Assembly: GCA_008632985.1 (NCBI GenBank)
Contig: QPGO01000298.1
Span: 1-64,000 of the forward strand
Source: Psammoneis japonica
Taxonomy: Eukaryota
Length of the DNA: 64,000 bases
Direction of reading: 5' to 3'
In this document: positions 1 through 64,000 of the stretch, piece by piece
How positions within the stretch are numbered: the first letter of the stretch is position 1
Layout: each line of letters opens with the position of its first letter
Translations under genes and position numbers: made by a program
The notes under the pieces: generated by a model
What the model saw: only the letters and a program-made list of their open reading frames with translations
What the model was told of the DNA's origin: nothing
Database searches by the model: none

Positions 1-1070
1 AGACAACGACAAGGTGGTCGCCGTGTCGCTAACCTGACATTGTCAATTTCCCCCTGATTTGCCGTGTTGTCACTCGTCTGTGATTGACACACCGTTGATT
101 CGGATGGAAAACAATCATGTGGCCAAAGTGTCAACTAAACAGACACACACAAACACACAGAGTTTGTGCTGTGAAGGCCTGTCAGAATGGAGAGCAAATG
201 GGGTCTCGCGTCCTGAAACCGCCATTGTCGAGTCGTCGTGGTTCCCGTTCGCAAGAGCAGGCATCGTGCTCAAATCGTGGTCGTCAAGATTCCGTCAGAC
301 AAATGTCTGACCGTTAAATTCTCATTTGGGGCCTGGCCCCAAACAAGCAATTTCATGTGTCAAAGGGTTGACATGTCACAAAAGCTGTTCCATGAGGTTC
401 CCACTCCCTCACAACAAGTCTTGCATGCCTTGCAACAAACATCGCTGTGCACATTGTGCCTTGTGAACTCTTGTCAGAACCTGGAAAATCCACAAAAACC
501 AACTGCACTCCTGCAATGGATCTCAACTGTCAGTCACTCAGTCACTCACTCACAAACGAAACTTCCACATCACTTGCCCAGGGTGGTCAGTGAAAAGGAG
601 ACAGCATGAACAGCTGTTGTTGTCCGAATGGCATGGTCTGTCATCCGCACGTGTCAAAAACATGTCCTGGAACTGCTTGCGCTGCTGCCTCATCAATGTT
701 CATAACTTGACAGTCCAATCAAGTCCTCTGAAGTCCATTTTAGACTTGGCGGACTGTGGCAATGTTTGTGCAACTTTGATGGAGGGCCTCACTCGCTTGC
801 AATCAAACAAAGTGAGGTCTAAAGAGCAGACAACATTCTCAGATCAGAGATGAATCCAAGAACAAAGGACTTCCTTTAGAACAGATCGAGCAGACAGAAC
901 TTGGTCAAATCAGTCTCATCTTTTTTAATGTTGGTGAAGAGACTGATTTGGCAGGCATGGATTCCTGGATGAATTCAGCCATGGGGGCTGTCTCCTGAGC
1001 ATGGACTTAAGGACAAGAACATCTCAGTTTGTGTGGCAGTGGTGTCAGAAAGACAGATCATAGAGTTCTC
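1..1070. other. TpA-depleted decayed repeat-like sequence, family not identified
   Basis: Few TA dinucleotides, mostly in TTA/TAA/TAG contexts. ORFs lack Tyr and end in TGA. Normal composition resumes at about 1100-1200. Confidence 0.6.
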
Positions 1071-1447
1071 TGTTAAATCCAAATGCACGGGTTTTGTTAG
1101 TCTGGAGCCTAATCATTCGGACCCTTAGGCAGCTTTCCGCGACTGGAACGAATCCGTGATTCCTTCTATCCCGGTCATGTCTGAAAGATACCCAATGCGC
1201 GCTTACCGGTAGTAGAGTAGAGTGCGCTCAAACAAGTTCTTTTCCTTTTGCTTTGCGATTCTCTCTCTTGGCCTTTTGCCATAATCTCGATAGAATCTAA
1301 TTTAGTAACGACTTTCCCGTCATTGGAAACTCTTTGCTTTGAAGTTCTCGAGACACCAGCCTTAGCTTTACTTTCCTAGTTCCATCCGTTTGTTTGGATC
1401 TAACAGGTCATTTGCCCAAATTGCGTTTCGCACCCTAGTTTGACAGA

Positions 1448-1762
1448 ATGGGAAGCAAGAAGAGACCTTCTCCCCATCGCAAGGGTTCTGCCCGCAACCC
1501 CGTGCATCCCATTGACTTCGATGCGGAAAAGCATGACAATCCCGAGTTCCAAGTATCCCTTGTCTTCGACGGCAACAAGGAACTCACTATCGCTTTCCAA
1601 ACCGCGACGGTGAAAGCGCGTTGCTTCCAATCGAGAGTCGACACGCCACAGTTGCATCGCTTGCTACTTTACAACGCGTGCTTGGCTGTGATCCTAACAA
1701 GGAACATGTGTCCGGTTGGCTGGTTTTATCGAAGCGCGATACCTTCCCAACTCCACGAGTAA
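1448..1762 (+). CDS. Possible small hypothetical protein (MGSKKRPSPHRK...)
   Basis: ATG-initiated 104-aa ORF in normal-composition DNA. No recognisable domain. Confidence 0.25.
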   Translation: MGSKKRPSPHRKGSARNPVHPIDFDAEKHDNPEFQVSLVFDGNKELTIAFQTATVKARCFQSRVDTPQLHRLLLYNACLAVILTRNMCPVGWFYRSAIPSQLHE

Positions 1763-1969
1763 CGATTTGTACTTTTCGCTGTATTGACCTTTCCTCCGGC
1801 CTTGCTCAGCATTGTCAGTTCGTCCCTCATTATCCAATCCATTCTCTCTGGACAAACCGCCACAATGACAATGAGACGCGCCATAGAATTAGGCGCAAAA
1901 TTATGATCCTACTTTTTGTTGAAAGTTCTCCACATATCTCACTCGAATCCCTGTTTATGAGGAGTGGTA

Positions 1970-3617
1970 CTATGTGAAAGAAAACCCCGCTGAAGCTGAA
2001 GTTCGGATCGACTCGAGTGCGGTCGTGTCGATATTCACATAGCTCGATGTGCAAAGAAGATCCACCCGTGCCGCTGATGCCCGCGTACCAGACGTAATCG
2101 TCCATGATTTGTTGAAGTTTACTGTCAGTGTGCTCGAAACGTCATCGATAAACACAATATAAACATGAACTCGGTCAAACTCCAATCGTGCCCGGACCAC
2201 AGTAACAAAATCCTGCCAGAACGTGTCGACATTGAATCCATGGTTTGAAGCCTTCGTGTACTGGAAAGAATACAATACACGTCCCAGAACGACAGCGGCG
2301 TCAATGTTTGGAAAGTTCGGAACACTGGGGATCCAGTATGCATTTTTCTCCACCAGCTGCTTCACTCCCTCCGACGTCGTACCCGACGAGACGCAAACCT
2401 TCGTTATTTCACCGGGCAGGGACTCCTTGAACCACTGATGGAGTATTTCTTCGAAGTAGACACCAACAACTGTCCCACTCTTGATGGCCTTTCCTCTCAG
2501 CAGGGCAGCGAAATAGGATTCCATGGGTAGACGGCCACGGAGAATTTGTAAGACACGTGCTGAGTCGACAATCTGGATAGCGTCAGGGATCGCCTTTGAC
2601 ACGGTCTCACCATTAAACATGGTACGAAGACGGTCTGGGCTTCCATTCGTCATCATTCTCTCTCGTAGTATGATTTAACACCAGATCAACTTTCGACAAC
2701 GTGACTCGATTTACGAGAGCTTTCAATGCCGCCTTGACCTGTGCACGTTCGTCGCTATCTCCATCGACGAAGGAGATAATGTCTCGTATGCATCCACCAC
2801 AAACCTTGTACGCTTGGATGAATTCCGCCGCCGTGCGACCAAGCAACGTAGCAAACAACTGCACTTTAGTCTCTGTCCATCCATCAAGAATCCATAGAAA
2901 TAGATCTTTCTGCGCATTTTTGGGAAGCGGGTGACCCCCAGAAGTGCAAAAATATTCATAAAATGCATTCAAATCCGGTTTCGCGTCGTGCCGAGGTCCA
3001 TCCAGGAAGACAACAAACTCTTTTCGGAAACCACTGATGATAGCTCTCCTGAGCTGGGCGATAGTTCTAAACTGATCTTTTTGTATGCGACGATCACTGA
3101 ATACACGCACTCCACCCGCCGTGCGGAACATGACAAAAACTGAAATACTCTTCTCTTCTCGGGTTTTCCGAAAGTACGCGACGGGGCGTTCCAGCGTCTC
3201 TGCCTTGTAAAGGGCGGCGATAAAAAAATAGTGCTGATGTTCCAACGCCTGGAGAACCAAGCAGAACACGGTTTGAATTCCTTTTGAGCGTGTCTTGACG
3301 GAAATGCCCAAATGTCCCCTTCATGCAATCACGGATGTAGATTTGACCCGGCAGGAATTCGTCGTCCGCTAATTTCAGGGGGGGCAGTAATTTTTCCAGG
3401 CTGACGATCTGATTCCCCGCCGATGGGTCAAAACAACCAAACAACGGTCTAAGGGCTGCCGAGCTAATGTCGTGGGATTGAAATTGAATCCCTTCCATGG
3501 AGGAAAGGTCGTCCGGAACGTCGTCATGCTTGGAACGTCTTTCGTGCCAGAACGAGTCGTCGTCGCGGCCGCTACTTCTACTTCCAGGTCCATTTCCGTG
3601 GCCGTTCCCCCCATCAA
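1970..3617 (-). pseudogene. Crinkler (CRN)-like P-loop NTPase + restriction-endonuclease-like protein, split by at least 3 frameshifts (pseudogene or assembly indels)
   Basis: Consecutive minus-strand ORFs give IYIRDC, a Walker-A-like VLLGSPGVG(T)S, a Walker-B-like VVFLDGP, YKVCGGCIRD, PDRLRTMF, VGVYFEEILHQWF and YWIPSVPNFPNIDAA...FQYT. This matches CRN-type NTPase-REase architecture. The region has normal TA content. Confidence 0.6.
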
Positions 3618-3725
3618 GCCCTCAGCATCGTCTATCTTTGCTTTCTTAACTCGTTATTAGCTGCTATGCTTTATCGCGGGCGACGCAACAGGAGAAATAA
3701 GACTGCCGAAGACGGCTTTTGGATA

Positions 3726-5965
3726 TTAGGGCCTATTAATTATGATGTCTATGGGGTTGGTACGTGGTTGTCGTGGTGGGGAAATAGGTGGTGGGAGAGG
3801 CGCGCGGAGCGCGCTTGGCGAGGGAGAGAAAAAGGGTTGGCCGAGGGTGCGGACAGACGGTTGTGAGGAGGAGTTGCGGAGGAGGAAAGCTTGACATGTA
3901 GAAAGGTGGTTGGAAAGAGCAAAGCCGAAATTGAGACTGAGGATTTGGGAGGCCCAGAGCAGGGGTGTTGCTGCATGATGGGAGGAGCCGAAGTGGTCGG
4001 GTGAAAGTTGTTTCCAGGCCGCGTTGGATTGGGCGAGAGGAGGTTGGAACAAGGAGCCAAAGGGAGTTGGTGAAGGCGGAGAAGGATGCTTGCGAGTTAG
4101 ACAAGGAGGATGGGCTTGACCAGGGTAGTTTGGGAGGAAGGGGTGGGACGGAGGAGGAGGTGGTGGTGGAGGCGCCAAAGAGAAGAAGACATGGAAGTGA
4201 CATCCAATGCCTCCGAGGTGGTTGAAGGTGAAAGGGAGGAGGAAGAGGCCTGCTTGGTTGATGGCATCAATGACGTCAGAACCGTGAGCAGAGGATGTAG
4301 AGCGGCCGAGGAGCTTGTCCCGAGTGCTGCTGAGGCGAACCTTGTTGAGTGGGTTTTCAGGGACAGGCAAACCAGGTGCAGGAGGCGGGGGAGCTGGTGG
4401 CACAGTGATGTCGATTGCTGGGAATTGATGGGTGGATGGGGCGTTTGGTGGTGTGGAGCCGGGAGTGAGTTGGACGCCGACGTCGGCGGGGCATTCCAGA
4501 GGGTGGTCGGGTGGGAGGCCGGCAGGGTCAAGGTGGGCTTGTTGGCGAGATCGGCAGAGACTGCACAGAGGGCCAAGGGTTTCAATGACAGTGCAGACAG
4601 TGTCACGGATGTGGTTGGACAAAGGGCCTTTGTGCATTTTGGAGCAGGCAAAGGCGTGATCGCCGCATGGGTCGGGGCAGGCGTGGCCGCATGGGCAGTT
4701 GTGTTGGGAGAGATTGGATGGGACAATGGGAAGGTGGAGCTTGCGCAGGAGGAGGATCGTGAAAAGGTGTGGTGGAAGGCGGTTGGAGGTGGAGGTGCGG
4801 GATGGGGAGTGAAGGCACAGGCTTGTCAGCGGGGACAACAAGGATGGGAGCGCCGGTTGGATGGAACGATTGGCAAGGATTGGGGGGAGAGTGTTGTGTG
4901 TGTGACAGTGCAGGTGAAGGCGCTGTGAGAGACCGCGCAGGTTGTGGTGTTTAACAGCGTGTGTGAGGGAGGTGAAGGAGGAAGAATCAAGTTTGAGAAG
5001 GGTGGGAGCGCAGTGGCGGAAGATGCGGTAGAGGGAGAGAGTGGAGCGAGGGTTGGACCATGAACCAAGAGCAGCAGAGCGGCTTGAGGGAAGGTGGAAG
5101 ATGGCACCACCGGTGAGTGGGATGCCATGTTTGGTGTGACGGATGGATCGGAGGAGGGAGGTGATTAGAGCAGGGACGGCGATGGCGGAGACATCTCAAC
5201 ACCCGATGCCACCTGAGGAGACGGGCAGGGTGGCAATGAGTTTGGAGGCGGATGGGAACGGGTTGGCATGTTTGGTGAGGCAGGTGAGGAACCGCAGGGA
5301 GTGGCCGATGATTTGGTCGGTGAAGGGGGATCCCCATTGAAAAGGGGGTGGGAAGTTGTCGGAGTGTGCAAGGTTGCAGCATGCATCACAGCGGATGGCA
5401 GGTGGGTGATGGAAGGGATGGAGCACTTGCAGAAGAGTGTGCTTTGTGTTTGTTTGTTGGCAAGGCAGACGGTGAGGCGATGAAGGTCGGTGGCAAAGGA
5501 GGTGGCCTTGTCATGCAGGAAATCGAGGGCGAAAGTGGGTGAGCTGATGGGTCGACCGAGGAAGCGGGTGGCAGTGGTGATTTCGGGCATGATGTGGGGA
5601 TTGTTGTGGGGATTTAGGAAGGTTAAGGCTTCGGAGAGTGCGGCAGCATTGGTGGGCGGGAGGCGGTTGATGGGAGAAGAGCCGGTGATGGATGTGAGAA
5701 TTTGGGTCTTGGAGGTGTTGAGCTTGATGCCGAGCTGGGGGCCGCAGGTGGAAAGTCGTTTCAGGAACCAAGGGAGCTGGGAGAAGGGAAGGAAGACATG
5801 GGCATCATCAACGCACAAAGAGGTAGCAGATTTGGAATGGGGAGGAAGTCGATGACATAATTCGTCATTGATGGGGTGGAATGCGCGGGCCAAAACAAGG
5901 CAGGAAAAGGCAGGGCTGAGGGGGCAGCCCTGGGCGAAACCCTCGGGTTGAGAAAAGGAGGACCA
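3726..5965 (-). mobile_element. CRE/R2-superclade non-LTR retrotransposon remnant (RT + Zn finger + REL endonuclease), 5'-truncated
   Basis: GFAQGCPLSP (~5905-5945), LCVDDA (YVDD with Y->C), GIKLNTSKT, RFLGRPI, LPVSSGGIG, CPCG...DPCGDHAFAC...H, PADVG, AIDITV and LLPFTFNHLGGIG. Confidence 0.85.
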
Positions 5966-5969
5966 TTGT

Positions 5970-8900
5970 AATTGGTGGTTGCAGTGCCAGCAAGTGTCAG
6001 GCTTGGTGCCGCTGTGGGCTGTTGCTGGGGCGTTGCCTCAGCTCCTTGTGTTGGGTGTGCAGTTGGGCTTGTTTGAGGGAGGCTGTTTGACGGACAGACA
6101 CCTCTGGTCAATCCGCCAGTTGCTCGCCCCCCTCCCGAGGCTCTTCCTTTGGCTGTCTCAGCTGCCGGTGAGACAGCGGTGCATGAGCCGCCCCTCCTTC
6201 CAACAATCTCGCTCATCAAGCTTCGCTTTCCTTTTGACCTTCGGAGTCACTTCGCAGACATCTCAGCACCATCACCATCCTTGGCCTCTGCCTCTGGCGG
6301 AAAAAATGCTGCGATCGCTGCGAGAGGCACGCCTCGGAGGAGAGGATCCACTTCTCTTGGGTCTGCACAACAAAAGATGGGACAATGGAAAATGAGCTCT
6401 TCTTTGTGTTGGTTGATTGATGCCGGCACTGCTGCCCACTTGTTCTGTGATGCAGCTCCTCTCGTGCTTGTCATCGTCAAGATGCACTGGCTGTTTTTGC
6501 AGCTGATTTGGAGAAAGTGAGCTGTTCCTTCCCTGTTTTTGAAATTGTTTGAGTCAACCTGCCCCCAATTTTGCCACTCTTTCCACAGCAATGCCAACTT
6601 GTTCATGTCCAAAGAAGCCCATTCCATGAACGGAAATGAGGCCAGTCATTGGCAGCATTGGCGGGACCCACAGCTCTTGTGGGACTCAGGTTTCAGCGGG
6701 GATTTTTTGTCACATGACTGAGCTCAGAAACCCTGGGGTGCTCTTTGTGTTCTCCTGCCATGTGTTGGCACAACTGCCATGGTGTTTTTCTTTTCAATCA
6801 TTCTTTTGATGTCTGGCCCCAGTGATGGTGACTTCCTGCCACCCGCATCCAGGGTCCTGGTCCCATCCAAGATTCATGTCCTGCAGTCATGGCTTGCAAG
6901 ATCAGCATGGAGGATTGTTCCATTTTTTCTCTGGAGTCCAAGGCATTTGCTGAGCACATCCACTGCATTGGAGCTCCACACAATTTGAAACAAAGGGGCA
7001 ACAAGCTGCTTGCTGGCATTTGTGATGATTTCCTGAAAAAGAAGTGATCATCTGTCGTTCATGACAGAGAATCTGTTGACAGAGATTCCATCACTCATGG
7101 GAGAGAAGCTGTTCCACCCGAGCTGTGTTGCCCAGACACAGCCAACAGCCTTGCCAACTCCAAGCCACCTTCCCACCCGAATCATGACTCCTCTCCAACC
7201 CTGGACCTCATTCCTGGACACCTCATGAACGTGCTTCTGTGAAAACAAGACCCGCTGCAGCCGGTCATGACAACACACAGCTGCAAGGTTGACAAGGATT
7301 TCCCCTTTTAAGCTGAGACAATCACGCTTCCCAGCTGGGAGCACTGCAAATGTTGCATCCTCAGAGATGACAGTGCACATGCTCGCAGGACGTGGGTCTG
7401 CCACATGCTTTCCACTTGGTCCCAAGGTTTGCCAACACTGGTCAAGGATCATGCAGAGAGGCCAAAACAGGACAAATTGTCTCTCAAACCAAAGGATGTG
7501 CCCCCCGCTGCACAATTGCTAAACTCTTGGTTTCTGACAACCCATCTGTTGCCCCATTGTTTGCCACCCAAGAGCTGATGGACAAGGTGAGCAACAAGAT
7601 TTGTCACTTGCTCGATTCCAACAACAGAAGCAATGACCACCATCCAAAGGCATGCGGTGAACCACATGCCACTAAACCTGCAAAGATCAAGCACACACAA
7701 GACTTGCTTGCCTTTTTGTTGAAACCACACTCTTCATCTTCTGGCCACCCACCAGCCCCAGGTGGTTGCCTCCAAGGTCCACATGAATGAAACAACCAAA
7801 GAACTGTGCAAGGCTGGATGCCAAGGAAAGTGACACACAGAAGAGGGAATGCCGCACAGGGAAATGTTTTGTCTTCCAATGCCTGACATGGAGAGGATCT
7901 GTCAAAGAATGTGCAGGACAGGATCCTTTTGTGTCAGCAAAATTCCGAGGAATCGCACAACAAGAAAAAAGGAAAGCAAGGGTCCATTCTTGCCTGCAAA
8001 AGACAATGCGCAGTCATCTTTTCATCCCTCGGTTTGCTTTGCAACATCTGCGACTGCAAGGATCTTGAGCACAAAATGGTTGGAACAACAGACGGCATGC
8101 ATGGTTTTGTTGGCAACGATTTCATTTTTGCACCACACATGATTTGTTCAGCATGGACGACTTGCACTTTGCCGGTGGACTGTGCTCTGATCACTTGCAC
8201 TCGTTCTGGAATGCATTCAAACTGCTGTTTCCCAAAGACCATTTCACAACTTGCCACCTGCACCTCATGCAGAAATTCTGAACCCTGCTTTTCCATGAGA
8301 AAGCAAAACACAGACAATGCCAAAAGCATGTCCAAGACCAGAGTTTCCTCATGTGGGTTGCCACAAAAGATGTGAGGAAGCTGCATCGATGCAAGACATG
8401 GGAGCTTTTCTGCCCCATGGTCAAGATGGTTGTTCATTCACAGAAAATGGCAGGAGAGACCAAGCTGGCAGAAGTCTTTGATTTCCAGCACATTGAGAAC
8501 AAAGATTTTTGTCGGTGGCACTGTCCCACATTCAGGGAGCCAGGCTGCACACCACAAAACAACTTGCATGAAAGGTGAGTCTCAACCATTTCATTCTTCA
8601 CAATAAATTCCCAAGTCATGCACTCATGCCATTGTCCCTTCCCTGTCAAACAGAACGGATGTTGAAATTGGGGGAAGCAACCAGTTTGTTGGTTTGCTTC
8701 CCACCGGTGTGTCAATGCATTGGGCTGGAAAGGGTTGGTGCATTCTTGATGAGGACAAGGCACTCACACAAAATGTTGTGGCAGAAATTGGCAGGACAGA
8801 TTTAGAAGAAGATGTAGTTCCACACAAGGGTGGCTGCTTGGCGAACACCAAGGATTCTCTTGGACCCCCACTGATCCAACAAGAATTGTCGACCATGAGA

Positions 8901-9950
8901 ATGCCCTGAGGGGCCACTTTGTTGGCGAGTGCAAACATTCACATGATGCCTTGCACAAGCCAACTGCCAGTCTGTGCCACACAACAATGAAACACATGCC
9001 TGATGGACACACTGTTTGCATGGGCAACTGTGAAGAGTTCTGTGCAAGACGACAAAGTGTCCTCATTCTGCTGTGTGCTTCAGTGCAAAGAAATCCTGTC
9101 ATCTTGAACGAACAAGTTGCTGGTCAGGAAAAGAGCTCATCAAAGTCATCAGATGGATGATGCCAGGACTGTTCAAGTGGCAGCAGAGCAACATGAGAAA
9201 ATGAGGTTTCAGGATGCCAGGAGGAAGCTGATTCCACCAAACAAAACAACTTGCTGTGAATCAAGGATGCAGGAAGCTGTTGTGGCAGTGATGCCAAATG
9301 CCACCAAATGAAACAAGTCACTTTGCCTTGCAATGTTGGCATGTGATGCACCCTGATCCACAGCCATGCTGCATGTGCATGGAACATGTGATGTGCTGTG
9401 CTGGTTGCTTTTGCACCTGTCACCACCACACACGACAACAGAAGCAGCTTGGCACTTCACAACACACATTTTTCCCTGATGCCGCAGTGGCCATGATGCC
9501 AAGCAGATCAAGGATGGGGGTTGTTGGATTTGCAAATTTTGCAGCTGCCCTCACACTTTGCTTGGAAGTCATGTGTGTTTCTCGCATGACAAAGTCAGAG
9601 CACACATGTCTCAAAACTCTTTGCAAGAGATGGCTCAGTGTCGCTGACCTGGGATGGTGAAACCATCAGCCATTCACTTGACAGTTTGATGTTAGACACT
9701 TTACTCATGATGATGATGGTCCTGTGGCACACTGTGACAACCACTCTAGCCACCAGCTGCCACCAGTTAGAGGGCCCTGCACCAACTCTAACTGTTTACA
9801 ACTGATTTGACTGTGTCGACTAACTGCGAAAATGCGAACGTCTGTCCCTGATGCGTTATTTGGATTTTCGATTTTGATCCTCACGTGACACGCGATCTTT
9901 TTCATTTTTTACGACCACATCATCATCATTCTCACAGACCTCACAGAAGC
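5970..9950. other. Heavily TpA/CpG-depleted decayed coding-like sequence, probably a TE inserted in or abutting the LINE; family not identified
   Basis: Only a handful of TA dinucleotides in about 4 kb. Overlapping C/H/M-rich, Tyr-free ORFs in all frames. No motif I can name. Confidence 0.45.
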
Positions 9951-10052
9951 TTCCTACCACGAAATTGACATCATCTGCGGCAGCTGTCACCGTTCGTGGC
10001 AACACGCACTAGCTAGATTCAAACAGTACAGTATATTGTGAACGAACCAACC

Positions 10053-10596
10053 ATGGGCTTTGGAGATGATCTCGCATCGCGCTACGCCGCCAAGAAGGAG
10101 GAGTGGAACGACAAGGTAGAGGACGCAAACGAGGAAATTAAAGGAAATCTGGAAGAGGCGGGAGACCGGTACAAAGATAAAATCGATGATGCTGGAAAGG
10201 AAATCGCAGCCAAATATGGAAAAGGTACGTAGTATACGTAGTACATTGTGGTTTGGTTTATATCGTTTGCTTTGTAACTCACGTGCCTTCCTGCTTGATA
10301 ATATTTTGAATTTTACAGAGGCTATTGAAGGCAAATTGGAGGATGCCAAGCAAGGTGTGAACGACGCAATCGAAGATACCACTCAGGGCTGGAAAGATCA
10401 GGTGACTGAGACCACTCAGGGCTGGAAGGACGATGCTAATGAGGCTGTGGAGGGCGCCAAGGAGAAGTACGATGACAAGAAGCAGGGTTGGAAAGACAGT
10501 GCCGATAACTGGAAGGAGGGCGTTCAGGGCGACTATAACAAGTGGAAGCAGGATGCCCAAGACAGTGTCGACGATGCGCTCCGTCGTGATGACTGA
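10053..10596 (+). CDS. LEA-like / hydrophilic repeat protein, about 149 aa, 2 exons (10053-10224, 10319-10596)
   Basis: ATG at 10053. GT-AG intron 10225-10318 (gtacgt...taactcac...ttttacag) joins the exons in frame (K-E-A-I-E). D/E/K/A-rich with 11-mer repeats (TTQGWKDQVTE/TTQGWKDDANE). Confidence 0.8.
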
Positions 10597-11196
10597 TTGT
10601 GAAGCGTGAAATCTATGTGGACAATAGGAAGTAAAGCATTAAAATTTGTACTGTGATTGTTAGCAACTTGCCAAGTTTGAAGTGGATTGAGTCACAAGTA
10701 CTGCATTTTCTGAGTTCGGCCCACCACCCAAAATCACTGCTAACTCTAACTTACACTATCCACCTCTGTCAAAAGTCACGCGTGGTCGGGGCTACCTTGC
10801 AACTACATCCTACGCCTTTTGCACAAGGCAGGCCAAAATCAATGGCGCAAGAAACTAACTATGAACTACCGCGGTAACTGCGTACGGTAGTTAACAGTTG
10901 TTTTCAATTCGCATTGGTCAGGTACGGCAAGCAGAATGATCCACGTGTTACAGCAACAAGCAAAATGGCAACCCCAGCCAACACAGCCCATTCAGTCTAT
11001 GCCACATCTCTTTTCAGATCAAAGATATTTCAAATGCAGAGCACCTTACAACATAGAATTACACTACCTGCTCTGCACATAACTTTCTTCAGGAAGACGT
11101 TTTTAAATACTGTAGTACTCGATAAAACGAGATAGGTAATTTTGCGACACTGTCTTTCCCTTGTGAGTCTGCGTCGTGCATAACGTTGCTCTTTAA

Positions 11197-12045
11197 CTAA
11201 TTCTGGCTGCTCCAATCAAAGCCGATAAAATCTAGGGCTTTCTTGCGATCGCTGCGGAGTTCACCCTTTTTGTGATAGAAACGCTGCTTGGTGACCCACC
11301 TCGCCAATGGCAACGTCTCTTTAAAATTCCGAGAGACGCGACAATGACCGTTTTCAAGCTTGAACTCTTTCAATCGTTGAAACTTTTCCTTCCACGCATC
11401 GTCCTTGTCTGTAAGGCGCTCTATCTTCCACACAAATCCAATGGAATCCAAAGCTTTCTTGAGATCGCGACGGAGCATACCTTGGCTGTAAAGGTCACGC
11501 TGAGTCCGAACCCAAATTCCCAACAAGGCGTCTTTTCCGGCAAGCACAGGGACGCAACAATGACCGTTCTCCATCTGGTAAGCTTTCAGTTGCTCAAACT
11601 TTTCTCTCCATGACAATAAGTCGTCACGATAACTATTGCTGGATCTCTTTGCAGTGCTCGCGACGACTCTACGGCGCTTATTGTGAGTACTACTGCTGTC
11701 ATTGTTGTGCTCTTCAGCATTATCCTCTTTCACGGTTCTCTTTGCAATGCTCGCGACTCTACGGCGCCTATGAGTACTGCTGCTGCTAACGGTTCTCTTT
11801 GCAACGCTCGCAACTCTACGGCGCTTATTGTGAGTACTGCTGCTGATGCCATTGCTGTACTCTTCAACATTATCCTCTGCCTCGCCGTCGTTTTTCTGGA
11901 AGGAGGGTGTTTCGTTGTCTGATTCTTCATAGAAACACACGACAGCCACCAATGGTTTGTCGCGCATCATGAAATCGCTACTGTTGTTGTTCTCATTGAG
12001 ATTATTATTTTCGCACTCGGTTTGACTCGTAGAAGTTTCACTCAT
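11197..12045 (-). CDS. Helicase-associated (HA) domain protein with two HA repeats
   Basis: W..KFEQLKAYQMENGHCCVP...LGIWVRTQR...LDSIGFVW and a second WKEKFQRLKEFKLENGHCRV...LARWVTKQR...LDFIGFDW. Three internal SSSTH(NK)RRRV repeats. Start codon uncertain (12135, 12045 or ~11969). Confidence 0.88.
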   Translation of the reverse strand: MSETSTSQTECENNNLNENNNSSDFMMRDKPLVAVVCFYEESDNETPSFQKNDGEAEDNVEEYSNGISSSTHNKRRRVASVAKRTVSSSSTHRRRRVASIAKRTVKEDNAEEHNNDSSSTHNKRRRVVASTAKRSSNSYRDDLLSWREKFEQLKAYQMENGHCCVPVLAGKDALLGIWVRTQRDLYSQGMLRRDLKKALDSIGFVWKIERLTDKDDAWKEKFQRLKEFKLENGHCRVSRNFKETLPLARWVTKQRFYHKKGELRSDRKKALDFIGFDWSSQN

Positions 12046-12825
12046 TGTAAGTGCAACCGGCTGTTTGCAAGTGCACTTGCAGTTGACACTACAATCACAA
12101 TGATGTGGAGCCGTGTTGTTGACATAGCGTGCCATCTGCCATCAGTCACCGCAATGCGCAGAAAAGCAGCCGAAAGTTGGCAAGTTCCAAAGTTGAAAAG
12201 GTTGAGGGACAGGCGAGCGAGCCCCCGCCCGCCCTGCGCGCGCCTACCGCACCGACCCACTCTGAGACATCGGGTCTGTCTGTCGCCCGACTTTGCTTCT
12301 CTCGGTCGCTCGGATGAGCGAGCATTGACGCTCTTCACAATGGCTGTGGGCCGCCACAGGCCCGTGCATAGAAGCAGCAGGCCGCAGGTGGGGCTCTCTT
12401 CTCTCGAACCCTGAAGAACAAAGAAGCCGTTCGCATTAAGAACAAGGCAATGTGTGCTGTTGTCGTTGCAAAGCACTCGAGACCATGACAAGCAGGTCCA
12501 GCAAGTGCAGGCACGTGGAGAGATGATTCGGCGCAGGTGCAATGTCATTTGCAACTGCACGTGGTTCACGTCCATGGGTGACCACTGCGTTGTTCATACA
12601 GCGAAACTCTACCCCATCATTCAAATCGAATGCTGTCGCTGCAACACTGGAATGATGAGAACATCAAAACTGCCCAAGCAAAATCAAGACTGAAAGTGCA
12701 CCTCTGCGAGAAGACGCGACCAACATCCGCGGGTGTTCTCGTTCACGCGTTCTCATAATTTCATAGGGCCCTACAACTATCACAAAAAACAAAACAATAG
12801 AAACAACCAGACAAGGAAAAGAAAC

Positions 12826-13065
12826 ATGGCATACAAGAACAAGCAAGTCGCTGCAACAACCACCAGCAGCAACAACAACAACAACAGCAGAAAACAAGCA
12901 AGAGTCCGTCAAGACTACTACAACGTTGAGAACCGTGGGTTCGGCCTCTTGCCACGTGCACAGTTGAGGAAACATCATGATAAAAAAAGCAAGAATGCAG
13001 AGACAATTTCGGTTCGACACACTGGATATGGCGTTTTGCCACCTGGACTTGGATGCAAGAAGTAG
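12826..13065 (+). CDS. Small basic hypothetical protein (79 aa)
   Basis: ATG follows an A/C-rich 5'UTR-like stretch. Internal echo RGFGLLP / TGYGVLP. Normal composition. Confidence 0.45.
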   Translation: MAYKNKQVAATTTSSNNNNNSRKQARVRQDYYNVENRGFGLLPRAQLRKHHDKKSKNAETISVRHTGYGVLPPGLGCKK

Positions 13066-13628
13066 GTCGCTGAACAAGAACTTTGTGTGACATTCTTGTG
13101 ACGAGAAAGAATCATAATAATATGGGTCGTGGGTAGCAAGCCTCTAACCATACTTTAGAAATGTTCGCGAAAGTCGAAAGCTCATAGAATGCTGCTATGC
13201 TGTTAATAGAGAAAGTGCATTAGATTTACAAACACGGTTCTCGTGTATTTCAAGGCGCATCAGGCAGAAATACACCAGGCAGATCCTGGCGCTGTGGACT
13301 TTGGTCGCCACTATTCGTCCTTAGTTTGCTGCCGACGGTCCTAGAAAAGATAGTAGATTCACCAATCACCATCAACCATCTACAAACTACTGTTGCAGAG
13401 AGTAGCGACAGCGACTCTGCCGTTTTTACCTCACTACTATGAATACACTCTACCGGTACACTGTCTCTACTAACACACTTCTATCTATTAGTGAGACTTG
13501 TGCGGCTGTCGCACCAGATCGAGAATCTGTTTCGAATCTTCGAATTCGGCATGCAGGAATTTCAGCATTGCTTTCATGAGTAGACTAAATTAATGCCAAG
13601 GAAGGCCAACTTATTGTACTCACATTTT

Positions 13629-14690
13629 TCACTCTGTGCTTGACGCACTATTGATATTGTCGTCGCTGCGCCTTCGTCTTGTTGGTGGAGGCGGAGATCT
13701 TGGATCTCGCAACAACGCTTGCTGTAATGAGCCATCCGGTTCGTGTCGACGTTGTTGCCACTGTTCGCCTCGTCTTCTTAGTCTTGCCATAAAATCAGAA
13801 ATCCCAGAAAACATACTGCTCGATTCTTCATTCTCAACAACGTGGTGTTTGCAAAGCGGACAAGTCGCTTGTCGTTGAGTCAACCACGGAACGATGCAAT
13901 CGGTATGAAAGACGTGTCCACACGGCAAGAGTCGTAACGTTTCTCCCTCTTGAAACTCTTCAATACAAACCGCGCACGTATGATGGCTGCTGCTACTCGT
14001 GGTGCGAAAGTCTTGACAAAAGGTCGTTTCGGGCAGATTCAGCACTTGCTCTCTCGACATGGGTCGTCGTCCTGTCTCCCGTTGTCGTCCCACGATAATG
14101 ACATTGCCATCCAGACGGATATGTCCCGTGTGGGCACACACGACGAGACACCCAAAAAAGGCCAAGAGGGACAACATGCCCGACATGACGGCTAAAACAA
14201 ATTCCTGTGCATCATCAAAACGAGTCCGCCTTGTCGGTGTATTGGAATCCAACTGAATCGCAGCGCCATTGTAATGCAAAAGAGCCTTTCCAGTGGAATA
14301 CGAGACAAAGAGCAAACCAATGTTAATGTCGGCAGGATTGGTGGCACTCATGGGAACCAACACGGAGCGGGGTTGGTCGTCGTAGACAATTAGAAATTCA
14401 ACAAGAGTAGTTCCGGCATTTCTCGCTTTTTCTTCAAAACTGCATCCTCCCCGTTTTGCCAGCAAAGCAATCGGTAAGTTATTTTTGTTTGAAACGTCAG
14501 TAGCATTGACGGGTTTGCACAGATTGGGATTCTCCTGTAGATACAACAAGCGAGCCTTGTAGCGCTGATTGGGTTGCCAAGTCATGCCAAATTGTGCCGG
14601 CAGACTGTCGAAAAAGTGACGATCCACCGAAACAGTGGCAGATACTAATGAGAGACACAGTGAGCTCAAGAACAAGAACAAGAGCATCAT
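13629..14690 (-). CDS. PA-domain transmembrane RING-H2 E3 ubiquitin ligase (RNF13/RMR-like)
   Basis: Signal peptide; PA domain (IALLAKRGGCSFEEKARNA...LIVYDD); TM helix; RING-H2 CAVCIEEF...LPCGHVFHTDCIVPWL...CPLC. Confidence 0.93.
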   Translation of the reverse strand: MMLLFLFLSSLCLSLVSATVSVDRHFFDSLPAQFGMTWQPNQRYKARLLYLQENPNLCKPVNATDVSNKNNLPIALLAKRGGCSFEEKARNAGTTLVEFLIVYDDQPRSVLVPMSATNPADINIGLLFVSYSTGKALLHYNGAAIQLDSNTPTRRTRFDDAQEFVLAVMSGMLSLLAFFGCLVVCAHTGHIRLDGNVIIVGRQRETGRRPMSREQVLNLPETTFCQDFRTTSSSSHHTCAVCIEEFQEGETLRLLPCGHVFHTDCIVPWLTQRQATCPLCKHHVVENEESSSMFSGISDFMARLRRRGEQWQQRRHEPDGSLQQALLRDPRSPPPPTRRRRSDDNINSASSTE

Positions 14691-15027
14691 GGCTTCAGCA
14701 GTAAAGGCTGTTGTAGGTGTTGTTGTCGTCGTCTTTGACACCGCAAAATCTTTTTTGCGTTGGTGCTACATACATGCTGCTGATGTTCTTTTTGGTCGTG
14801 ATGTGTCGTGAGATCTTTTGCCGTCGCGGTTTCCCGCGCTTTTTTCTTCAACGCAGAACGCATAGACGGACGGACGAGCCGGACTGAGTGACGTCATAGC
14901 TGTCAGAGACAAAGCAAACTCCTCACAACCAAAGTTCCGAAGTGGAAAAAGCGAGAGAGAAAACATGCAATGGCGTTGTCGACTGTTTTAGCCTCGTCCA
15001 TACATTAGAAAACGTCAAATACTCAAC

Positions 15028-16017
15028 ATGAGTCAGCAGAACGCCGCTAAAAGTGTATACGCGAGATCCCCATCCTTGGTTCGAGCCGTATCTCAGAGGT
15101 TTCCACCAACACGAGCCAACAAAATTATAGCATGGATTCTCGCGCTAATTATTCCTTGTTTGTTTTACATTGGACCAGCCATGGTGTTGCTCGTTCCAAT
15201 TCTTTTGTTTTATTCCGTAAAGGCATCGCTCATTTTACTCATAATTGACTTCATTCTCATGACGTATCCTCACAAACCGTGGCCACGCTTTCGAAGTATT
15301 TTTGAACTCTGGTATGAGCTTTTCGATTTGCATCATAACTTGATTGCAAACGATACGGCGCATCTCACTGAAGAAGAAATATCCCAGTTGCGTATTTGCG
15401 CCATGCACCCACACGGCGTGATTCCTTTCCAGGCTTTTCTTTGGATGGCGTTTTGCAGTCAATACTTGCCGACCCAATACGGCTTTGGCGCAGCCGCCAC
15501 GGTTGTGACGCGCATTCCGCTGCTGCGACAAGTGCTTTGCTGGGGATCGGCGGGACCTGCGAGTCGAGGTGTGCTCTACCAAAAAATGAGTCAAGGTCAA
15601 AATCTATTTTTGTTACCGGGCGGATTGGCGGAAATGTTTTCATCACGGCCCAAAACACACGTGGTCAAGGCCACTCGACACGGGCTCATGAAGCTAGCGC
15701 TGCAAACCGGCGCAAGTCTCGTTCCAGTTTATGTCTTTGGTGGAAATGATTTTTATCATCAAGTTGGATTTGAAGAGATTTCAAGACGACACCGGGCTGC
15801 ATTTATGTTTTTCTGGGGACAATACGGCTCGCCATTGCCCTATCCAGTCAAATGCAGCATGGTGTTGGGTGACCCCGTTGAGGCTGAAAAAGTGGCAAAT
15901 CCGACACCACAGCAGATCGAAGAGCTGCTAAAGCGATATGTGAATGAACTACAAAGAGTGTTTGATCAATACAAGGCTCAAGCAGGATATCCCAATGCGC
16001 AATTGGAGATTCGATGA
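15028..16017 (+). CDS. DGAT2: Diacylglycerol acyltransferase type 2
   Basis: N-terminal TM segments, MHPHGVIP motif, LLPGGLAE, GLMKLALQTGASLVPVYVFG, VLGDPV. Confidence 0.92.
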   Translation: MSQQNAAKSVYARSPSLVRAVSQRFPPTRANKIIAWILALIIPCLFYIGPAMVLLVPILLFYSVKASLILLIIDFILMTYPHKPWPRFRSIFELWYELFDLHHNLIANDTAHLTEEEISQLRICAMHPHGVIPFQAFLWMAFCSQYLPTQYGFGAAATVVTRIPLLRQVLCWGSAGPASRGVLYQKMSQGQNLFLLPGGLAEMFSSRPKTHVVKATRHGLMKLALQTGASLVPVYVFGGNDFYHQVGFEEISRRHRAAFMFFWGQYGSPLPYPVKCSMVLGDPVEAEKVANPTPQQIEELLKRYVNELQRVFDQYKAQAGYPNAQLEIR

Positions 16018-16365
16018 AAGATTGATCAGAAGAATTTCGCTCTGTAAAGTTGTCGGCTCTTCCGGTATATTGTCTTGTTGTCAATGCGGACTCTAGATTC
16101 TTTTGTATCTGAAAAGAAATCCAAACTAGTTGTACCATGCACTCACACGGCATTATCCCTAGATACAAGACCTTTCATTGATGGCGTTACCAGTAATGCT
16201 GACGCAATACCTGTAAGTCTTTGGTGCGCCTTTGCAGCAAATTGTGTAATAACACAGTAAAATGAAACAATCAATTTGGCTTTGAACTGTCTGACTCGAG
16301 CGCGTATCTACACTGGGCCGAGATGAGTAAACGTAACGCTAATTCTATGTCTGATCATTCCTATT

Positions 16366-16830
16366 CTATATCCAACGTGGCACTCTGCGGTTGTATTTCA
16401 AATAAACTGCGCCAAACTTATCTTCGAGCTGCTGTTCTTCTATAGGAATGTAATAATGATTCATTATCAAAGCATTTGCAACTGGAAACATGAAATGCCA
16501 CGCACAGTTTGTCACCAGTGCAGCTCCAGCTAGCGCAATGGTAATCCCAAGGTACATGGGATTCCGAGTCAACCCAAACTCTCCGTCCATGTGCAAGGGA
16601 GAATCTTGGGTCGGACTACCCATCATGGGGGTCTGGGTTCTCTTGAATGTTTGCTTTGAATCGATAGCAAACTTGGCACCCGCGAAAAAGAGGGGCGCGC
16701 CCAAGCACAAGCCCGGAATCCATGACGAAAAAAATCGTGCTGCCGACGTTCTTGTAAGCCATCCGATTGCCATGAGGGCGAGTGACGCCTTGTAGAGATG
16801 AGGTGGTTTGATTGACGGAACTACTGGCAT
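16366..16830 (-). CDS. Isoprenylcysteine carboxyl methyltransferase / PEMT-family membrane methyltransferase
   Basis: G.FGLTRNPMYLG motif, TM helices and C-terminal EEQQLEDKFGAVYLKYNRRVPRWI. Confidence 0.88.
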   Translation of the reverse strand: MPVVPSIKPPHLYKASLALMAIGWLTRTSAARFFSSWIPGLCLGAPLFFAGAKFAIDSKQTFKRTQTPMMGSPTQDSPLHMDGEFGLTRNPMYLGITIALAGAALVTNCAWHFMFPVANALIMNHYYIPIEEQQLEDKFGAVYLKYNRRVPRWI

Positions 16831-18975
16831 GATGCTGGAATGCAGAAGCTTGATTGACTTCACAAAATGTTGTGATTTGCGATGTTTTTGTGATCGTTCA
16901 GGAACGCAAAAGAAACGTGCTGTATAATAGGACTCCCACTGCTCGAGTGTGGGTGGCCCTAAGTAATTCTAAAAACCGTTAACGGCCGTTACTATGTAAT
17001 TTGGTAGTATTTTGGTACTCTATATATGAGGTATTTATGTAGAAATTACGTACGTACAATTAATAGGGGAAGCGAGCGTGGAGAAGAGACGACGCGAGCG
17101 AAGCACGAGCGAAGAGACCGAGCCGGAGAGAGACGCAAAGACAGCAATCCAACGATGTTGCAAGAGGGCGCAAAAGAGAGAAAAGATCTATTTGAGTTAG
17201 TACCATATCTTCAATAAAAAGAACAAAGCAAGACAACATTGGTGTGCACAAAAACTCACACAGAGAAGCACGGCACCAGCGCCTGAAAAATGACCACATC
17301 TGCGGTGAAATGGAACAACACAAGGAGGTGAGAACATACTTTTCTACAAATACAAAGCAACAACGAGCAAACGACCAATGTAAACTCACCAGTAGGGTCA
17401 AAACTTGGGGTGCCTGGATCGTCAACGGCGGGCAGGGAGGACAGATGGAAGAGAGGCAGTCTGGTGGTTCCACGGAGCAGGATGACAAAAGCAGGCGGCA
17501 AATCGGCATGAGCAATGGTAGAAAGTCGGAGCTTGGGATCGAGTGACTGGTCCGGTCCATACAAATCGTGGCAGAAGCTTGGAGAACGGAGGCAGCGCCA
17601 TGGTGGTACGGCGTGGACCGGGACAGAAGCAGCGCGCCATGGTGGAACGGGGACGGAGCCAAAAACGGTGACGGCGGCGGTGTAGACCCATGGACTTCGA
17701 TATCCCCATCTTCGATTCCTATGCATCAAGATACGGGACAAGGAGGTTCAAGGTGAGCGCCATTGCGAACGAGAACGGGGAAAAAGACGCATGATTCCAC
17801 GACAATCAGAACTCACCACATTTTGAGTCATTCTGACCCATTCTAGAGCCAGGACTCACTCACATGGCACGACCCAATGGTGTGTAACACTATCAAGCAA
17901 GGTAGGGGTCGGGAGGCGGTGTCGTACCGGTCAAATCGGCCAAAAGCGCCATTGTCGGAGGGAGCGGTGGTTGTCGATCGGCCGCTCTGGAAAAATTATG
18001 AGCCATCAACCTGACCGCACACCGTTCGGAGTCGCACAGAATTTCTCGGTACAAAATGTGCGCAAGTGTACGTCAGCATAAAAATCGTGCAGAAGGGGTG
18101 TAAGTAGAAACTTGCTGTCTCTCTGTGGACTACGAGGATTCTGCCGTTAAACTGTGCCAGCATGTGTGATTCTACGTGGTGGATTTGAATCAATCCCACC
18201 AACGTTTTTAAATTTCGATCGTAGTGACGGCTTTAGGTGCTGTGATGAACACACAAATAAGTTTGAATCAAATGTCATGTGTGGCGTTTACAATTTTGAA
18301 TGATTGCGCGACTGCCAGTCGGCACCAAAAACCGTCGCCAACAAGTAAACCTGCAGTACAAAAGTGCTCTTTTGCAATGCTTTGGCACTTCAGTCTTGCA
18401 CATGAAAGCGCTCACTGAGTGTTCAACGGTCGAATTATATGTGTAAAATCCTCACAGCGGGAGACCCTACACACGCTCCCGTGTGCACTCAACGCGCCTC
18501 GGTTACGACCTTCTCGTTGGGTTGCACAATGGCGAGAATGACCCCACAGGAGGTCGACGAGGGGCTCCCGGCCTCGTCGGTCTCCACCTCGTTGCTTGGA
18601 CCCTTCTCGTCGGGTTCGGCGGGGCCGAACCCTCCTCGTGGGCTCCACAAGTGCACAGGGCACACACCTGCAGAACCAGCACTGCAGGGTGCGCAGTTTG
18701 TTTCGCTCACACTTTCGGCCGACCGATCAACGGTGCGCAGATAGAAAGATGACAGCACGCTCTGCCTTTTACTCTGCTGTGCTTGTCACTTTCACATGCG
18801 CCCCATCTGTGCAGTTGCACATCATCCGCGCGCATCATCGCGTTTCAGGCACAGGCTCAGAGTCTGTGTTTCAGGAACATCGCGGAAGTGAGACGGATGG
18901 TGGCTCAAAATTTGTTGCCATGTCACCCTGGATTTGGCGAAACGCTCTGCAGAGCTTTCTGCACAAAACACACCA

Positions 18976-20090
18976 GAAAATGTGCCGTTCCGACGATGAT
19001 CCATTTCATCGGCACATCGACAGCCATGCCTTGCACCGTTCAGTGGTTGTTTGGATGCTTGCAGTTGAAGCGCACCATGGTGTTGGAATGGAGAAAATTG
19101 GCAAATGTTTGATTGATTTGTCCCTGTGACTGACCGAGTGCAAAATCATCACTTTTTCGACAGGTGCTGACATGTGTCGTTGATTGTCGTCATGCACTCC
19201 ACTCAGTCACACCCTGTGAGTTGTGACATGGAAGCTCGCGCACACTTTTCGTCATTGTCTTGCAATGGTGTTGTCTTTCTTGCAGCAAAACCATTGTTTC
19301 TGTCGTTTGCAAGAAATGGCTTTTCATTTTTTGCCGGAAATGTGCTCGCTCACAGATTGGGCTCTTCCTCGTTTTCACGCAGGTTCTCAGTCCATGTGAC
19401 ACCTTGGCATTGTTTGTTGGTGTCTGCATGAGGCGTGGTTGTTGGACCACAGGTCTGAGATTCTAGGCAAAGATGGTCTGGGGTCTCATTTTTGGATGGG
19501 AGTCGCTGTTTCATGACTCTTTTGGAGATTTCTGGACGGTCGTGTCGATTTCTTGCCGCTTGGGCAGATTTGAGTGCACTGGTGATGCTCTGACGGTGCC
19601 AATGAGTCAAGGAGGTGGGCTTGTTGGCTGACACTGTTGCTTGTTGTTGTTCAAACTCACTCAATGGGGCTTGCACTTTGTGCAGGATGTCGTCAGGATG
19701 CGACAGTGCGAGTGCCTCTAGAAATGGCATGAACAAACGCGGTTGCAGCAACAAGCACATGCACACTGGAGATGCAACAGAGTTTGCACTTTGCACAAAG
19801 GCAAAGTGGCGAGCACTCTTTGGCATGCCTCTCAGTGCAGAAAATGTGCCATTCCGATGATGATCTGTTTCATTGGCACATCAACAGCCATGCCTTGCGC
19901 CGTTCAGTGGTTGTTCGGATGCTCGCAGTTGAAGTGCACCATTGTGTTGGAATGGAGAAAATTGGCAAATGTTTGATTGATTTGTCCCCATGACTGACTG
20001 AGTGCAAAATCATCACTTTTTCGGCAGGTGCTGACATGTGTCATTGACTGTTGTCATGCACTCCGCTCCGTTGCACCCTGCAAGTCATCA
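18976..20090. repeat. About 250-bp direct repeat pair (18976-19226 and 19838-20090)
   Basis: The copies align end to end (aaaatgtgcc...gagaaaattggcaaatgtttgattgatttgtccc...caccctg). Differences are mostly TG/CA/CG exchanges. Confidence 0.9.
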
Positions 20091-23000
20091 AAGTGCCTGT
20101 GGAGTTTCCAAGACACACCATGAAGGCAGTTGCACGCCAACACAAGAGCCACTGAATGGACTCCATGCCAAAGTTCATTTCGTGGAGCACCAAGCAAGCT
20201 CCAACCCAAAGAGAGTGGGGCAACCACCTCTTGGTGGCTTTCTTGTCCTTTTTGGGATCAAGTTTGTAGACCTTGGCAGCAACTTCACGCATGTCTTCCT
20301 CAATTTCCTTGGAGGTGATGAGCTTGACATCTTGGCCAGCAGGCTCACACAAGGACAGAGGGGCAGTGGTGTCATTTTTGCCATGGATGCAAACAAACCA
20401 ATTGTTGATGCAGTGCACGGGCTTGACCAAGTCAAGACCCCCTTGAAGAAGGTTCAGAGGGAAGATCTTCTCTTCACCATGCTGGCCATTCTTCTGGGCA
20501 TGCCAGCATGCCCACATCTTGGCGACAGATTCGACCAGGATGTTCAAAATGTCAGCACCGGCAAGGCATTGGCAGTCCACAGACTCGATGCAGATGTCAT
20601 TGGGGCACCACACACGACTGGCTCTCTTGAAGTTAAGTGCCGGATGGTCAGGATTGGAGTGGCCAGACGTTTGTGCCCATTCTTGGAGACAGGTGCAACA
20701 AAATGGGGGCACACCTGACACCAGTCAGCAATGACACAAGCAAACCCATCTGGATCAGCTGCACACTTGACATCAGCACGCACCTTGGACTCAGCAAGCA
20801 TCTTGCCACCAAAACTCTTGTGATGGTTTGGAGCTTCATCAGATTGCTCAAGCTCCTTCTTGACAGCCATGAAGATCTTGGCCATTTTGGCATCGGATGG
20901 CTTGTCGAAGTGACAATTGCAACAGCGACCAAATGGAAATGTGATTTAGCCACATCCCTGACATGGCACAGGATGGAGCCTGACTTTGGCTGCTTGCAAA
21001 AAAACAGAGTTGCCCCCTGCCACATGCAAAGTGCACACAGCCAGTTGGTGCTGGTGGCAGTGCTCTGGAAGATGGTCCATGAGCATCTCTGGGTCATCCA
21101 GATCCCGTTTCACATCCTTGATGAATTTGAGCCAGTGGATGCATTGTGCATGAGCTGTCCCAAATGCGGTGGGGTCTCGGCCTCTGCAGGGGCCAGCAAC
21201 AACTCAGAGAACAGCCAAGAGCAGACCAGCTGCAGCAGCTCCTGACTCGGGAGGAAAAAGGTCCAGGTCTTTAGAAAAGGACACTTCTGATGCAGCTGAG
21301 CAACACGGACAGAATGAGGGAGGTGAGGGTCAGATGGACAGGAAACGCCATCCACCAGTTGCACGTCAATGCCAGCCCAGTGCTTGCCCTGTGAGTTGGG
21401 ACCAAGTTGAGCACAAGTGCAAAGCACAGACCAAATGCAAAGCCCATGCTGCCCCCAAAGAGACCAAGTTGTCTGACAATTCTGCCACCCTGCACCAGTC
21501 CAATTGTGATGGAGCAGGGACTTGCTGCCAAAGGTTCCAGGGGGGCATGACTGATGCTGGTCTCCAGATCTTGAGTCAACTGATTGGTCAAGTGCTTGAA
21601 GACATCCAAAGCCTGGATGCTGACATCCTGAGAGTCGCCAATGGCCTCACGGTGGTCCAGGATGCCGCCAAGTTGGAAGAAGGTGCAGATGATGTTTTGA
21701 ATGTCATTGAGCACATTCGCAGCAATTTCATGAGTGTTGCCATTGCTTGTGCTCCACTGCTTGCCACTCTTGCCGAAGGCTGCATGGCAGCAGCAGAGAA
21801 TCTGCTGCCAGAGAGCTGTCTCACAAAAGTTCTCAACAAGAGCATTGAAGATTAGCCTGACATTGGCAACAGCTGACACAACATCCAAAGAGTTGTGGGC
21901 ATGACCCTTGTTGCAGAGGGCAGATTTCTTGATCGACTCAGCAGTTGTGCTCTTGGAGTCAGAGGCAAGAGAATGCTTGGAGATCTCTTGACCTTCCTTG
22001 ACCATGTGGGAAGGCTCTGCATTGTCCACATGGGGAGTGAGGAAGTTCACAATGATCATCATGTTGCCCAAAAGTGTCATGACCAAAGCATTGGGAGGTC
22101 AATTGGCAAAACAAAAACAACAAAGGCCATCAGCAAAGGCCTTGTTTGCACAAGCAGGGCAGAAGGTGACAACTTGGATGAAGACATTCATCAACTTCCT
22201 GCTGTTCAAAGCTGCAGCAACAATCTGGCTGATGCAATGAGCCCTTTCAATCTTGCTCAATTCCTGAAGAGCATTGTTGAAGACTGGCTTGAGCACACAC
22301 AGAACAACAGCACCAGAGCCTGCTGCCTTGTGGCAAAAAGACAAAGAGCACTGACACTGAGTGCCAGCAGCCCTCTTCCTGATGTTCCCATCCTTCTTGG
22401 CATCGGGGCATTGAAGTTGATGGTGATGGGGCCTTGAGCAACCGCAGCTGCACCTGCCTGAGCTCCACTTGCATCATTTGCAGTCGGGGCTTGAATGGCA
22501 GCCCCCAAAGTCTGCCAGGCAATTTGGCGAATGTCCTGATGGTGGTTTGGACACTTGCACAACCATCCAAAAAGGGCGCAACTGCCTGAAAATTGAAAAT
22601 CATTGTCACAGAAGTTGCAAAAGTTGACATTCATGAAATCATCAACAACTTGGAGACCACTGGCAGCTTGATCAAAAAGGGGTCCTCCTTGGTCAAGAGA
22701 ACAACCCGAGTTGTGCTGTTGGATGCAATTGACAGCCTTCTGCCACATGTCTGGTGCCGGAAACTTGGCAGTCAGACTGGGACAATCATTTCCAGGAAAA
22801 AATTCTGGGGGGGAGGAGCAGCCGGGAGGGAGAGGAAACACCAGAGGGAGTGTTGAGGTGCTTGAGGGATGGAGGGTCATTGGCACCATTGGGTGGCAGA
22901 GGCCCTCAATGTTGATCAGAGGAGTCTTGATGCAAGGCAAGTTGCACACAACTGCATCGCCTTGAGGTGCCAGGGACACAAAGTGCCCCTTGAAATGTTG

Positions 23001-23370
23001 GCGAGTTCCTGTCATGGGAACAACTTCGCCAACAGTGTCAGACAAGCTGCACAAGTGCTTGACTTCATTGCCGCTGTTGACGAAGGGAACAGGCTTTGTA
23101 AATGGGATGATGCAACCTTTGCAAAACATGAGGAACTGGTCAAAATGACCATGGACAAAGTCCGCAATGGCAGAGCTGGCATTGCAATGGAGGGCGAGCT
23201 TCGTTTGGTGAGCAAAAGCTCAGCCTTGGTGCCCGACTGCAAAAAAGTGCTTGGTGGGAGTGTGCTCAATGGTGGCAAGGACAATGGTGGCCATGGTGGG
23301 ATGGAAGGCAGCAAGGAGACGAAGAGGCTGAGTGCAAAAAGGCAAAACCGGGGTTTTGTGAGAGAGAAAT
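20090..23370 (-). mobile_element. Tyrosine-recombinase (DIRS/Ngaro-type) retroelement remnant: gag-like ORF, RNase H tail and YR; no RT core recognised
   Basis: YR motifs LQEWAQ, WHAQKNGQHGE and PHSLWVGAC...IQWLLCWRATAFMVCL (HSLRxGA...RW.S.AF..YL with R->W/C and Y->C). RNase-H-like KHWAGIDVQLVDGVS followed by FFLPSQELL. Long upstream ORF remnants at 21271-23129. Confidence 0.75.
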
Positions 23371-23399
23371 GAGTTTTTGGGTGATGATCTCATGGCAGA

Positions 23400-26300
23400 A
23401 TTGCACAGAAATTGTGCTGAAAACTCATGACAAGTCAGCAGAATCAACTTTGCACACAACAGATCAGAAGCAACAAGAAAAGACCAAAGATGTTGTCAAA
23501 ACAGGTTGACTTGTGGGGGCACCCAGACTCAACATGATTGGAGATGGGTGTGGAGCAGAGAGCAAAGCCAACAGACTGCACAGATGTTGTGCTTGTGTTT
23601 TGACACAACAGATCAAAATCAACAAGGTTTGATTGAACTGCAATCCATGTTGGCTGGCTTGCGGAGGAACATTGGGATCCAGCATGATCTCAGAGGCATC
23701 TGAGGTGGCAAGACAACAGCCCCAATCCAAACCAACAGCGAAGCCTGGCTGCAATGCTCCGCACTCCAATGTGTGGATTGGAGTCAACAAAGACAGAACA
23801 GGCATCATGTGCAATCAGCTGGCTTGCGGAGATTCTCTGGATCCAGCAAAATCATGTGATTTAAAGAGGTCAAATGTGGTGGCCAGAGATCAACAAATCA
23901 AAGTCAAGCCAAGGATGCAGTTTTTGCAATGCGTGGACAATTGTGTGAACATGACAATCAACAGAAAGGAATTTTTCAACATTGTTGGCCCATGTCGGGA
24001 CACCGCAACTGACCCCATTGCTGCCGATCATCTGCCAAGAACAATGCGGGGAACTGGGGCGGCCTGGCCTCTCGTCATCGTCTGTTGTCTGTCCATGCAC
24101 CTTGCACTCCACGCTTCCATCACGCGGTGACTCCGCCAAGAGCACGGCCGCCCACAAGATGTCCTCCCCTTGTGCTTGGCCCATGTGCCACACCTTGTGC
24201 CATCTTGGCACCGATGACATGGTTGATCCAAGAGACGATGAGAGACAACACAAGAACACGAGACCATGATGGCAGCTGAGATGACCAACCATGACAAGTG
24301 GCTTGCTCTCATCAAGGATCATGTTCAAGAAAAATTAGGAACAGACAACAAGTGGGAGGAGGAGCGTTGGACAGGCTTCATTGAGGAAGCACTGTGGTCC
24401 ATGCACGACAATGATGTCATTGACGGGGACATGATTGGCACCACCAAGGGCCTCATCAAGTGCGGAGCATGACCAAGAAGCACCTGGTTGCAATGGCCAG
24501 AAAGCCTCCCAATGATGAAAAATTGTCCAGAAAGCTCAGGTCAGAAGGCGTGCCTCTAGTTGCATGTGCTTTGATGTTCGAAAAACGCATCTCGGCAGAA
24601 CAGAATGGTGAGTTTTTGCAGTTGTGAGCACTTGTGTCCCGAAACTGGCATCATCAATGTTGTTTTGACTCTCTCTTGTTTCTGTCTCGTGTTGCACTTT
24701 TGCAGCCAGACAAAGAGGCAGAGAAGGATCAAGCAGATCTCCCCTCAAAATTCAGGAAAGCACTGATGCTGACCGCCGAAAACCTGGCTCTTTCTGCTTC
24801 GCCATGGCACCGTCCCCTCGCCCAGCAGGAAGCAATGTCACACAACAGGCATCAGCAGTTTTCGAAAAAGAAGTGAACTCACACCTTGACAGCATCATGC
24901 ACCATGCTTTGCCTGGAAGCACTGTCCCAGATTTCAGAAACCGCGAAGTTGATGATGACCATGCTCACCTTGAACTGGACTCGTTTGCACATGTGACAAG
25001 AGACATGCTTGAAGAAGGAAAACCTGCTGATGTGTTGGGACTTTTGCGTGTGTTGCCACCTGGCATCAAGAAGAAGAAAGCAGTGCAAGCCCCATGGAAC
25101 AACCTCAAGCAGTTGCCAGGTGCTGGGGCTGTGAACCTTCAGAGGGAAGCTCAGAAGTGCATCATTGGAGAGACTTGTGGTGGCAGCAATGAAAAGAAAA
25201 TCAGCAAAAAGTGGTTGAATTAGAAAAGAAGATCTCCCTGATGAGGCTTCGCACTGAGCAGTCATCGGGGCATGAGACAACTGATGCAACAAGCTTGGTT
25301 GGAGCTGGGACTCTGTCTTTCATGAGTCCAATGGGAACGCAGCGAGCGAAGCATGCAACACATTGCAAGCACCTGGTCATGGACGCAATTTCAAAAATGG
25401 TGACACCAAATCTTTGGCGTCTTTTGCAAGCCTGTGCTTTTACATCTGCGTCCTTTTGATGACAGAGGGTGCCAACACAACATCTCTGTGGGAGTTGTCG
25501 GTGGGCTTGGACACCCTGCACACAGAACAAATGGCACAGGGAGAGATGCAAATGGTGCAGGGAGAGATGATGCAGAGATGCTGACAATTTTGAAGAGTGT
25601 GGAAACACAGCAGGTTGCACCCAAACTTCCTTTGGTGGAGGAAGATGAAGAGAAAGAGCTCTTGAAGGGAAAACAGTGATGGGATTTGCGTTTGAAATGG
25701 TGGTGTGTTCTTCATGCCACAGAGAGGCGAGTCGCTTTTGCTGGGCTTTGTCAAAAGAAAGTGGGGAACAATGTGAAAGCACTTGTCAACACTGATCCAA
25801 AGTTGCTGTTGCTGTGTCTCTGTCTTCTGTTGCAGCAAATGATTCGCAGAATTGGTGTCATGCAACTCTTGTGGTGTGCAGCTGCAAGAAGAAACTGTCA
25901 GCCTGTTCGACACTGTGTGCAGAGTGGACGGACAACGGCCCCGTTGCAGACCATTTAAATGGATCCTGATCAATCCTGATCACTTCCTTTTGTCACCAGC
26001 ACTCACAACAGGTTGTGACCCTTTTGCTGCTTCCTTTGCCCATTGCCAAGTCTGCTCTTGCTGAGATTTTGTGAGCGGGCTTTTCTCCACCACCTGGAAT
26101 CGAGCCTGCAATCATGGACTTGCTTGACCCACTTTTTGGTTTGTTGAGTCCTCTTTTTTTGGACCATGGAATCTGCACCAGGCCTGCATCATTTTGACCA
26201 CACACCCTCATGAGCAACATTCACCATGGCCCACAAGAACAGCAAACCAGCCAATTTGACTGAGTTGGCTGACATGTCAGCTTTCTTTCTGTCCCCATCT

Positions 26301-27490
26301 CACCCAAATGAACCTGATGTGACACTCACACAAGTGCAGGAGCAACACAGCAGAAGCATGTCTCTGCATTGCAGCTGTTGCAATCTGCCATGCAAGGAGA
26401 TGAAGATTGCTTGTGAGGTTCAGATTGGTGTGCAAAAAGCAAATGATGACAACTGTGTTGAAGAGGCACCATGCCCCCTCACTGTTGGCTGTTGTCAGAA
26501 TGGAAAAGCCAACAAACAATGTCATGGAGCCCAAGCTGTTTGTTCCCAATCAAAGTTGCCTGCCCCCATGACAACTTGATCTTTTTTGTTGACATTGATG
26601 ACAAGGTCAAAATCATGCATGATGGCAGCCAGCAACTTTATTTTTCAAGGCATGCTGAACAAAAAGACAACAATGACTGGCACTGTCAAGTGTCAAGTGT
26701 GACAACATGGATGCAGCAGCATTTGCCATGGCTTTTGTGTGGGCTGAGAATCATCCCAACATGTGCTGGGACACCAACAATCTGAATGTGGTGCCAATGT
26801 CTGAGACATTCAAACATGACAAAACTTGGAAAATTCAACTTTCATTTAAATCGTCACTTGTTTTGTTCTGCGTTGCACTGCCATCTTCACTGCACAACCT
26901 TGGGTGCACTCACCTGTCAGTTGGTGTTTTTTTTTCATGCTTGTGTGGTTTCTCCACCCAACAATCTGCTGAACCACAACTGGCTTGCAAACTCCCCTGT
27001 CAGCTGGGTTTGCTTCTTTGTCAGATGTTCCCATCTACCCTCACCATCATTCAGCATGATTGCTTTGGGTCACAATGATGAGACAAATGTTCTTTGACCC
27101 ATTGCAGTTTGTGGCCCTGGTGTGAGGGTGCAAGGAAAGGCCAGAGCACAAAACTCTCATTCATTGTTGTGTGCTTTGGTCATTGGCCAGTGATTGCCAG
27201 TTGCTGGTGGGTTCAGAAATGATGCAGTCAATTGTGACAGGGAACTCAACATTTCTTTGGGTTGTCAAATGTTTGACCCATTGCAGACATTTTTTCACTC
27301 CAGGTGTGAAACGCATGTGTTGAGGTTGGATGTTTCATCTGTCCTTTTTACATCGCCGTGTGGTTTGCACAAGCAAATCTGATGGACTTTCCCCCAATTT
27401 TTGTTTCGCATTCCCTCAGATCTGTTTGTTGTAAACTGCCAGCCATTGACAATGCTGCTTGGAGAGCAGTGTGGGAAATGAAAAAAATCT
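23400..27490. other. Decayed, TpA/CpG-depleted coding-like sequence (plus-strand remnants at about 23630-25680); family not identified
   Basis: Protein-like stretches (DKWLALIKDHVQEKLG..., FEKEVNSHLDSIMHHALPG...) are broken by TGA stops and frameshifts. Confidence 0.4.
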
Positions 27491-27494
27491 TCAG

Positions 27495-29810
27495 GAGGCA
27501 ATTCTTTGGTGAGAAAATGATCGCAAACTGTGCATGACCAGTTTTGATGCCTTGCTGTGCTGCATTTTTTTGTTTCTTCCATCACATCTGACTGCCCTTG
27601 ACAAGTTCCTACATTCTTCATGGCACAAAGAGTTCACACCAAAAAAGAATGGTGTTCTAACTCCTTCATTTTTTACAAGAAAAATTGGGGGAGAACTGAC
27701 TTCACACATGCATTTTTTGCATGATCAGCTGTTTCAAAGATCAACTGATTTGTTGACTTTTGTGGGAGTCTTGAGTTTGTTGCGCATGCTGGGGTTGAAA
27801 TGGCAGCTTCAGAGCATGAAGAAAGTGGTGCAACTGAGTCTTTTGAAGAGCAGAAGCAGAGAAAACAATCAAATGTGACCAGCTCTGTTCCAACAGCTTC
27901 TCAATTCCCACGAACCCTAAAAATTGAGTGCAGAATCATCATTTTGTCAGTGTCAAAATTTGGTTTTTTGTTGCGACCCAAAAGCATCATCCACAACAAC
28001 TTGAAGCACATTCAATGCATCACAAGAAATGCACCAATGCATCATGAAGATTCACATTGTGGTTTGCAGCAAGCATCAAGTGAGCAGAGCTGAGAGTTGC
28101 AGAGACTCCTGTGTCACAATCTGATGAAGAGGAAAAGAGGCATCAAAAACACCATGAGTCAAAAGGCCACCCATGAGGCACAACAAACAGCAAAAATCAA
28201 AATTTCCATCACACCATCACATGGACCACAGTCCAGTTGATCCATTTTGGCACTCTTGCCTTTTCTTTGTCTTTACAGCCATTGTTGTGAGGATGGTCAA
28301 ATTCATGTTGGTGGTGCGGCACAATTGTTGGTGAGCGCAATTTGTCGTTGTTGACATGAAAAAACATGTCTTTGTTTTGGAGCTCAACTTTCTCATGTGT
28401 GTTTGGCACCAGGTGTGTGTGACATGTGGAAACACACAGAAAACCTTGTGATTTGTCCAAACGTTTCTCACCTGAGAGGAAAACACATTTGCAGTGTGCA
28501 GCCATGGTGGCACAACAAAGGCCAGAAAACAAAATTCTTGCTGCATGCGTCCATGCTGGCCAACATGGTGAGCTCGTGTGGCGCACGCACCTGTGGCACC
28601 ACACAGAGGCAACTCTTTGGTAAGAAGATGATTACAAACTGTGCGTGACCAGTTTTGATGCCTCCTTGAGCTGCTTTTTTTCTGTTTCTTCCATGCATCT
28701 GACTGCCCTTGACAAGTTCCTGCATTCTTCATGGCACAAAGAGTTCACACCAAAAAAGAATGCTGTTCCAACTCCTTTTTCACAATAAAAATTGGGGGGA
28801 AGAACTGACTCAACACATGCATTTTTTGCACAATCAGCTGTTTCAAAGATCAAGTGATTTGTTGACTTTTGTGGGAGTCTTGAGTTTGTTGCATGCCAGG
28901 GTTCTTGAAATGGCAGCTTCAAAGCATGAAGAAAGTGGAGCAATTGAGTCTTTTGAAAAGAAGAAGCAGAGACAACAATCAAATGTGACCAGGAGCTCTG
29001 TCTCAGAGTCAAATAAAACAGCTGCAACACTCAAACATTGCCAATGCTGTCATTCCACTTAACAAGATTGCACCTCTTGGACTCATCCAGCCAATTGCCA
29101 TGAACCCTCAAAATCAAGTGCAGAGTCATTCTTTTGTCAATGCCAAAATTTGTTTCTTTCTCGTGACCCAAAAGCATTGTCCACAACAACTTGAAGCACA
29201 TTCAGTGTGTCACAAGAAACACAGGCTGCCACCAATGCATCATGAAGATGTGCACTGTGGTTTGCAGCAAGCATCAAGTCAACAGAGCTGAGAGTTGCAA
29301 AGACTCCTGTGTTGCAATCTGACAAAGAGGAAAAGAGGCATCAAAAACATCATGAGTCAGAAGGCCATCCATGAGGCACAACAAATGGCAAAAATCAAAA
29401 TTTCAACCATGCCATCACATGGACCACAGTCTTGTTGATCTGTTTTGGCACAGTCACCTTTTCTTTGTCTTTGCAGCCATTGTTGTGAGGATGGTCAAAA
29501 GTTCATGACAGTGGTGCCATGTCACCATTTTTGGTGAGTGCAATTTGTGGTTTTGTTGACATGAGAAAACATGTCTTTGTTTTGGAGCTCAATTTTCTCA
29601 CATGTGTTTGGCACCAAATGTGTGTGTGACATGTAGAAACACATGGAAAACCTCATGATTTGTCCAAAAGTTTCTCACCTGGGAGGAAAACATTTGCAGT
29701 GTGTGGCTGTGGTGGCAAAACAAAAGGCCAGGAAACAAAATTTTTGCTGCACGCATCCACGCTGGCCAACATGGTGAGCTCGTGTGATGCCCACCTGTGG
29801 CACCACACAG
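27495..29810. repeat. Tandem duplication of a 1.1-1.2 kb unit (about 27495-28605 and 28606-29810)
   Basis: Shared blocks throughout, e.g. gactgcccttgacaagttcc, catggcacaaagagttcacacc, gaggaaaagaggcatcaaaa and gctggccaacatggtgagctcgtgtg. Confidence 0.9.
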
Positions 29811-31292
29811 CGCAGCATTGTTCATGTGCACCATGGAATCATGCATCTCAGCCCCACTGCAAGCACAAACCATGCAGTGGTTTGCAGCTCAAAATCACCA
29901 ATGCACATGATTGTTGCTCCAAACTGTCAATTTGGTCATGGCACACCAAAAATGACCCGACAGACAATGGCTGAAAATGCAGAAGGCAATGAGATGTCTG
30001 CAACAACAACTTTGTGCATCACTCAATGCAACAAAGTCTGTTTGACAACATGCATGATCAACTTCAGTGGTTTGCTGCATGTCTTTGCACTGCTGCCAGC
30101 TTGTTGATTGTCAGCCTCATTTTTGTGCTTCAATTTGGCATTTGACCCTCTGGCACAAATTGCACATGCAAAGGTCTGCACCAAAAGCCAAGACAGCTGA
30201 GTTTGGGTCTGCCCCTTTGGAGAGCACTGCAAACTTCTTCTGCTGTGTTGTCCTTGATGGCATTGAGAAGGACAAACCCAAACTCACATGTCTCTGTGCT
30301 GGTGGGAACTCCAACCTGCACAGCAAGGTCAGACTGCACTGCAGTTGCTTGAGTTGGCAATGACTCAAGTCTCAGCAGCTGCTGTCTGTGACTGTGCCTT
30401 GGACTTGAACTTCTCACTGGCAGCTGCAGTTGCATCAGTCATTGTCAGTTGATGCTGTTGCCACACCTGTTGCTGCGTCTCAGAAGATTCTTGCTTTGAT
30501 GGCATCAGCAAAGTCTGGCAATGTGCACTCAAGGAACCAAGGTGATTTTGTCTGAGGCTCTGCAGGAAATTGTCACACTTGTTGCCTGGCACGGGAATGG
30601 ATGCAAGCCCCTGTGACCGTTGCAACACCATCCATGCAGCCACATGCACTGTTTCCATGTGGGGCAAGCTCATGCATTTTTGACACAACTTTTGACACAA
30701 CTTCAAAATTTGTCACAACTCTCAAGGTGCACGTCATCTCTGGGCATGTGAAACATGTCTGTGAGGCTTCCAGTGCAAATTCTACACACGGCAAAAATGC
30801 AGTGTTGGTCCACCTGTTTTCAAGAGTTTGGCTGTGATCCAATTCTTCCACCGGGTCACGTGGAAAGAGTGGGTGGACTTCTTGTGTGACTTAGCAAAGA
30901 GGGGCATGGAGAGAAAACAACGCCAGATGAGTGTCGATTGCGTGTTCCCTTCCTGAGCACAAGATCAAGTCATGCAAACCTTCTTTCTCGTTTCTTGTCG
31001 CAGCATTTATTTCTCCATGAAAAGAAGAGTTAGCTCATGTTCGCTGAAAGAGCAACCCCGGTCAAAGTGCACGGTAGGTTCCTAGACCCAAGACGTAAGA
31101 CAAAATCTATAATTGTAATCCCCTAAACTTCTAAACGATGCTCTACCTAGAACTACCCCGATACTTATTTTTACGTCAATATTTTGTGAGTTCACAAAAC
31201 CACAGTCACCCGCAATTCTGCGATTCTCGAGCTCGTCTAGCTCGGTGAAGATGGTCTGCTTATCGTCACGCAAAAAAGTGAAGTTTCAATAT

Positions 31293-32345
31293 TTACATTG
31301 TTATGCAGCCAGCACAGGACATGTTGGTCCACTGAAATGTTCCTTGAGACGAACTAATTGGTGACAGAGTAGCCGTTGGAAGCAATTCTAACGGTGAAGA
31401 AAAGTAATCCAATACATGTTGAGGGGACAGTTCTTTTCGATCCTCCTGGGAAAGGCCATTTAGGTATAAGCGCACTTCCGACTCCGACACAGACCTAGGT
31501 CGATGTGGGTTCAGCATAAAGGCTTTGACTAGTTCATCACTTTCCCATTTCATGCTCAAATGTTGGTCCCAATTGATCCCAAAGTCCTGATGAATAACAT
31601 GCCTACCCACTGTTGCTCTAAGGTTTTTCACCTCCGCGTAAGGCAGCATCGGTTGGATGCCCTCCAGCCCATTTAGAGTCAGCAGGAAATTCGCACTCTC
31701 TTCGTTCGGAGTCAAAATGACCGCAACTATGTTTCTTCCACGAATTGCAGTTTTGATGGCCCGTGCAAGGTTTTCATCCACCCGGTTGATTCCTTTTGGC
31801 ATGAACTCATCGAGAAAAAGATAGGACGTCGGTACTCCTGCTGGGCTAGCCAATTCTCTGGCAATCAGATGAAGCAATCCAGAAGGGGGGTTTGCATAGT
31901 CTTTTAGGTCAAGGAGGGCCAACATATGCTCAAGGTAACTCATGTCAGAATCAGTTGGACTGAAGCAAAGGCCGTTGTTGATCCCGTTCCTGACGTACAT
32001 CTCGATATGGGCCACACAGGCCGTTGTTTTCCCCATGCGAGGAGGGACGTGTGCAACGTAGACGGTTCCTGGACTGGTACATCGCTCTCGAATGTATTTC
32101 ATAATTGGCGAACGGGCGTATTCGGGACGTCGTTTGTATTGGTCCACGTCACCGGAAAACAAGAAGCGCTTTTCCAGACCCATCTTGACCTTGCGCTTTG
32201 CATAAGGGTTGTTGTCCTTCCATGGAACCCGAATTAACTCCTCCACTGCTTCTTCCGTGAGTTTCGTCAGCACCGCTGACCCGACCACTTCACCTGCACA
32301 CGAAAGGAGAGAAGCGTGCATGACAGGGAGGTTACAGTGCAGCAT
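31293..32345 (-). CDS. P-loop NTPase-fold hypothetical protein
   Basis: 350-aa ORF with Walker-A-like VAHVPPRMGKTT and Walker-B-like YLFLDEF. Normal composition. The 5' end may involve an intron. Confidence 0.75.
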   Translation of the reverse strand: MLHCNLPVMHASLLSCAGEVVGSAVLTKLTEEAVEELIRVPWKDNNPYAKRKVKMGLEKRFLFSGDVDQYKRRPEYARSPIMKYIRERCTSPGTVYVAHVPPRMGKTTACVAHIEMYVRNGINNGLCFSPTDSDMSYLEHMLALLDLKDYANPPSGLLHLIARELASPAGVPTSYLFLDEFMPKGINRVDENLARAIKTAIRGRNIVAVILTPNEESANFLLTLNGLEGIQPMLPYAEVKNLRATVGRHVIHQDFGINWDQHLSMKWESDELVKAFMLNPHRPRSVSESEVRLYLNGLSQEDRKELSPQHVLDYFSSPLELLPTATLSPISSSQGTFQWTNMSCAGCITM

Positions 32346-32628
32346 TCAAACGGAAGACGATTTGATCGGCATGGCCGCGATGTCTTTTGAGTTTTCTTCT
32401 TTCGCTCATGTGGAAAGAGCCGTTATTGTGTAATGATACAGTACATACAGCACTGTATGTACAGTACCGACAGGGACAATTGCGACGAACCAGCATTTGT
32501 ATCCTCAGTAACAAATACTAATAATATGAGTTAGCCGGGGTAGGGCTAGTTGGTCGCGCACGTTTGGGTTCGATGTGACCGTCCAACTAGCCATACCCTG
32601 CAGGAAAAGCTGTTGGTGGCGCGCGAGC

Positions 32629-34822
32629 GAGCCCCTGGCAGATTTATATCTTATTCATTATATTTTTATATAAATGTACTCACATTAATTTATGCATTTG
32701 TACACAAATGCTAATAGTAACAGGAAAAATCCTGAACCACATTCTCCCCTAAAACTCTAACCACCAAAAACAGAGGGTGCGGAAGCGCACTTTTTGGAAG
32801 ACTGCGCACACACCAAAACATCACGCGTTTTGATGACTCGACCATGACGACCTCCCGTTCTTCGTCCCCCACACCACCTGACGTGTCCCCGCCTGCCATG
32901 TCTGATGCGGCAGCCCCTCCTGCATTGGCCGGTGCCATTGCACCCGCTGTCATTGCCCAAACACAGCCGATTTGCCATCCGGAAGATTTGTGCTTCTGTT
33001 CGCCGGATCCGGTGCATGAAACACAAATGCAGCTCGGGGATTAGTCTGCTCCTGCAATTGCGTTCCCAGAGAAACTGGACTTTCATTTGTGCCATCGTGT
33101 TGTGGAAGGTGCTGATGAGCCGTCTCTCAAACGGTCTGGGGCGCAGCTCCCAAACCATGTCAAAAAACAAAAGAAACAATGAAGGCATGGGTTCCGTGAG
33201 CAGCAATGTGCTGGTTGACACTCCTTGCATGGGCATGGGCATGGGCATGGCAGAGGAGCATCTGGGAGGCATGGCAATGGCTTTCTCAGGATGATTCCTG
33301 AGCAGAACCTCCTCCATCTGGAGGTGATTGAGACTTGGTGTCAAGATGAACCGCAGCAACATGTGAAGGAGGATGCAGCCAATGGAATGCGGGCAGAGAA
33401 GGTGCCGGCATGCAAAGCAGCAGCACAGCTGTCGACATGGCACTGGTTTTGAAGGTCCAACAGTGACAAACACAGTGCGTGTTTGCCAAAAGCACGTTGC
33501 CACCTGCCTCCATTTTAGCAACTTACAAAAACAGCACAAAACTGTGAAAGCATGCCTGCCATCTAATTGTCACTCCACATCAGGTTTCTAATTTACAGAG
33601 AACTGCACAATGTGTCTGCACATTCTAAAGATTGGACTGCACTCAAGAGCTGGCCAAGAGGCACTGTTCACGTCCATTGATGTTGCAGGCCAGCAAAGGG
33701 CAGGCAAAGAGCCCACTGAATGCTTGTGCAACATGGGTGTTCACGCTTGCAATGTCTGAAAAATTGATTGCCATGTCTTCACCTGACGGGCTGCAAGTTT
33801 CCTTGAACCGAAACCAGAAAACCATGAACAAACATGGAAAGCACAAGAGCCACAACACCAACACTCGTCCATCAGCAGGCTGAGGTTGCATGGGTTTCCT
33901 GGTTTGCTGTCATCCATTGTGCTCCTTCCAAAGCAAAAACAGTGACAGTGTCAACAGTGCCTGCAGCAGTGAGAGCAGGATCAACAGTGTGGGCATGCCA
34001 GGGGACCGAAGTGCAGGTGCGGCATTGGAATTCATGATGGCATCTGTGGCAGGCGGTGGGGCGAGAATGAAAGAAGTGTGAGCCTTTGGCATTTCATTGT
34101 GGACATCATTGGCAAAAGCCAATGACAGCATCAGCAGCACCTGCGGCAATGAGGGTGGGAGCAACAGCATCGGGCATGCCAGGGGACCAAAATGCAGGCA
34201 CGGCATTGGAATGTGTGACAGCATCTGTGGCAGGCAGTGGGGGGAGAATGAAAGAAGTGTGAGTCACTGGCATTTCTTTGTGGACGTTGTTGGCAAAAGC
34301 CAATGACAGTGTCAACAGTGCCTGCGGCAGTGAGGGCAGGAGTGACAGTGTCGGGCATGCTGGGGGCCCGAAACGCAGGTGCGGCATTGGAATTCGTGAT
34401 GGTGTCTGTGGGAGGTGGTGGAGCGTTCAAACAACAGTGTGAGTTTGCAGCATCTTATTTTGCATGTGTCGCACCCACGAGAACCAGAACAATGACATTG
34501 CCTGTTGCGTCAGTGTCGTCATCAATGGTGTCAACAGGATCAGCGTCCTGGGAAGGCGATGGGGAAGAACCACGAGGCATCATCATGGTCGAGTCGTCAA
34601 AACACGTGTTTTTTGTGTGGAGAAAAAGAGCTGCCAAAAGTGCATTTCCGTGCCCTCGGTTTTTGGTAGTCAGAGTTTTGGGGGAGCTGTGGAGCAGGAA
34701 TTTTTGCTTGTGGAACACACACATGCATGTGGATGTTAACATTGAAACTCAACACACGGCGAAGCCATGCGCGCGCAACCACGAACACACACACAGCTCC
34801 CCTGCCACAGGGGTGGAGCCCA
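32629..34822. mobile_element. MULE-like insert with long subterminal inverted repeats and a probable 9-bp TSD
   Basis: Inverted repeat of about 140 bp at 32720-32870 / 34560-34706. Flanking 9-mers are cgcgcgagc (32620-32628) and tgtgcgagc (34823-34831); the uninterrupted copy has it once. No transposase motif recognised. Confidence 0.6.
33932..34425. repeat. About 181-bp tandem repeat, 2.7 copies
   Basis: Recurring gcaaaa...tgacag...cggcattggaa...tctgtgg...gagaatgaaagaagtgtgag. Confidence 0.9.
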
Positions 34823-35574
34823 TGTGCGAGCAGAGGCAACAAAGCAAAAAACACGGTGTGGGGCGTGGGTCAAACATTGCAACATGACACGGCAACAAGC
34901 AATGAGAAGAATCCCAACTAGACCCAGAAACACATTGCACAAATGTTGTCCAACAGGTTGATCTCATCTGGGAACACCAGCTGGCAGATGAGTGAACGGC
35001 GTTCGCGTTGCTCGCCATGGTGTTGTTGTGCGTTATCGTGAGGTGCGCACGAAGGACGGACATCTATTTTGCCCATGGTGACTCTGTTTTGGTGACAGTG
35101 GAGTTTTAGCTGTGTGCAATCTGGAGACAATTTGAGAAGCGCTTCGCGACAACCTTGTTCGGGACGTTAAATAGAAATTTTTTTACACAGATTTTAAACA
35201 TGTTTCGGGGTGTTCCTCACTTTTTTGAATTTGGGTGTGCTCTTTACAAGACCGCAGCAATGTTGATGACATGCAAAACCGTAAGAGACGAACATAAATT
35301 TATCTTTCATGTGCACCACGTAGACTGTGCACCGGCGGAAAATCCACCGCATGTCAACTCACTCAGCGCAATTCCATGTTCACTCTACTTGCACCTCACA
35401 CACGCACACACGCCGCACAGTCTAACAACCGCGCACACGTGCGCGAGATCATGCGCACAGAGCACATGCGTGCATGGATGTACAGGTGATGAAAAACGCG
35501 AAAATGAACTTGAGAGACTGGTGACGACGATGACTGCAGCATTGGCGCGTCCCTTTTCGGATGCAGAAATGCCA

Positions 35575-37079
35575 CAGGCTCAAGTTCAAGAAATGGGCTG
35601 GCATGTCGTCTCAACGGACAAATGATCAACACGCACATCTTAGGACAATTTTGTGTGTGCCAATTTGCAACCTTTTTGGCGAACATTTGGTCCATCATCT
35701 GTCCGTCAGATTGTGGATTTTCGTGACCCTTCATGCCTTTTTTACCACGACACAGCACGGCACAATGGAAGGTGGGGCATCGGTCACCGACGATTGCATC
35801 AGTCCCTTTCGATGCTCTGAAGGCTCGAACATGTCATCGCCATCTCATTTTTGCCATGGCCGACCTTGCCAAAAGTTGACAGGGTGTGCATGTTTCCACG
35901 TGATTCAGCACTCGTCATTTGAGTTTCCATTTTTCTCACACCAACAACATCATCAACCGTCGTCATTGTTCGCGCAGCCATGGCATCCAGGGAAAAAGAG
36001 AGCGGCACTGCAGGAAAGAAAAAAGTGGCTGTCCTGTTAAAAAAAGAGAGTTGATGATGCTCTCATTCTTTTGACAGCACACATCTTGGTGAGCTCTGAT
36101 GGGAAACGGCTGATGTTTGCTGCAGAATGGCGGCATTCGAGGTGGAACAACCAAAAGTGGCATGTTGGATGCAATTCAGAAGGGATGCATTGAGTCTGTT
36201 GATGCTTGCATTGCAAAACACACCATGAAGGCATGTGACCAGGTGGATGCCGTTGATGGACGAGAAACTCCTGACGCCCACGAGCCTCAAAATGACTCAA
36301 CACCATGCCGTGGTTGGGTGGAGAGAGGCACAAGCTGGCAATGTTGATGTCTGTTCAAGACAACTTGGAGGAAATGAAAGAGCAGTCACGTGTTTTCATG
36401 GAAATGGCAAGTCCAGCAGCTTTCAGTTTTTTTGTCAGCAGCGCAGTTGGCAAAATTTGCATCCATTCACAGCTTCATGTCCTCACAATTCTGTGGTGTT
36501 TGACACCCACTCTCAACATTGGGTGGAACATCATCACATTCTTTGAAATCATCCTCTTCTTCAACATCTCAAAACGACTCAGGTTGCTGTTCCTGCTCTA
36601 GCTAGATTGGAGGAGGAGAAAAAACAAAATTCTCATGATGCACGCAATTTCAATGCTGATGTCCCTGCTTGTGCGCACAAACCACCTGGTGGTTCGTGCA
36701 CATGTTTGGATGCACACGAACCACCTGTGAACAAATCTGAGCACTGTAAATCGGAGGTGGGATCTGCATGTTTGTGCCACTTGAAACTTGTCCACCAAGC
36801 CGGCAGTCATGTGCCGGCCATCCTGAAAAATGTTTTGTGTCAGAGAAAGAGTTCGTCAGGGCCGGCGAACAACACCCCCCCACGATGCAACTAGCACAAA
36901 ATCTACGTAAATGCACAGAAACCAGCACATGGCTTCTGTGCAAATTAGAGCTTGTGAAAAGCAAGCAGGGATGTGCACGCAGAAAAGACAGCCAAAAAGT
37001 GCACAGGCCAACCGCACTCACAGAATGGGATTCACGTGGTGGCCTTCACAACAGCCCATTTCTTGAACTTGAGCGCCTG
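35575..37079. mobile_element. About 1.5-kb TIR DNA element, possibly Tc1/mariner-like
   Basis: Left TIR caggctcaagttcaagaaatgggctg (35575-35600) is the reverse complement of cagcccatttcttgaacttgagcgcctg (37052-37079, 2-nt insertion). Flanks are CA on the left and TG on the right. Confidence 0.65.
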
Positions 37080-37809
37080 TGGAAACGCTGTGCTGCACCT
37101 CTCAAAGTGGCCTCCCGACACACCGCCATGGCATTCTTTTCTTTTTTGGCCCCTTTTCTCCATTGCCATCATCGTCCTCCTTGAACCCATGCACCAGCCA
37201 CAAACTTCCAATGGGCAACTCTCCACAGCAGAACCACAAAAAATGCACCAACCACAACAAACCACAGTGCCCCATTGGTTGCCCCTGAGCATGACAAGCA
37301 TGAAGTGCCAGCCATGTGCGAGGGTCATGAGTCCCAAAAAACAGGGTTTGGGCTGATTTCTGGTGCAAAACCCATGTAGAAAATTCATGCAGAATGTCTT
37401 GTTCACATCGTGCTTTTCCCGTGCTTTGCAAAAAACAGGCCACGACCACAAGGAATTGATTTCAGTCACAACAGTTGACACTTTGTGCACTCACTTTTTG
37501 ACACAAACATGACAATGTCCGCCGTTTGGCAAAATTCCATCATTGGAAAATGTTCACCGTGGCACACCCACGTTGAAGTGTTGATTGAATTTTTCTGAAA
37601 ATGGAGTTTTGTGAAGTGTTCATGCACAGAATCATGTCACTTGTGTAAAAGTCGTTGTGCAAAATGCCAATGGTTTCAGGGAAATGATTCCTTGAGGTGT
37701 CGGTGGAGCAGAGAAGTGCAGCAGAAGCACGAGACAAAAATTGGCCCAAACCCCGATTTTTGTGATTTTTGCTGTGTGCAAAAATTCTGCATAATTTTTG
37801 CACCAGTGC

Positions 37810-40800
37810 ACATGGCTTGTCCACCCTGGAGCCTTGGTGAGGTCATTGCTGGCATCAAAAACACCAGGAACATGTCCAGCAACAATGTGCCCAGCAGCAT
37901 CACTTCCAGTCTTGGATCGCAAAATGCTGGGTGTCAATGTGCCCCGATTGCTTGGTGGGAACTCAGTTGTTGACAATCTTGATGGTGGGCTCGTTGTCCA
38001 CATGCATTGGTGCAGAGTCCTGCTGTGCAAAACCCAACTCAAGAGGAATTGAACAAATGCAAAGAACTGTGTCTTGCTTGACCATGATGCCCACAGTGTG
38101 GCAAAACTTGGCCTCCACACAGAACTCATTGGCATCACTGTCTGAGTCTTGCACTGACACACTGGTGTGAGCATCCACCCAAGAGCCTTGGTGAGGACAT
38201 TGCTTGGATCAACAATGCCAGGAACATGTCCAGCAATGAGAGTGTGCCCAGCACCCCTCCAGTCTTAGATGGCAAAAAATGCTGGATGTCAATGTGCCCC
38301 GATTGCTTGGTGCAAACTCGGTTGTTGAAAATCTTGATGGTGGACTCATTGTCCATCATGTGCACTGGTGAGAGTCCTTCTGTGCAAAACCCAAGAACTC
38401 GTGAGGAATGGAACAAACACAAAGAACCATCTTGGCCATGATGTCGCAGCATGACAAAACTTGACCTCTGCATGACTCATTGTCATCAAAGTCTGAGTCT
38501 TGCACACCAGCACACTGCTGATGCACCAGCTGACATGCACACAGATCAAGTCACAGAGCAGTGGTTGCACAGGTCATTGGCATGAGCAGAAGGCAACCAA
38601 TTGAAAAAAACTCTCTCAATCTTGGGAAGTTCATGAAGACATGGATCCTCCTCAAGCTGCTCATCATGCAGGCAAGTGGGCAAGCAGGCAAAGTGCCATC
38701 CTGTGTGTTTCTTGCAGACAATGTCCCAACACTTGGTCTGATGAAAATGCTTGGCCCACACCCTTCAAAGCAGAGCAACAGACAATGGCCAGAGCAGATG
38801 CAAACTTGGGCAGTGTCACAATGGTGTGCCCAATGTCCAAATGGCAAATGACACATGCACGCAACAATTCACTGAGTGGGGTGCAGCAACCAAAACTGGC
38901 CTCTCTGCAGCAAGGTTGTCAAACTTGCAGTGCCTTCATGAGGGTCAACTCCCTTGCACAACTCATTTGCAGAGGAGTTCACAGACAAAGGAGAAGCCGA
39001 CACGTTCCAGGTCTAGGTGGGACCTCGCACCACTGAACTGTGACATCGACAGTTTTTTGAATCGCGTCGCATGTCGCGCACGTACATTTCTACGTGATTT
39101 TGGCGAAATTTTGCATCATTTTGTGGCACAATTGTCAGGCGATCCATTCAACAACTTTTTTAACATTTTTTTCTTCTGCGCCATTCTCGAGTGTCTTGGG
39201 TGGGCGCACCACAGTTCTCGGCCCGTTCATTTTCTACGTGGCCTGGCACAACCCAAATCTGTGTAGATTCAGCACATTTTGCCCTGCAGAACAGTTTTTG
39301 GGAGTGTTTTCTGGCTCTCGACGCAAAACAACACGCAAAATAACACGGACAATGGCGTTTCGCCGATTTCAAAAATGCGGTTGTTTCTGAGGTGCTTTGT
39401 GGTGTACTCTCAACGGAGTGTCTTGCGTCATGGCATGAGGCATGTGACAAGCTCGAGAGTGCACAGGTTCATGTGGGCAGCTGATGGTGAAAATTCTCAC
39501 TGAAGGTTCGCGTTGACAGCGTCGCTTCTGTTGCATCACGACTGACCTCATGTGTCACCATTCATGCTGTGTGTTTCGTTGAGGCTTTGTGTGTTGATGC
39601 CCGTTTGACTTGCATGTGTTGTCTCTTTCTACATTGTTCTTTTGTTCTGCAGGGTCTCCGTCGTCGCAAGGTGTCCCAGAAACACTTTTCCTCGTCAAGA
39701 ATGTCAATTCTGCAATGCGATGGCCATGGCAATTCCAAAACGAGGCAAAGTCACAGACACAGCATCAGGCTGACTTCACAACAAATGTGGTGATTTGGGG
39801 CTGTGGTGTCAAAAGCTGGACAAGCTCTCAAGAGCTCAGATCCGTCACAGTGCATTTTTGACAATGGCTCTCCCCGCCTCCACTTGGTGATGCGGAGTTT
39901 GATTCGGCAGACCAGTGCATCATGGCTGTTCTGAAGGTTTAGATTGCTTCTTTTGGCTGCAAGGTGGTTCACAAGCTGGAAATGTGTGGCTCACTTGCCC
40001 AATTTGTTGGCCAATGCAACAAACTTAGAGGGTGACAGCCGGGGCAGATGATCATTTTGTCAAGTCTAAAAAGCAGCTAAAGATTGTATGCCAACAAGAA
40101 GAACCAGCTTTAAAATTTGTCATGGGGGTGTAGACTTCACTTCATTGGGGCATCACATCTCCATTGTTGTTCTAGAGTGAACATTGGCTGGTGTTGTTGC
40201 CGCCAACGTGCGAGTTCGCCTTGACAATCGGTTGCACTGTATTCTGAGATTTTGGAATAAAAAACAACTTTTGTTTGCATTGATCCATTATAAGAGAAAG
40301 CTCACTGGCTTCCCCTGGCCCTTTTGGAGCAATCGGGCAAGTGAAAGAGGAGCTGCAGAAAGATGCGGACGATGCCATTTTGATGCGTTGTCATCAGGTG
40401 GTGTCGTCGTGAGGTCGCGTGATGGAGTGCCATGCTTTCTGTTTTGTGCTGCGTCTGTGTGGGAATGTACGTGATTGGCTCTCTGGCAGTTTCTGCGTAA
40501 AAAGTGCACCAGGCGATCTCTGGACCGCCCTCTTGAGAATGGCGCAGGGCAGGCGCATTGTCCAAAACTTTGAGTGTGAACAGAGACACATGTGCTACAA
40601 ACTTGGCCGTTTGTTTTATGTCAAAGACAAACACATCCATTGACCAGAGTGCGAACTGCAGAGCTTGCGCGCAGAATTCTACGGGGCAAATGTCACAAAA
40701 AGTCCCACCTGGGACTGGAACCCATCAGCCATGCCATCCACTGCATCTTCATCTTTGGGCAATCTTGTCCCAGCCATGGGAAACAAACATGCAATCCAGA

Positions 40801-41300
40801 TGTGCATGATGACATGCAATCAAAACAGAATCGTCACATTGATGGATGTCTGCCCCATCAAACACATTGCATGGAACAAAGTTTTTTAAATGGAGAGGTG
40901 AAAATTTGGACAAGTGCTGAAGAGCCTTGCCAATCACTTTGAAAATCTTGGTTGCACGCAACTCATTTGGGCATGCAACAGAGAAATCATCAACCTGGTG
41001 CAAAAGAAACTCCTGTTGTGCATCCATTGTGCCGTGCAATTTTTGAAGGCGTGGCACACTTCTCGACTGGGCTGATGAGAGCAGGGCTTCAGAGCCACTG
41101 AACAATGATCATGTTCTGCTTCTTCATCATGAACCAAAACAACTGCTTTTGGGTTTGGCCTCTCTTGAACAGTGCTGTGAACTTCTTCTGCTGTGCCATG
41201 CTCAACAGCATCGTCGAGGGGCTGCAACCTCAAATCCAGCACGCGCCACTCGGGAGAGATTGGCCCTGCTGGAAGTGACTCCAAAATGAAGCAAGGTCAG
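37810..41300 (-). mobile_element. Ty1/copia (CoDi-type) pol remnant: RT + duplicated RNase H, split by a TIR insertion
   Basis: FLLHQVDDFSVAC (LLRQVDDF), HGWDK, CHLDIGHTIVTLPKFASA (CRPDIGYA..LSKF), ELGFAQQDSAPMHVDNEPTIKIVNN, PTKQSGHID..HFAIQDW and ASNDLTKAPGW. The RNase H segment occurs twice (37821-38174 and 38175-38530). Confidence 0.88.
39003..40722. mobile_element. About 1.7-kb non-autonomous TIR element inserted in the copia RT
   Basis: gttccaggtctaggtgggacc (39004-39024) is an inverted match to agtcccacctgggactggaac (40701-40721). Copia RT sequence continues on both sides. Confidence 0.75.
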
Positions 41301-41632
41301 ACTGTGTTGCCATTGCTTGCATTGTCAACAACAGTCTTGGGGCCTCGAGTGGCTGCTGTCAACCTTCGACTTGCAGCTGCATCCACCATCCATCGCCATC
41401 GATCATCGCTGTCGTTTCAGATGGTTGCTTGGGCATTGCGCATCCAAGGTGATTTTATCAGACGCCCTGACACAAAAATGGCGGGAAAAATTCAAAACCG
41501 AAAATTCGTGCGCCTGTCATAGTATGCGGCTTCGTATGTAGGAATTATACCAATGCATACACAACTGAAAACCCTCACATCACTCGGGCAGACGGTCGTC
41601 AGTAACAACAACACAGCTCGCAGATTTGCACC

Positions 41633-43534
41633 ATGATGTCGTCGTCGTCGTCATCATCTCAAAGCAGCAATAGCAACAAGGATGAAACTAGTGGCAGCAG
41701 TAGCATATTGTCTCCCGTCATGAGTGCGCAGGAACGCAAACGACAGATTCGCAAACGGCGGCAGTTGAAACGGTCCGGCAGTATGAAGCTCTCTCAGTCC
41801 AAAAAACGCCCCGTGCTGCAACGATCCAACAGTTTGCCCGTGTCGTCCTCCTCCTTGAGGCCGCTTCCCACCTTTTCTCCCGGTAATACTACGAGTCTTT
41901 CGAAATTATCACGAAAATCCACGTCATCTCGATCACTGTTTTTAGCAGAAGAAACAAAGTTGCCATGCTCACAAGAAGAAGAAAGCAACATTACAGAAAG
42001 CCGCAGCAGCAAAAGCAAATCATCAGCGTCTTCGTTGTTTGGAGCCGTCATGGAACGAACGACGCCACCCAGCAATGAGTCACCCACAAAAACAAGTCAC
42101 GTGTCTTGGAATTCCAATCTCCCAACAACACCGGCACGCAAAACTCCAACAACAACAGCTGCTGCAGCGAGGAGTCCCGGGGGCTTTGGATTGCTTTCCG
42201 TGTTGGACAGCGTCTTGCAGTCTCCGTTTCGAAAACCATCGTCGTCTCCGGAGAAACAACAACTCCTTTCCCCAATACCGCAACATGACGATTGGCACGA
42301 GGCGGATTTGGAGAATGGCGTGATGGATTATTCCGTTAAACGGCGTGTAAGAATGGAAAGCCATCCCATCTTGCTGCCAGACAATAACACTGAAAGTGGA
42401 ATGCAACAATTTCTCCAATCCAAACCATCACCTCAAGCCGCACAGTATTATTGGCAATATCCGGCGTACCGCAAGAGTATAGAACACGAGGAAAACAACA
42501 TGATTTTACCAACCTCGGATGCAAAACCTCACGCAAAGTCGGCATTCGACACGGGCGGGCGGGACGCCTCGTGGTTTGCCGAAATGCAACGCTTTTCCAA
42601 TCCCTTGGAAGGTACTACCAACGAAACGTTATATTCAGAGTTTCAAAAACGCGAGTGGCAACAAGCCTTTCGGTCCCTGTACACGTCGTGGTTGGATACT
42701 AGTAGTAGCCAGAATGATGTGGCTCCCCATAATGCATGCTTTTATGCCTTGGCGGACAATCACATGGCCGTGTTTCGATTCAACCAAGAAAACAAACCAC
42801 TCATTGTCTTGTCGAAAACAACAAAGCAAATGCGAAATGAGTTAGAATCAAAGGGTGTCGAGTTTGAGCCGTTGCAAAAAACAGTTACAGAAAACTCTCT
42901 TCCACAGAGCAGCAGCGATGATGTTCGCGACGAATTGGAAGCGTTGCGACAAGCCCAAGTCCACGGCACTACCGCGGGTGCCGATGTTTCCATCAAGGTC
43001 AAGCGTGGCAATACTACGAGCGCCGACAACAAGTCCGTTTCGATTTGTATTAGTTCGGAACAAGACAATGTCGATTTGTTCTTGGAGGTATATCTCAACA
43101 CGCATGGCCTTGACGACGACGACGGCGACCGCCGTGTTCCTTTGTTACTGACACGAACCGTCGGACCCTTTTTACATTCGTGTCTGAAACGCTTGACAGT
43201 TCGAAACGAAAAAGATGGTGCCGTGGAACTTGTTGGACCCATTTTGCCGTGTGCACTCAATGAGCTCGTGAGTGCCACGTCCGAGCAAATGATCATGCAC
43301 AAGCAACAGCAACATTCCTCTCCAGCAAACGACAAGAATTCCAACAACGAGGACAATGACATTGGTTCTCATTACTTTGTCGTGTATACTCATGCGCTGG
43401 AATCCTCCAGCATGCTGAATGGCGCAGACCCGTTGTCACTGAATGAATGTAGACAAGAGCAAGTCGTAAGCGTCGTGGTTTGGGATGTTGCGAGACCCGA
43501 CAAGATTGCCTACAAGGTTGCCAACGAACAGTGA
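41633..43534 (+). CDS. DONSON: DONSON (downstream neighbor of SON) replication factor homolog
   Basis: Low-complexity N-terminus, then DYSVKRRVR, YYWQYP, EWQQAFRSLY, FYAL...VF, SKTTKQMRNELESKGVEF, VPLLL...PFLHS and ELVGPILP in the expected order. Confidence 0.82.
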   Translation: MMSSSSSSSQSSNSNKDETSGSSSILSPVMSAQERKRQIRKRRQLKRSGSMKLSQSKKRPVLQRSNSLPVSSSSLRPLPTFSPGNTTSLSKLSRKSTSSRSLFLAEETKLPCSQEEESNITESRSSKSKSSASSLFGAVMERTTPPSNESPTKTSHVSWNSNLPTTPARKTPTTTAAAARSPGGFGLLSVLDSVLQSPFRKPSSSPEKQQLLSPIPQHDDWHEADLENGVMDYSVKRRVRMESHPILLPDNNTESGMQQFLQSKPSPQAAQYYWQYPAYRKSIEHEENNMILPTSDAKPHAKSAFDTGGRDASWFAEMQRFSNPLEGTTNETLYSEFQKREWQQAFRSLYTSWLDTSSSQNDVAPHNACFYALADNHMAVFRFNQENKPLIVLSKTTKQMRNELESKGVEFEPLQKTVTENSLPQSSSDDVRDELEALRQAQVHGTTAGADVSIKVKRGNTTSADNKSVSICISSEQDNVDLFLEVYLNTHGLDDDDGDRRVPLLLTRTVGPFLHSCLKRLTVRNEKDGAVELVGPILPCALNELVSATSEQMIMHKQQQHSSPANDKNSNNEDNDIGSHYFVVYTHALESSSMLNGADPLSLNECRQEQVVSVVVWDVARPDKIAYKVANEQ

Positions 43535-43612
43535 GTTCCATAATGAAACTACTTGAACGAGTACCTATAGAGAGATTGGTTTGATGAAAAGCTTAATGTA
43601 TCTGAGATTGCG

Positions 43613-44494
43613 CTATGCGTGGTTGGCATCAACTTGTTCGGAAAACGATCCAAGCGACACTCGTGGAGTTGCCAAAAAGTCTTGACACAGCAAGAGTCGC
43701 TCCTCTTCTTCTTCCCAAAAGTTGGCATCAAAGGTATCCAAAGTGTCGACCTCGCTAGGAGTGACGCAAGCCTTTGGTAGACTTGCCGCCTTGAGAGCCG
43801 CCTTTGCGTTTTCAATGGTTTGCATTGTGAGTTCCAAACACTCGCGGTGGGCATTAGGGTCAAAGTAGGGATCTCTGGTTAGGGCGGGAACAGCAAAAAG
43901 AATGGAGCCGGGAGACCTTGGAGAGAGATGGCGACTGTTTATGTTGGATGGGACGAGGATTTCCTTGGGAATGGTTTCATCCGTAACATCCCTGTGTCGA
44001 TCCTTTGTACCAGACTTGGGTGTGACAAAAGGCGTGGGAGCTTTCACCGAATCAGCTCTTGACGACTTGTGGACTTGATACGATGCCTTTCGCCCTCTCT
44101 TTTTCCTTCCTTTACCTAGTTGCATCTCGTGCCAGGCTCGTAGTTCCATCGCATAGCGTTCTCTCTCGGTTTGGGCTTCGGCTTCAAAAATCGCTCTGGT
44201 CCTTTTATCCAATGTCTTCCACCTGCTTCCTACCGTACGGGCCAAATCTTCAAAGCTAATCTTGCCATGAACGGTTCGGTCTCGCCGTTTATTATTCGGC
44301 GGAGGATCTGGCATAGCGGAGGACGTTACAATCTTTTGTCGTTCTCTTTGGAAGAAGATGTTGTAGGCACTGAGAGGTCTTTTGGGGGCATCCAGAGGCT
44401 TTGACTTCTTGTATTTTCGCTTCTTAGTCGTCTTCGTGGATGGAGCGGTGGTGAACTTTTCGAAAGAATGAACTGTGGTTTGCGTTTCATTCAT
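43613..44494 (-). CDS. HMG-box DNA-binding protein
   Basis: APKRPLSAYNIFFQRERQKI...HGKISFEDLARTVGSRWKTL...ERERYAMELRAW. Confidence 0.92.
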   Translation of the reverse strand: MNETQTTVHSFEKFTTAPSTKTTKKRKYKKSKPLDAPKRPLSAYNIFFQRERQKIVTSSAMPDPPPNNKRRDRTVHGKISFEDLARTVGSRWKTLDKRTRAIFEAEAQTERERYAMELRAWHEMQLGKGRKKRGRKASYQVHKSSRADSVKAPTPFVTPKSGTKDRHRDVTDETIPKEILVPSNINSRHLSPRSPGSILFAVPALTRDPYFDPNAHRECLELTMQTIENAKAALKAASLPKACVTPSEVDTLDTFDANFWEEEEERLLLCQDFLATPRVSLGSFSEQVDANHA

Positions 44495-45469
44495 GGTGAT
44501 GTCTAGACTCTGTTCTAGGTTTTCGGGCAAAGAAATGAGAATAAGACTTGCGAACTATTAGTTATCATCTCTCTTTCTTATTATCACGTACCTATTCGAG
44601 ACTTGTGATCGATAAAAATGATGTGAGAATTCAATTTTGTGTGAAAAAAAATAAACGGTGAAATGTGCAGGGTTCAAATAATGACTTCGTACTCGTACAC
44701 AGAACACCCGATTTGAGTTTTTCGAATTTGGTGCAGAGAACAATTTCACGAATGTAATGACCTAGTCGACACTGCAATTCTGGATTTTGTGTATGCCGAG
44801 ATCACAATCGAGGTGGGTCTTACCGGTACCGGTTTGTACCTCGCAATCATCTCAAGAATGCAGGGAAACGATGATGACTTTGTGAGCGACAATTTTGTCT
44901 TGGAAATGACCCAAGACTTGCAAAACATCAATTTGGCGCCACGTAAGATCCACGTTGGGTATCTCTATGTCGACAAATGTCCAAAATGTCGCAACGGTGA
45001 CCCCAATTTTAACGTGAAAACACACATGACTGTTTACGCCGTAGGTTACCACGGCAGACAATACGAGGTAATGATCTCACGGATGACTCTCTTAACGGAG
45101 TCACTGAATAACTCCATGACCGAGCGGTGCTTCTTCCTCTTCTCTGTTCATTCTTCCCACCATAACAGTGGTTTTTCGTTTCTCGTTAAAGTGGAGCATT
45201 CTGAGTTCATGGCATGGGCAGGGAAATCACAGGTGCCACCCGAGGAGGGCTGGGCAGGGGCTGGCGTGCCAGAGAGAGCAGCTGGTGGGGAACTGCTTTT
45301 TCCTGGGTCTGGGTGACCACCACAGGAAATTTTGCAGTCTGCATGGCATGCACAGGGGGGGGGGGGTGCTGTGGTGAACTTTGACAAGCTTGACCACACA
45401 GCTTGCACAGACAGAGAGATGGAGGGAGGGGGAGCCATGCGGCGCATCAAGAGAGACAGCAAGCAAGCA

Positions 45470-45470
<1 letters not shown>

Positions 45471-45514
<44 letters not shown>
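45471..45514. repeat. (GA)n microsatellite; shorter ones at about 45857, 48500 and 61557
   Basis: Direct observation. Confidence 0.95.
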
Positions 45515-45515
<1 letters not shown>

Positions 45516-45889
45516 TGGAGATGGCTGGACTGTGTGAGACATTGCATTAAAAAAACAATTCATTGAATCCACTCACCTGCCCTGGTGCACCAGCCGGATC
45601 TTTTCAAAACACCAGAACCTCAACCACACTTTGGCGCGACAGCAGCCTGCTGCTCCTGATCAAGCCACCACAAAAGTCTCACTTCTGACTTTGGCTCAAT
45701 GTTGTTGTGCCTGCTGATTGTCAAATGGTTGGATGAATGCCCAAACTGGTGGCTCCTGCCTCAGCCACTTTCACAATTGTTTGTCACATTTGAAAGAGAG
45801 AGTCGGTTGTGCAGATTGTGCTCATTCGCCGATTTTGTTCATTCATTCATTTAAAAGAGAGAGAGAGAGAGAGAGTTGAAAGGCAACAA

Positions 45890-48390
45890 TGGACACTGCA
45901 GCTGAGACCAGCACCCCAACATGCACACACTTTGATTCAACCATGGCAAACCCTGCCAACCAGCAACCAAGGACACCCCTTGCCGCTGCCACCCAGCACA
46001 CCAGGGGCAACATCGTGTTGCTCCTCCAACCCAAGACAGCATCCATCCTTGAGAAGCTGGTGCTCCAACACCTCCAAATGCAAGCCAAGGCCCACAACAA
46101 AGCCTTTCATGTCCAGCCAATGGTTGACAATGAGAAGTTTGTCCCACACTCAGCCAGAATCAATTTCGAACTTCAAACGTCAAAAAAGCAGCCAAACAGA
46201 GCCAGGAGTTCACAGTGCTGCAAGAGGAAACAATGGCCCTCATTGACCAAACCCAACAAGCCTTCAAAAAGCAAGCTGTCACAGCCACCAAGATTGAATG
46301 TAAAATCCTTTGAGCAGAGACTTTGGAGTCCTGTGTGAAAACAATTTGACTCTTGCTGTGACCGACTGCATCGCCACACCTGTTGACACCACAGCAGTCA
46401 CCCCACTTGACCGCTGCCATGAGACCCTGCTCAAGCAAATCAAGTTTGCAACCTCAACACCTTCACAATAAAAAGTGCAAGACCACAAACAGCATCACAA
46501 CCCTGCCAGCACTGCTGATTGCTCCTGCTGCAAGACCACCCAGCACACAAGAAGACATGGGAACCATTGCCTTTCTTTTCCCAATGAAGCAGCCAGCACC
46601 AACACCAGCACCATGACCATCTGCATCCCAACAAAAGGTCAAAACTGAGCTCAATAAATTCTTTCAAGCACAAAACTGTGTCTTTGTTTCCCCTGGGGAT
46701 GCATGCCTTGAAGCCAAGAAACAACATGACATCAGCCTCCAAATGAAAAAATGGACACGGAGCCCTGCAAGACAGAAGCAACCAAAAACACCAACATGGA
46801 AAGTGATGGACTGCCAGCCATTGACCCCACAACCCTCAAAGGACTTGCTTGTGAGGAAACTGAAAAGAACACAAAAAAGGTTTCCCAACAGGTCAACTTG
46901 CTCTTGCAATGCAACATGCATCAAATCCATGAAACAACAGCTGTCAAACAAGCAGAGGGGCCAAACCACTGCAGTCAGCACCTCAGCACAACAGGAAAAA
47001 AGGCAAAGGTGCCTTGTTGGATCACTTGAGGGAAAACGCCCTTTGCATGACCAAAAAGCCAGCGATTCTAACAACAACACCGCTGGTGCCAACAGAAACA
47101 ATTGCTGTTGCTTCAAATCAAAGCAGCTGTCAAAAAAGAAGCAGCAGGGCTCCGTCAACAATTGGAGCAGGCATTGACATCCACTCAGCTCCAAATCTGC
47201 CATGTGTGCAGATTTGTTGCAGACTCCATCAAGACACTTTGACACAATGCCTGCTTGCACCTCAGCAACATGCCTGCATGGCACTGTTTTGGCAGACTGT
47301 CACATCTTGCCTTCCAAGATTGCAATTCTGCCCTCCAACCACACAAAAATCTGCAATCCCTTCTGGGTCTCAGCCTCAAGTTGTTCCTGCACCTGGTGCA
47401 CAAACAACGACTCAAACAACTCCTTGGCAACTGGCTCAGAAAGCACAAAGCCACCCCAACTGCCATGGAATGCAAGCACCTGACACACCACATCAACACT
47501 GATGATGCACTGTTCCCCATCTTCTGCCTTGCTTTGAAGATGCACAAGCCTCTGCCACTCTGATCCTGCCCCTGATCATCTCTGCAAGTGGCAGCCTCTT
47601 CTGTGGCCTTGACATCTGGGCAGCAGATGACAAACTGCAAAAAGTTTTGTGCAAGCAACCACCCTGTTTTAAAAGTTCATTGGACCTTAAGAATGAACTA
47701 GTCCAGATGCTGGCACCACCAGATTGCCTCCTCTTTGCCTCTGATGCCAAATCCTGCCACTTGAACATCCCAGCAAACAAAGCACTTCAAAAGATTGCAA
47801 CCCATCTGCAACAAAATGAGGTTGCTGACTGCCAAGACATGCCAGTCAAAGCTCTCATTGAAGCCTTCAAACTTGCAATGAACATCAGTGTCTTTGCCTT
47901 CAGCAACACAACATGGCACCAACTGAATGGCACCACACAATGGGCACACGGCACACCACCCGCCAATCAGCTGCGTGCCACACTCTGTGCTGCTGCGCAC
48001 TGCATGAAGCTGCATTCCTGGAGGAGTTTGGCACCAACCTTGTCTTTTGCAGGAGATTCATTGACAATGTCTTTGGCATTTGGAAAACCACTGAACCTGT
48101 GATGGATGACACCCGCCTGGACTGCATTTGCCTCCAGCCAGAACAAAAACAACTGTGATGTCAATTGGGTCATGAGTCTAAGAGCTCACCAAGTGAACTT
48201 CATGAATCTCACAACAACACTCCAAGCTCTCACCTGTGCACTGCTTTCTACAAAAAAGAATGGAGTCAGCACCTGCATGTCCCGTCACACTCAGCTCACC
48301 CACCTGGAGCACTCACCAGCCCAATCATTCCAGCCAGCAGCCAGTGCAAAAGCAAAGATGAAGTTGCTTCACTTTTGCCTGCTTGCTTGA
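45890..48390 (+). mobile_element. Penelope-like retroelement remnant (N-terminal region + RT)
   Basis: LLGLSLK, PLIISASGS, DDKLQK, CFKSSLDL, LLFASDAKSCHLNIP (LFTxDAxSMYTNI), VFAFSNTTWHQLNGT..GTPPA, LVFCRRFIDNVFGIW (YRRFIDD), VNFMNLT and HLHVPSHSAHPPG (YLYIPxHSAHPPG). No GIY-YIG domain seen. Confidence 0.85.
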
Positions 48391-51300
48391 GGCCACAAAC
48401 TCAAAATGAGTGTCTCCACCTCAGCCACTTGTGTCTTCTTGTTTGTCATGTTTGATGGAGAATCTGCTGTGCTGATTCTGTTTGTTTGTTTGAGAGCAAG
48501 AGAGAGAGAGAGAGTCAGGCAATGCATGGACATGCTCCAGCTTCTCTTTTTGAAGTTCACTCATTGCTTGCCAAGCAGAAAAAATGCATTGTGGTGCTCA
48601 TGTCCAAGATTGTCTCTCTTGTCCATGGTGCCACCACACAAGGCTGCAACATGACCAAACAGCACAGAGAAGCAAGAAGTGCCCATTGTGATGATAAAAT
48701 GACTGCCCCTTTCCAATCAGCAGTGTCAAATTTCTTCATTGGTAGAACTGCAATGTCTGGTTTGGCACATGTGGGCATTTTTCCATTTTGTTCAGCAAAA
48801 ACAGCCCGACTTGTGGGTGATTTCAGCAACGTGTTTATCAAGTGTGCAAAATTCTTGCACATCCTCATCATGGGCTTGTTTTGTCCTGTCGGTCAACATG
48901 CAAGTTGCACCACTAAATTTGCCACACTCCAATTGGTCTGTGTGGTTGTTGGCGCACCATGCAAAGAGGTGGACCCAGTTTGGGCACTGACTTTGTGTGG
49001 GTCATCAAGACAAAAACTCATTGAAATGCAACAGCCCCATTTGGCAAAAAGTTCAAGAGATTTTGCCATTTTCTTTGTGGCACACACTGCACCTGCTTTG
49101 CATTGTTGGTTGGTGGTGTGACTTCTGCACACAGCTGCAAAGCTGAAAAAGAAATTGTCAAAAACAAAAGCACTTTGCCATGACAACTGTTGTGCAAAAT
49201 TCCCATGTCACCCAACACAAAATTTTGTTCACAGACAAATGTTTGAAAACGTTCCTCATTTGTGTTTCTGTGGGCATGAGCATTTTTGTTGCTGATGTCC
49301 AAAAGTCAAAAGCACTCTTTGTGCAATGCAACAATCATGCTTTTAAATTGATGACACAACAAACTCTCAACAAACAATTGCTTGCACAACTGAAGAAGTC
49401 TTTGTTGGCTCACTGACACATGAGAACAAACAAAACTTGGCAACAATTGTGTGTTTTGGGTTGGGGTTGAAGCTCCTTCTTTGGGAGTGCTGCTCTCTCC
49501 AACACAAAGAGAAGAGGGTCTTGCTCCTCTGTGCCAGAGCACATTTGCACTTGTGCAATGATCAATTTTGGCCAACGGAGGAGATCTGGTTGGGGAGTGT
49601 GCACAAAATTGTGCACAACAAAATGACCATTTTGGGGCACTTTCGTTTCACACTTCTTGCTGTGACAGGTCTGTGAGGGGCAGTTTCTTCTTTGGCTTCA
49701 TTGACGAGCATGGGCTGTTTGAGCAAAAGATCATGTTGAACCCACAGAGAGGCAGTCGTGAAAGCAAAGAAGGAGCTCCAATTCAAATTTGCTTGACCTT
49801 TGAGCCAACAACAAGAATGAGATCATCAAAAAGCTGGAACTGTGTTGCTTTGTTGCAAATTTTGTCAGTTGCTGGCCCGCCATTCTGTTTTCATGTGAGC
49901 CCCAACAACCCTGTTGGCACATGGCAGATTTGTGATCCAGCTGCATTTTTGGATGATTTCATTGTCTCAGCATTGCCAGCCCACCAGATTTTGGGCTGCA
50001 CTGCTGGAAGTTGTTGAGTGTTTGGAGAGGTGCTGTTTGTTCTCTGAGTGTCATTGTGCTTTGTGACAAGCAGGCACACAAGCACTGGGACCTGGGCACA
50101 CACACAGAGAGTTGCCACAGTGTGAAGCACCTCCCGCTGGCAGCACCTTGGGATGAAGCAGCAGTTGATTTGAACAACCCTTGGACAAGAAAAGCAAGAC
50201 AAGATCCAGGATTAGAAAGTGCAGTTTAATGCTCTGCAACTTGTGTTTGTGTTGTGACAAATTTGGCTGAGAAACATCAAACAGTGTCTGACTTCTTTGA
50301 AAGGGCACTCCACTTTTGGAAAAGTGTCACAGAGAATTCTTTGGCCATCATGAGACTTCCATCTCATTGACCTTTGAATTGATTGTTGCACTGTTTGAAT
50401 CACACTTGCAACATGATTGAAAATTTAGAGGGACAAGATTCTGTGTGTGGGCATGTTTCTGCAATGGCCATCATGAGGGTCATGAGGGGAAGCCCACCTG
50501 ACAGCCATGTTCAGGGTCGTTTCTTGTCACTGACTTGTGTGCTGCTGGAAGACAGTGCTGGTGCTTTTCCATTGCCTTGAATGACATCCTGCCAACATCA
50601 TGGTTGAATTTTATGTCTTGTGACCTCAACAGAATTTTCAAAGGCTGATGGCAAAGGGAGGAAAAAATCATGGTGATGCTCTGGCGGAACACACGCAGCA
50701 GCGCATCCAGTGGTGGAGAGTGGCGAAAGCTGTTGCACATGATCTTTGCCAGCAGATGCAGCAACACAAAGCCAGTTCTCAACCAGTGCTTGCACAAGAC
50801 ATCAAACAGGCATGATGCCTTTGGTGGGATGGTGGACAACATTGCTTTCAAAATGGTGCATCGTCCACTCAATTTGACGTGAGCATGTCACTCCCTTTTG
50901 TCCGAGCACTCCTGTCAGCAAACCTTCTTCTCTCCCCAGACAGACAGCAAATCATGCCAAAGCAACAAGGCAGGTGTCACTTCAGCTTTGAATGAGTAAA
51001 AAAGCAAGGCAGAAATTGTGTGACATCTGTGTTCAAAAGTGCACAAGCACTGTCGATGCCCATCCGTCACTTGCTTCAAACGCAACAAGCCTGTTTGCAG
51101 AGGTGCAAAAACAAGAAACAAAATTCAATGCCTTTGTCACCAACCTGCCCCAAAAAGCTCAATGCACATCAAACATTTGTGGTTGCCTCAGAATGCTGCA
51201 AGCAGCACTGAGCAGAGAATGAAGACTCTTGTTGCAGGGTTGCTGTGAATTGACTTTGCTCGCCGCTGGACACATCAGGCGACGGACTGGTGACTTGCAG

Positions 51301-51454
51301 CTGTTGCTGAGTGTGGCTTTGTTTGGGAGGGCTGGTCAGAGTTTTCAAAGCTGGGTGAAAAAAGTCCGGGAAGAATCAGATGATGAAGTTTGTGATGGCT
51401 GCACTCAAAGCCGAGTGAATCAATGCAGTTGCTGCATGAGCTGGTTGTTTTGGG

Positions 51455-51760
51455 TGTGTCGTGGCCCGTTTTCACATGCACGAGTGGAGGCTTTGTGCAG
51501 ATTCTGCAACCTGCAGTGTCTTGGTTTCATCAGGGGTCCCCATCATGGTTTCAAGCTGCTGGGCATTGGAAATGTTGAAACTGTTGGACCACATGTGGTG
51601 CGTTCTGTGGCGCCATTTGCCGGAGTGCTTTCGCCTCGATGCTCTGGCCAGGACACCGAGAGAACATGCAGTTTTGCTCAGCAGTGCTCTGACTTCTCAT
51701 GGCAATCAGAGCACTGTCAAATGACACATGTCACCACCAGTCCACATTTCTTTCAGGAGC
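51455..51760 (-). pseudogene. Decayed partial paralog of the adjacent gene (aligns to about 52620-52912)
   Basis: Shared gcaacctgcagtgtc, catcaggggtcc, catcatggtttcaagctg, gaaactgttggacca, ccaggacacc and ctctgacttc, with TA and CG sites converted. Confidence 0.85.
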
Positions 51761-52313
51761 TCATGGTGCTTCGTTCGAAGGTTTTCGAAAATTTTTGGGA
51801 AGTTCTAACGTTCACTGTTTTGTGACGATGTTGTGTGCAGGGGTGCGTGCGTGCGTGCGTTGCGTTTCCCACACAGCATGTACTACATTCATACTGTACC
51901 GTACTGTACATAGACTACAATGACATGCTGAATACGCACCCTTTTCGGATGAACGTCATCATTCAGTATCGGTTTTGTGTGTCATGTACACGACATAACA
52001 AATGGTTGGCGCTCGTCCATTGACGAATTACATTACGAAGTATTTAACAAATAATGATTATGTTTCTATGCATTCATATTAGACACAATTATGTGTCCAC
52101 TATGACATTTATTTGATGTCGCAAGAGTATCGGAAAGTAACAAAACAAGTAGTACTTTCTGTGCGATACTCAACTGAAATCCCGCTTTTGGACTCCTTTG
52201 AGTCACAAGATCACAAGTGCATTGAATTGACGACTCAAACTTGCTTCAACCGTACATACAGTAGAGAGGTACATACCGACTGTTTTCCACTCTTTATCCG
52301 TCATCCAGCTGAA

Positions 52314-53656
52314 TCATAAAATACAATTCGTCTGAAAAATGGTGTGAAGCATCGCGCAGAAGAATACAGTTTTTGAGGCCATCACGAGCTTCCAACTGCT
52401 GGAGGAGTCGAGTGACGACGGACTTGCAGTCGGAAGTGGTTGACTGGGTTTCGGTGATCCTGGACTTGTAGAAGGCGCGTCAGAGTTAAGCGCATTGGAG
52501 TCTGGTACATCAGAGAAGGTGGGTGAAACTGAGGGTGCCGGTGTTGGAGCTGATGAGGGCTCGTCAGACTCTTCGAGTGCAGCATCATAGTAGTCCTCGC
52601 AAGTGTTTATTAGAGCAGGATTTTCGTAGTTCATTTTGGTGTACATCAGTGGTGGCTTTTTAGATTCGGCAACCTGCAGTGTCTCGTTTCCATCAGGGGT
52701 CCACATCATGGTTTCAAGCTGTCGGGCGTTGGGAACATTGAAACTGTTGGACCATACGTAGCAAGCGGTGGCGCCACTCGTTAGTGCGCTTTCGACGCTC
52801 TGACCAGGACACCTTGAGAACATGTAGTTTCGCTTAGTACTCTGACTTCGCATAATAATTAGAGTGCCGTCGAATGACATGTCGCCGCCGGTCCACCTTT
52901 CGCTCAGGAGCGCATCACTAGTGTTGTACGAGCCGACGGCTTCCACGGTATAACGAGTGGTTCGATTTTGCCAAGCTGATACCGGAATGCGGTACAAGCG
53001 AGTCTTGTCAAAGTCTTGATTACTTTTGCTGACAACGTAGAGATCACCAATCTCATTTCCCTCTCCCCAACCTGTGTGATCCATGAAAACTGTCTCGGCG
53101 TTAACGGACGATGTCGGAGAAGAAGGGTGCTTGTAGTCGTAGTTAAGGTAGTCAACATCAGTCAGCGGTACCTCATCGTTGTCACGAAGGCTTTCGATCC
53201 TGGGCTCTCGAATCCTGATAATGCGATATGTGTTGCGACGTTTACGGTTGTCGCCGATATCTGCAATATAAATACAAGTCTCGCCAGGGTAAGACGCACC
53301 GCATGTTCCAGTGGTCATGTCCTCCCAATCCCCATGTTCTGGGACACTGTCTAGTTTGAAGTGCGAAGACGCTCGCCCGTTGAAGAATCAAAGACAGCAA
53401 GACGTCTGTTCCCGCCGTCGTTTATCGCAAACAACAAAAGAGCACCTGTGTCTGGATTACGTTGAGTTTGTGAAATACCGATACCGGAAATCTCTTTGAA
53501 ACTGGGGCCGTTTGGATCATCTATCGTGAGAAGAGTGCTAGTGTCTGCTTCACCAATTTGAGGACAAATCACATTAGCAGATTGAACACTTCCAAACGAC
53601 ATTAACGTCAGATGGAAGAGAATTACTAAGCTACGGCAGCAACAGACCACCCTCAT
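52314..53656 (-). CDS. Secreted beta-propeller-like protein of a bacterial-type family, with P/S/T stalk and hydrophobic tail; one frameshift at about 53360
   Basis: Signal peptide, then EISGI, AINDGG, DWEDM, IYIADIGDN, NAET, DLYVVSK and TGGDMSFDG. Adding one T (ACT T[T]C AAA CTA GAC) fuses ORFs 53351-53698 and 52314-53318. Confidence 0.75.
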
Positions 53657-54402
53657 GGTACCGTAAAAAAATGCTGTCGTAATTTGCAACAAGTTCAAAA
53701 ATTTTGCGCAGAACTTTTTGGCTGTGGCTCACTTTTCCGGCATACGAATTTCAATCGATTCCACATGAACGTAGAAACTGATCCTTCTGCCCGCCAAAAT
53801 TCCCACCACGAAAAGTCTCGGGTTATGATGTGGCACATGACGTCAGGGTCAAGGTTGCCAATGGACGGATGTGACGTCGTCCAGTCTTGGTCCAGTCTAC
53901 CGTCTACCGTTACAGCCCTACTTCTCAACTCTGTGTACTGAAGTCGTAGCTCTAGAGTTACACTCTCTAGGGCCCTCTTTCTCTCTCTAGAGATGGAGTA
54001 TTCATAGCTAGTACTTTAGAGATAGTGGTGTGGCACCTCTGCGACAACTACGTACCGTTAGGACCGCTGCAGTATGGGGGAGTAGGGCTAGGTTACGGTA
54101 TGGTAGAGAGCATCGATCGTCGCACCGATTTTTTTTACGACAACACAACGGTGCGTCGTACTTTATCCGTGTAAACAGTCTCGTCTAGTCGTCGACGGAG
54201 GAGGTCGAATGCGATGACGAGGGTGAGGTCATCGACGACATGCGGTGAGAATTCGACAATTGCTTTCCATACGTAATCGGGACGGACAAGCTACTAACTA
54301 GCCACGATTGGTGAAGCAGAGCAAAACTTTGCCCTAACCCAACCTGGTAAACACACCATCTCTATCGTCTTTTCTTCCTATTGTTCTTCTACTATTTTTA
54401 GT

Positions 54403-55253
54403 TTAGGCGTACGGATTACCACCGGAATAGACTGTTTGATAAAACTCAATTGTTTCAAAAATGGTCTTGTGATTCACTAGCTCTTGAGCACACATACCAG
54501 CCCATCCCAACATGGCCAACCGTCCATGAGAGAGCTCTTTGGTTTGCATTCGTTGAAACGCGTAATTTTCTGTGGGCTTCAATCCCAAAGGATCAAAACC
54601 CAAATCGCCCGGGTAGTAGGAGTCCCTAAGAGTCCATAGCGTCTTGGAACCAATGCGAAACGTGGGTTCGACCCATCCCTTTTTCGCGCGATACAATTCA
54701 GCTGCCGCAATTACAGTTGTCAATAAAGCAAATGCAGGAGCTGGAACTTGTTGTAGTTGATCGTTGGCGGGTCCAAGAATGTGAAATGGTCCACTGACCG
54801 CCTCTCCAGCCAAGTACCCACAACGGCAACCATGGCTACTCGACCGTGCTGAACTTCAGCCTCACGCAGTCGCTTTGCGTCATTCAGTGGCAGTCCTTGT
54901 CGGGCAAAGCCAAGAGGATCAAAGAATCCAGTGGGAGCAATTGCGCCTGGAAGTCCCCATAGAGCGTAGTCTTCTTTCGGAACCCAGCCGTTGATAGGTG
55001 CAATGTCAATAGCAACGGCGGAATTAGTGGCCACTACGGCATCAATCATTTGCGTTTCTTCTGGAGGAGACTCGTCGCTTAGAATCTCGTAGTATACGTC
55101 ATCTTCGGTATCCTTTGCTGGTTCTTGTTCCGAGGGAGAGGACGAAAGGATGCTCGACGACAGATGCGCATGCTTTGGTTGTTGAGACGACACAAAGCCC
55201 GAGGCTTGAGCCGTCAAAAATGCAGATACGGCGAAGAATAAAGAACGGTTCAT
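54403..55253 (-). CDS. Lhcx: Lhcx (LI818/LHCSR-like) light-harvesting protein; one frameshift at about 54818
   Basis: Signal peptide with ASG-F cleavage motif. GFFDPLGF, LREAEVQHGRVAM, GWVEP, LRDSYYPGDLGFDPLGLKP, QTKELSHGRLAML and AQELV. Adding one base in the GGG run restores VVGYLAGEA. Confidence 0.88.
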
Positions 55254-55410
55254 TGTGCGTTTCAAATGTAACTTTGTGAGGTCGTTCTGTTGTTGCGTTC
55301 ATGGTGGCGAGGCATCACCACCTCACAAGTCGTCATCGCTTGCCGATTTGGTCCGATTTTGTGAGTCAGGTCAGTCGTCGGAGGTCGGAGGGAGTTTTCA
55401 GATAAAAAAC

Positions 55411-56066
55411 ATATGAGTTAGCCGGGGTAGGGCTAGTTGGTCGCGCACGTTTGGGTTCGATGTGATGAGCAACTAGCCATACCCTGCAGGAAGAGCTGTT
55501 GCTGGCGCGCGAGCAGAAGCAACAAAGCAAAGAACACGGCGTGGGTCAAAACGTTGTAAAATGACGCAACAACAAGCAACGAGAAGAAACCCAACTTGAC
55601 CCATGAATACAGCGCATACATATTGTCCAACCACTTCAATAGTATCTCGTATTCCCAACTTGTAGATGAGGGGACGGCGTTCGCGTTTCTCGCCATGGTG
55701 TTGTTGTGCGTTATCGTGTTGTTTGCGCGCGAAGAACACGGGATCTATTTATCCGATAGTGACTCTGTTTTGGTAATAGTAGATTTTTTACTATATTCAA
55801 TACAGATTCTAAAATGTGTTTCGGGGTGTTCCTCACTTTTTTGAATTTGGGTATGTATATTTTAAAGACCTAAGAAATGTTAATGATATGTAAAACCCTA
55901 AGAGACCTACATAAATTTATGTTCCATGTAGACCGCGTAGATTGTGTACCGGCGGAAAATCCACCGCCTGTCAACTCATCAGTAGTAATTCTACGTATAT
56001 TCTACTTACACCTCACACACGCACACACGCCTACACAGTCTAATAACCGCGCACACGTGCGCGAGA
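55411..56066. mobile_element. Intact, TA-rich copy of the short non-autonomous repeat (about 655 bp) with a terminal hairpin
   Basis: Homologous to 32524-32628 plus 34823-35449. Stem gggtagggctagttg...caactagccataccc lies near the left end. Confidence 0.8.
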
Positions 56067-56329
56067 TAAGGCTATGGACATACTATTTCGTTTTTACTCC
56101 TTAATGTTTATACGTGACCGAAGAATAATATTGAAAAATCAAAAAATCAAAAAATCAAAAAATTCGGGATTCGCAATCCCCTTGCTGCGATGACGATGAC
56201 TGGCGAAACGAGAAGCCTCCTGCTGTCACACGACATGAGCCACTCAACGCAACAATTTATCAAACAACGACCTTCGATCAATGGAACAAAGGTCGAACCT
56301 CCTCCAACTACAAAAGGGATGATCGCAAA

Positions 56330-58155
56330 AGTGAGAATGAAAAAGACCAGCAACTCCTTTCCATTGCGACTGGAACTGCAGTTGATTGTCGCCGTTGCAG
56401 CTCCACCCCGCATGAGAGCAGAGTGCAATTTGTGCCCACCAGAATCCTTGTTATTTGCAGATCGGATTGTTCCATTGTCCGGCTACAACACGCCTCCACC
56501 CCCTCAAACTTGTCAAGAAGCCTCACACAAGCCTTGCTTTTTGACAAAACCACTGCTGATTGCACAGAGTTTGTCTCGGTCCATCAACTTTTCTGCTGCA
56601 GCAATGTGCAACCACCAGGCTGCTTGCTTTGCCCCAACAGAGACACTCCACTTCTTCTGGACCACATTGATGTTGTGGTTGATGATTTGTCAACGAAGTT
56701 GGTGGAGGAGGGGGGTTGGACAATTGCGGCCAGCACTGGCATGGCTTTGCCGTCAAGTTTGAAAAAGAAGTGCGACAAGTTCAATGACCTGCTGGGACAA
56801 CTCTCAACAAGAGCATGGGATGACTTTGTCTTCCAAAAGCTCTGAGCCTTCTGGGTAGAGTTGACAGTTCCCAAATCCCATCGGTGGCACTGCCCCATTG
56901 CAGCCACACCAAAACGGAGCAGGTGAAGTCACCACACGTGGAACCACCGGAAGGCCATGGAGAATGTTCCCTTTGCCCCAAAGGCTCAACGCTTTTGAAC
57001 ACTGGCTTGATGCCAGATTTTTATGGCTTGTGCAATTTGGAATCTTCTGCTCTTCGTGTTGGCAACGAAGAGTGTGGGAATTTCCGAGCAGCTCACGGAA
57101 TTGGCCAAGTCATGTGTTGCAAAGATGTCGAACCACCAGGATGTTTTCTGTGTCCAGATCAAGGCGAGTTCAAAAGGCACTTTAATTTTCCCATTGCTCT
57201 TTCTGCTGGGGCATCTTGCAACTCTTGCATGGATCTTTTCAGGGACGCGCTGGCCAATTGTGACGAGGCTCAATGCACGGACTTGGAAAGCTCTGGTGCC
57301 TCATTTCTTTGTGGCTGCGAAGGAGCAACCGATCCTGCCTCTAGGACATGGCAACTGTGGCCCACATCTTTGTCCAGAGGGAGTGGAGCTCTGGAGTGAC
57401 TGTTTTCAGTTTGGTGGAAATCCATTTGTGAACTCATGTGGTGATGCCGAGGCCGAATTAGCGCGCGTTTCCGATGATGAATGTGAGAGTTTTTCAGACC
57501 GCTTTCGGCCGTTTTGTTGCCGAGGCTTTGAACCCAGAGGCTGTTTCCTTTGTCCCAGTGGAAACTGTTCCATTGTCACTTGCATTGATGGAGGGATGTC
57601 CATCACAATTGGGAATTTTACAACTTCCAGCTGCCAAGAGTTAGATCAGAAAGCAGCCTCATCCTTCATGGCTGAACAATGTCAAGAACTCGCGTCCTCA
57701 GATGCTGCTTGGCAATGTGGCTGTTGGGAGAGTGTCACTTTGGTGACTCCTTCACTGGCAATGCCCACTCCATCTGCTTCCAAGCCAACAACTGCGTCAC
57801 CTTCTGTGCTCAAGTTCCAACAACCCCCATCCCGACCACTCTCTCGCCAACGTCGTGCGCTCCAACTGCTGTCACGCCAGCAACTGTGCTCCCCTCTGCC
57901 CCAGTTCCAGCAACACCCATCCCATCCACCCTCTCCCCAACAACCCCCGAACCGACTGCCACTTTTCAGCCAGCAGTGACTGAGCCCCCTTCACCCTCTG
58001 CTCAAGCAGCAAATGCAACGGATTCTCCTGCCACGACAGCGACTCCGCCTTCCGCCACTCTGTCACCGACGACTTCTCATGCTCTTGTTGTTTCATCCAT
58101 GATGGAGATTCAGTCAATCCTTGTTCCTTGTTGGGTGGTGCAAATTTCCATGTAG
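56330..58155 (+). pseudogene. Decayed cysteine-repeat cell-surface protein gene with P/T/S stalk
   Basis: Repeated C(N/S/F)LCP...CC..VEPPGCFLCP modules spread across frames. C-terminal PT-rich stalk and hydrophobic tail. Many frameshifts and TGA stops; TA nearly absent. Confidence 0.65.
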
Positions 58156-58543
58156 AAAGTTCACTGTCTCTAACATGGGGTTGTGACCAAGTTTGTCTGG
58201 CTCCAACAAGTGCAAATGTTGGAATTCCTGGCCATTGTTCCTTTTAATTTGATCAATTCAAATGTCATCGGACTGTCATCCACTCCATGGATGATCTGCA
58301 TCTCCAAATGCCTCAGCATCGTCAGGGTCTGGGATTGGGAAAATCACAACATTCACTCCATCCGGAGTGGCAGGATGGAGGCCGCCACACTGATGGGTGC
58401 ACCTCCGTGGGATTGCACCTGCAAATCGCAAGTGCCCACCGCTGCTTTGTGCACACAGACCCACTTGTTGTCCGCCACACTGATGGCACGACAGTGTTCC
58501 ATTGGACCACCTGGACATTGCATCTGTGCCAAGGACAAGTGTC

Positions 58544-59460
58544 TCATCTAAGGTCTTGCTCCTCCCTGCCCTGGAGCTGTCCTGTTGCCAGAGCTCGACG
58601 ACAGAGCTGCGCTCCCTCGCGATTCTCTCCCAACAAACAGTGGGCCGCCGCAGCCTGCATGATGTGACTGGCATTCTCTGGATCACATTCCATCAATGCC
58701 ATGGCGGCCCGGCGATGAACCTCGAGCCTTGGTCCATCACCCGAATCAACATCAATGGCTTCAGCACGGGCATGTCTGCACACTCCCACTGAGGCTTCAA
58801 TTGACAATTCCCGGTGTTGCGGCGTGTCCGCACTAATTTGGAGTGCCCACTTGAGCGCTTCCCCTGGATTTCCTCCTGCCATGCAGCACGTGCAACACGT
58901 GTCACACCTTGACTCATTGATCCTTGGACAATTGTCCAGGAGCATTGGCGCGACTTTTTGCACAATGGACCATGCTTCCTTGGGTCGCTTTCCAACCTCA
59001 CGCAACAAATTGGCACAGGTTGAGCTCATTTTAGTGTCCTCCGGCCATCGCTCGCAGTTCTGCGGCATGACGCTGTGCTGTGTTCTTGTGCAAGTCACAT
59101 TTCTGGTTCGACTTCTTTCGCAAGTTTTCACCCTTGATGCAACGCGTCAAGGGTGGATTGACCAAATGAGCCTGTGGCGACAAACTTTCGTCTTCAGCAC
59201 TCGCCTCTGGTTTGTGACAAGCAGTGCATGGATGAGCACCGGGTGTCGTTGTACATTGTTTGAGTCTGGCGACGGACTGTTGAGAATCACACCAGACCCT
59301 CCATTCAGTGCCTTTCCTTGCTCACTCTCAAGTCCTGTGATTGTCACAAGCGTGGATGTGGCGATGACGTCTTCGTTCTCCATTGCTGTTCTAAAGAGGA
59401 GGAGGCACACAATCTCTCTGGTAGAAGCATCATACAAAAGCTGTGTGATTGGCCTCTGGT
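58544..59460 (-). pseudogene. Decayed host-type gene fragment
   Basis: LVTITGLESEQGKALNGGSGVI...RHPVLI resembles the V.I.GL....LNG..G.....GRY.V module common in algal MYND/TPR proteins, with Y->H. Confidence 0.45.
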
Positions 59461-59546
59461 GATCAGCAGTGATCCACTCCCGGCTTGGGAGGTGGTGGCA
59501 GTGATCCGATTTTGAGAGATCTGTCATGACGAAAGTTGTGAAAACC

Positions 59547-60988
59547 GATTCTCAAGAATCCGGGTGCCGATTCTTAAGAATCTGATTTCCGTTGAACGCA
59601 AAATTCGAGCTCGATGTGCGTGCTCAACGGACGATTCACAAGTTCCGCCGTCCTGTTTTCTTGGGGGGGTCATCCCCGCGTTTGTCCCAAAATTGCCGCT
59701 GCATTTGAATGAGGTTTTTTGTGGTGTTTATTTTTGAATGCAAGAATTGTTCACAGTCACACCTGATCGCGCACGAAAACGAGAACCATCACCACCGCGA
59801 CCGAAGCACGACGATGATGACAATCATCGACATTTCTCAAAAACGCAGTTTGCCGTCTACCAACTTTTCATGCATGTGCAATCTTTGACACATGACAAAC
59901 ATAAAATGAATGAGAGTTGGCAGACGGACCACCTCCGTCACAGACTTGTGGCTTGTTGTTTTCACCGCGGTGAAGCACGGTGAAATTCAGGAAAAATCAT
60001 GCAAAATGCGAGCTGTTCGGCCGAATTCGAGCTAAAACAAGTGGCAACCGACCACCCTTAAGAATCGAAGTTCGATTCTTGAGAATGGCTGTCACTGATT
60101 CTTGTGAAAACTCCTGACACATCATTCATTCACCAATTTAAAATTGTGGCGTCACGTGCATTTAACCCCAAAAGAATGGATGTGAATGTAAAGCGATTTT
60201 CGTAAAGACTTCAAAGCTGTGAACGACAATGGCGGCTTTGATGCAAGAAGCGACACCATTCAAGACATTGCGATGAACACTTCAACCTCATTTGACAGTG
60301 CTCAGTTTGTGACACTTGTGAGAGTCTTGCTGTGCTTTGAAAGCCGCTCTGGAGTCGAAAAAACCGTCGAAACACTCATGCGCCGATGTTGTTGTCATGC
60401 TCTCTCGACCGAAAAAGCAATGAAGAAGTCAATTCTTCTCAGATTTTTCGATTCATTAACATGCAAGCTGTCAAGATGCAACACATGGTTGATTGTTGGG
60501 ACTGTTGATTGACTTCTCGTTGACAATGATCGCCATTTTGACTTTGGATTCATGTGACAGATTTTTCACAAGAGTTCCCTTTTCACAAGATTCCAATTCG
60601 TGGCACGAGCTCCGATTCTCAAGAATCGATTTTCACAACAATGGCAATCTTTCGCGCTGTAGAGTCATTGCGTAGAAATCATGTGGGACAGTGCCAAGTC
60701 AAGTCTGTCTGTCTGTCCTTAGTGAATTTTAACTTTGCGAAAAATGGATTTGACTGTTTTCTGATCAGGCGCATTTTTCTTCAACACATTTGCAAAAACA
60801 CGCCTGACCCGACAACAGTCAAGTCCATTTTTGCACAAATTGTGTGAACATGACAGTTTCAGTGCAAAAATGTGTGGATTCTACAGGCGTCCTTAATTAA
60901 TTTGTGGGTCACACGTCACGGGTCATTTTCAAAAGATTCCCATTGATTCGGTCTCCGATTCTTCAAGAATCGTCGATTCTCAAGAATC
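59547..60988. repeat. Non-coding element carrying 7 copies of the palindrome GATTCTTAAGAATC or variants
   Basis: Copies at 59547, 59569, 60057 (partial), 60074, 60614, 60957 and 60975. Confidence 0.8.
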
Positions 60989-62711
60989 GTCGTAACAGAT
61001 CCAATGGATCCACAAGTCGTCGTGTGTCGTGCGTGTGTGTGTGTTGTTCGTGGGTGCATGTCCGTCCTTCGTCTCAGGCGAGGAAGGCCTGTGCACCCGC
61101 GTCGCACCCCGTCCCCTCAGGTGCTGTTGTCAAGGTTTTTTCCGCACTTTGGGTGCAATTGTGACACTCAACTATGGCCACAATTCTTGTTTCGCAATCA
61201 TGACGAGAGAAGCTTGATTGTCACTTGCTTCATTGTGCCAGTTTGTTCTTTGTTTTTCTTGTGTCTTTTTGGGAGACTCTCCTTGCAAGGAGTGGCACAG
61301 CTGGCGAGAGATGTGATCGAGAGACATTCACACATGGGGCAAAGCTGCAAGAAATGTTTTGGGAAATGTGCAGAGAAAGTGCTTCACCCGATGCAACCAA
61401 ACAGTTCAAAGAGAATGCAAGAAACATGATGATGCCATGCACCACTCTCGGGGAGCGCCACTCTCGGGGAGAGACGACTTTCTTGTGTGTGTGCTGCTGG
61501 GCAAAAGTTGCCACTGGCAGCACACACATTTGAACCTCGCTGTTGTGCTGCTTGCACTCTCTCTCTCTCTCTGTCCTGCTTTGATGGTGTGCTGCAGGGG
61601 TGAACAAAAAGCAACAGTGTGCTCTGCCACAAGCCATTTGGACCTGCTCCTGCCTTCGTTGGGCATGCTGCTGTGCTGCTCCCATGCTGCTCCTCCTGCT
61701 GAGGACAATCTTCCTTTGCCCAGTGGCACTTCCAAATGGGGTTGCAGATGGAAACCCTGATCAAGTGTCCTGCTTTTGTGTGTGGTGGTGGCACGTCATC
61801 TCTCTGTCTTCTTCTTCTTGGAGTGCTCTTGCGCAGCTGTGATGATGGCATGCACACACACAAACACCAGACACACCAGCCACTCTGCTTTTCAGAGGCT
61901 CAGATGACAGCTCCACACTCTCTGCAGCAGAGCCACTCTCCATTGTGAGTCCATGCGTTGACCGACATGCGTGCTCGCCACGAACACCAGGTCACCTCAC
62001 AGACTCTCAGAGAATTCAGACAGATGGTGTGTTCTTGTGCCCTCTGGCATGTGTTGTGTAGAAGTCTGTGCACAAACTTTTTTGTGCTTGTAAAAATGTG
62101 ACACATCCACAAGAGCACCGGAACACATTGACTGCTGCATGTGACCCCAGCGCACAGTTTGTCTGCATTCTCCTCTGAGAGTCTGGTGTGAGGTGACCCG
62201 GGTGTGTGAAGTGCACTTGCATCAGTTTTTATGCTCAGACTCATGATGGAATGTACTGCAGAGCAGCAACAAGAGCAAGCAAGAGGTGTGAATCCTGACC
62301 ATGTTGCAAAGGTCACCTGCAGGCAGCCACAGGCTGCTCTGCCAGTTTTTGGAGAAAATTTGCCAAAGAAGACACTGCTGCTGTGTTTCGACGATTTCGA
62401 ACCCCCCCCCAACTCTGCATCATCAAAACCCTTTATGAGCCTGGTTTCCCATGCCCTCTAAGCCAAAGCCAATGAAAATAAGAAAACTGTTCAACATGGA
62501 GAATCAAAAAGGTGGCTTCTCCTGTGGAACCGTGTGCGATGCGGGCAATGCAAGACGAGCGCGACAGACGGACATACAGAAAAAATCGAAAAAGCCGCGA
62601 CGACAACATCCAGAAGCCAGGAGCGATGGCCATGAACCGGCAGCGGCGGCACTTTGTTGAACCCACACAACATCTTTCGACCTACTAGTACCCTCCACTT
62701 ACTGTTCCATC

Positions 62712-64000
62712 ATGACTGATTCCAACAAGGACGATTCATTGTCGTCGTATCAACGCCCGTCGCCGCTGTTGGAACGCTTGATGCAACCCCAGAAGAATCC
62801 GTCTCTGACTCTTTCGTCCAACCAACAATGGATCGCCTTTGCCGACGAGCCACCACTGCCGTCCATTTCGGATCTAGCACAGCCAGAAGAAAAATTGGCG
62901 GGTCTTCGGTTTCATCCTGAGCTCTTGACACGGTCCCGTTTGGAATGGGCGACGGGTCTCACTCTGCAACACTTGGAAACGGGCCACCGCATAGACGTGC
63001 CAATGCCCGAAAATGCAGAGGGGATTCGGTATATTCGATTCAATCCAAAGTATTATCAGACGACCGACGATAGTGACATTCAGCAAGAATTTGTTCTTGT
63101 TTGCAAAGTCAAGGACGAAAAATCGTCGACTCCGAGATTGGAATTGCATCGCGGTCAACTTACCGGACGCGATGCAGGTTCTTGGCGGTGGAGCATGACT
63201 TGTATGGATTCTCTATTGCCATTCAAATTAAATTTGATTCAAGGATGCCCTTTTCAGTTTACCAGTGATGGGAATTATCTATTGGTGGACGTGGTTCCTC
63301 AAGACCACCCGTCAGAGCCACCGCCCACGCCTCTTTCGGTGGGTCCGGCCATTCAACAAGTACGAAAGGGTGCTCGCAAGGCACCCGGGCGCACCTATCA
63401 AGATTTGCTGCAGAATCAACACGATCAAGACAAATTAAAGTATTACGTGACGACTGAAGTTGTGAAAGTGCCTTTGGAAAAGGACGCTGGTGATTCCGTG
63501 CAAGTTCTGCCGCAATCGGTGGGTGGTTGCCTGTTTCAGAGTTTCTCGTGCAGTCCAAACGGACGCTTTCTCTTGGTTCAGCGTGTCAATCCCGAGTTGT
63601 TGTCCTACTCGGTCCCGTACAGTCGATTCGGCAAGATTGTAGAGCTCTGGGATTTGCATTGTTCTCAAAGCATCACGGTGGCCTCCTTGCCCGTGGACGA
63701 TGAAATCCCATTGAGTTACGATGCCTGTTCTCGTCATGTTCGGCGATTTCGGTTTCATCCCCTTGATGATTCGACCATTCTTTATGCACATGCCTTGGAT
63801 GGCGGAGATCCGGCACGTGAGGTTGAGGAGGGAAACTTTCGGGATGCCTTGTACACGCGCAACTTGCAAGTAGACGACGACGACGACGACAGCACGATGG
63901 CGTTGGGTGATCCGATTCAACTGGTGGGTCTCGAGTGGCGTTATGACGATGTCGAATTTACCGAATCGGGTTTGATTGTTGTGGATGAATATCGTTGGAA
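62712..64000 (+). CDS. S9-family peptidase, glutamyl-endopeptidase (CGEP/S9D)-like; N-terminal part, runs off the window
   Basis: My translation from ATG 62712 is open to the window end: YQRPSPLLERL..P..PSLTLS, PSISDLAQPEEKLAGLRF, GRTYQDLL, SPNGRFLLV, SYSVPYSRF, VASLPVDDEIP and ALDGGDP. Confidence 0.85.
   Translation, partial: MTDSNKDDSLSSYQRPSPLLERLMQPQKNPSLTLSSNQQWIAFADEPPLPSISDLAQPEEKLAGLRFHPELLTRSRLEWATGLTLQHLETGHRIDVPMPENAEGIRYIRFNPKYYQTTDDSDIQQEFVLVCKVKDEKSSTPRLELHRGQLTGRDAGSWRWSMTCMDSLLPFKLNLIQGCPFQFTSDGNYLLVDVVPQDHPSEPPPTPLSVGPAIQQVRKGARKAPGRTYQDLLQNQHDQDKLKYYVTTEVVKVPLEKDAGDSVQVLPQSVGGCLFQSFSCSPNGRFLLVQRVNPELLSYSVPYSRFGKIVELWDLHCSQSITVASLPVDDEIPLSYDACSRHVRRFRFHPLDDSTILYAHALDGGDPAREVEEGNFRDALYTRNLQVDDDDDDSTMALGDPIQLVGLEWRYDDVEFTESGLIVVDEYRW

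Follow-up and report, generated by a model that had tools for sequence, protein, structure and literature searches.

In the ascomycetes, RIP converts CpA to TpA and so enriches TA; the two copies of a duplicated sequence are both hit, and stop codons appear. A hypermutation restricted to TpA has been reported for the chlorarachniophyte Bigelowiella natans, in which integrated NCLDV and virophage DNA accumulates A>G/T>C changes (Mettrop et al., bioRxiv 10.64898/2026.01.13.699255, 2026). According to the main text of that preprint, 230 of 231 mutations in the hypermutable regions of mutation-accumulation lines were A>G/T>C, all of them at TpA, and the de novo rate in these regions was ~1,000-fold above background. 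The long-term trace is TpA depletion together with CpA+TpG enrichment (cut-offs Rho ≤0.43 and ≥1.52); Rho is 0.45 in the NCLDV region, the genome as a whole contains 124 clusters comprising three or more 1-kb windows each, and TpA-poor CDS are enriched for RT and DDE domains. An ADAT2-like deaminase was proposed, unproven there, and, as cited in the same text, reports of activity on DNA are limited to engineered TadA and to ADAT2 of amphioxus and trypanosome. An initial annotation of the diatom DNA analyzed here (a stretch of 64,000 bp from Psammoneis japonica, referred to as the window) had put forward TpA erasure as an undescribed process. That part of the claim has to be withdrawn, given the TpA-only A>G/T>C hypermutation of B. 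natans; the diatom window is very probably a new, saturated instance of a process reported once before, in an unrelated alga. No report of TpA erasure in diatoms was found in the literature outside subscription journals, and the words "diatom," "Phaeodactylum," "stramenopile," and "CpG" do not occur in the main text of the preprint.

In the segment 18230–31070, TA was counted 46 times, whereas base composition predicts 861 occurrences (o/e 0.053); 200 mononucleotide shuffles of the segment, used as the null, gave a mean of 860.5 (sd 21.3) and a minimum of 807. Resolved per kilobase between 19001 and 31000, TA o/e was 0.00–0.09, that of CG 0.08–0.59, and those of TG and CA 1.5–2.1, compared with 0.35–0.80 for TA and ~1 for CG in genic kilobases. 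The hand counts of the initial annotation (one TA in 21001–21600, 15 in 15061–15360) proved exact when repeated. A two-state HMM run on TA positions delimited eight TA-erased blocks with sharp edges, which sum to 40,405 of the 64,000 bp (63% of the window) and have a TA o/e of 0.04–0.12 and a TG and CA o/e of ~1.5–1.9. The main block contains 34 TA in 12,503 bp (o/e 0.04; CG 0.30, TG 1.77, CA 1.80) and spans 18505–31007; thus, the depletion first described for 18230–31070 is genuine, but its left edge had been placed ~275 bp too early, and 18234–18504, just left of the block, still holds 10 TA. The other TA-poor regions named at the outset were recovered at 1–702 (TA o/e 0.07, continuing past the start of the window), 3786–9692 (TA 0.05, CG 0.42), 32759–41519 (with small TA-normal islands at 35034–35481 and 40026–40291), 45188–51880 (TA 0.05, CG 0.20), and 56130–62682, which is less advanced (TA 0.12, CG 0.64). 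All six host genes with a credible Pfam match lie outside the blocks. Two TA-normal gene islands were defined by HMM and Pfam: 9693–18504, which carries HA-domain, PA/RING, DGAT2, and PEMT genes (TA o/e 0.58, CG 0.99) and served as the internal control, and 51881–56129, with a gene for a light-harvesting protein and unmutated paralogues of block sequences (TA o/e 0.77). Homologues of the DGAT2 protein assign the window to a diatom.

Compared with TA-normal DNA, the blocks have lost 37 TA per kb (41.5 to 4.2) and 34 CG per kb (58.3 to 24.5) and have gained 67 CA+TG per kb (145.8 to 213.1). The gain is balanced by the two losses, total YpR is constant between the two types of DNA (245.6 versus 241.8 per kb), and the remaining dinucleotides and the base composition are the same. 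Decay of CpG overlaps with TA loss in the same blocks (CG o/e 0.20–0.65) but explains no more than roughly half of the rise in CA+TG, and in every block of the window the loss of TA is more complete than that of CG. In a metagenomic contig carrying a relative of the RT element described below (L024), TA is erased at a CG o/e of 1.00, with 58 changes of CG to TG/CA, relative to an intact relative (L012), against 53 in the reverse direction. TA erasure is therefore separable from CpG decay, and the original argument that deamination of 5mC is insufficient holds. On each strand, TA-free DNA contains 1.8 TAA and 1.2 TAG per kb, normal DNA 9.3 and 9.4. Because conversion of TA to TG/CA cannot create an in-frame stop codon, proteins are disabled by missense; because TA-free DNA is almost devoid of TAA and TAG, long false ORFs arise on both strands, which is a hazard for annotation; and because the GC content of the blocks is unchanged, they are missed by GC-based scans.

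The direction of change could be read from sequences present both inside and outside the blocks. The segment 34826–35449 (+), inside block 32759–41519, is a copy of the TA-normal segment 55509–56067; at the 45 TA sites of the latter, it now reads TG/CA in 23 cases and retains TA in eight, and no TG/CA site of the outside copy reads TA inside the block. Likewise, 51483–51764 (+), inside block 45188–51880, is a fragment copy of a gene-like ORF at 52648–52915, of whose 12 TA sites nine are now TG/CA and none is retained, alongside 13 of 21 CG sites now reading TG/CA. Taken together, these host-derived pairs show TA to TG/CA at 32 of 57 sites and the reverse at none. Repeats lying within blocks have diverged mainly by exchange of CA for TG: such pairs account for 20 of 39 adjacent double mismatches between the tandem duplicates 27495–28606 and 28606–29810 (+) of the main block, for 18 of 21 in a 181-bp tandem repeat at 33933–34421 (+), and for 3 of 3 and 6 of 10 in two further in-block comparisons. 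Both the claim that the signature was imposed after insertion and the claim that gene copies carry it are thus borne out, the latter by fragments of host origin.

A degraded, non-LTR-like reverse-transcriptase element at 3897–6007 (−), inside block 3786–9692, allows the same comparison at the protein level. It has a weak Pfam RVT_1 match, the only match in depleted blocks among 135 ORFs of at least 110 aa across the window, and 258 homologues with RVT_1 as sole domain; tblastn aligns it with residues 506–1196 of a relative of 1,242 aa. At the DNA level, a single match of 47 bp to 80 metagenomic relatives was obtained, so polarity was taken from protein columns. The element has two Tyr in 779 aa where 18.6 are expected, all four consensus-Tyr columns are changed (two to His, two to Cys), and its YxDD motif reads CVDD. 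A TA-free family consensus, which would have undermined the reading, was not seen: relatives contain ~2.3–2.4% Tyr, and 75 of the 80 metagenomic loci have a TA o/e of 0.41–0.88. Contig L024 provides an independent replicate of the conversion. At 147 TA sites of L012, it reads CA 57 times, TG 49 times, and still TA seven times (106 of 147 converted), with one change toward TA; of 40 aligned Tyr, 22 are Cys, 16 are His, and none is kept. A strong GC skew at 4–6 kb was considered as a sign of strand-specific mutation and rejected, as the sense strand of the intact L012 is likewise CA-rich (504 CA versus 87 TG). The LINE, YR, copia, Penelope, and TIR elements listed initially are reduced to this one confirmed RT element: no further class emerged from the main block (18.2–31.1 kb), where none of 140 ORFs of at least 55 aa had a credible Pfam match and the longest, of 320 aa (22260–23219, −), had no homologue among 3,170 candidates. 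Transposon nature within the blocks is thus established for one RT element; beyond this, repeat depth is elevated over parts of the main block.

Both DNA strands are affected about equally, as the ratio of CA to TG outcomes was 13:10 in 34826–35449, 5:4 in 51483–51764, and 57:49 in L024. The flanking context is not neutral. Surviving TA differed between RTAY and YTAR (Fisher p = 4e−21), and fitted per-strand survival depended on the 3′ neighbor (T 0.09, C 0.21, G 0.40, A 0.67), an estimate that could be biased by surviving TA that is newly created; in L024, YTAY gave 26 TG to 18 CA, RTAR 1 to 7 (p = 0.02). T-A-pyrimidine is thus the preferred target. The whole is best explained by old, silent, largely repeat-derived diatom DNA in which TA was converted to TG/CA in situ by a process of the B. 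natans type, with a deaminase as the most likely agent; we consider this very probable. Nearly every 5′-TA-3′ step in the blocks has undergone a transition, in place in the chromosome, either of A to G, leaving TG, or of T to C (A>G on the opposite strand), leaving CA, and ordinary CpG decay is superimposed. The process would be the same in kind as the TpA-restricted hypermutation of B. natans. Most likely, a polynucleotide adenine deaminase recruited to silenced chromatin would act on DNA, turning the adenine within T-A-pyrimidine into inosine, which would be copied as G. Proteins are altered by missense, for example from Tyr to Cys/His or from Ile to Thr/Met, and TAA/TAG are removed, leaving the long false ORFs. 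The deaminase step and the targeting to chromatin are what we infer here.

Since TA is a palindrome, action on the A of T-A-Y is indistinguishable from action on the T of R-T-A, and the observed context fits the latter equally well. At the R-T-A steps of silenced DNA, a TET/JBP-type oxidase might instead produce 5-hydroxymethyl- or 5-formyl-uracil, whose mispairing with G would result in T>C. In dinoflagellates, which also belong to SAR, 5-hydroxymethyluracil takes the place of thymine, with a preference for TpA, and 5-formyluracil favors A:T to G:C mutations. 5-Hydroxymethyluracil itself is only weakly mutagenic, though, and among the matches listed for this base and diatoms all were, judged by their titles, on dinoflagellates. 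We regard this thymine chemistry as unlikely.

Repeats raise another option, namely that duplicated DNA is recognized by pairing, as in RIP, and mutated at TpA regardless of chromatin state. Parts of the main block are indeed repeated in the genome (depth of 200–900 in several block bins of the public run X1, versus a baseline of ~60), and tandem as well as dispersed repeats occur within the blocks. However, only one member of each paralogous pair is mutated, the outside copies 55509–56067 and 52648–52915 having kept their TA; the most repeated stretches, 17.0–18.3 kb and 32.3–33.0 kb (depth 2,300–4,000), are TA-normal; and long stretches of the main block are single-copy at ≥90% likeness. A homology trigger is accordingly improbable, somewhat more so than thymine chemistry.

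A retroelement among the affected sequences could also suggest ADAR-like A-to-I hyperediting of its transcripts, with the edits made permanent when the RNA was reverse-transcribed ahead of insertion. ADARs are not known outside animals, and they favor G as the 3′ neighbor. Like the process described here, ADAR editing yields clustered A>G changes with a preference for a 5′ U (Mettrop et al., 10.64898/2026.01.13.699255, main text), and in L024 and L051, another metagenomic contig, depletion stops near the end of the element. ADARs, however, act on RNA, whereas in the diatom window resident DNA is affected whatever its origin: promoter-like and gene fragments of the host carry the signature, tandem copies have diverged in place, the strands are equally affected, and T or C is favored over G on the 3′ side. 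Hyperediting is thus a very remote explanation of the blocks, and conversion in the chromosome remains the preferred one.

Near-total conversion and sharp edges are also what would be expected if heterochromatin carried a modified T or A that is systematically miscalled during sequencing or assembly. K-mer contigs of run X1, which carries no recorded library type and may be the assembly's own sample, and is hence not fully independent, spanned all 30 bins at a depth of ~55–70, equal to that of the flanking genes; pieces of 0.9–1.4 kb over the main block differed from the assembly at one to nine positions each, and one contig crossed the right block edge (30740–32550) without a single difference. 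The TA-free sequence and its boundary are therefore reproduced, and a base-calling artifact is unlikely in the extreme, all the more so as the choice between TG and CA at a site varies between paralogues and repeat copies, the signature recurs in contigs of unrelated metagenome assemblies, and the process in B. natans was measured with Illumina reads (10.64898/2026.01.13.699255, main text). Among 25 variants listed between X1 contigs, six set TG/CA against TA and 12 set TG/CA against CG; they are unpolarized, undated, and from one sample. A second run, X2, covered the genes patchily and left most of the main block uncovered, which is not evidence on expression; a third, X3, gave no coverage. 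Finally, the notion that the elements lacked TA from the outset, by family composition or selection against TA and without any mutation process, can appeal to the mild under-representation of TA genome-wide (o/e ~0.6) but is already contradicted by the window copies, which lose TA only within blocks, by the columns and the Tyr- and TA-containing relatives of the RT element, and by the L024/L012 pair.

If in situ conversion of the B. natans type is the correct reading, TpA hypermutation is no curiosity of one chlorarachniophyte; it shapes most of the non-genic DNA of a 64-kb diatom region as well as transposon copies in unrelated marine metagenomes. The enzyme could then be approached by comparison, via genes common to carriers of the signature and missing in non-carriers, and there are diatom species amenable to genetics. 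Should the agent be a natural DNA adenine deaminase, it would be of interest to the base-editing field. More tentatively, and with doubt nearly balanced by expectation, TpA editing may be a DNA defense that is domain-wide, stop-free, widespread in marine SAR protists, and saturated in diatom heterochromatin, its carriers being diatoms, chlorarachniophytes, and the hosts of metagenomic contigs L024 and L042/L051/L064. It would then form a third class of eukaryotic hypermutation defense, alongside RIP and APOBEC, and there would have to be a natural enzyme capable of adenine deamination at T-A-pyrimidine within double-stranded chromosomal DNA.

Set against the known systems, CpG decay via 5mC is present in the same blocks and yields the same products, TG and CA, but it cannot remove TA; it accounts for about half of the gain and leaves the TA loss without CG loss in L024 unexplained. 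Like RIP, the diatom process is a hypermutation by transitions at specific dinucleotides; in both, repeats are degraded and blocks of altered composition remain. As the initial annotation had recognized, it is nevertheless the opposite of the fungal process: TA is erased instead of enriched, only the in-block copy of each duplicate is mutated, no in-frame stop codon can arise, and the high-copy repeats at 17.0–18.3 kb retain their TA. TadA/ADAT2 and the base editors derived from TadA convert A to I, read as G, after U or T, and the natural site of TadA, U-A-C, is compatible with the T-A-Y preference in the blocks; the natural enzymes, though, act on tRNA. Closest is the process in B. natans as described in the preprint, with which the diatom window shares TpA to TpG/CpA substitutions on both strands, TpA depletion with CpA+TpG enrichment, and the occurrence of these changes in discrete regions, which in B. 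natans are foreign or silent DNA within an otherwise normal genome. The two differ in lineage (a chlorarachniophyte there, a diatom here) and in extent, as TA o/e is 0.04–0.12 over 63% of the diatom window, compared with the Rho of 0.45 in the NCLDV region. CpG decay coincides in the diatom, whereas CpG goes unmentioned in the preprint's main text. The regions in B. natans are foreign, whereas foreign origin in the diatom blocks is shown for one RT element, and host-derived duplicates are also affected. To the process known from B. natans, the diatom window and its metagenomic counterparts add a preference for T-A-pyrimidine, the lack of new stop codons, and a TA loss that can be dissociated from CpG decay.

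Per-kilobase dinucleotide counts of the window fell into two states. Kilobases with recognizable genes contained 20–58 TA (observed/expected ratio [o/e] 0.35–0.80), with a CG o/e of ∼0.9–1.3 and a TG/CA o/e of ∼1.0–1.5. In each kilobase of 19001–31000, there were 0–7 TA (o/e 0.00–0.09), with a CG o/e of 0.08–0.59 and TG and CA o/e values of 1.5–2.1. The erasure of TA that had been noticed in the initial annotation is confirmed: 18230–31070 contains 46 TA versus 861 expected (minimum in 200 shuffles, 807), and the accompanying hand counts, 1 TA in 21001–21600 and 15 in 15061–15360, were exact on recount. A two-state HMM, run on TA positions over the whole window, called depleted segments at 1–702, 3786–9692, 18505–31007 (the main block), 32759–35033, 35482–40025, 40292–41519, 45188–51880, and 56130–62682, summing to 40,405 of 64,000 bp. 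The TA-poor stretches listed earlier agree with these segments within ∼100–370 bp. The left edge at 18230 had been set ∼275 bp too far to the left, since 18234–18504 still contains 10 TA. On its right, the main block ends abruptly, TA being sparse until 31031 and dense from ∼31075. Two small TA-normal islands (35034–35481 and 40026–40291) lie within depleted sequence, and an (AG)n microsatellite of 23.5 copies (45470–45515) is located close to where a depleted block begins.

When the depleted and the normal segments of the window were each pooled, TA was found to drop from 41.5 per kb in normal to 4.2 per kb in depleted DNA (−37.3) and CG from 58.3 to 24.5 per kb (−33.8), CA+TG rose from 145.8 to 213.1 per kb (+67.3), and the sum of all pyrimidine–purine steps changed by about 0 (245.6 vs 241.8 per kb). 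The remaining dinucleotides shifted little, and base composition was the same (whole window: A 16,766, C 15,261, G 15,849, T 16,124). Thus, the blocks resemble ordinary DNA whose TA and CG have been replaced by TG/CA via transitions; because the two replacements shift GC in opposite directions, GC content does not reveal them. CpG decay as the full cause was rejected, as it accounts for just half of the CA+TG gain. Furthermore, in each block TA had been lost more completely than CG (e.g., TA o/e 0.12 and CG o/e 0.64 in 56130–62682), which indicates that TA conversion was faster than CpG decay.

The TA-free sequence was also present in public reads. X1, a sequencing run compared as Logan contigs and possibly derived from the assembly's own sample, contained 73% of the sampled words of 14500–24499, and its contigs covered 30 of 30 bins of 13001–33000. 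Its depth did not differ between single-copy parts of the main block and the flanking genes (∼55–100 in both), pieces of 0.9–1.4 kb within the block showed 1–9 differences each, and a single 1,811-bp contig (30740–32550) spanned the right edge without any difference. Because k-mer contigs at this depth imply accurate reads, the TA-free sequence is unlikely to stem from modified bases that were systematically miscalled, although the library type of X1 is unrecorded. Among the 25 variants listed within 18.4–24.1 kb, the window had TG/CA and the other contig TA in six, 12 were TG/CA versus CG in either direction, and seven were other changes. A contig of a second run (X2) matched just 79 bp (30806–30884) before continuing into loosely similar sequence with TA where the window has CA; an unmutated paralogue may exist elsewhere in the genome.

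The direction of change was evident from paralogues. The within-block copy at 34826–35449 has a TA-normal counterpart at 55509–56067, 45 aligned TA of which read CA (13), TG (10), TA (8), or otherwise (14) in the copy; no TG/CA of the counterpart reads TA there. Of all parts of the copy of 55802–56067, the island 35034–35481 is the most conserved (85% identity); it retains 8 shared TA and may represent a patch that is younger or has not been fully mutated. Likewise, the 12 TA of 52648–52915, part of a gene-like ORF, read TG (4), CA (5), or otherwise (3) in the within-block copy at 51483–51764, none being kept, and its 21 CG read TG (8), CA (5), CG (2), or otherwise (6). Repeat pairs with both copies inside depleted blocks differed mostly by transitions, and adjacent double mismatches predominantly placed CA opposite TG (20/39, 3/3, 6/10, and 18/21), as predicted if the two copies independently resolved one ancestral TA (or CG), the first to TG and the second to CA. 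Thus, the changes arose once the copies were in place.

The degraded reverse-transcriptase (RT) element at 3897–6007 (minus strand), which has 258 relatives in a library of 1.84 billion proteins and aligns with residues 506–1196 of a 1,242-aa relative, has lost its tyrosines. Its two ORFs contain 0 and 2 Tyr versus 6.7 and 11.9 predicted from relatives; all four consensus-Tyr columns hold His (2) or Cys (2), and the catalytic YxDD motif reads CVDD. Consensus Cys (6/6), Trp (5/5), and Gln (4/4) were kept. Paralogue polarity, the doubles between within-block repeats, and this Tyr loss together support the earlier proposal of a host-imposed, post-insertional TpA→TpG/CpA process. Segment 3786–6250 has a plus-strand GC skew of +0.5, the sense strand of the element being very C-rich and G-poor. 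A second mutation process is disfavored as its cause, since the sense strand of an intact metagenomic relative (L012) is likewise CA-rich (504 CA vs 87 TG); the skew instead seems to be characteristic of the element family.

A metagenome scan queried with an alignment of 16 relatives of the RT element returned 80 loci, 75 with a TA o/e of 0.41–0.88 and five at or below 0.33 (L024, 0.11; L070, 0.21; L064, 0.28; L074, 0.31; L042, 0.33). L012 (98–7638 of its contig) is an intact-looking element with two intact ORFs of 1,267 and 1,264 aa, containing 44 and 46 Tyr, and offers a suitable unmutated comparison for the TA-erased L024 (3,571 bp aligned, 75% identity). Substitutions polarized within this family took the direction claimed initially: 106 of 147 TA of L012 read CA (57) or TG (49) in L024, seven were kept, the rest were other, and just one TG/CA of L012 reads TA. 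With L013 as the outgroup, the L024 branch carried 17 A>G after a 5′ T and nine T>C before a 3′ A, the L012 branch 0 and 0. None of 40 aligned Tyr of L012 ORF2 was kept (Cys 22, His 16, Asn 1, Gln 1), whereas 44–100% of its other residues were. CG exchanges were balanced (58 in one direction, 53 in the opposite one), and the CG o/e of L024 is 1.00; TA erasure is therefore possible without CpG decay. Another family is represented by three 97% identical contigs (L042, L051, and L064; GC 0.60, TA o/e ∼0.2 within the element), comparisons of which gave 74 and 51 differing positions, 37 and 37 of them in the TA/TG/CA/CG exchange classes, with 9 and 9 CA/TG doubles. In L051 (2401–3033), the final 600 bp have a TA o/e of 1.24, against ∼0.2 within the element; depletion thus ends near the element's end. 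Together, these patterns place the signature in at least two further, metagenomic element lineages.

Survival of TA depended on its flanks. Relative to normal DNA, survival in the blocks was 0.000–0.035 in RTAY contexts and 0.13–0.44 in YTAR contexts (counts 7 vs 266 and 80 vs 173, respectively; Fisher p = 4e-21). A model in which the base 3′ of A determines a single survival factor for each strand roughly fitted the ten contexts, with factors of 0.09 (T), 0.21 (C), 0.40 (G), and 0.67 (A), which are approximate because some surviving TA may be newly made. In L024, 0 of 55 RTAY sites kept TA, and product choice (TG:CA 26:18 at YTAY, 1:7 at RTAR; p = 0.02) obeyed the same rule, so that T-A-pyrimidine is the preferred target, which can equally be written as purine-T-A on the opposite strand. 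DNA adenine deamination at T-A-pyrimidine is tentatively put forward as the mechanism, with slightly less than even confidence; the probability left over falls to other or unknown chemistry, apart from a route via thymine modification, which seems unlikely. ADAR-type RNA editing misfits the in-place changes, the equal effect on both strands, and the context.

In the genetic code, TA→TG/CA makes no in-frame stop, TGA arising in this way only from TAA. Hence, the process harms proteins via missense changes and removes TAA/TAG. Per kilobase and strand, the blocks contain 1.8 TAA, 1.2 TAG, and 23.7 TGA, normal DNA 9.3, 9.4, and 18.0; the depletion of TAA/TAG explains the numerous long ORFs on both strands of the blocks.

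All six credible Pfam host genes (HA domain, PA/RING, DGAT2, PEMT, HMG box, and light-harvesting protein) lie in TA-normal segments, and RVT_1 was the sole Pfam domain found in a depleted one. The DGAT2 ORF (14992–16014) has 90 relatives at E ≤ 1e-20, the best matches at 61–67% identity; named relatives among the better matches are diatoms (Epithemia, Entomoneis, Attheya, Skeletonema, Thalassiosira, Nitzschia, and Dactyliosolen). The light-harvesting (Chloroa_b-bind) gene (54406–55298, minus strand) is divided between two reading frames that overlap, which suggests an intron or a frameshift. In the paralogue pairs, the within-block copy alone was mutated, and the most repeated stretches covered by X1 (17.0–18.3 and 32.3–33.0 kb; depth 2,300–4,000) are TA-normal; thus, repetition alone is not the trigger. 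Position in the block, presumably reflecting chromatin state, would fit better. The TA-normal stretch 17003–18336 (X1 depth 2,300–3,300 vs a baseline of ∼60) represents an element or gene family of high copy number that lacks TA erasure despite adjoining a depleted block; a Pfam search with its ORF 17063–17725 (minus strand) gave no match. A TA-normal, MITE-like 105-bp repeat with an internal inverted repeat occurs at 32524–32628 and 55411–55514 (94% identity), and the X1 depth of ∼4,000 over 32344–33000 indicates that it is very abundant in the genome.

Fungal RIP runs in the opposite direction and mutates both copies, in contrast to the within-block copy only. A full-text literature search, in which subscription journals were outside the scope, returned no report of TpA erasure in diatoms. 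The process is, however, not undescribed, as had been supposed, and the initial interpretation is overall partly supported: a preprint reports the same kind in Bigelowiella natans (10.64898/2026.01.13.699255). In mutation-accumulation lines, 231 of 302 nuclear point mutations fell in integrated NCLDV and virophage regions, 230 of the 231 being A>G or T>C and all 230 on TpA; rates in these regions were ∼1,000-fold over background, with hypermutation in some lines only (10.64898/2026.01.13.699255). The authors also describe TpA-poor, CpA+TpG-rich clusters, as well as CDS with an enrichment of RT and DDE domains, and propose a candidate ADAT2-like deaminase; the main text contains no occurrence of "diatom," "stramenopile," or "CpG" (10.64898/2026.01.13.699255). 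The host here is a diatom rather than Bigelowiella, and with the window a phenomenon that was first reported in 2026 gains a new instance from a second major lineage, one in which it is saturated. New relative to the preprint are the preference for certain flanks, the sparing of reading frames from new stop codons, the separability of TA erasure from CpG decay, the mutation of fragments derived from the host, and the reappearance of the signature in element copies from metagenomes.

Follow-up and report, generated by a model that had tools for sequence, protein, structure and literature searches.

We consider it probable that a regional and directional process changing TpA to CpA or TpG has acted on the gene-poor blocks of the window (the whole 64-kb stretch of DNA analyzed here), most likely through the deamination of adenine and possibly as a defence directed at silent chromatin. 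Where a converted copy of a dispersed repeat could be aligned with an unconverted one, more than half of the TA of the latter (23 of 41) were found as CA or TG in the former and the change in reverse was never seen. Over the blocks, TA is present at 10% of its normal level.

TA-depleted blocks and their contents

The window comes from the nuclear genome of a diatom-like eukaryote. Pfam matches were obtained for 5 of the 14 long frames scanned (RING+PA, DAGAT, helicase-associated (HA), HMG-box, and PEMT), and all five of the open reading frames with Pfam domains above the cut-off sit in segments of normal TA content. The DAGAT frame had 95 relatives, the top ones being unnamed proteins at 61-67% identity, and its named relatives were from Epithemia (50%), Entomoneis, Nitzschia, Thalassiosira, and Skeletonema, all of them diatoms. 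A few weak matches to Trichinella and Durusdinium were present at the bottom of the same list.

A two-state model on TA occurrence over the 64-kb window separated eight depleted blocks from eight normal segments. The depleted blocks make up 40,405 of the 64,000 bases (63% of the window), are 0.7-12.5 kb long, and carry 2.7-7.5 TA per kb, compared to 25.8-54.6 in the other segments. For the window as a whole, the odds ratio was 0.27 for TA and 1.51 for both CA and TG. The blocks, which have no strand assigned, were the following:

1..702: depleted block, 4.3 TA per kb, cut by the start of the window
3786..9692: depleted block, 3.0 TA and 27.9 CG per kb, containing a reverse-transcriptase relic
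18505..31007: depleted block, 2.7 TA and 17.4 CG per kb, with internal duplications at 27495-29810 and 18974-20080
32759..35033: depleted block, 4.8 TA per kb, taking in the first 208 bases of the converted repeat copy (copy A, below)
35482..40025: depleted block, 5.3 TA per kb, with a very high-copy repeat around 38769-39435
40292..41519: depleted block, 5.7 TA per kb
45188..51880: depleted block, 3.3 TA and 11.4 CG per kb
56130..62682: least complete of the depleted blocks, 7.5 TA and 39.1 CG per kb

The densities of the four dinucleotides concerned were as follows:

TA per kb: 4.2 in depleted DNA, 41.2 in normal DNA
CG per kb: 24.5 in depleted DNA, 58.0 in normal DNA
CA per kb: 105.9 in depleted DNA, 75.3 in normal DNA
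TG per kb: 107.2 in depleted DNA, 71.8 in normal DNA

CA and TG together thus amount to 213.1 per kb in depleted DNA vs 147.1 in normal DNA, and the combined loss of TA and CG (70.5 per kb) matches the gain of CA and TG (66.0 per kb), with G+C about unchanged between the two kinds of DNA (0.48-0.53 in the blocks).

The blocks were found to contain one reverse-transcriptase relic, multi-copy repeats, and one converted fragment of a host gene. Many long open frames run through both of their strands, as TAA and TAG have been lost. When the 192 block frames of at least 90 codons were searched with Pfam, RVT_1 was the sole credible match, 189 of the 192 had no match, and no viral domain or gene was found among them. 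Two weak matches below the cut-off, DUF3678 at E 0.0084 and DUF2325 at E 0.0016 (19 bits, with the cut-off at 33.6), were attributed to chance.

Converted and unconverted copies

The repeat pair on which the sequence-only reading had been built was examined by blastn and with a MAFFT alignment. The features of the two loci are:

34826..35449, plus strand: copy A, converted copy of a dispersed ~0.66-kb repeat, with 15 TA and with CA or TG at 23 of the 41 aligned TA of copy B
55411..56067, plus strand: copy B, full unconverted unit, with 45 TA in 55509-56067, in a TA-normal, gene-bearing block
35121..35186, plus strand: 66-base indel, present in A and missing from B, separating the two blastn pieces
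32524..32628, plus strand: unconverted left arm of the copy at the A locus, matching 55411-55514 at 94% identity, with 6 of 6 TA kept
32629..34825, no strand: 2.2-kb insertion (2197 bases) splitting the A-locus copy, with a 6-base target duplication on its flanks

The first blastn piece aligns 34826-35120 with 55509-55801 at 77% identity, and the second aligns 35187-35449 with 55802-56067 at 85%. The two stretches that had been set against each other are therefore homologous, as claimed, with the homology beginning 3-4 bases further in than had been proposed; the unit itself is longer than was thought (55411-56067), its left 105 bases matching 32524-32628 at 94%. The six aligned examples and both CG-rich stretches that had been quoted are all present in the sequence as written.

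The 41 gap-free aligned TA of copy B appear in copy A as 13 CA, 10 TG, 8 TA, and 10 other dinucleotides, CA or TG thus accounting for 23 of the 33 changed sites. Conversely, none of the 73 CA or TG of copy B (39 CA and 34 TG) is TA in copy A. The pairwise alignment and dinucleotide tabulation that had been suggested as a check hence gave a one-way result (23 TA lost vs 0 gained, sign test p=2.4e-7; 23/41 vs 0/73, Fisher's test p=2.8e-13), in agreement with the claim that A is the converted copy of a TA-rich original. The change is specific to the dinucleotide: TA differed at 33 of 41 sites (80%), compared to 39 of 385 sites outside TA and CG (10.1%), which puts the change per TA dinucleotide at ~8 times the background expectation.

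The two outcomes are also symmetric between strands, as the sequence-only reading had proposed, with 13 CA to 10 TG in copy A interleaved along its length (11 runs vs 12.3 ± 2.3 expected); this strand-run test on the A/B pair gave no sign of processive one-strand events. The conversion of copy A is incomplete, and 35034-35481 was scored as TA-normal by the two-state model at 31 TA per kb. Copy B, a non-coding repeat with ~80 TA per kb, has a TA/AT ratio of 0.83-0.96 and a (CA+TG)/(AC+GT) ratio of ~1.0, both equal to those of the neighboring gene-bearing DNA, and its CA+TG density is at the background level of that DNA.

Since 55411-55514 matches 32524-32628, the A-locus copy is one element split by 2197 bases, and its two arms differ: TA is kept at 6 of 6 sites in the left arm and at 8 of 41 in the right arm (copy A). 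The initial ~130 bases of the insertion are still TA-rich and its remainder is TA-depleted, so that the edge of the depleted block at 32759 falls ~130 bases within the inserted DNA, away from the element border. Copy B is repeated (depth 7022) yet unconverted, and 48774-51441 is at single-copy depth (73-79) yet converted. With the difference between the arms of one copy, these observations establish that the process follows position rather than copy number.

The repeat belongs to a family on the order of 70-100 copies, judging from the summed word depth of the bin of copy B (7022 vs about 75-100 for unique DNA), and the contigs diverge into separate flanks at 56043-56069, the right end of copy B. 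A third copy was represented by a contig (X2) on 55839-56067 with 23 differences, of which one among the 12 listed is TA>CA; these 12 bound the conversion state of the third copy without settling it. No stretch was found when metagenome contigs were scanned for exact patterns from the core of this repeat, the part that is conserved. The ~0.66-kb unit was also considered as a solo LTR, but on inspection of the ends no target duplication was seen around copy B, and the family was left unclassified.

A second pair was provided by a gene and its fragment:

52314..53387, minus strand: P0096, intact open reading frame of 357 codons, with 3 homologues (E between 7e-50 and 1e-34)
51483..51764, minus strand: converted, frameshifted fragment paralogous to P0096, with 0 TA, in a depleted block

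The fragment matches 52648-52915, within P0096, at 77% identity, requires frame shifts to be read, and carries a stop. The 8 aligned TA of the gene became 5 CA, 2 TG, and 1 CG in the fragment, and its 20 aligned CG became 8 TG, 5 CA, and 5 CT, with 2 kept.

CG has been eroded in the blocks as well, and the claim that most of it is unchanged holds for copy A, where 23 of the 33 CG of copy B are kept and 7 became CA or TG, but not for the blocks elsewhere (24.5 vs 58.0 CG per kb). TA conversion outpaces this erosion, with a log-loss over all blocks of 2.28 for TA vs 0.86 for CG (a ratio of about 2.7), and much CG survives in copy A and in the block at 3786-9692. Methylated CpG decays to TpG and CpA, which is like what is seen both in the block densities and in the second pair, where 13 of 20 CG became TG or CA. 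The CpG of the blocks, eroding to the same products more slowly and unevenly, is thus probably undergoing ordinary decay of methylated CpG; such decay cannot remove TA and would account only for the CG part of the changes in the blocks.

Polarity and neighbor preference

Because an alignment of two copies alone gives no direction, outgroups and internal logic were used to polarize the change. Every tyrosine codon contains TA, which is true of no other amino acid, and a change of this TA to CA gives histidine while a change to TG gives cysteine. The reverse-transcriptase relic of the second block offered such a test:

5168..6037, minus strand: reverse-transcriptase relic (RVT_1), with 0 tyrosines in 290 residues and a YxDD box that reads CVDD

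Its RVT_1 match is below the Pfam cut-off and was confirmed by phmmer (258 relatives, the best at 5e-39). The relic was aligned with the best 40 listed homologues (BLASTP E of 1e-5 or better), and at the 4 columns with a tyrosine in at least half of the aligned homologues it has H, H, C, and G. Control residues were kept to a larger extent (F at 7/11, L at 20/33, P at 10/11, and C at 3/3 columns), and the median tyrosine content of the 150 listed reverse-transcriptase homologues is 2.3%. Ordinary decay is also present in this relic.

In the second pair, a site that is Y/F/Y/Y in P0096 and its homologues is a cysteine in the fragment, and a RIP-like gain of TA inside P0096, an intact and conserved gene, is not credible. 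Within the repeat family, the site at 55881-2 is TA in copy B and in ~60% of the family depth, CA in 10 contigs (40% of the depth), and TG in copy A; the family differences were read from 40 of the 1022 difference entries, and this trio of states comes from one site.

Finally, in five duplicate pairs with both copies in blocks, 41 of the 54 isolated adjacent double mismatches were CA opposite TG, as predicted if one ancestral TA (or CG) had been resolved independently in each copy. A process turning CA into TA could not have left such oppositions in DNA that has no TA, and they fit an ancestral TA or an ancestral CG alike. The four independent polarity tests, which are small (4 tyrosine columns, 1 conserved aromatic site, and one family site), all agree and support TA as the likely ancestral state.

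The survival of TA in the blocks, taken relative to normal DNA, depends on the neighboring base. By the 5′ neighbor on each strand, it was 0.032 for A, 0.069 for G, 0.126 for C, and 0.195 for T (chi-square 99, p=2.6e-21). The extremes are seen in the tetranucleotide counts:

ATAT: 0 in the blocks, 48 in normal DNA
ATAC/GTAT: 2 in the blocks, 138 in normal DNA
TTAA: 29 in the blocks, 37 in normal DNA

Survival in mixed contexts is roughly the product of the palindromic survivals (for CTAA, 0.24 was predicted and 0.25 seen), as though the two strands were attacked separately. The tetranucleotides gained are uneven as well (ACAA +4.72 vs ATGA +2.64, and GCAA +5.31 vs GTGA +2.71), suggesting that the base pair changed is the one beside the fast neighbor, with R-T-A becoming R-C-A or, equivalently on the opposite strand, T-A-Y becoming T-G-Y. 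In the two repeat pairs, 14 sites agreed with this rule, 9 disagreed, and 7 were ties. The TA kept in copy A are in slower contexts than the converted ones, a weak effect (p=0.036, and 0.06 with the second pair included).

Process, alternatives and known systems

The process that we propose would change TpA to CpA or TpG through a transition from A:T to G:C at one or the other of the two base pairs. Its targets would be blocks of a diatom-like nuclear genome that are poor in genes and carry repeats and retroelements; copy A lies in such a block and is part-converted, while copy B, in gene-bearing DNA, retains the original TA. What the sequence itself establishes is the direction of the change, its restriction to one dinucleotide, its symmetry, its arrangement in blocks, and its preference for certain flanking bases. 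It would act on DNA in place, on each strand independently and in many separate events, and would be governed by location and not by repetition. In the most likely chemistry, the adenine after T would be deaminated enzymatically to inosine, which is read as G, and we infer that the deaminase may be aimed at silent chromatin, where it would defend the genome from mobile or foreign DNA. Adenosine deaminases of tRNA target an A that follows a U, a preference that fits the TA rule.

A different chemistry, which we think unlikely but worth weighing, would start from the thymine of TpA, enzymatically modified (for instance by hydroxylation, as on the 5-hydroxymethyluracil or base J routes) and then mispairing with G or being misrepaired. 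This would give T to C at R-T-A instead of A to G at T-A-Y; a T>C on one strand is an A>G on the other, so that the sequence does not separate the two routes, and the effect of the base directly 5′ of the T fits either description. Thymine is modified at TpA in other protists. There is no evidence for such a modification in the window, and we know of no modified thymine that is strongly mutagenic. The authors of a preprint on Bigelowiella favor adenine deamination, also without proof (bioRxiv 10.64898/2026.01.13.699255).

It is very unlikely that the editing took place on RNA. In that reading, an ADAR-like enzyme would have hyper-edited retroelement transcripts at UA (A to I), and the converted copies would have been changed already before their reverse transcription and insertion. 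A reverse-transcriptase relic does sit in a depleted block, and ADAR prefers a 5′ U, according to the discussion of the same preprint (bioRxiv 10.64898/2026.01.13.699255). However, this route predicts only TG or only CA in a given copy, and copy A has 13 CA and 10 TG interleaved. It also leaves the different fates of the two arms of one split copy unaccounted for (TA kept at 6/6 vs 8/41 sites), as it does the conversion of a pseudogene fragment from a host gene that is not a retroelement, and the blocks span nested insertions and single-copy DNA.

The sequence-only reading had named the reverse direction as what would refute it, to be recognized by a family consensus with TG/CA; copy A would then be the original and copy B would have gained TA by a RIP-like change of C to T at CpA/TpG. 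At the one site where the family was compared in this way, 55881-2, ~60% of the depth has TA. The lack of polarity in a two-copy alignment leaves room for this, and copy B belongs to a multi-copy family, repeats being the targets of RIP. We nevertheless find it extremely unlikely, as the dinucleotide ratios of copy B match those of the neighboring gene-bearing DNA and the TA-free state is the abnormal one (0-7 TA per kb). Moreover, the outgroup proteins point to a loss of tyrosine and no gain, P0096, which carries the TA in the second pair, is an intact reading frame and conserved, and both the CA/TG oppositions (41/54) and the TA/CA/TG trio at 55881-2 require an ancestor with TA or CG.

An artefact, either a modified base at TpA misread region by region or errors of polishing, is extremely improbable too. 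Conversion this close to total and arranged in blocks does look artificial. The sequencing run X1, the only one containing the sequence (92% of the sampled words of 46500-56400), may be the sample behind the assembly of the window and is not independent biological replication. In this run, a single read-built contig (3272 bases, depth 73) matched 48299-51570 with 0 differences, and another (1825 bases) matched 45883-47682 with 1 difference; the depth was 52-86, the depleted DNA matching the genes, and an error of assembly or polishing is therefore excluded. A misread modified T predicts strand-coupled reads, all CA or all TG, unlike the fixed interleaved pattern that was found. The duplicates within the blocks have diverged from each other by CA/TG oppositions, and the reverse-transcriptase relic carries ordinary decay too. 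At 41117-8, a contig and the window differ by TG/CA, which is only a hint of recent or ongoing activity.

Many genomes and viruses have a deficit of TA, which would suit foreign DNA with an intrinsic avoidance of TA, or selection against TA, with no special process at all. The chance of this is close to negligible, as in two pairs the TA of the copy outside the blocks have CA or TG at the homologous sites inside them, and selection cannot empty non-coding relics of TA (0 per kb) when a non-coding repeat next to them still has ~80 per kb.

With these weighed, the preferred reading of a regional TpA conversion, most likely by adenine deamination, can be set beside known systems. Fungal RIP changes C to T at CpA (G to A at TpG) and produces TpA-rich, AT-rich DNA; in ascomycetes it is triggered by duplication, mutates both copies, and needs cytosine methyltransferase homologues of the RID/DIM-2 type. 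Like the process seen here, RIP wrecks mobile DNA in place by dinucleotide-specific transitions, which show up when repeat copies are aligned, and the blocks it leaves stand apart in composition from the normal genes next to them. In chemistry, it is the mirror image (CpA>TpA vs TpA>CpA/TpG in the window), and it raises AT whereas the blocks of the window keep a G+C of 0.48-0.53. RIP as the explanation for the window was rejected on its direction and on its dependence on duplication, copy B being unconverted and 48774-51441 converted.

Animal retroelements and viruses are hypermutated by deaminases, with APOBEC3 changing C to U on cDNA and ADAR changing A to I on double-stranded RNA. These systems resemble the proposed process in that editing disables invaders, and ADAR, as discussed in the Bigelowiella preprint, shares the preference for a 5′ U/T. 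They act on replication intermediates or on RNA and leave one-strand signatures within an element, whereas in the window both strands of chromosomal DNA are altered, across element borders.

The closest case is that of the mutation-accumulation lines of Bigelowiella natans, described by Mettrop et al. in a 2026 preprint, where 231 of 302 new mutations fell in two integrated viral regions and 230 of these 231 were A>G/T>C, all at TpA (bioRxiv 10.64898/2026.01.13.699255). The rate of the de novo mutations, seen across generations, is put at about 1000 times the background, and the authors propose, without proof, an ADAT2-like adenine deaminase (bioRxiv 10.64898/2026.01.13.699255). B. natans and the window are alike in that A>G/T>C is confined to TpA, giving TpG or CpA according to the strand, and in that the change is restricted to particular regions, single-copy ones included. 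They differ in lineage, B. natans being a rhizarian (a chlorarachniophyte) and the window coming from a diatom-like stramenopile. They also differ in extent: the window is near saturation, with TA at 10% of normal over 63% of 64 kb, while the main region of B. natans is reported to have still 3.3% TpA vs 6.0% elsewhere, with its clusters forming 124 small runs. The B. natans targets, as described there, are integrated viral DNA, and those of the window, where no viral gene was found, resemble old retroelements and repeats. The window has also undergone CpG erosion, whereas the preprint gives no increase of G/C>A/T in B. natans, and the evidence is of de novo mutations in B. natans and of a historical footprint in the window.

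In a literature search with most subscription journals outside its scope, no report of TA-depleted blocks or of TpA hypermutation in diatoms was found. The signature itself is thus already known from the B. natans preprint, and what is new here is its occurrence in a diatom, its near saturation, the CpG decay that goes with it, and the hierarchy of flanking bases.

We tentatively suggest, as an idea that may well prove wrong, that diatoms have a chromatin-guided DNA defence that deaminates the adenine of TA, fastest in ATA/TAT contexts, on both strands of silent domains rich in mobile elements and independently of copy number, and that in the window it has come close to completion. With this signature at work in a rhizarian too, the system would have an old origin and a wide distribution in the SAR supergroup. 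A chromatin-guided editor of this kind would parallel fungal RIP with A:T>G:C changes and would be nature's own editor of DNA adenine in a double-strand context; the enzyme behind it, acting on adenine in chromosomal DNA, would be of interest to base-editing biochemistry.

For annotators, the open frames in the blocks call for caution, being artefacts of the loss of stop codons. If the process is real, it would explain why old mobile elements become unrecognizable, with tyrosines turned into histidines or cysteines, TAA and TAG stops vanishing, and spurious long frames appearing in their place. The saturated targets and the family of ~70-100 copies would let its rates, flank rules, and timing be read. 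TpA-directed hypermutation would then be a process of genome defence or genome shaping in the ecologically very important diatoms, and not only in one chlorarachniophyte, and it would be strong enough to remove almost every TA over the greater part of 64 kb.

A probable diatom protein family in the window

One intact reading frame encodes a protein designated P0096:

52314-53387 (-), intact 357-codon frame, P0096

A search for Pfam domains in this protein found none. Three other proteins share 33-39% identity with it, and conservation among them includes invariant Cys and Trp residues and a CPG motif. The protein family is uncharacterised and probably restricted to diatoms.

Composition of the reverse-transcriptase relic and its relatives

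The window shows a strong strand skew at 3001-7000, where the plus-strand G-C skew reaches +0.51 over the reverse-transcriptase relic. The translation of this relic contains 13.8% Pro and 12.8% Ser, compared with 7.0% and 7.8%, respectively, in its homologues. The skew and the Pro/Ser richness may reflect an additional T>C bias on one strand, beyond TpA, or, alternatively, may be the native composition of the element.

Like the relic, four of its relatives (P0141, P0148, P0164, and P0198) have 0% Tyr, and His and Cys are elevated in three of them (P0141, P0148, and P0198). These four proteins may be translations of likewise converted element copies, from the same or other organisms.

Duplications and repeats in and around the depleted blocks

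The depleted blocks, in which nearly all TA has been turned into CA or TG, contain four tandem or nearby duplications:

27495-29810, duplication
33933-34425, duplication
37820-38505, duplication
18974-19216 with 19838-20080, duplication

Identities in these duplications range from 80 to 91%; transitions account for most of the differences, and CA<->TG doublets are frequent among them.

Other repeats were found in the window:

38769-39435 and 40103-40769, very high-copy repeat, based on summed word depth
32725-32869 and 34561-34704, inverted repeat, 74% identity

The summed word depth of the high-copy repeat was 52,489 for its first part and 19,393 for its second, where unique DNA gives about 75-100. 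In several contigs, 39159-39196 is joined directly to 40531-40536; since these contigs lack the intervening 1.34-1.37 kb, this segment is an insertion in the window's copy, and it includes a short patch of normal TA density (40026-40291).

The inverted repeat lies close to both ends of the 2.2-kb insertion that splits the repeat copy at the A locus, and may be the inserted element's terminal inverted repeats. Immediately to the right of the unconverted copy B, a 7-base unit is repeated over a short distance (56140-56170), at the margin of the depleted block that follows.

A site that reads TG or CA

At 41117-41118, the window reads TG, whereas the sole contig assembled from the public read set X1 that covers the site reads CA (depth 57.3 of 57.3). 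This CA may belong to the other haplotype or to a near-identical copy, the same ancestral dinucleotide having been resolved oppositely; if so, this would hint that the conversion is recent.

Follow-up and report, generated by a model that had tools for sequence, protein, structure and literature searches.

Nested TpA and CpG Depletion in a Diatom Genome Segment Suggests Two Mutational Processes on Probable Transposon DNA

Introduction

The closest described system is that of the chlorarachniophyte Bigelowiella natans. According to a preprint on its MA lines, A>G/T>C mutations (230/231), all of them at TpA, were recorded in integrated NCLDV and virophage DNA, the rate for each site being ~6e-7 in a generation (Mettrop et al. 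2026, bioRxiv 10.64898/2026.01.13.699255). The same preprint describes 124 TA-depleted clusters in ~95 Mb, with a TA observed/expected (o/e) ratio of 0.45 in the NCLDV insert, and names an ADAT2/TadA-like deaminase as a candidate agent. The terms "CpG", "trinucleotide" and "context" have no occurrence in its main text, which gives no sequence context beyond TpA (bioRxiv 10.64898/2026.01.13.699255). For TpA-directed hypermutation of invading DNA there is one report, this 2026 chlorarachniophyte preprint. In full-text searches of the literature, neither TpA-directed hypermutation of diatoms nor a relation between such hypermutation and CpG loss was described.

Other systems leave different traces. 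In fungal RIP, C>T changes at CpA lead to an enrichment of TpA, and mutation affects every copy of a duplicated sequence. Enzymes of the ADAR type prefer a 5' U. As for CpG methylation in diatoms, the methylome of Cyclotella cryptica contains CpG-methylated repeat islands of up to 30 kb (PMC5124317).

The DNA analyzed here (the window) comprises positions 1 to 64,000 of contig QPGO01000298.1 of the diatom Psammoneis japonica.

Results

TpA-depleted DNA makes up ~42 of the 64 kb (41,963 nt; ~66% of the window) and has a TA o/e of 0.05-0.10 versus 0.63 in the gene islands. The CA/TG o/e over these 42 kb is 1.5-1.9, compared with 1.15 in gene islands. According to the HMM segmentation (Table 1), the TA-low DNA consists of 24,498 nt in a CG-low, 14,735 nt in a CG-intermediate and 2,730 nt in a CG-normal state. 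Strongly CpG-depleted DNA amounts to 24,649 nt in total, only 151 nt of which are TA-normal. The nesting is thus one-way: CG-poor DNA lies almost entirely within TA-poor DNA and never the reverse. In the CG-depleted cores, the CG o/e is 0.19. Three of the cores (21400-22400, 29800-30800, and 46400-47900) had been described from the sequence alone as lacking both dinucleotides, and this was confirmed (TA o/e 0.01-0.06, CG o/e 0.09-0.12). Counts of TG and CA are similar in most 1-kb bins, which indicates that both strands are affected; a strand bias as a sign of a single-stranded substrate was rejected on the same grounds.

Table 1. Positions of the domains, repeats and other features of the window, with the data that define them.
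Feature	Position	Strand	Data
TA-depleted domain, cut by window start; CG-depleted part 323-1086	4..1059		HMM segmentation
TA-depleted domain; CG-depleted core 6478-9814	3789..9690		HMM segmentation
5'-truncated non-LTR (LINE-like) retrotransposon copy, TA-edited, still CG-rich	3790..6040	-	tblastn, Pfam
TA-depleted domain; CG-depleted cores 19926-23993, 24986-30849	18518..31004		HMM segmentation
Patchy TA-depleted domain; CG-depleted cores 33144-34323, 37182-38986, 40687-41209	32762..41450		HMM segmentation
Partly edited copy A of ~660-bp high-copy repeat R	34826..35449	+	Comparison with copy B
TA-depleted domain; CG-depleted core 45192-51257, single-copy depth	45192..51879		HMM segmentation, contig depth
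Edited, CG-depleted copy of 52648-52915, inside a domain	51483..51764	+	Comparison with source
Unedited copy B of repeat R, 65 bp from TA-depleted domain	55411..56067	+	TA o/e ~1.0, depth 2300-5000
TA-depleted domain around flagged segment; left boundary sharp at 56132	56132..62671		HMM segmentation; TA fraction 0.037
Nest of small inverted-repeat (MITE-like or foldback) elements with repeated palindromic CGATTCTYRAGAATCG motif, high-copy family	59503..61011		Inverted arms, depth
Flagged TA-poor, CG-rich segment	59520..61150		TA o/e 0.15 (19 TA), CG o/e 1.12 (92 CG), CA/TG o/e 1.40/1.42
Strongly CG-depleted core at right end of domain 56132..62671, between flagged block and domain edge	61484..62525		CG fraction 0.059, CG o/e 0.24-0.37

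The TA boundaries are defined to within a few bp and lie at element ends, e.g., at the LINE 3' end near 3789; in the patchy domain, the boundary falls between 32758 and 32762. At six domain boundaries, the limits of TA and CG depletion lie no more than ~250 bp apart (1059/1086, 9690/9814, 31004/30849, 41450/41209, 45192/45192, and 62671/62525). At some margins where the TA boundary is sharp, CG loss tapers across 0.3-1.5 kb, and at the left margin of the domain 18518..31004, the CG o/e declines gradually from 0.98 to 0.23 over 18400-20200. This lag of CG loss concerns left edges above all (in 4 or 5 of 6 domains) and counts against a kinetic reading, since age alone does not predict it. The more CG remains, the more TA remains as well (Spearman 0.52, p = 1e-6, 78 windows): the TA fraction, TA/(TA+TG+CA), is 0.014 where the CG fraction, CG/(CG+TG+CA), is <0.15, and ~0.037 where it is above 0.15.

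Genes of the window include those for HA-domain and chlorophyll a/b-binding (light-harvesting) proteins. Named homologues of the DAGAT ORF belong to diatoms (Epithemia, Entomoneis, Attheya, Skeletonema, Thalassiosira, Nitzschia, and Dactyliosolen), except for the weakest match, which belongs to a nematode. An ORF of 642 aa has only four distant relatives (identity 26-32%). Rfam and tRNA scans of the 64-kb window gave no hits. Among 150 + 32 stop-to-stop ORFs analyzed with Pfam, the LINE reverse transcriptase was the only match inside TA-poor domains; the best other candidate, DUF2325, had E = 0.0016 and 19 bits versus a cut-off of 33.6. No viral domain was found by Pfam in the ORFs of the window, and most cores are without recognisable homologues. 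Edited DNA of a recognised kind comprises one LINE, the MITE-like nest, and one dispersed repeat. No ORF in the TA-depleted domains apart from that of the LINE matched a family below E = 1e-3; the cores are presumed to be transposon relics.

The sequence-only reading had singled out seven segments in which TA is largely gone and CG remains common. TA is depleted in all seven (TA fraction 0.025-0.089 versus 0.229 in gene islands, p from 7e-4 to 4e-19), and CG is indeed retained there, with a CG fraction of 0.22-0.30; that of the cores is 0.045 (p from 5e-9 to 1e-40 for the difference) and that of gene islands 0.29. The TA and CG depletion profiles are not co-extensive when compared as o/e ratios, which are already corrected for base composition. 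The segments are, however, less TA-free than the cores (pooled TA o/e 0.18 versus 0.03), and five of the seven are significantly above the core level in TA. The location of the segments at domain edges was borne out for some of them, whereas 59520-61150, 34990-35900, and 39050-39700 lie inside domains according to the HMM segmentation. It does not hold that every CG-rich block is a domain edge; these blocks are mostly discrete, apparently younger elements, some of which are internal. In comparison with 2000 mononucleotide shuffles, the segment 59520-61150 contains 19 TA versus 124 +/- 8 (minimum 97) and 92 CG versus 82 +/- 7.

This segment largely corresponds to the MITE-like nest, whose inverted arms include those at 59535-59560 and 60614-60639 (26 nt, 88%); its outer arms were identified in the sequence by eye. 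Other copies of the nest family lack ~397 bp (59660-60058). The summed contig depth of the nest is 3100-7600 versus ~60-110 elsewhere, and that of the core at 45-51 kb is 42-199; depth here adds up every contig with an identity of 90% or more and indicates age only roughly. These copy numbers cover 45-64 kb only and come from contigs of one sample (3 runs of one study, no RNA run being listed) that is possibly the source of the assembly itself and hence not independent. Given its high copy number, the flagged block probably belongs to a young family. Of 236 variant sites, 40 were listed; among 29 listed sites in 59513-61036, 15/29 have TA in other copies and TG/CA here, and 8/29 have CG in other copies and TG/CA here; CG decay is thus under way in the flagged copy.

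Comparison of homologous pairs shows the direction of both changes, namely, TA to TG/CA on both strands and CG to TG/CA. At the 45 TA sites of copy B of repeat R, copy A has CA in 13, TG in 10 (23/45 converted) and TA kept in 8 cases, with kept and edited sites interspersed and no net CG loss (CG 36 versus 34). The left part of copy B matches 32524-32628 at 99/104 positions with 6/6 TA kept. The domain copy 51483-51764 contains 0 TA and 6 CG, versus 10 TA and 20 CG in its unedited source at 52648-52915. The TA sites of the source correspond to CA (5) or TG (2) in the copy, i.e., 7/10, and its CG sites to TG (8), CA (5), and CT (5), with 13/20 changed to TG/CA. The edited piece 51483-51764 copies an ORF of no recognised nature. 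In the metagenome pair L023/L011, 105 of the 145 aligned TA sites changed to CA (56) or TG (49) and 6 were kept; in total, L023 has lost 134/146 TA (~92%) without net CG loss (CG 202 versus 203). In duplicates inside the domains, TG|CA double mismatches account for 16/22, 18/21, 3/3, and 5/10 of the adjacent double differences. Between the repeats at 18974 and 19838, 12/22 differences are CpG transitions.

The LINE copy was compared by tblastn with nine relatives of ~900-1300 aa. The match extended only from 6007 to 3870, which corresponds to protein positions ~438-1196 of the 1197-aa relative P0100, and Pfam confirmed a reverse transcriptase (RVT_1, E = 1.6e-6). The ORF encodes no Tyr in 290 aa versus a median of 2.3% in 150 relatives; CWY of the relatives is CWH here, and Y of the YxDD motif is C. 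The TA fraction of the LINE is near the floor (0.025, p = 0.09 versus the core), and its part 3900-5300 has a TA o/e of 0.10 and a CG o/e of 0.72.

Judging from the aligned sites, TpA editing prefers TAY over TAR: the base following the edited A was C at 54/117, T at 44/115, G at 19/79, and A at 11/61 sites (Y versus R, p = 4.6e-5), and the -2 position was flat. The TA that remains is found in excess in TTAA (4.4x) and CTAA/TTAG (2.5x), with 0 in ATAT. The nested TA/CG pattern also yields the relative rate of both losses: from the pooled segments, ln(0.18/0.59)/ln(0.90/1.04) is ~8, i.e., TA would be lost roughly 8 times faster than CG, or more. A single fixed ratio for all segments was rejected as an oversimplification, since neither L023 nor the LINE conforms to it; this DNA could simply be unmethylated.

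Discussion

The proposal that two processes are at work is supported by homologous pairs in which TA was converted to TG/CA without net CG loss, while elsewhere both were lost. The explanation that we favor, with a probability of roughly 60%, is that fast TpA-specific A-to-G editing and slower decay of presumably methylated CpG both act on transposon DNA, with age differences between the pieces. Gene islands would alternate with islands of transposon relics, the latter being the target of both mutational processes. The first would be a transition of TA to TG or CA (A to G on either strand) with TAY preference, nearly complete, with its limits no more than a few bp from element ends. In tRNA, the natural substrate of TadA/ADAT2-type enzymes is A34 preceded by the invariant U33, which makes a DNA adenine deaminase of this type the candidate agent; the TAY preference narrows the enzyme search in the same direction. 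The second process, decay of CG to TG/CA, may proceed via 5-methylcytosine deamination, given the CpG methylation that is known from repeat islands of diatoms.

Per site, the first process would be roughly one order of magnitude faster than the second, so that recent insertions would already be TA-poor and still CG-rich. The MITE-like nest (59.5-61.0 kb), the truncated LINE (3.8-6.0 kb), and partly edited repeat R (34.8-35.4 kb) may be such insertions, and old single-copy relics would have lost both TA and CG. The uncoupling of TA and CG loss in the flagged segments would thus be mainly an age difference between pieces of a mosaic, and CG loss tapers somewhat at domain margins in addition.

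TA conversion had been proposed to be either faster or broader than CpG decay. Under broader targeting, TpA editing would act on all transposon or foreign DNA, and CpG methylation and decay on only a part of it, so that TA-poor, CG-rich blocks would be unmethylated at any age. This would account for L023, with its high TA loss and unchanged CG, for the LINE, which is near the TA floor at a CG o/e of 0.72, and for margins with tapering CG loss beside a sharp TA boundary. However, we consider it less likely, because the flagged copy has TG/CA at listed sites where other copies have CG, the amounts of TA and CG that remain are correlated, copy number is high in the CG-rich flagged block and single in the core, and six boundaries are co-terminal. 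"Faster" is better supported by the high-copy flagged family, in which CG loss has begun, and by the TA-CG correlation.

Sharp TA boundaries coinciding with element ends, and a copy of repeat R that is unedited though only 65 bp from a domain, would also be expected if elements were edited before integration, as RNA, cDNA or free DNA (ADAR-like/APOBEC-like), and inserted TA-poor, with CG lost later in the chromosome. Such a course of events is improbable: the flagged block is edited, though it is an inverted-repeat, DNA-type element without a recognised RNA intermediate; the strands are hit about equally (13 CA versus 10 TG in repeat R, 56 versus 49 in L023/L011); copy A of repeat R is half edited, with kept sites among the edited ones; and the B. 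natans mutations, according to the preprint, appeared in the course of mitotic growth, in place, within single-copy DNA that was already integrated.

A single dual-specificity deaminase, acting on A in TpA and C in CpG with unequal efficiency, seems very improbable. Both changes do give TG/CA, CG-poor DNA lies inside TA-poor DNA with six coinciding boundaries, and ADAT2 enzymes with deaminase activity on A as well as C are cited in the B. natans preprint; but the edited base is 3' in TA and 5' in CG, so the contexts differ, TA was lost without CG loss in L023 and repeat R, and the loss of CG would be accounted for by the usual decay of 5mC in methylated repeats of diatoms. That no mutation occurred, the DNA being foreign or compositionally odd and always TA-poor, or an assembly or sequencing artefact, can be practically dismissed despite the lack of recognisable homologues for most cores, since in five comparisons of homologues the unedited partner has TA where the domain copy has TG/CA, the encoded LINE protein is without any Tyr codons, and contigs of a public run reproduce the sequence.

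With fast editing and slower CpG decay as the preferred reading, TpA editing would shape about two-thirds of this 64-kb diatom window. Should this hold more widely, TpA editing would be an unannotated force of major effect on the composition of diatom genomes, on repeat detectability, and on gene prediction, the last because TA-free DNA has only TGA stops and therefore long spurious ORFs. Fast TA loss and slow CG loss, if real, would provide a built-in two-speed clock for dating insertions.

Among known systems, ADAR/APOBEC editing of retroelements (e.g., PMC4866542) is similar in that deaminase-driven hypermutation is fossilised in genomic transposon copies. Such editing acts on RNA or cDNA, is strand-specific and concerns retroelements only, whereas here both strands and a DNA-type inverted-repeat element are affected. 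In diatom methylomes (PMC5124317 and others cited there), gene-rich blocks without methylation are interspersed with repeat-rich ones that reach tens of kb; in the window, CG was lost to TG/CA in the repeat blocks. Methylation was measured there and is presumed here, and the passages of that study considered here describe no TpA effect.

Fungal RIP, known from Neurospora and other fungi, is likewise a dinucleotide-specific transition hypermutation that destroys transposon copies on both strands and creates compositional domains. The pattern described here is its mirror image: RIP converts CpA to TpA and enriches TA, whereas here TA is destroyed and CA/TG are enriched. In addition, RIP mutates both duplicate copies, while here copy B of repeat R (55411-56067) and the source 52648-52915 are unedited.

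B. natans, as described in the preprint, shares with the window the dinucleotide target and its products on both strands, as well as TA-depleted, CA+TG-enriched clusters with unaffected genes next to them. In B. natans, these clusters are restricted to non-host DNA, which may also apply here; its TA-poor genes often encode reverse-transcriptase and transposase domains, which are enriched in this group, and a LINE is edited here. The two differ in lineage (a chlorarachniophyte of the Rhizaria there, a diatom of the Stramenopila here), in extent, which is far larger here (~66% of the window at TA o/e 0.05-0.10), in target, with viral insert DNA there and no viral hallmark found in the window, and in the kind of evidence, ongoing mutation in MA lines there and sequence comparison here. 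Only tentatively can it be suggested that diatoms possess the same system as rhizarian Bigelowiella, a DNA-level, TpA-specific (TAY-preferring) adenine-editing defence that nearly totally erases TA from transposons within base-pair-sharp limits, independently of and ahead of CpG methylation. If so, it would represent an ancient, SAR-wide counterpart of fungal RIP.

Composition and domain structure

The whole window has a G+C content of 48.6%, with observed/expected (o/e) ratios of 0.27 for TA, 0.62 for CG and 1.51 for both CA and TG. According to a 400-bp profile and two hidden-Markov models (HMMs), built on TA/(TA+TG+CA) and CG/(CG+TG+CA), it contains six TA-depleted domains (table) alternating with gene islands of ordinary composition (TA o/e 0.63, CG 1.05). 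TA-low DNA totals 41,963 nt, about 1.2 kb of which are short TA-free runs within genes. By CG state, 24,498 nt of it are strongly depleted (CG o/e 0.19), 14,735 nt intermediate (0.64) and 2,730 nt normal (0.94). Since only 151 nt are CG-low but TA-normal, CG loss is nested within TA loss, and the two profiles are not co-extensive.

In the domain cores, depleted of both dinucleotides, GC steps are enriched (1.21 vs. 0.99), which is read as a product of TAC to TGC changes; CT/AG steps are also somewhat raised. TA-free DNA lacks TAA and TAG on both strands, leaving TGA as the sole stop, and therefore carries ORFs of 100–300 codons in all six frames. Such spurious long ORFs can mislead gene prediction; in total, 230 ORFs of at least 100 aa occur in the window.

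Features of the window (basis of assignment in the last column)
Feature	Position	Strand	Basis
TA-depleted domain	4-1059		HMM
TA-depleted domain	3789-9690		HMM
TA-depleted domain	18518-31004		HMM
TA-depleted domain, patchy	32762-41450		HMM
TA-depleted domain	45192-51879		HMM
TA-depleted domain	56132-62671		HMM
5'-truncated LINE-like copy	6007 to 3870	-	tblastn, nine relatives of about 900-1300 aa
Repeat R (~660 bp, AT-rich), unedited copy	55411-56067		
Repeat R, in-domain copy	34826-35449		
Nest of small inverted-repeat elements	59503-61011		palindromic motif as marker

Genes and the LINE copy

The gene islands encode a RING/PA protein, a DAGAT acyltransferase, a PEMT-like protein, an HMG-box protein, a helicase-associated-domain (HA) protein and a chlorophyll a/b-binding protein, all in long ORFs with almost no interruption. 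Named homologues of the DAGAT ORF come from diatoms, except the weakest (nematode); the best identity is 50% among these and 61–67% among unnamed homologues. This identifies the source as a diatom rather than Bigelowiella. The chlorophyll a/b-binding (light-harvesting) gene (54406–55298, minus strand) is split, its coding sequence spanning two overlapping frames, with a short intron or frameshift as the probable cause.

The sole recognisable gene within the TA-poor domains is a reverse transcriptase (RT). The 3' end of the LINE copy coincides with the TA boundary at 3789. Tyrosine is absent from the 290-aa RT frame (median 2.3% in 150 relatives), and His or Cys stands where Tyr is conserved, the outcome predicted for TAY changing to CAY/TGY. 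GC skew is very strong (+0.5) at 4001–6000, over the LINE fragment, where the minus-strand ORF is proline-rich.

Direction of change in homologous copies

In repeat R, a dispersed repeat, the 45 TA of the unedited copy correspond in the in-domain copy to 13 CA, 10 TG and 8 retained TA, kept and edited sites being interspersed, and CG numbers 36 vs. 34. In its left part, outside the domain, TA is kept at 6 of 6 sites. The repeat is high-copy (depth 2300–5000). The copy at 32524–32628 and 34826–35449 is interrupted by a 2.2-kb insert (32629–34825) with 145-bp inverted arms (32725–32869 and 34561–34704), and the unedited copy lies just 65 bp from a TA-free domain.

The segment 51483–51764 copies 52648–52915 and has 0 vs. 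10 TA and 6 vs. 20 CG; the source CG read TG at 8 sites, CA at 5 and CT at 5, the last (TCG to TCT, 5 of 20) being an unexpected transversion class. Among within-domain duplicates, TG/CA double mismatches make up 16/22, 18/21, 3/3 and 5/10 of adjacent double differences, as would be expected if an ancestral TA or CG were resolved independently in each copy.

TG and CA counts are about equal in most 1-kb bins, so both strands are targeted. This argues against editing mainly before integration, a route that is unlikely also because a DNA-type element is edited and one copy is just half edited.

Among LINE relatives in metagenomes, 3 of 43 loci are TA-poor but CG-normal (TA/CG: L023 0.11/1.00, L037 0.21/1.02, L039 0.31/0.98); editing thus occurs in other organisms too. 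In the alignment of L023 with its unedited relative L011 (75% identity, 3533 columns), TA falls from 146 to 12 (56 sites change to CA and 49 to TG), and CG is 203 in L011 vs. 202 in L023.

The segment 59520–61150 and the domain edges

The sequence-only reading had named seven TA-poor, CG-rich segments at domain edges. All seven are significantly TA-poor, with CG far above that of the cores; they retain somewhat more TA than the cores (pooled o/e 0.18 vs. 0.03). Several do not lie at edges, including 59520–61150, which a CG-poor kilobase (61484–62525) separates from the right domain boundary. For this segment, shuffled sequences give 124 ± 8 TA and 82 ± 7 CG, compared with 19 and 92 observed.

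Depth and variants were taken from contigs of one public run (45–64 kb), possibly the assembly's own source. Summed depth is 3100–7600 across 59582–60849, ~60–110 in most other bins and 42–199 in the core at 45–51 kb, indicating that the block is one copy of a high-copy family and the cores are unique relics. Of 236 variant sites, 40 are listed, 29 of them in 59513–61036. Of these 29 sites, 15 have TA and 8 have CG in other copies against TG or CA in this one, and 2 show a TA change in the opposite direction. This copy is therefore heavily TA-edited, with CG loss just begun.

TA boundaries are sharp, within a few bp, whereas CG o/e tapers across 0.3–1.5 kb at the margins 18.4–20.2, 32.8–33.4 and 51.0–51.8 kb. 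The two HMM signals are co-terminal at six boundaries, five right and one left (45192). CG depletion lags TA depletion mostly at left edges (3789, 18518, 32762, 56132, and 4); the left/right contrast involves too few edges to call. A CG-intermediate island at 23996–24982 in the largest domain, 5.5 kb from the nearest edge (18518), may be another younger insert.

Two processes and their relative rates

Two processes act, as had been suggested: TA changes to TG/CA without net CG loss in L023 and repeat R, and both losses occur in 51483–51764. TA conversion had been proposed to be faster or broader, and of these options a faster TpA editing is the better supported, with a rate ratio of ~8 from pooled numbers (ln(0.18/0.59) vs. 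ln(0.90/1.04)). Residual TA correlates with residual CG (rho 0.52, p = 1e-6, 78 windows), and the TA floor (fraction ~0.014) is met before CG is halved. A single ratio for all cases was rejected: L023 and the LINE copy have lost almost all their TA but few if any of their CG. Unequal methylation may therefore add to the effect of age.

Mechanism and comparison with known systems

The base following the edited A (window-wide; L023 vs. L011) was C in 54/117, T in 44/115, G in 19/79 and A in 11/61, so that TAC and TAT are favoured over TAG and TAA (pyrimidine vs. purine, p = 4.6e-5); editing was insensitive to the base at -2. Consequently, residual TA is concentrated in TTAA and CTAA/TTAG. tRNA A34 deaminases target an adenine whose 5' neighbour is the invariant U33, and UAC is the substrate of bacterial TadA; the TA(Y) preference would fit a specificity of this type. 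CG loss would most simply represent deamination of 5mC. Dense CpG methylation of repeat islands up to 30 kb long, adjoining unmethylated gene blocks, has been described in diatoms (PMC5124317).

Full-text literature searches yielded a preprint on Bigelowiella natans; they revealed neither a diatom case of TpA hypermutation nor any work linking such hypermutation to CpG decay. The TpA signature seen here is the same as that of B. natans mutation accumulation, where, within integrated DNA of NCLDV and virophages, 230 of 231 mutations are reported as A>G/T>C at TpA, at a rate of ~6e-7 per site per generation, with an ADAT2-like deaminase as the proposed agent (bioRxiv 10.64898/2026.01.13.699255). 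The Results and Discussion of that preprint do not mention CpG or any context beyond TpA (bioRxiv 10.64898/2026.01.13.699255). TpA hypermutation itself has thus been described recently; new here are the occurrence of CG-poor within TA-poor DNA, the relative rate and the sequence preference.
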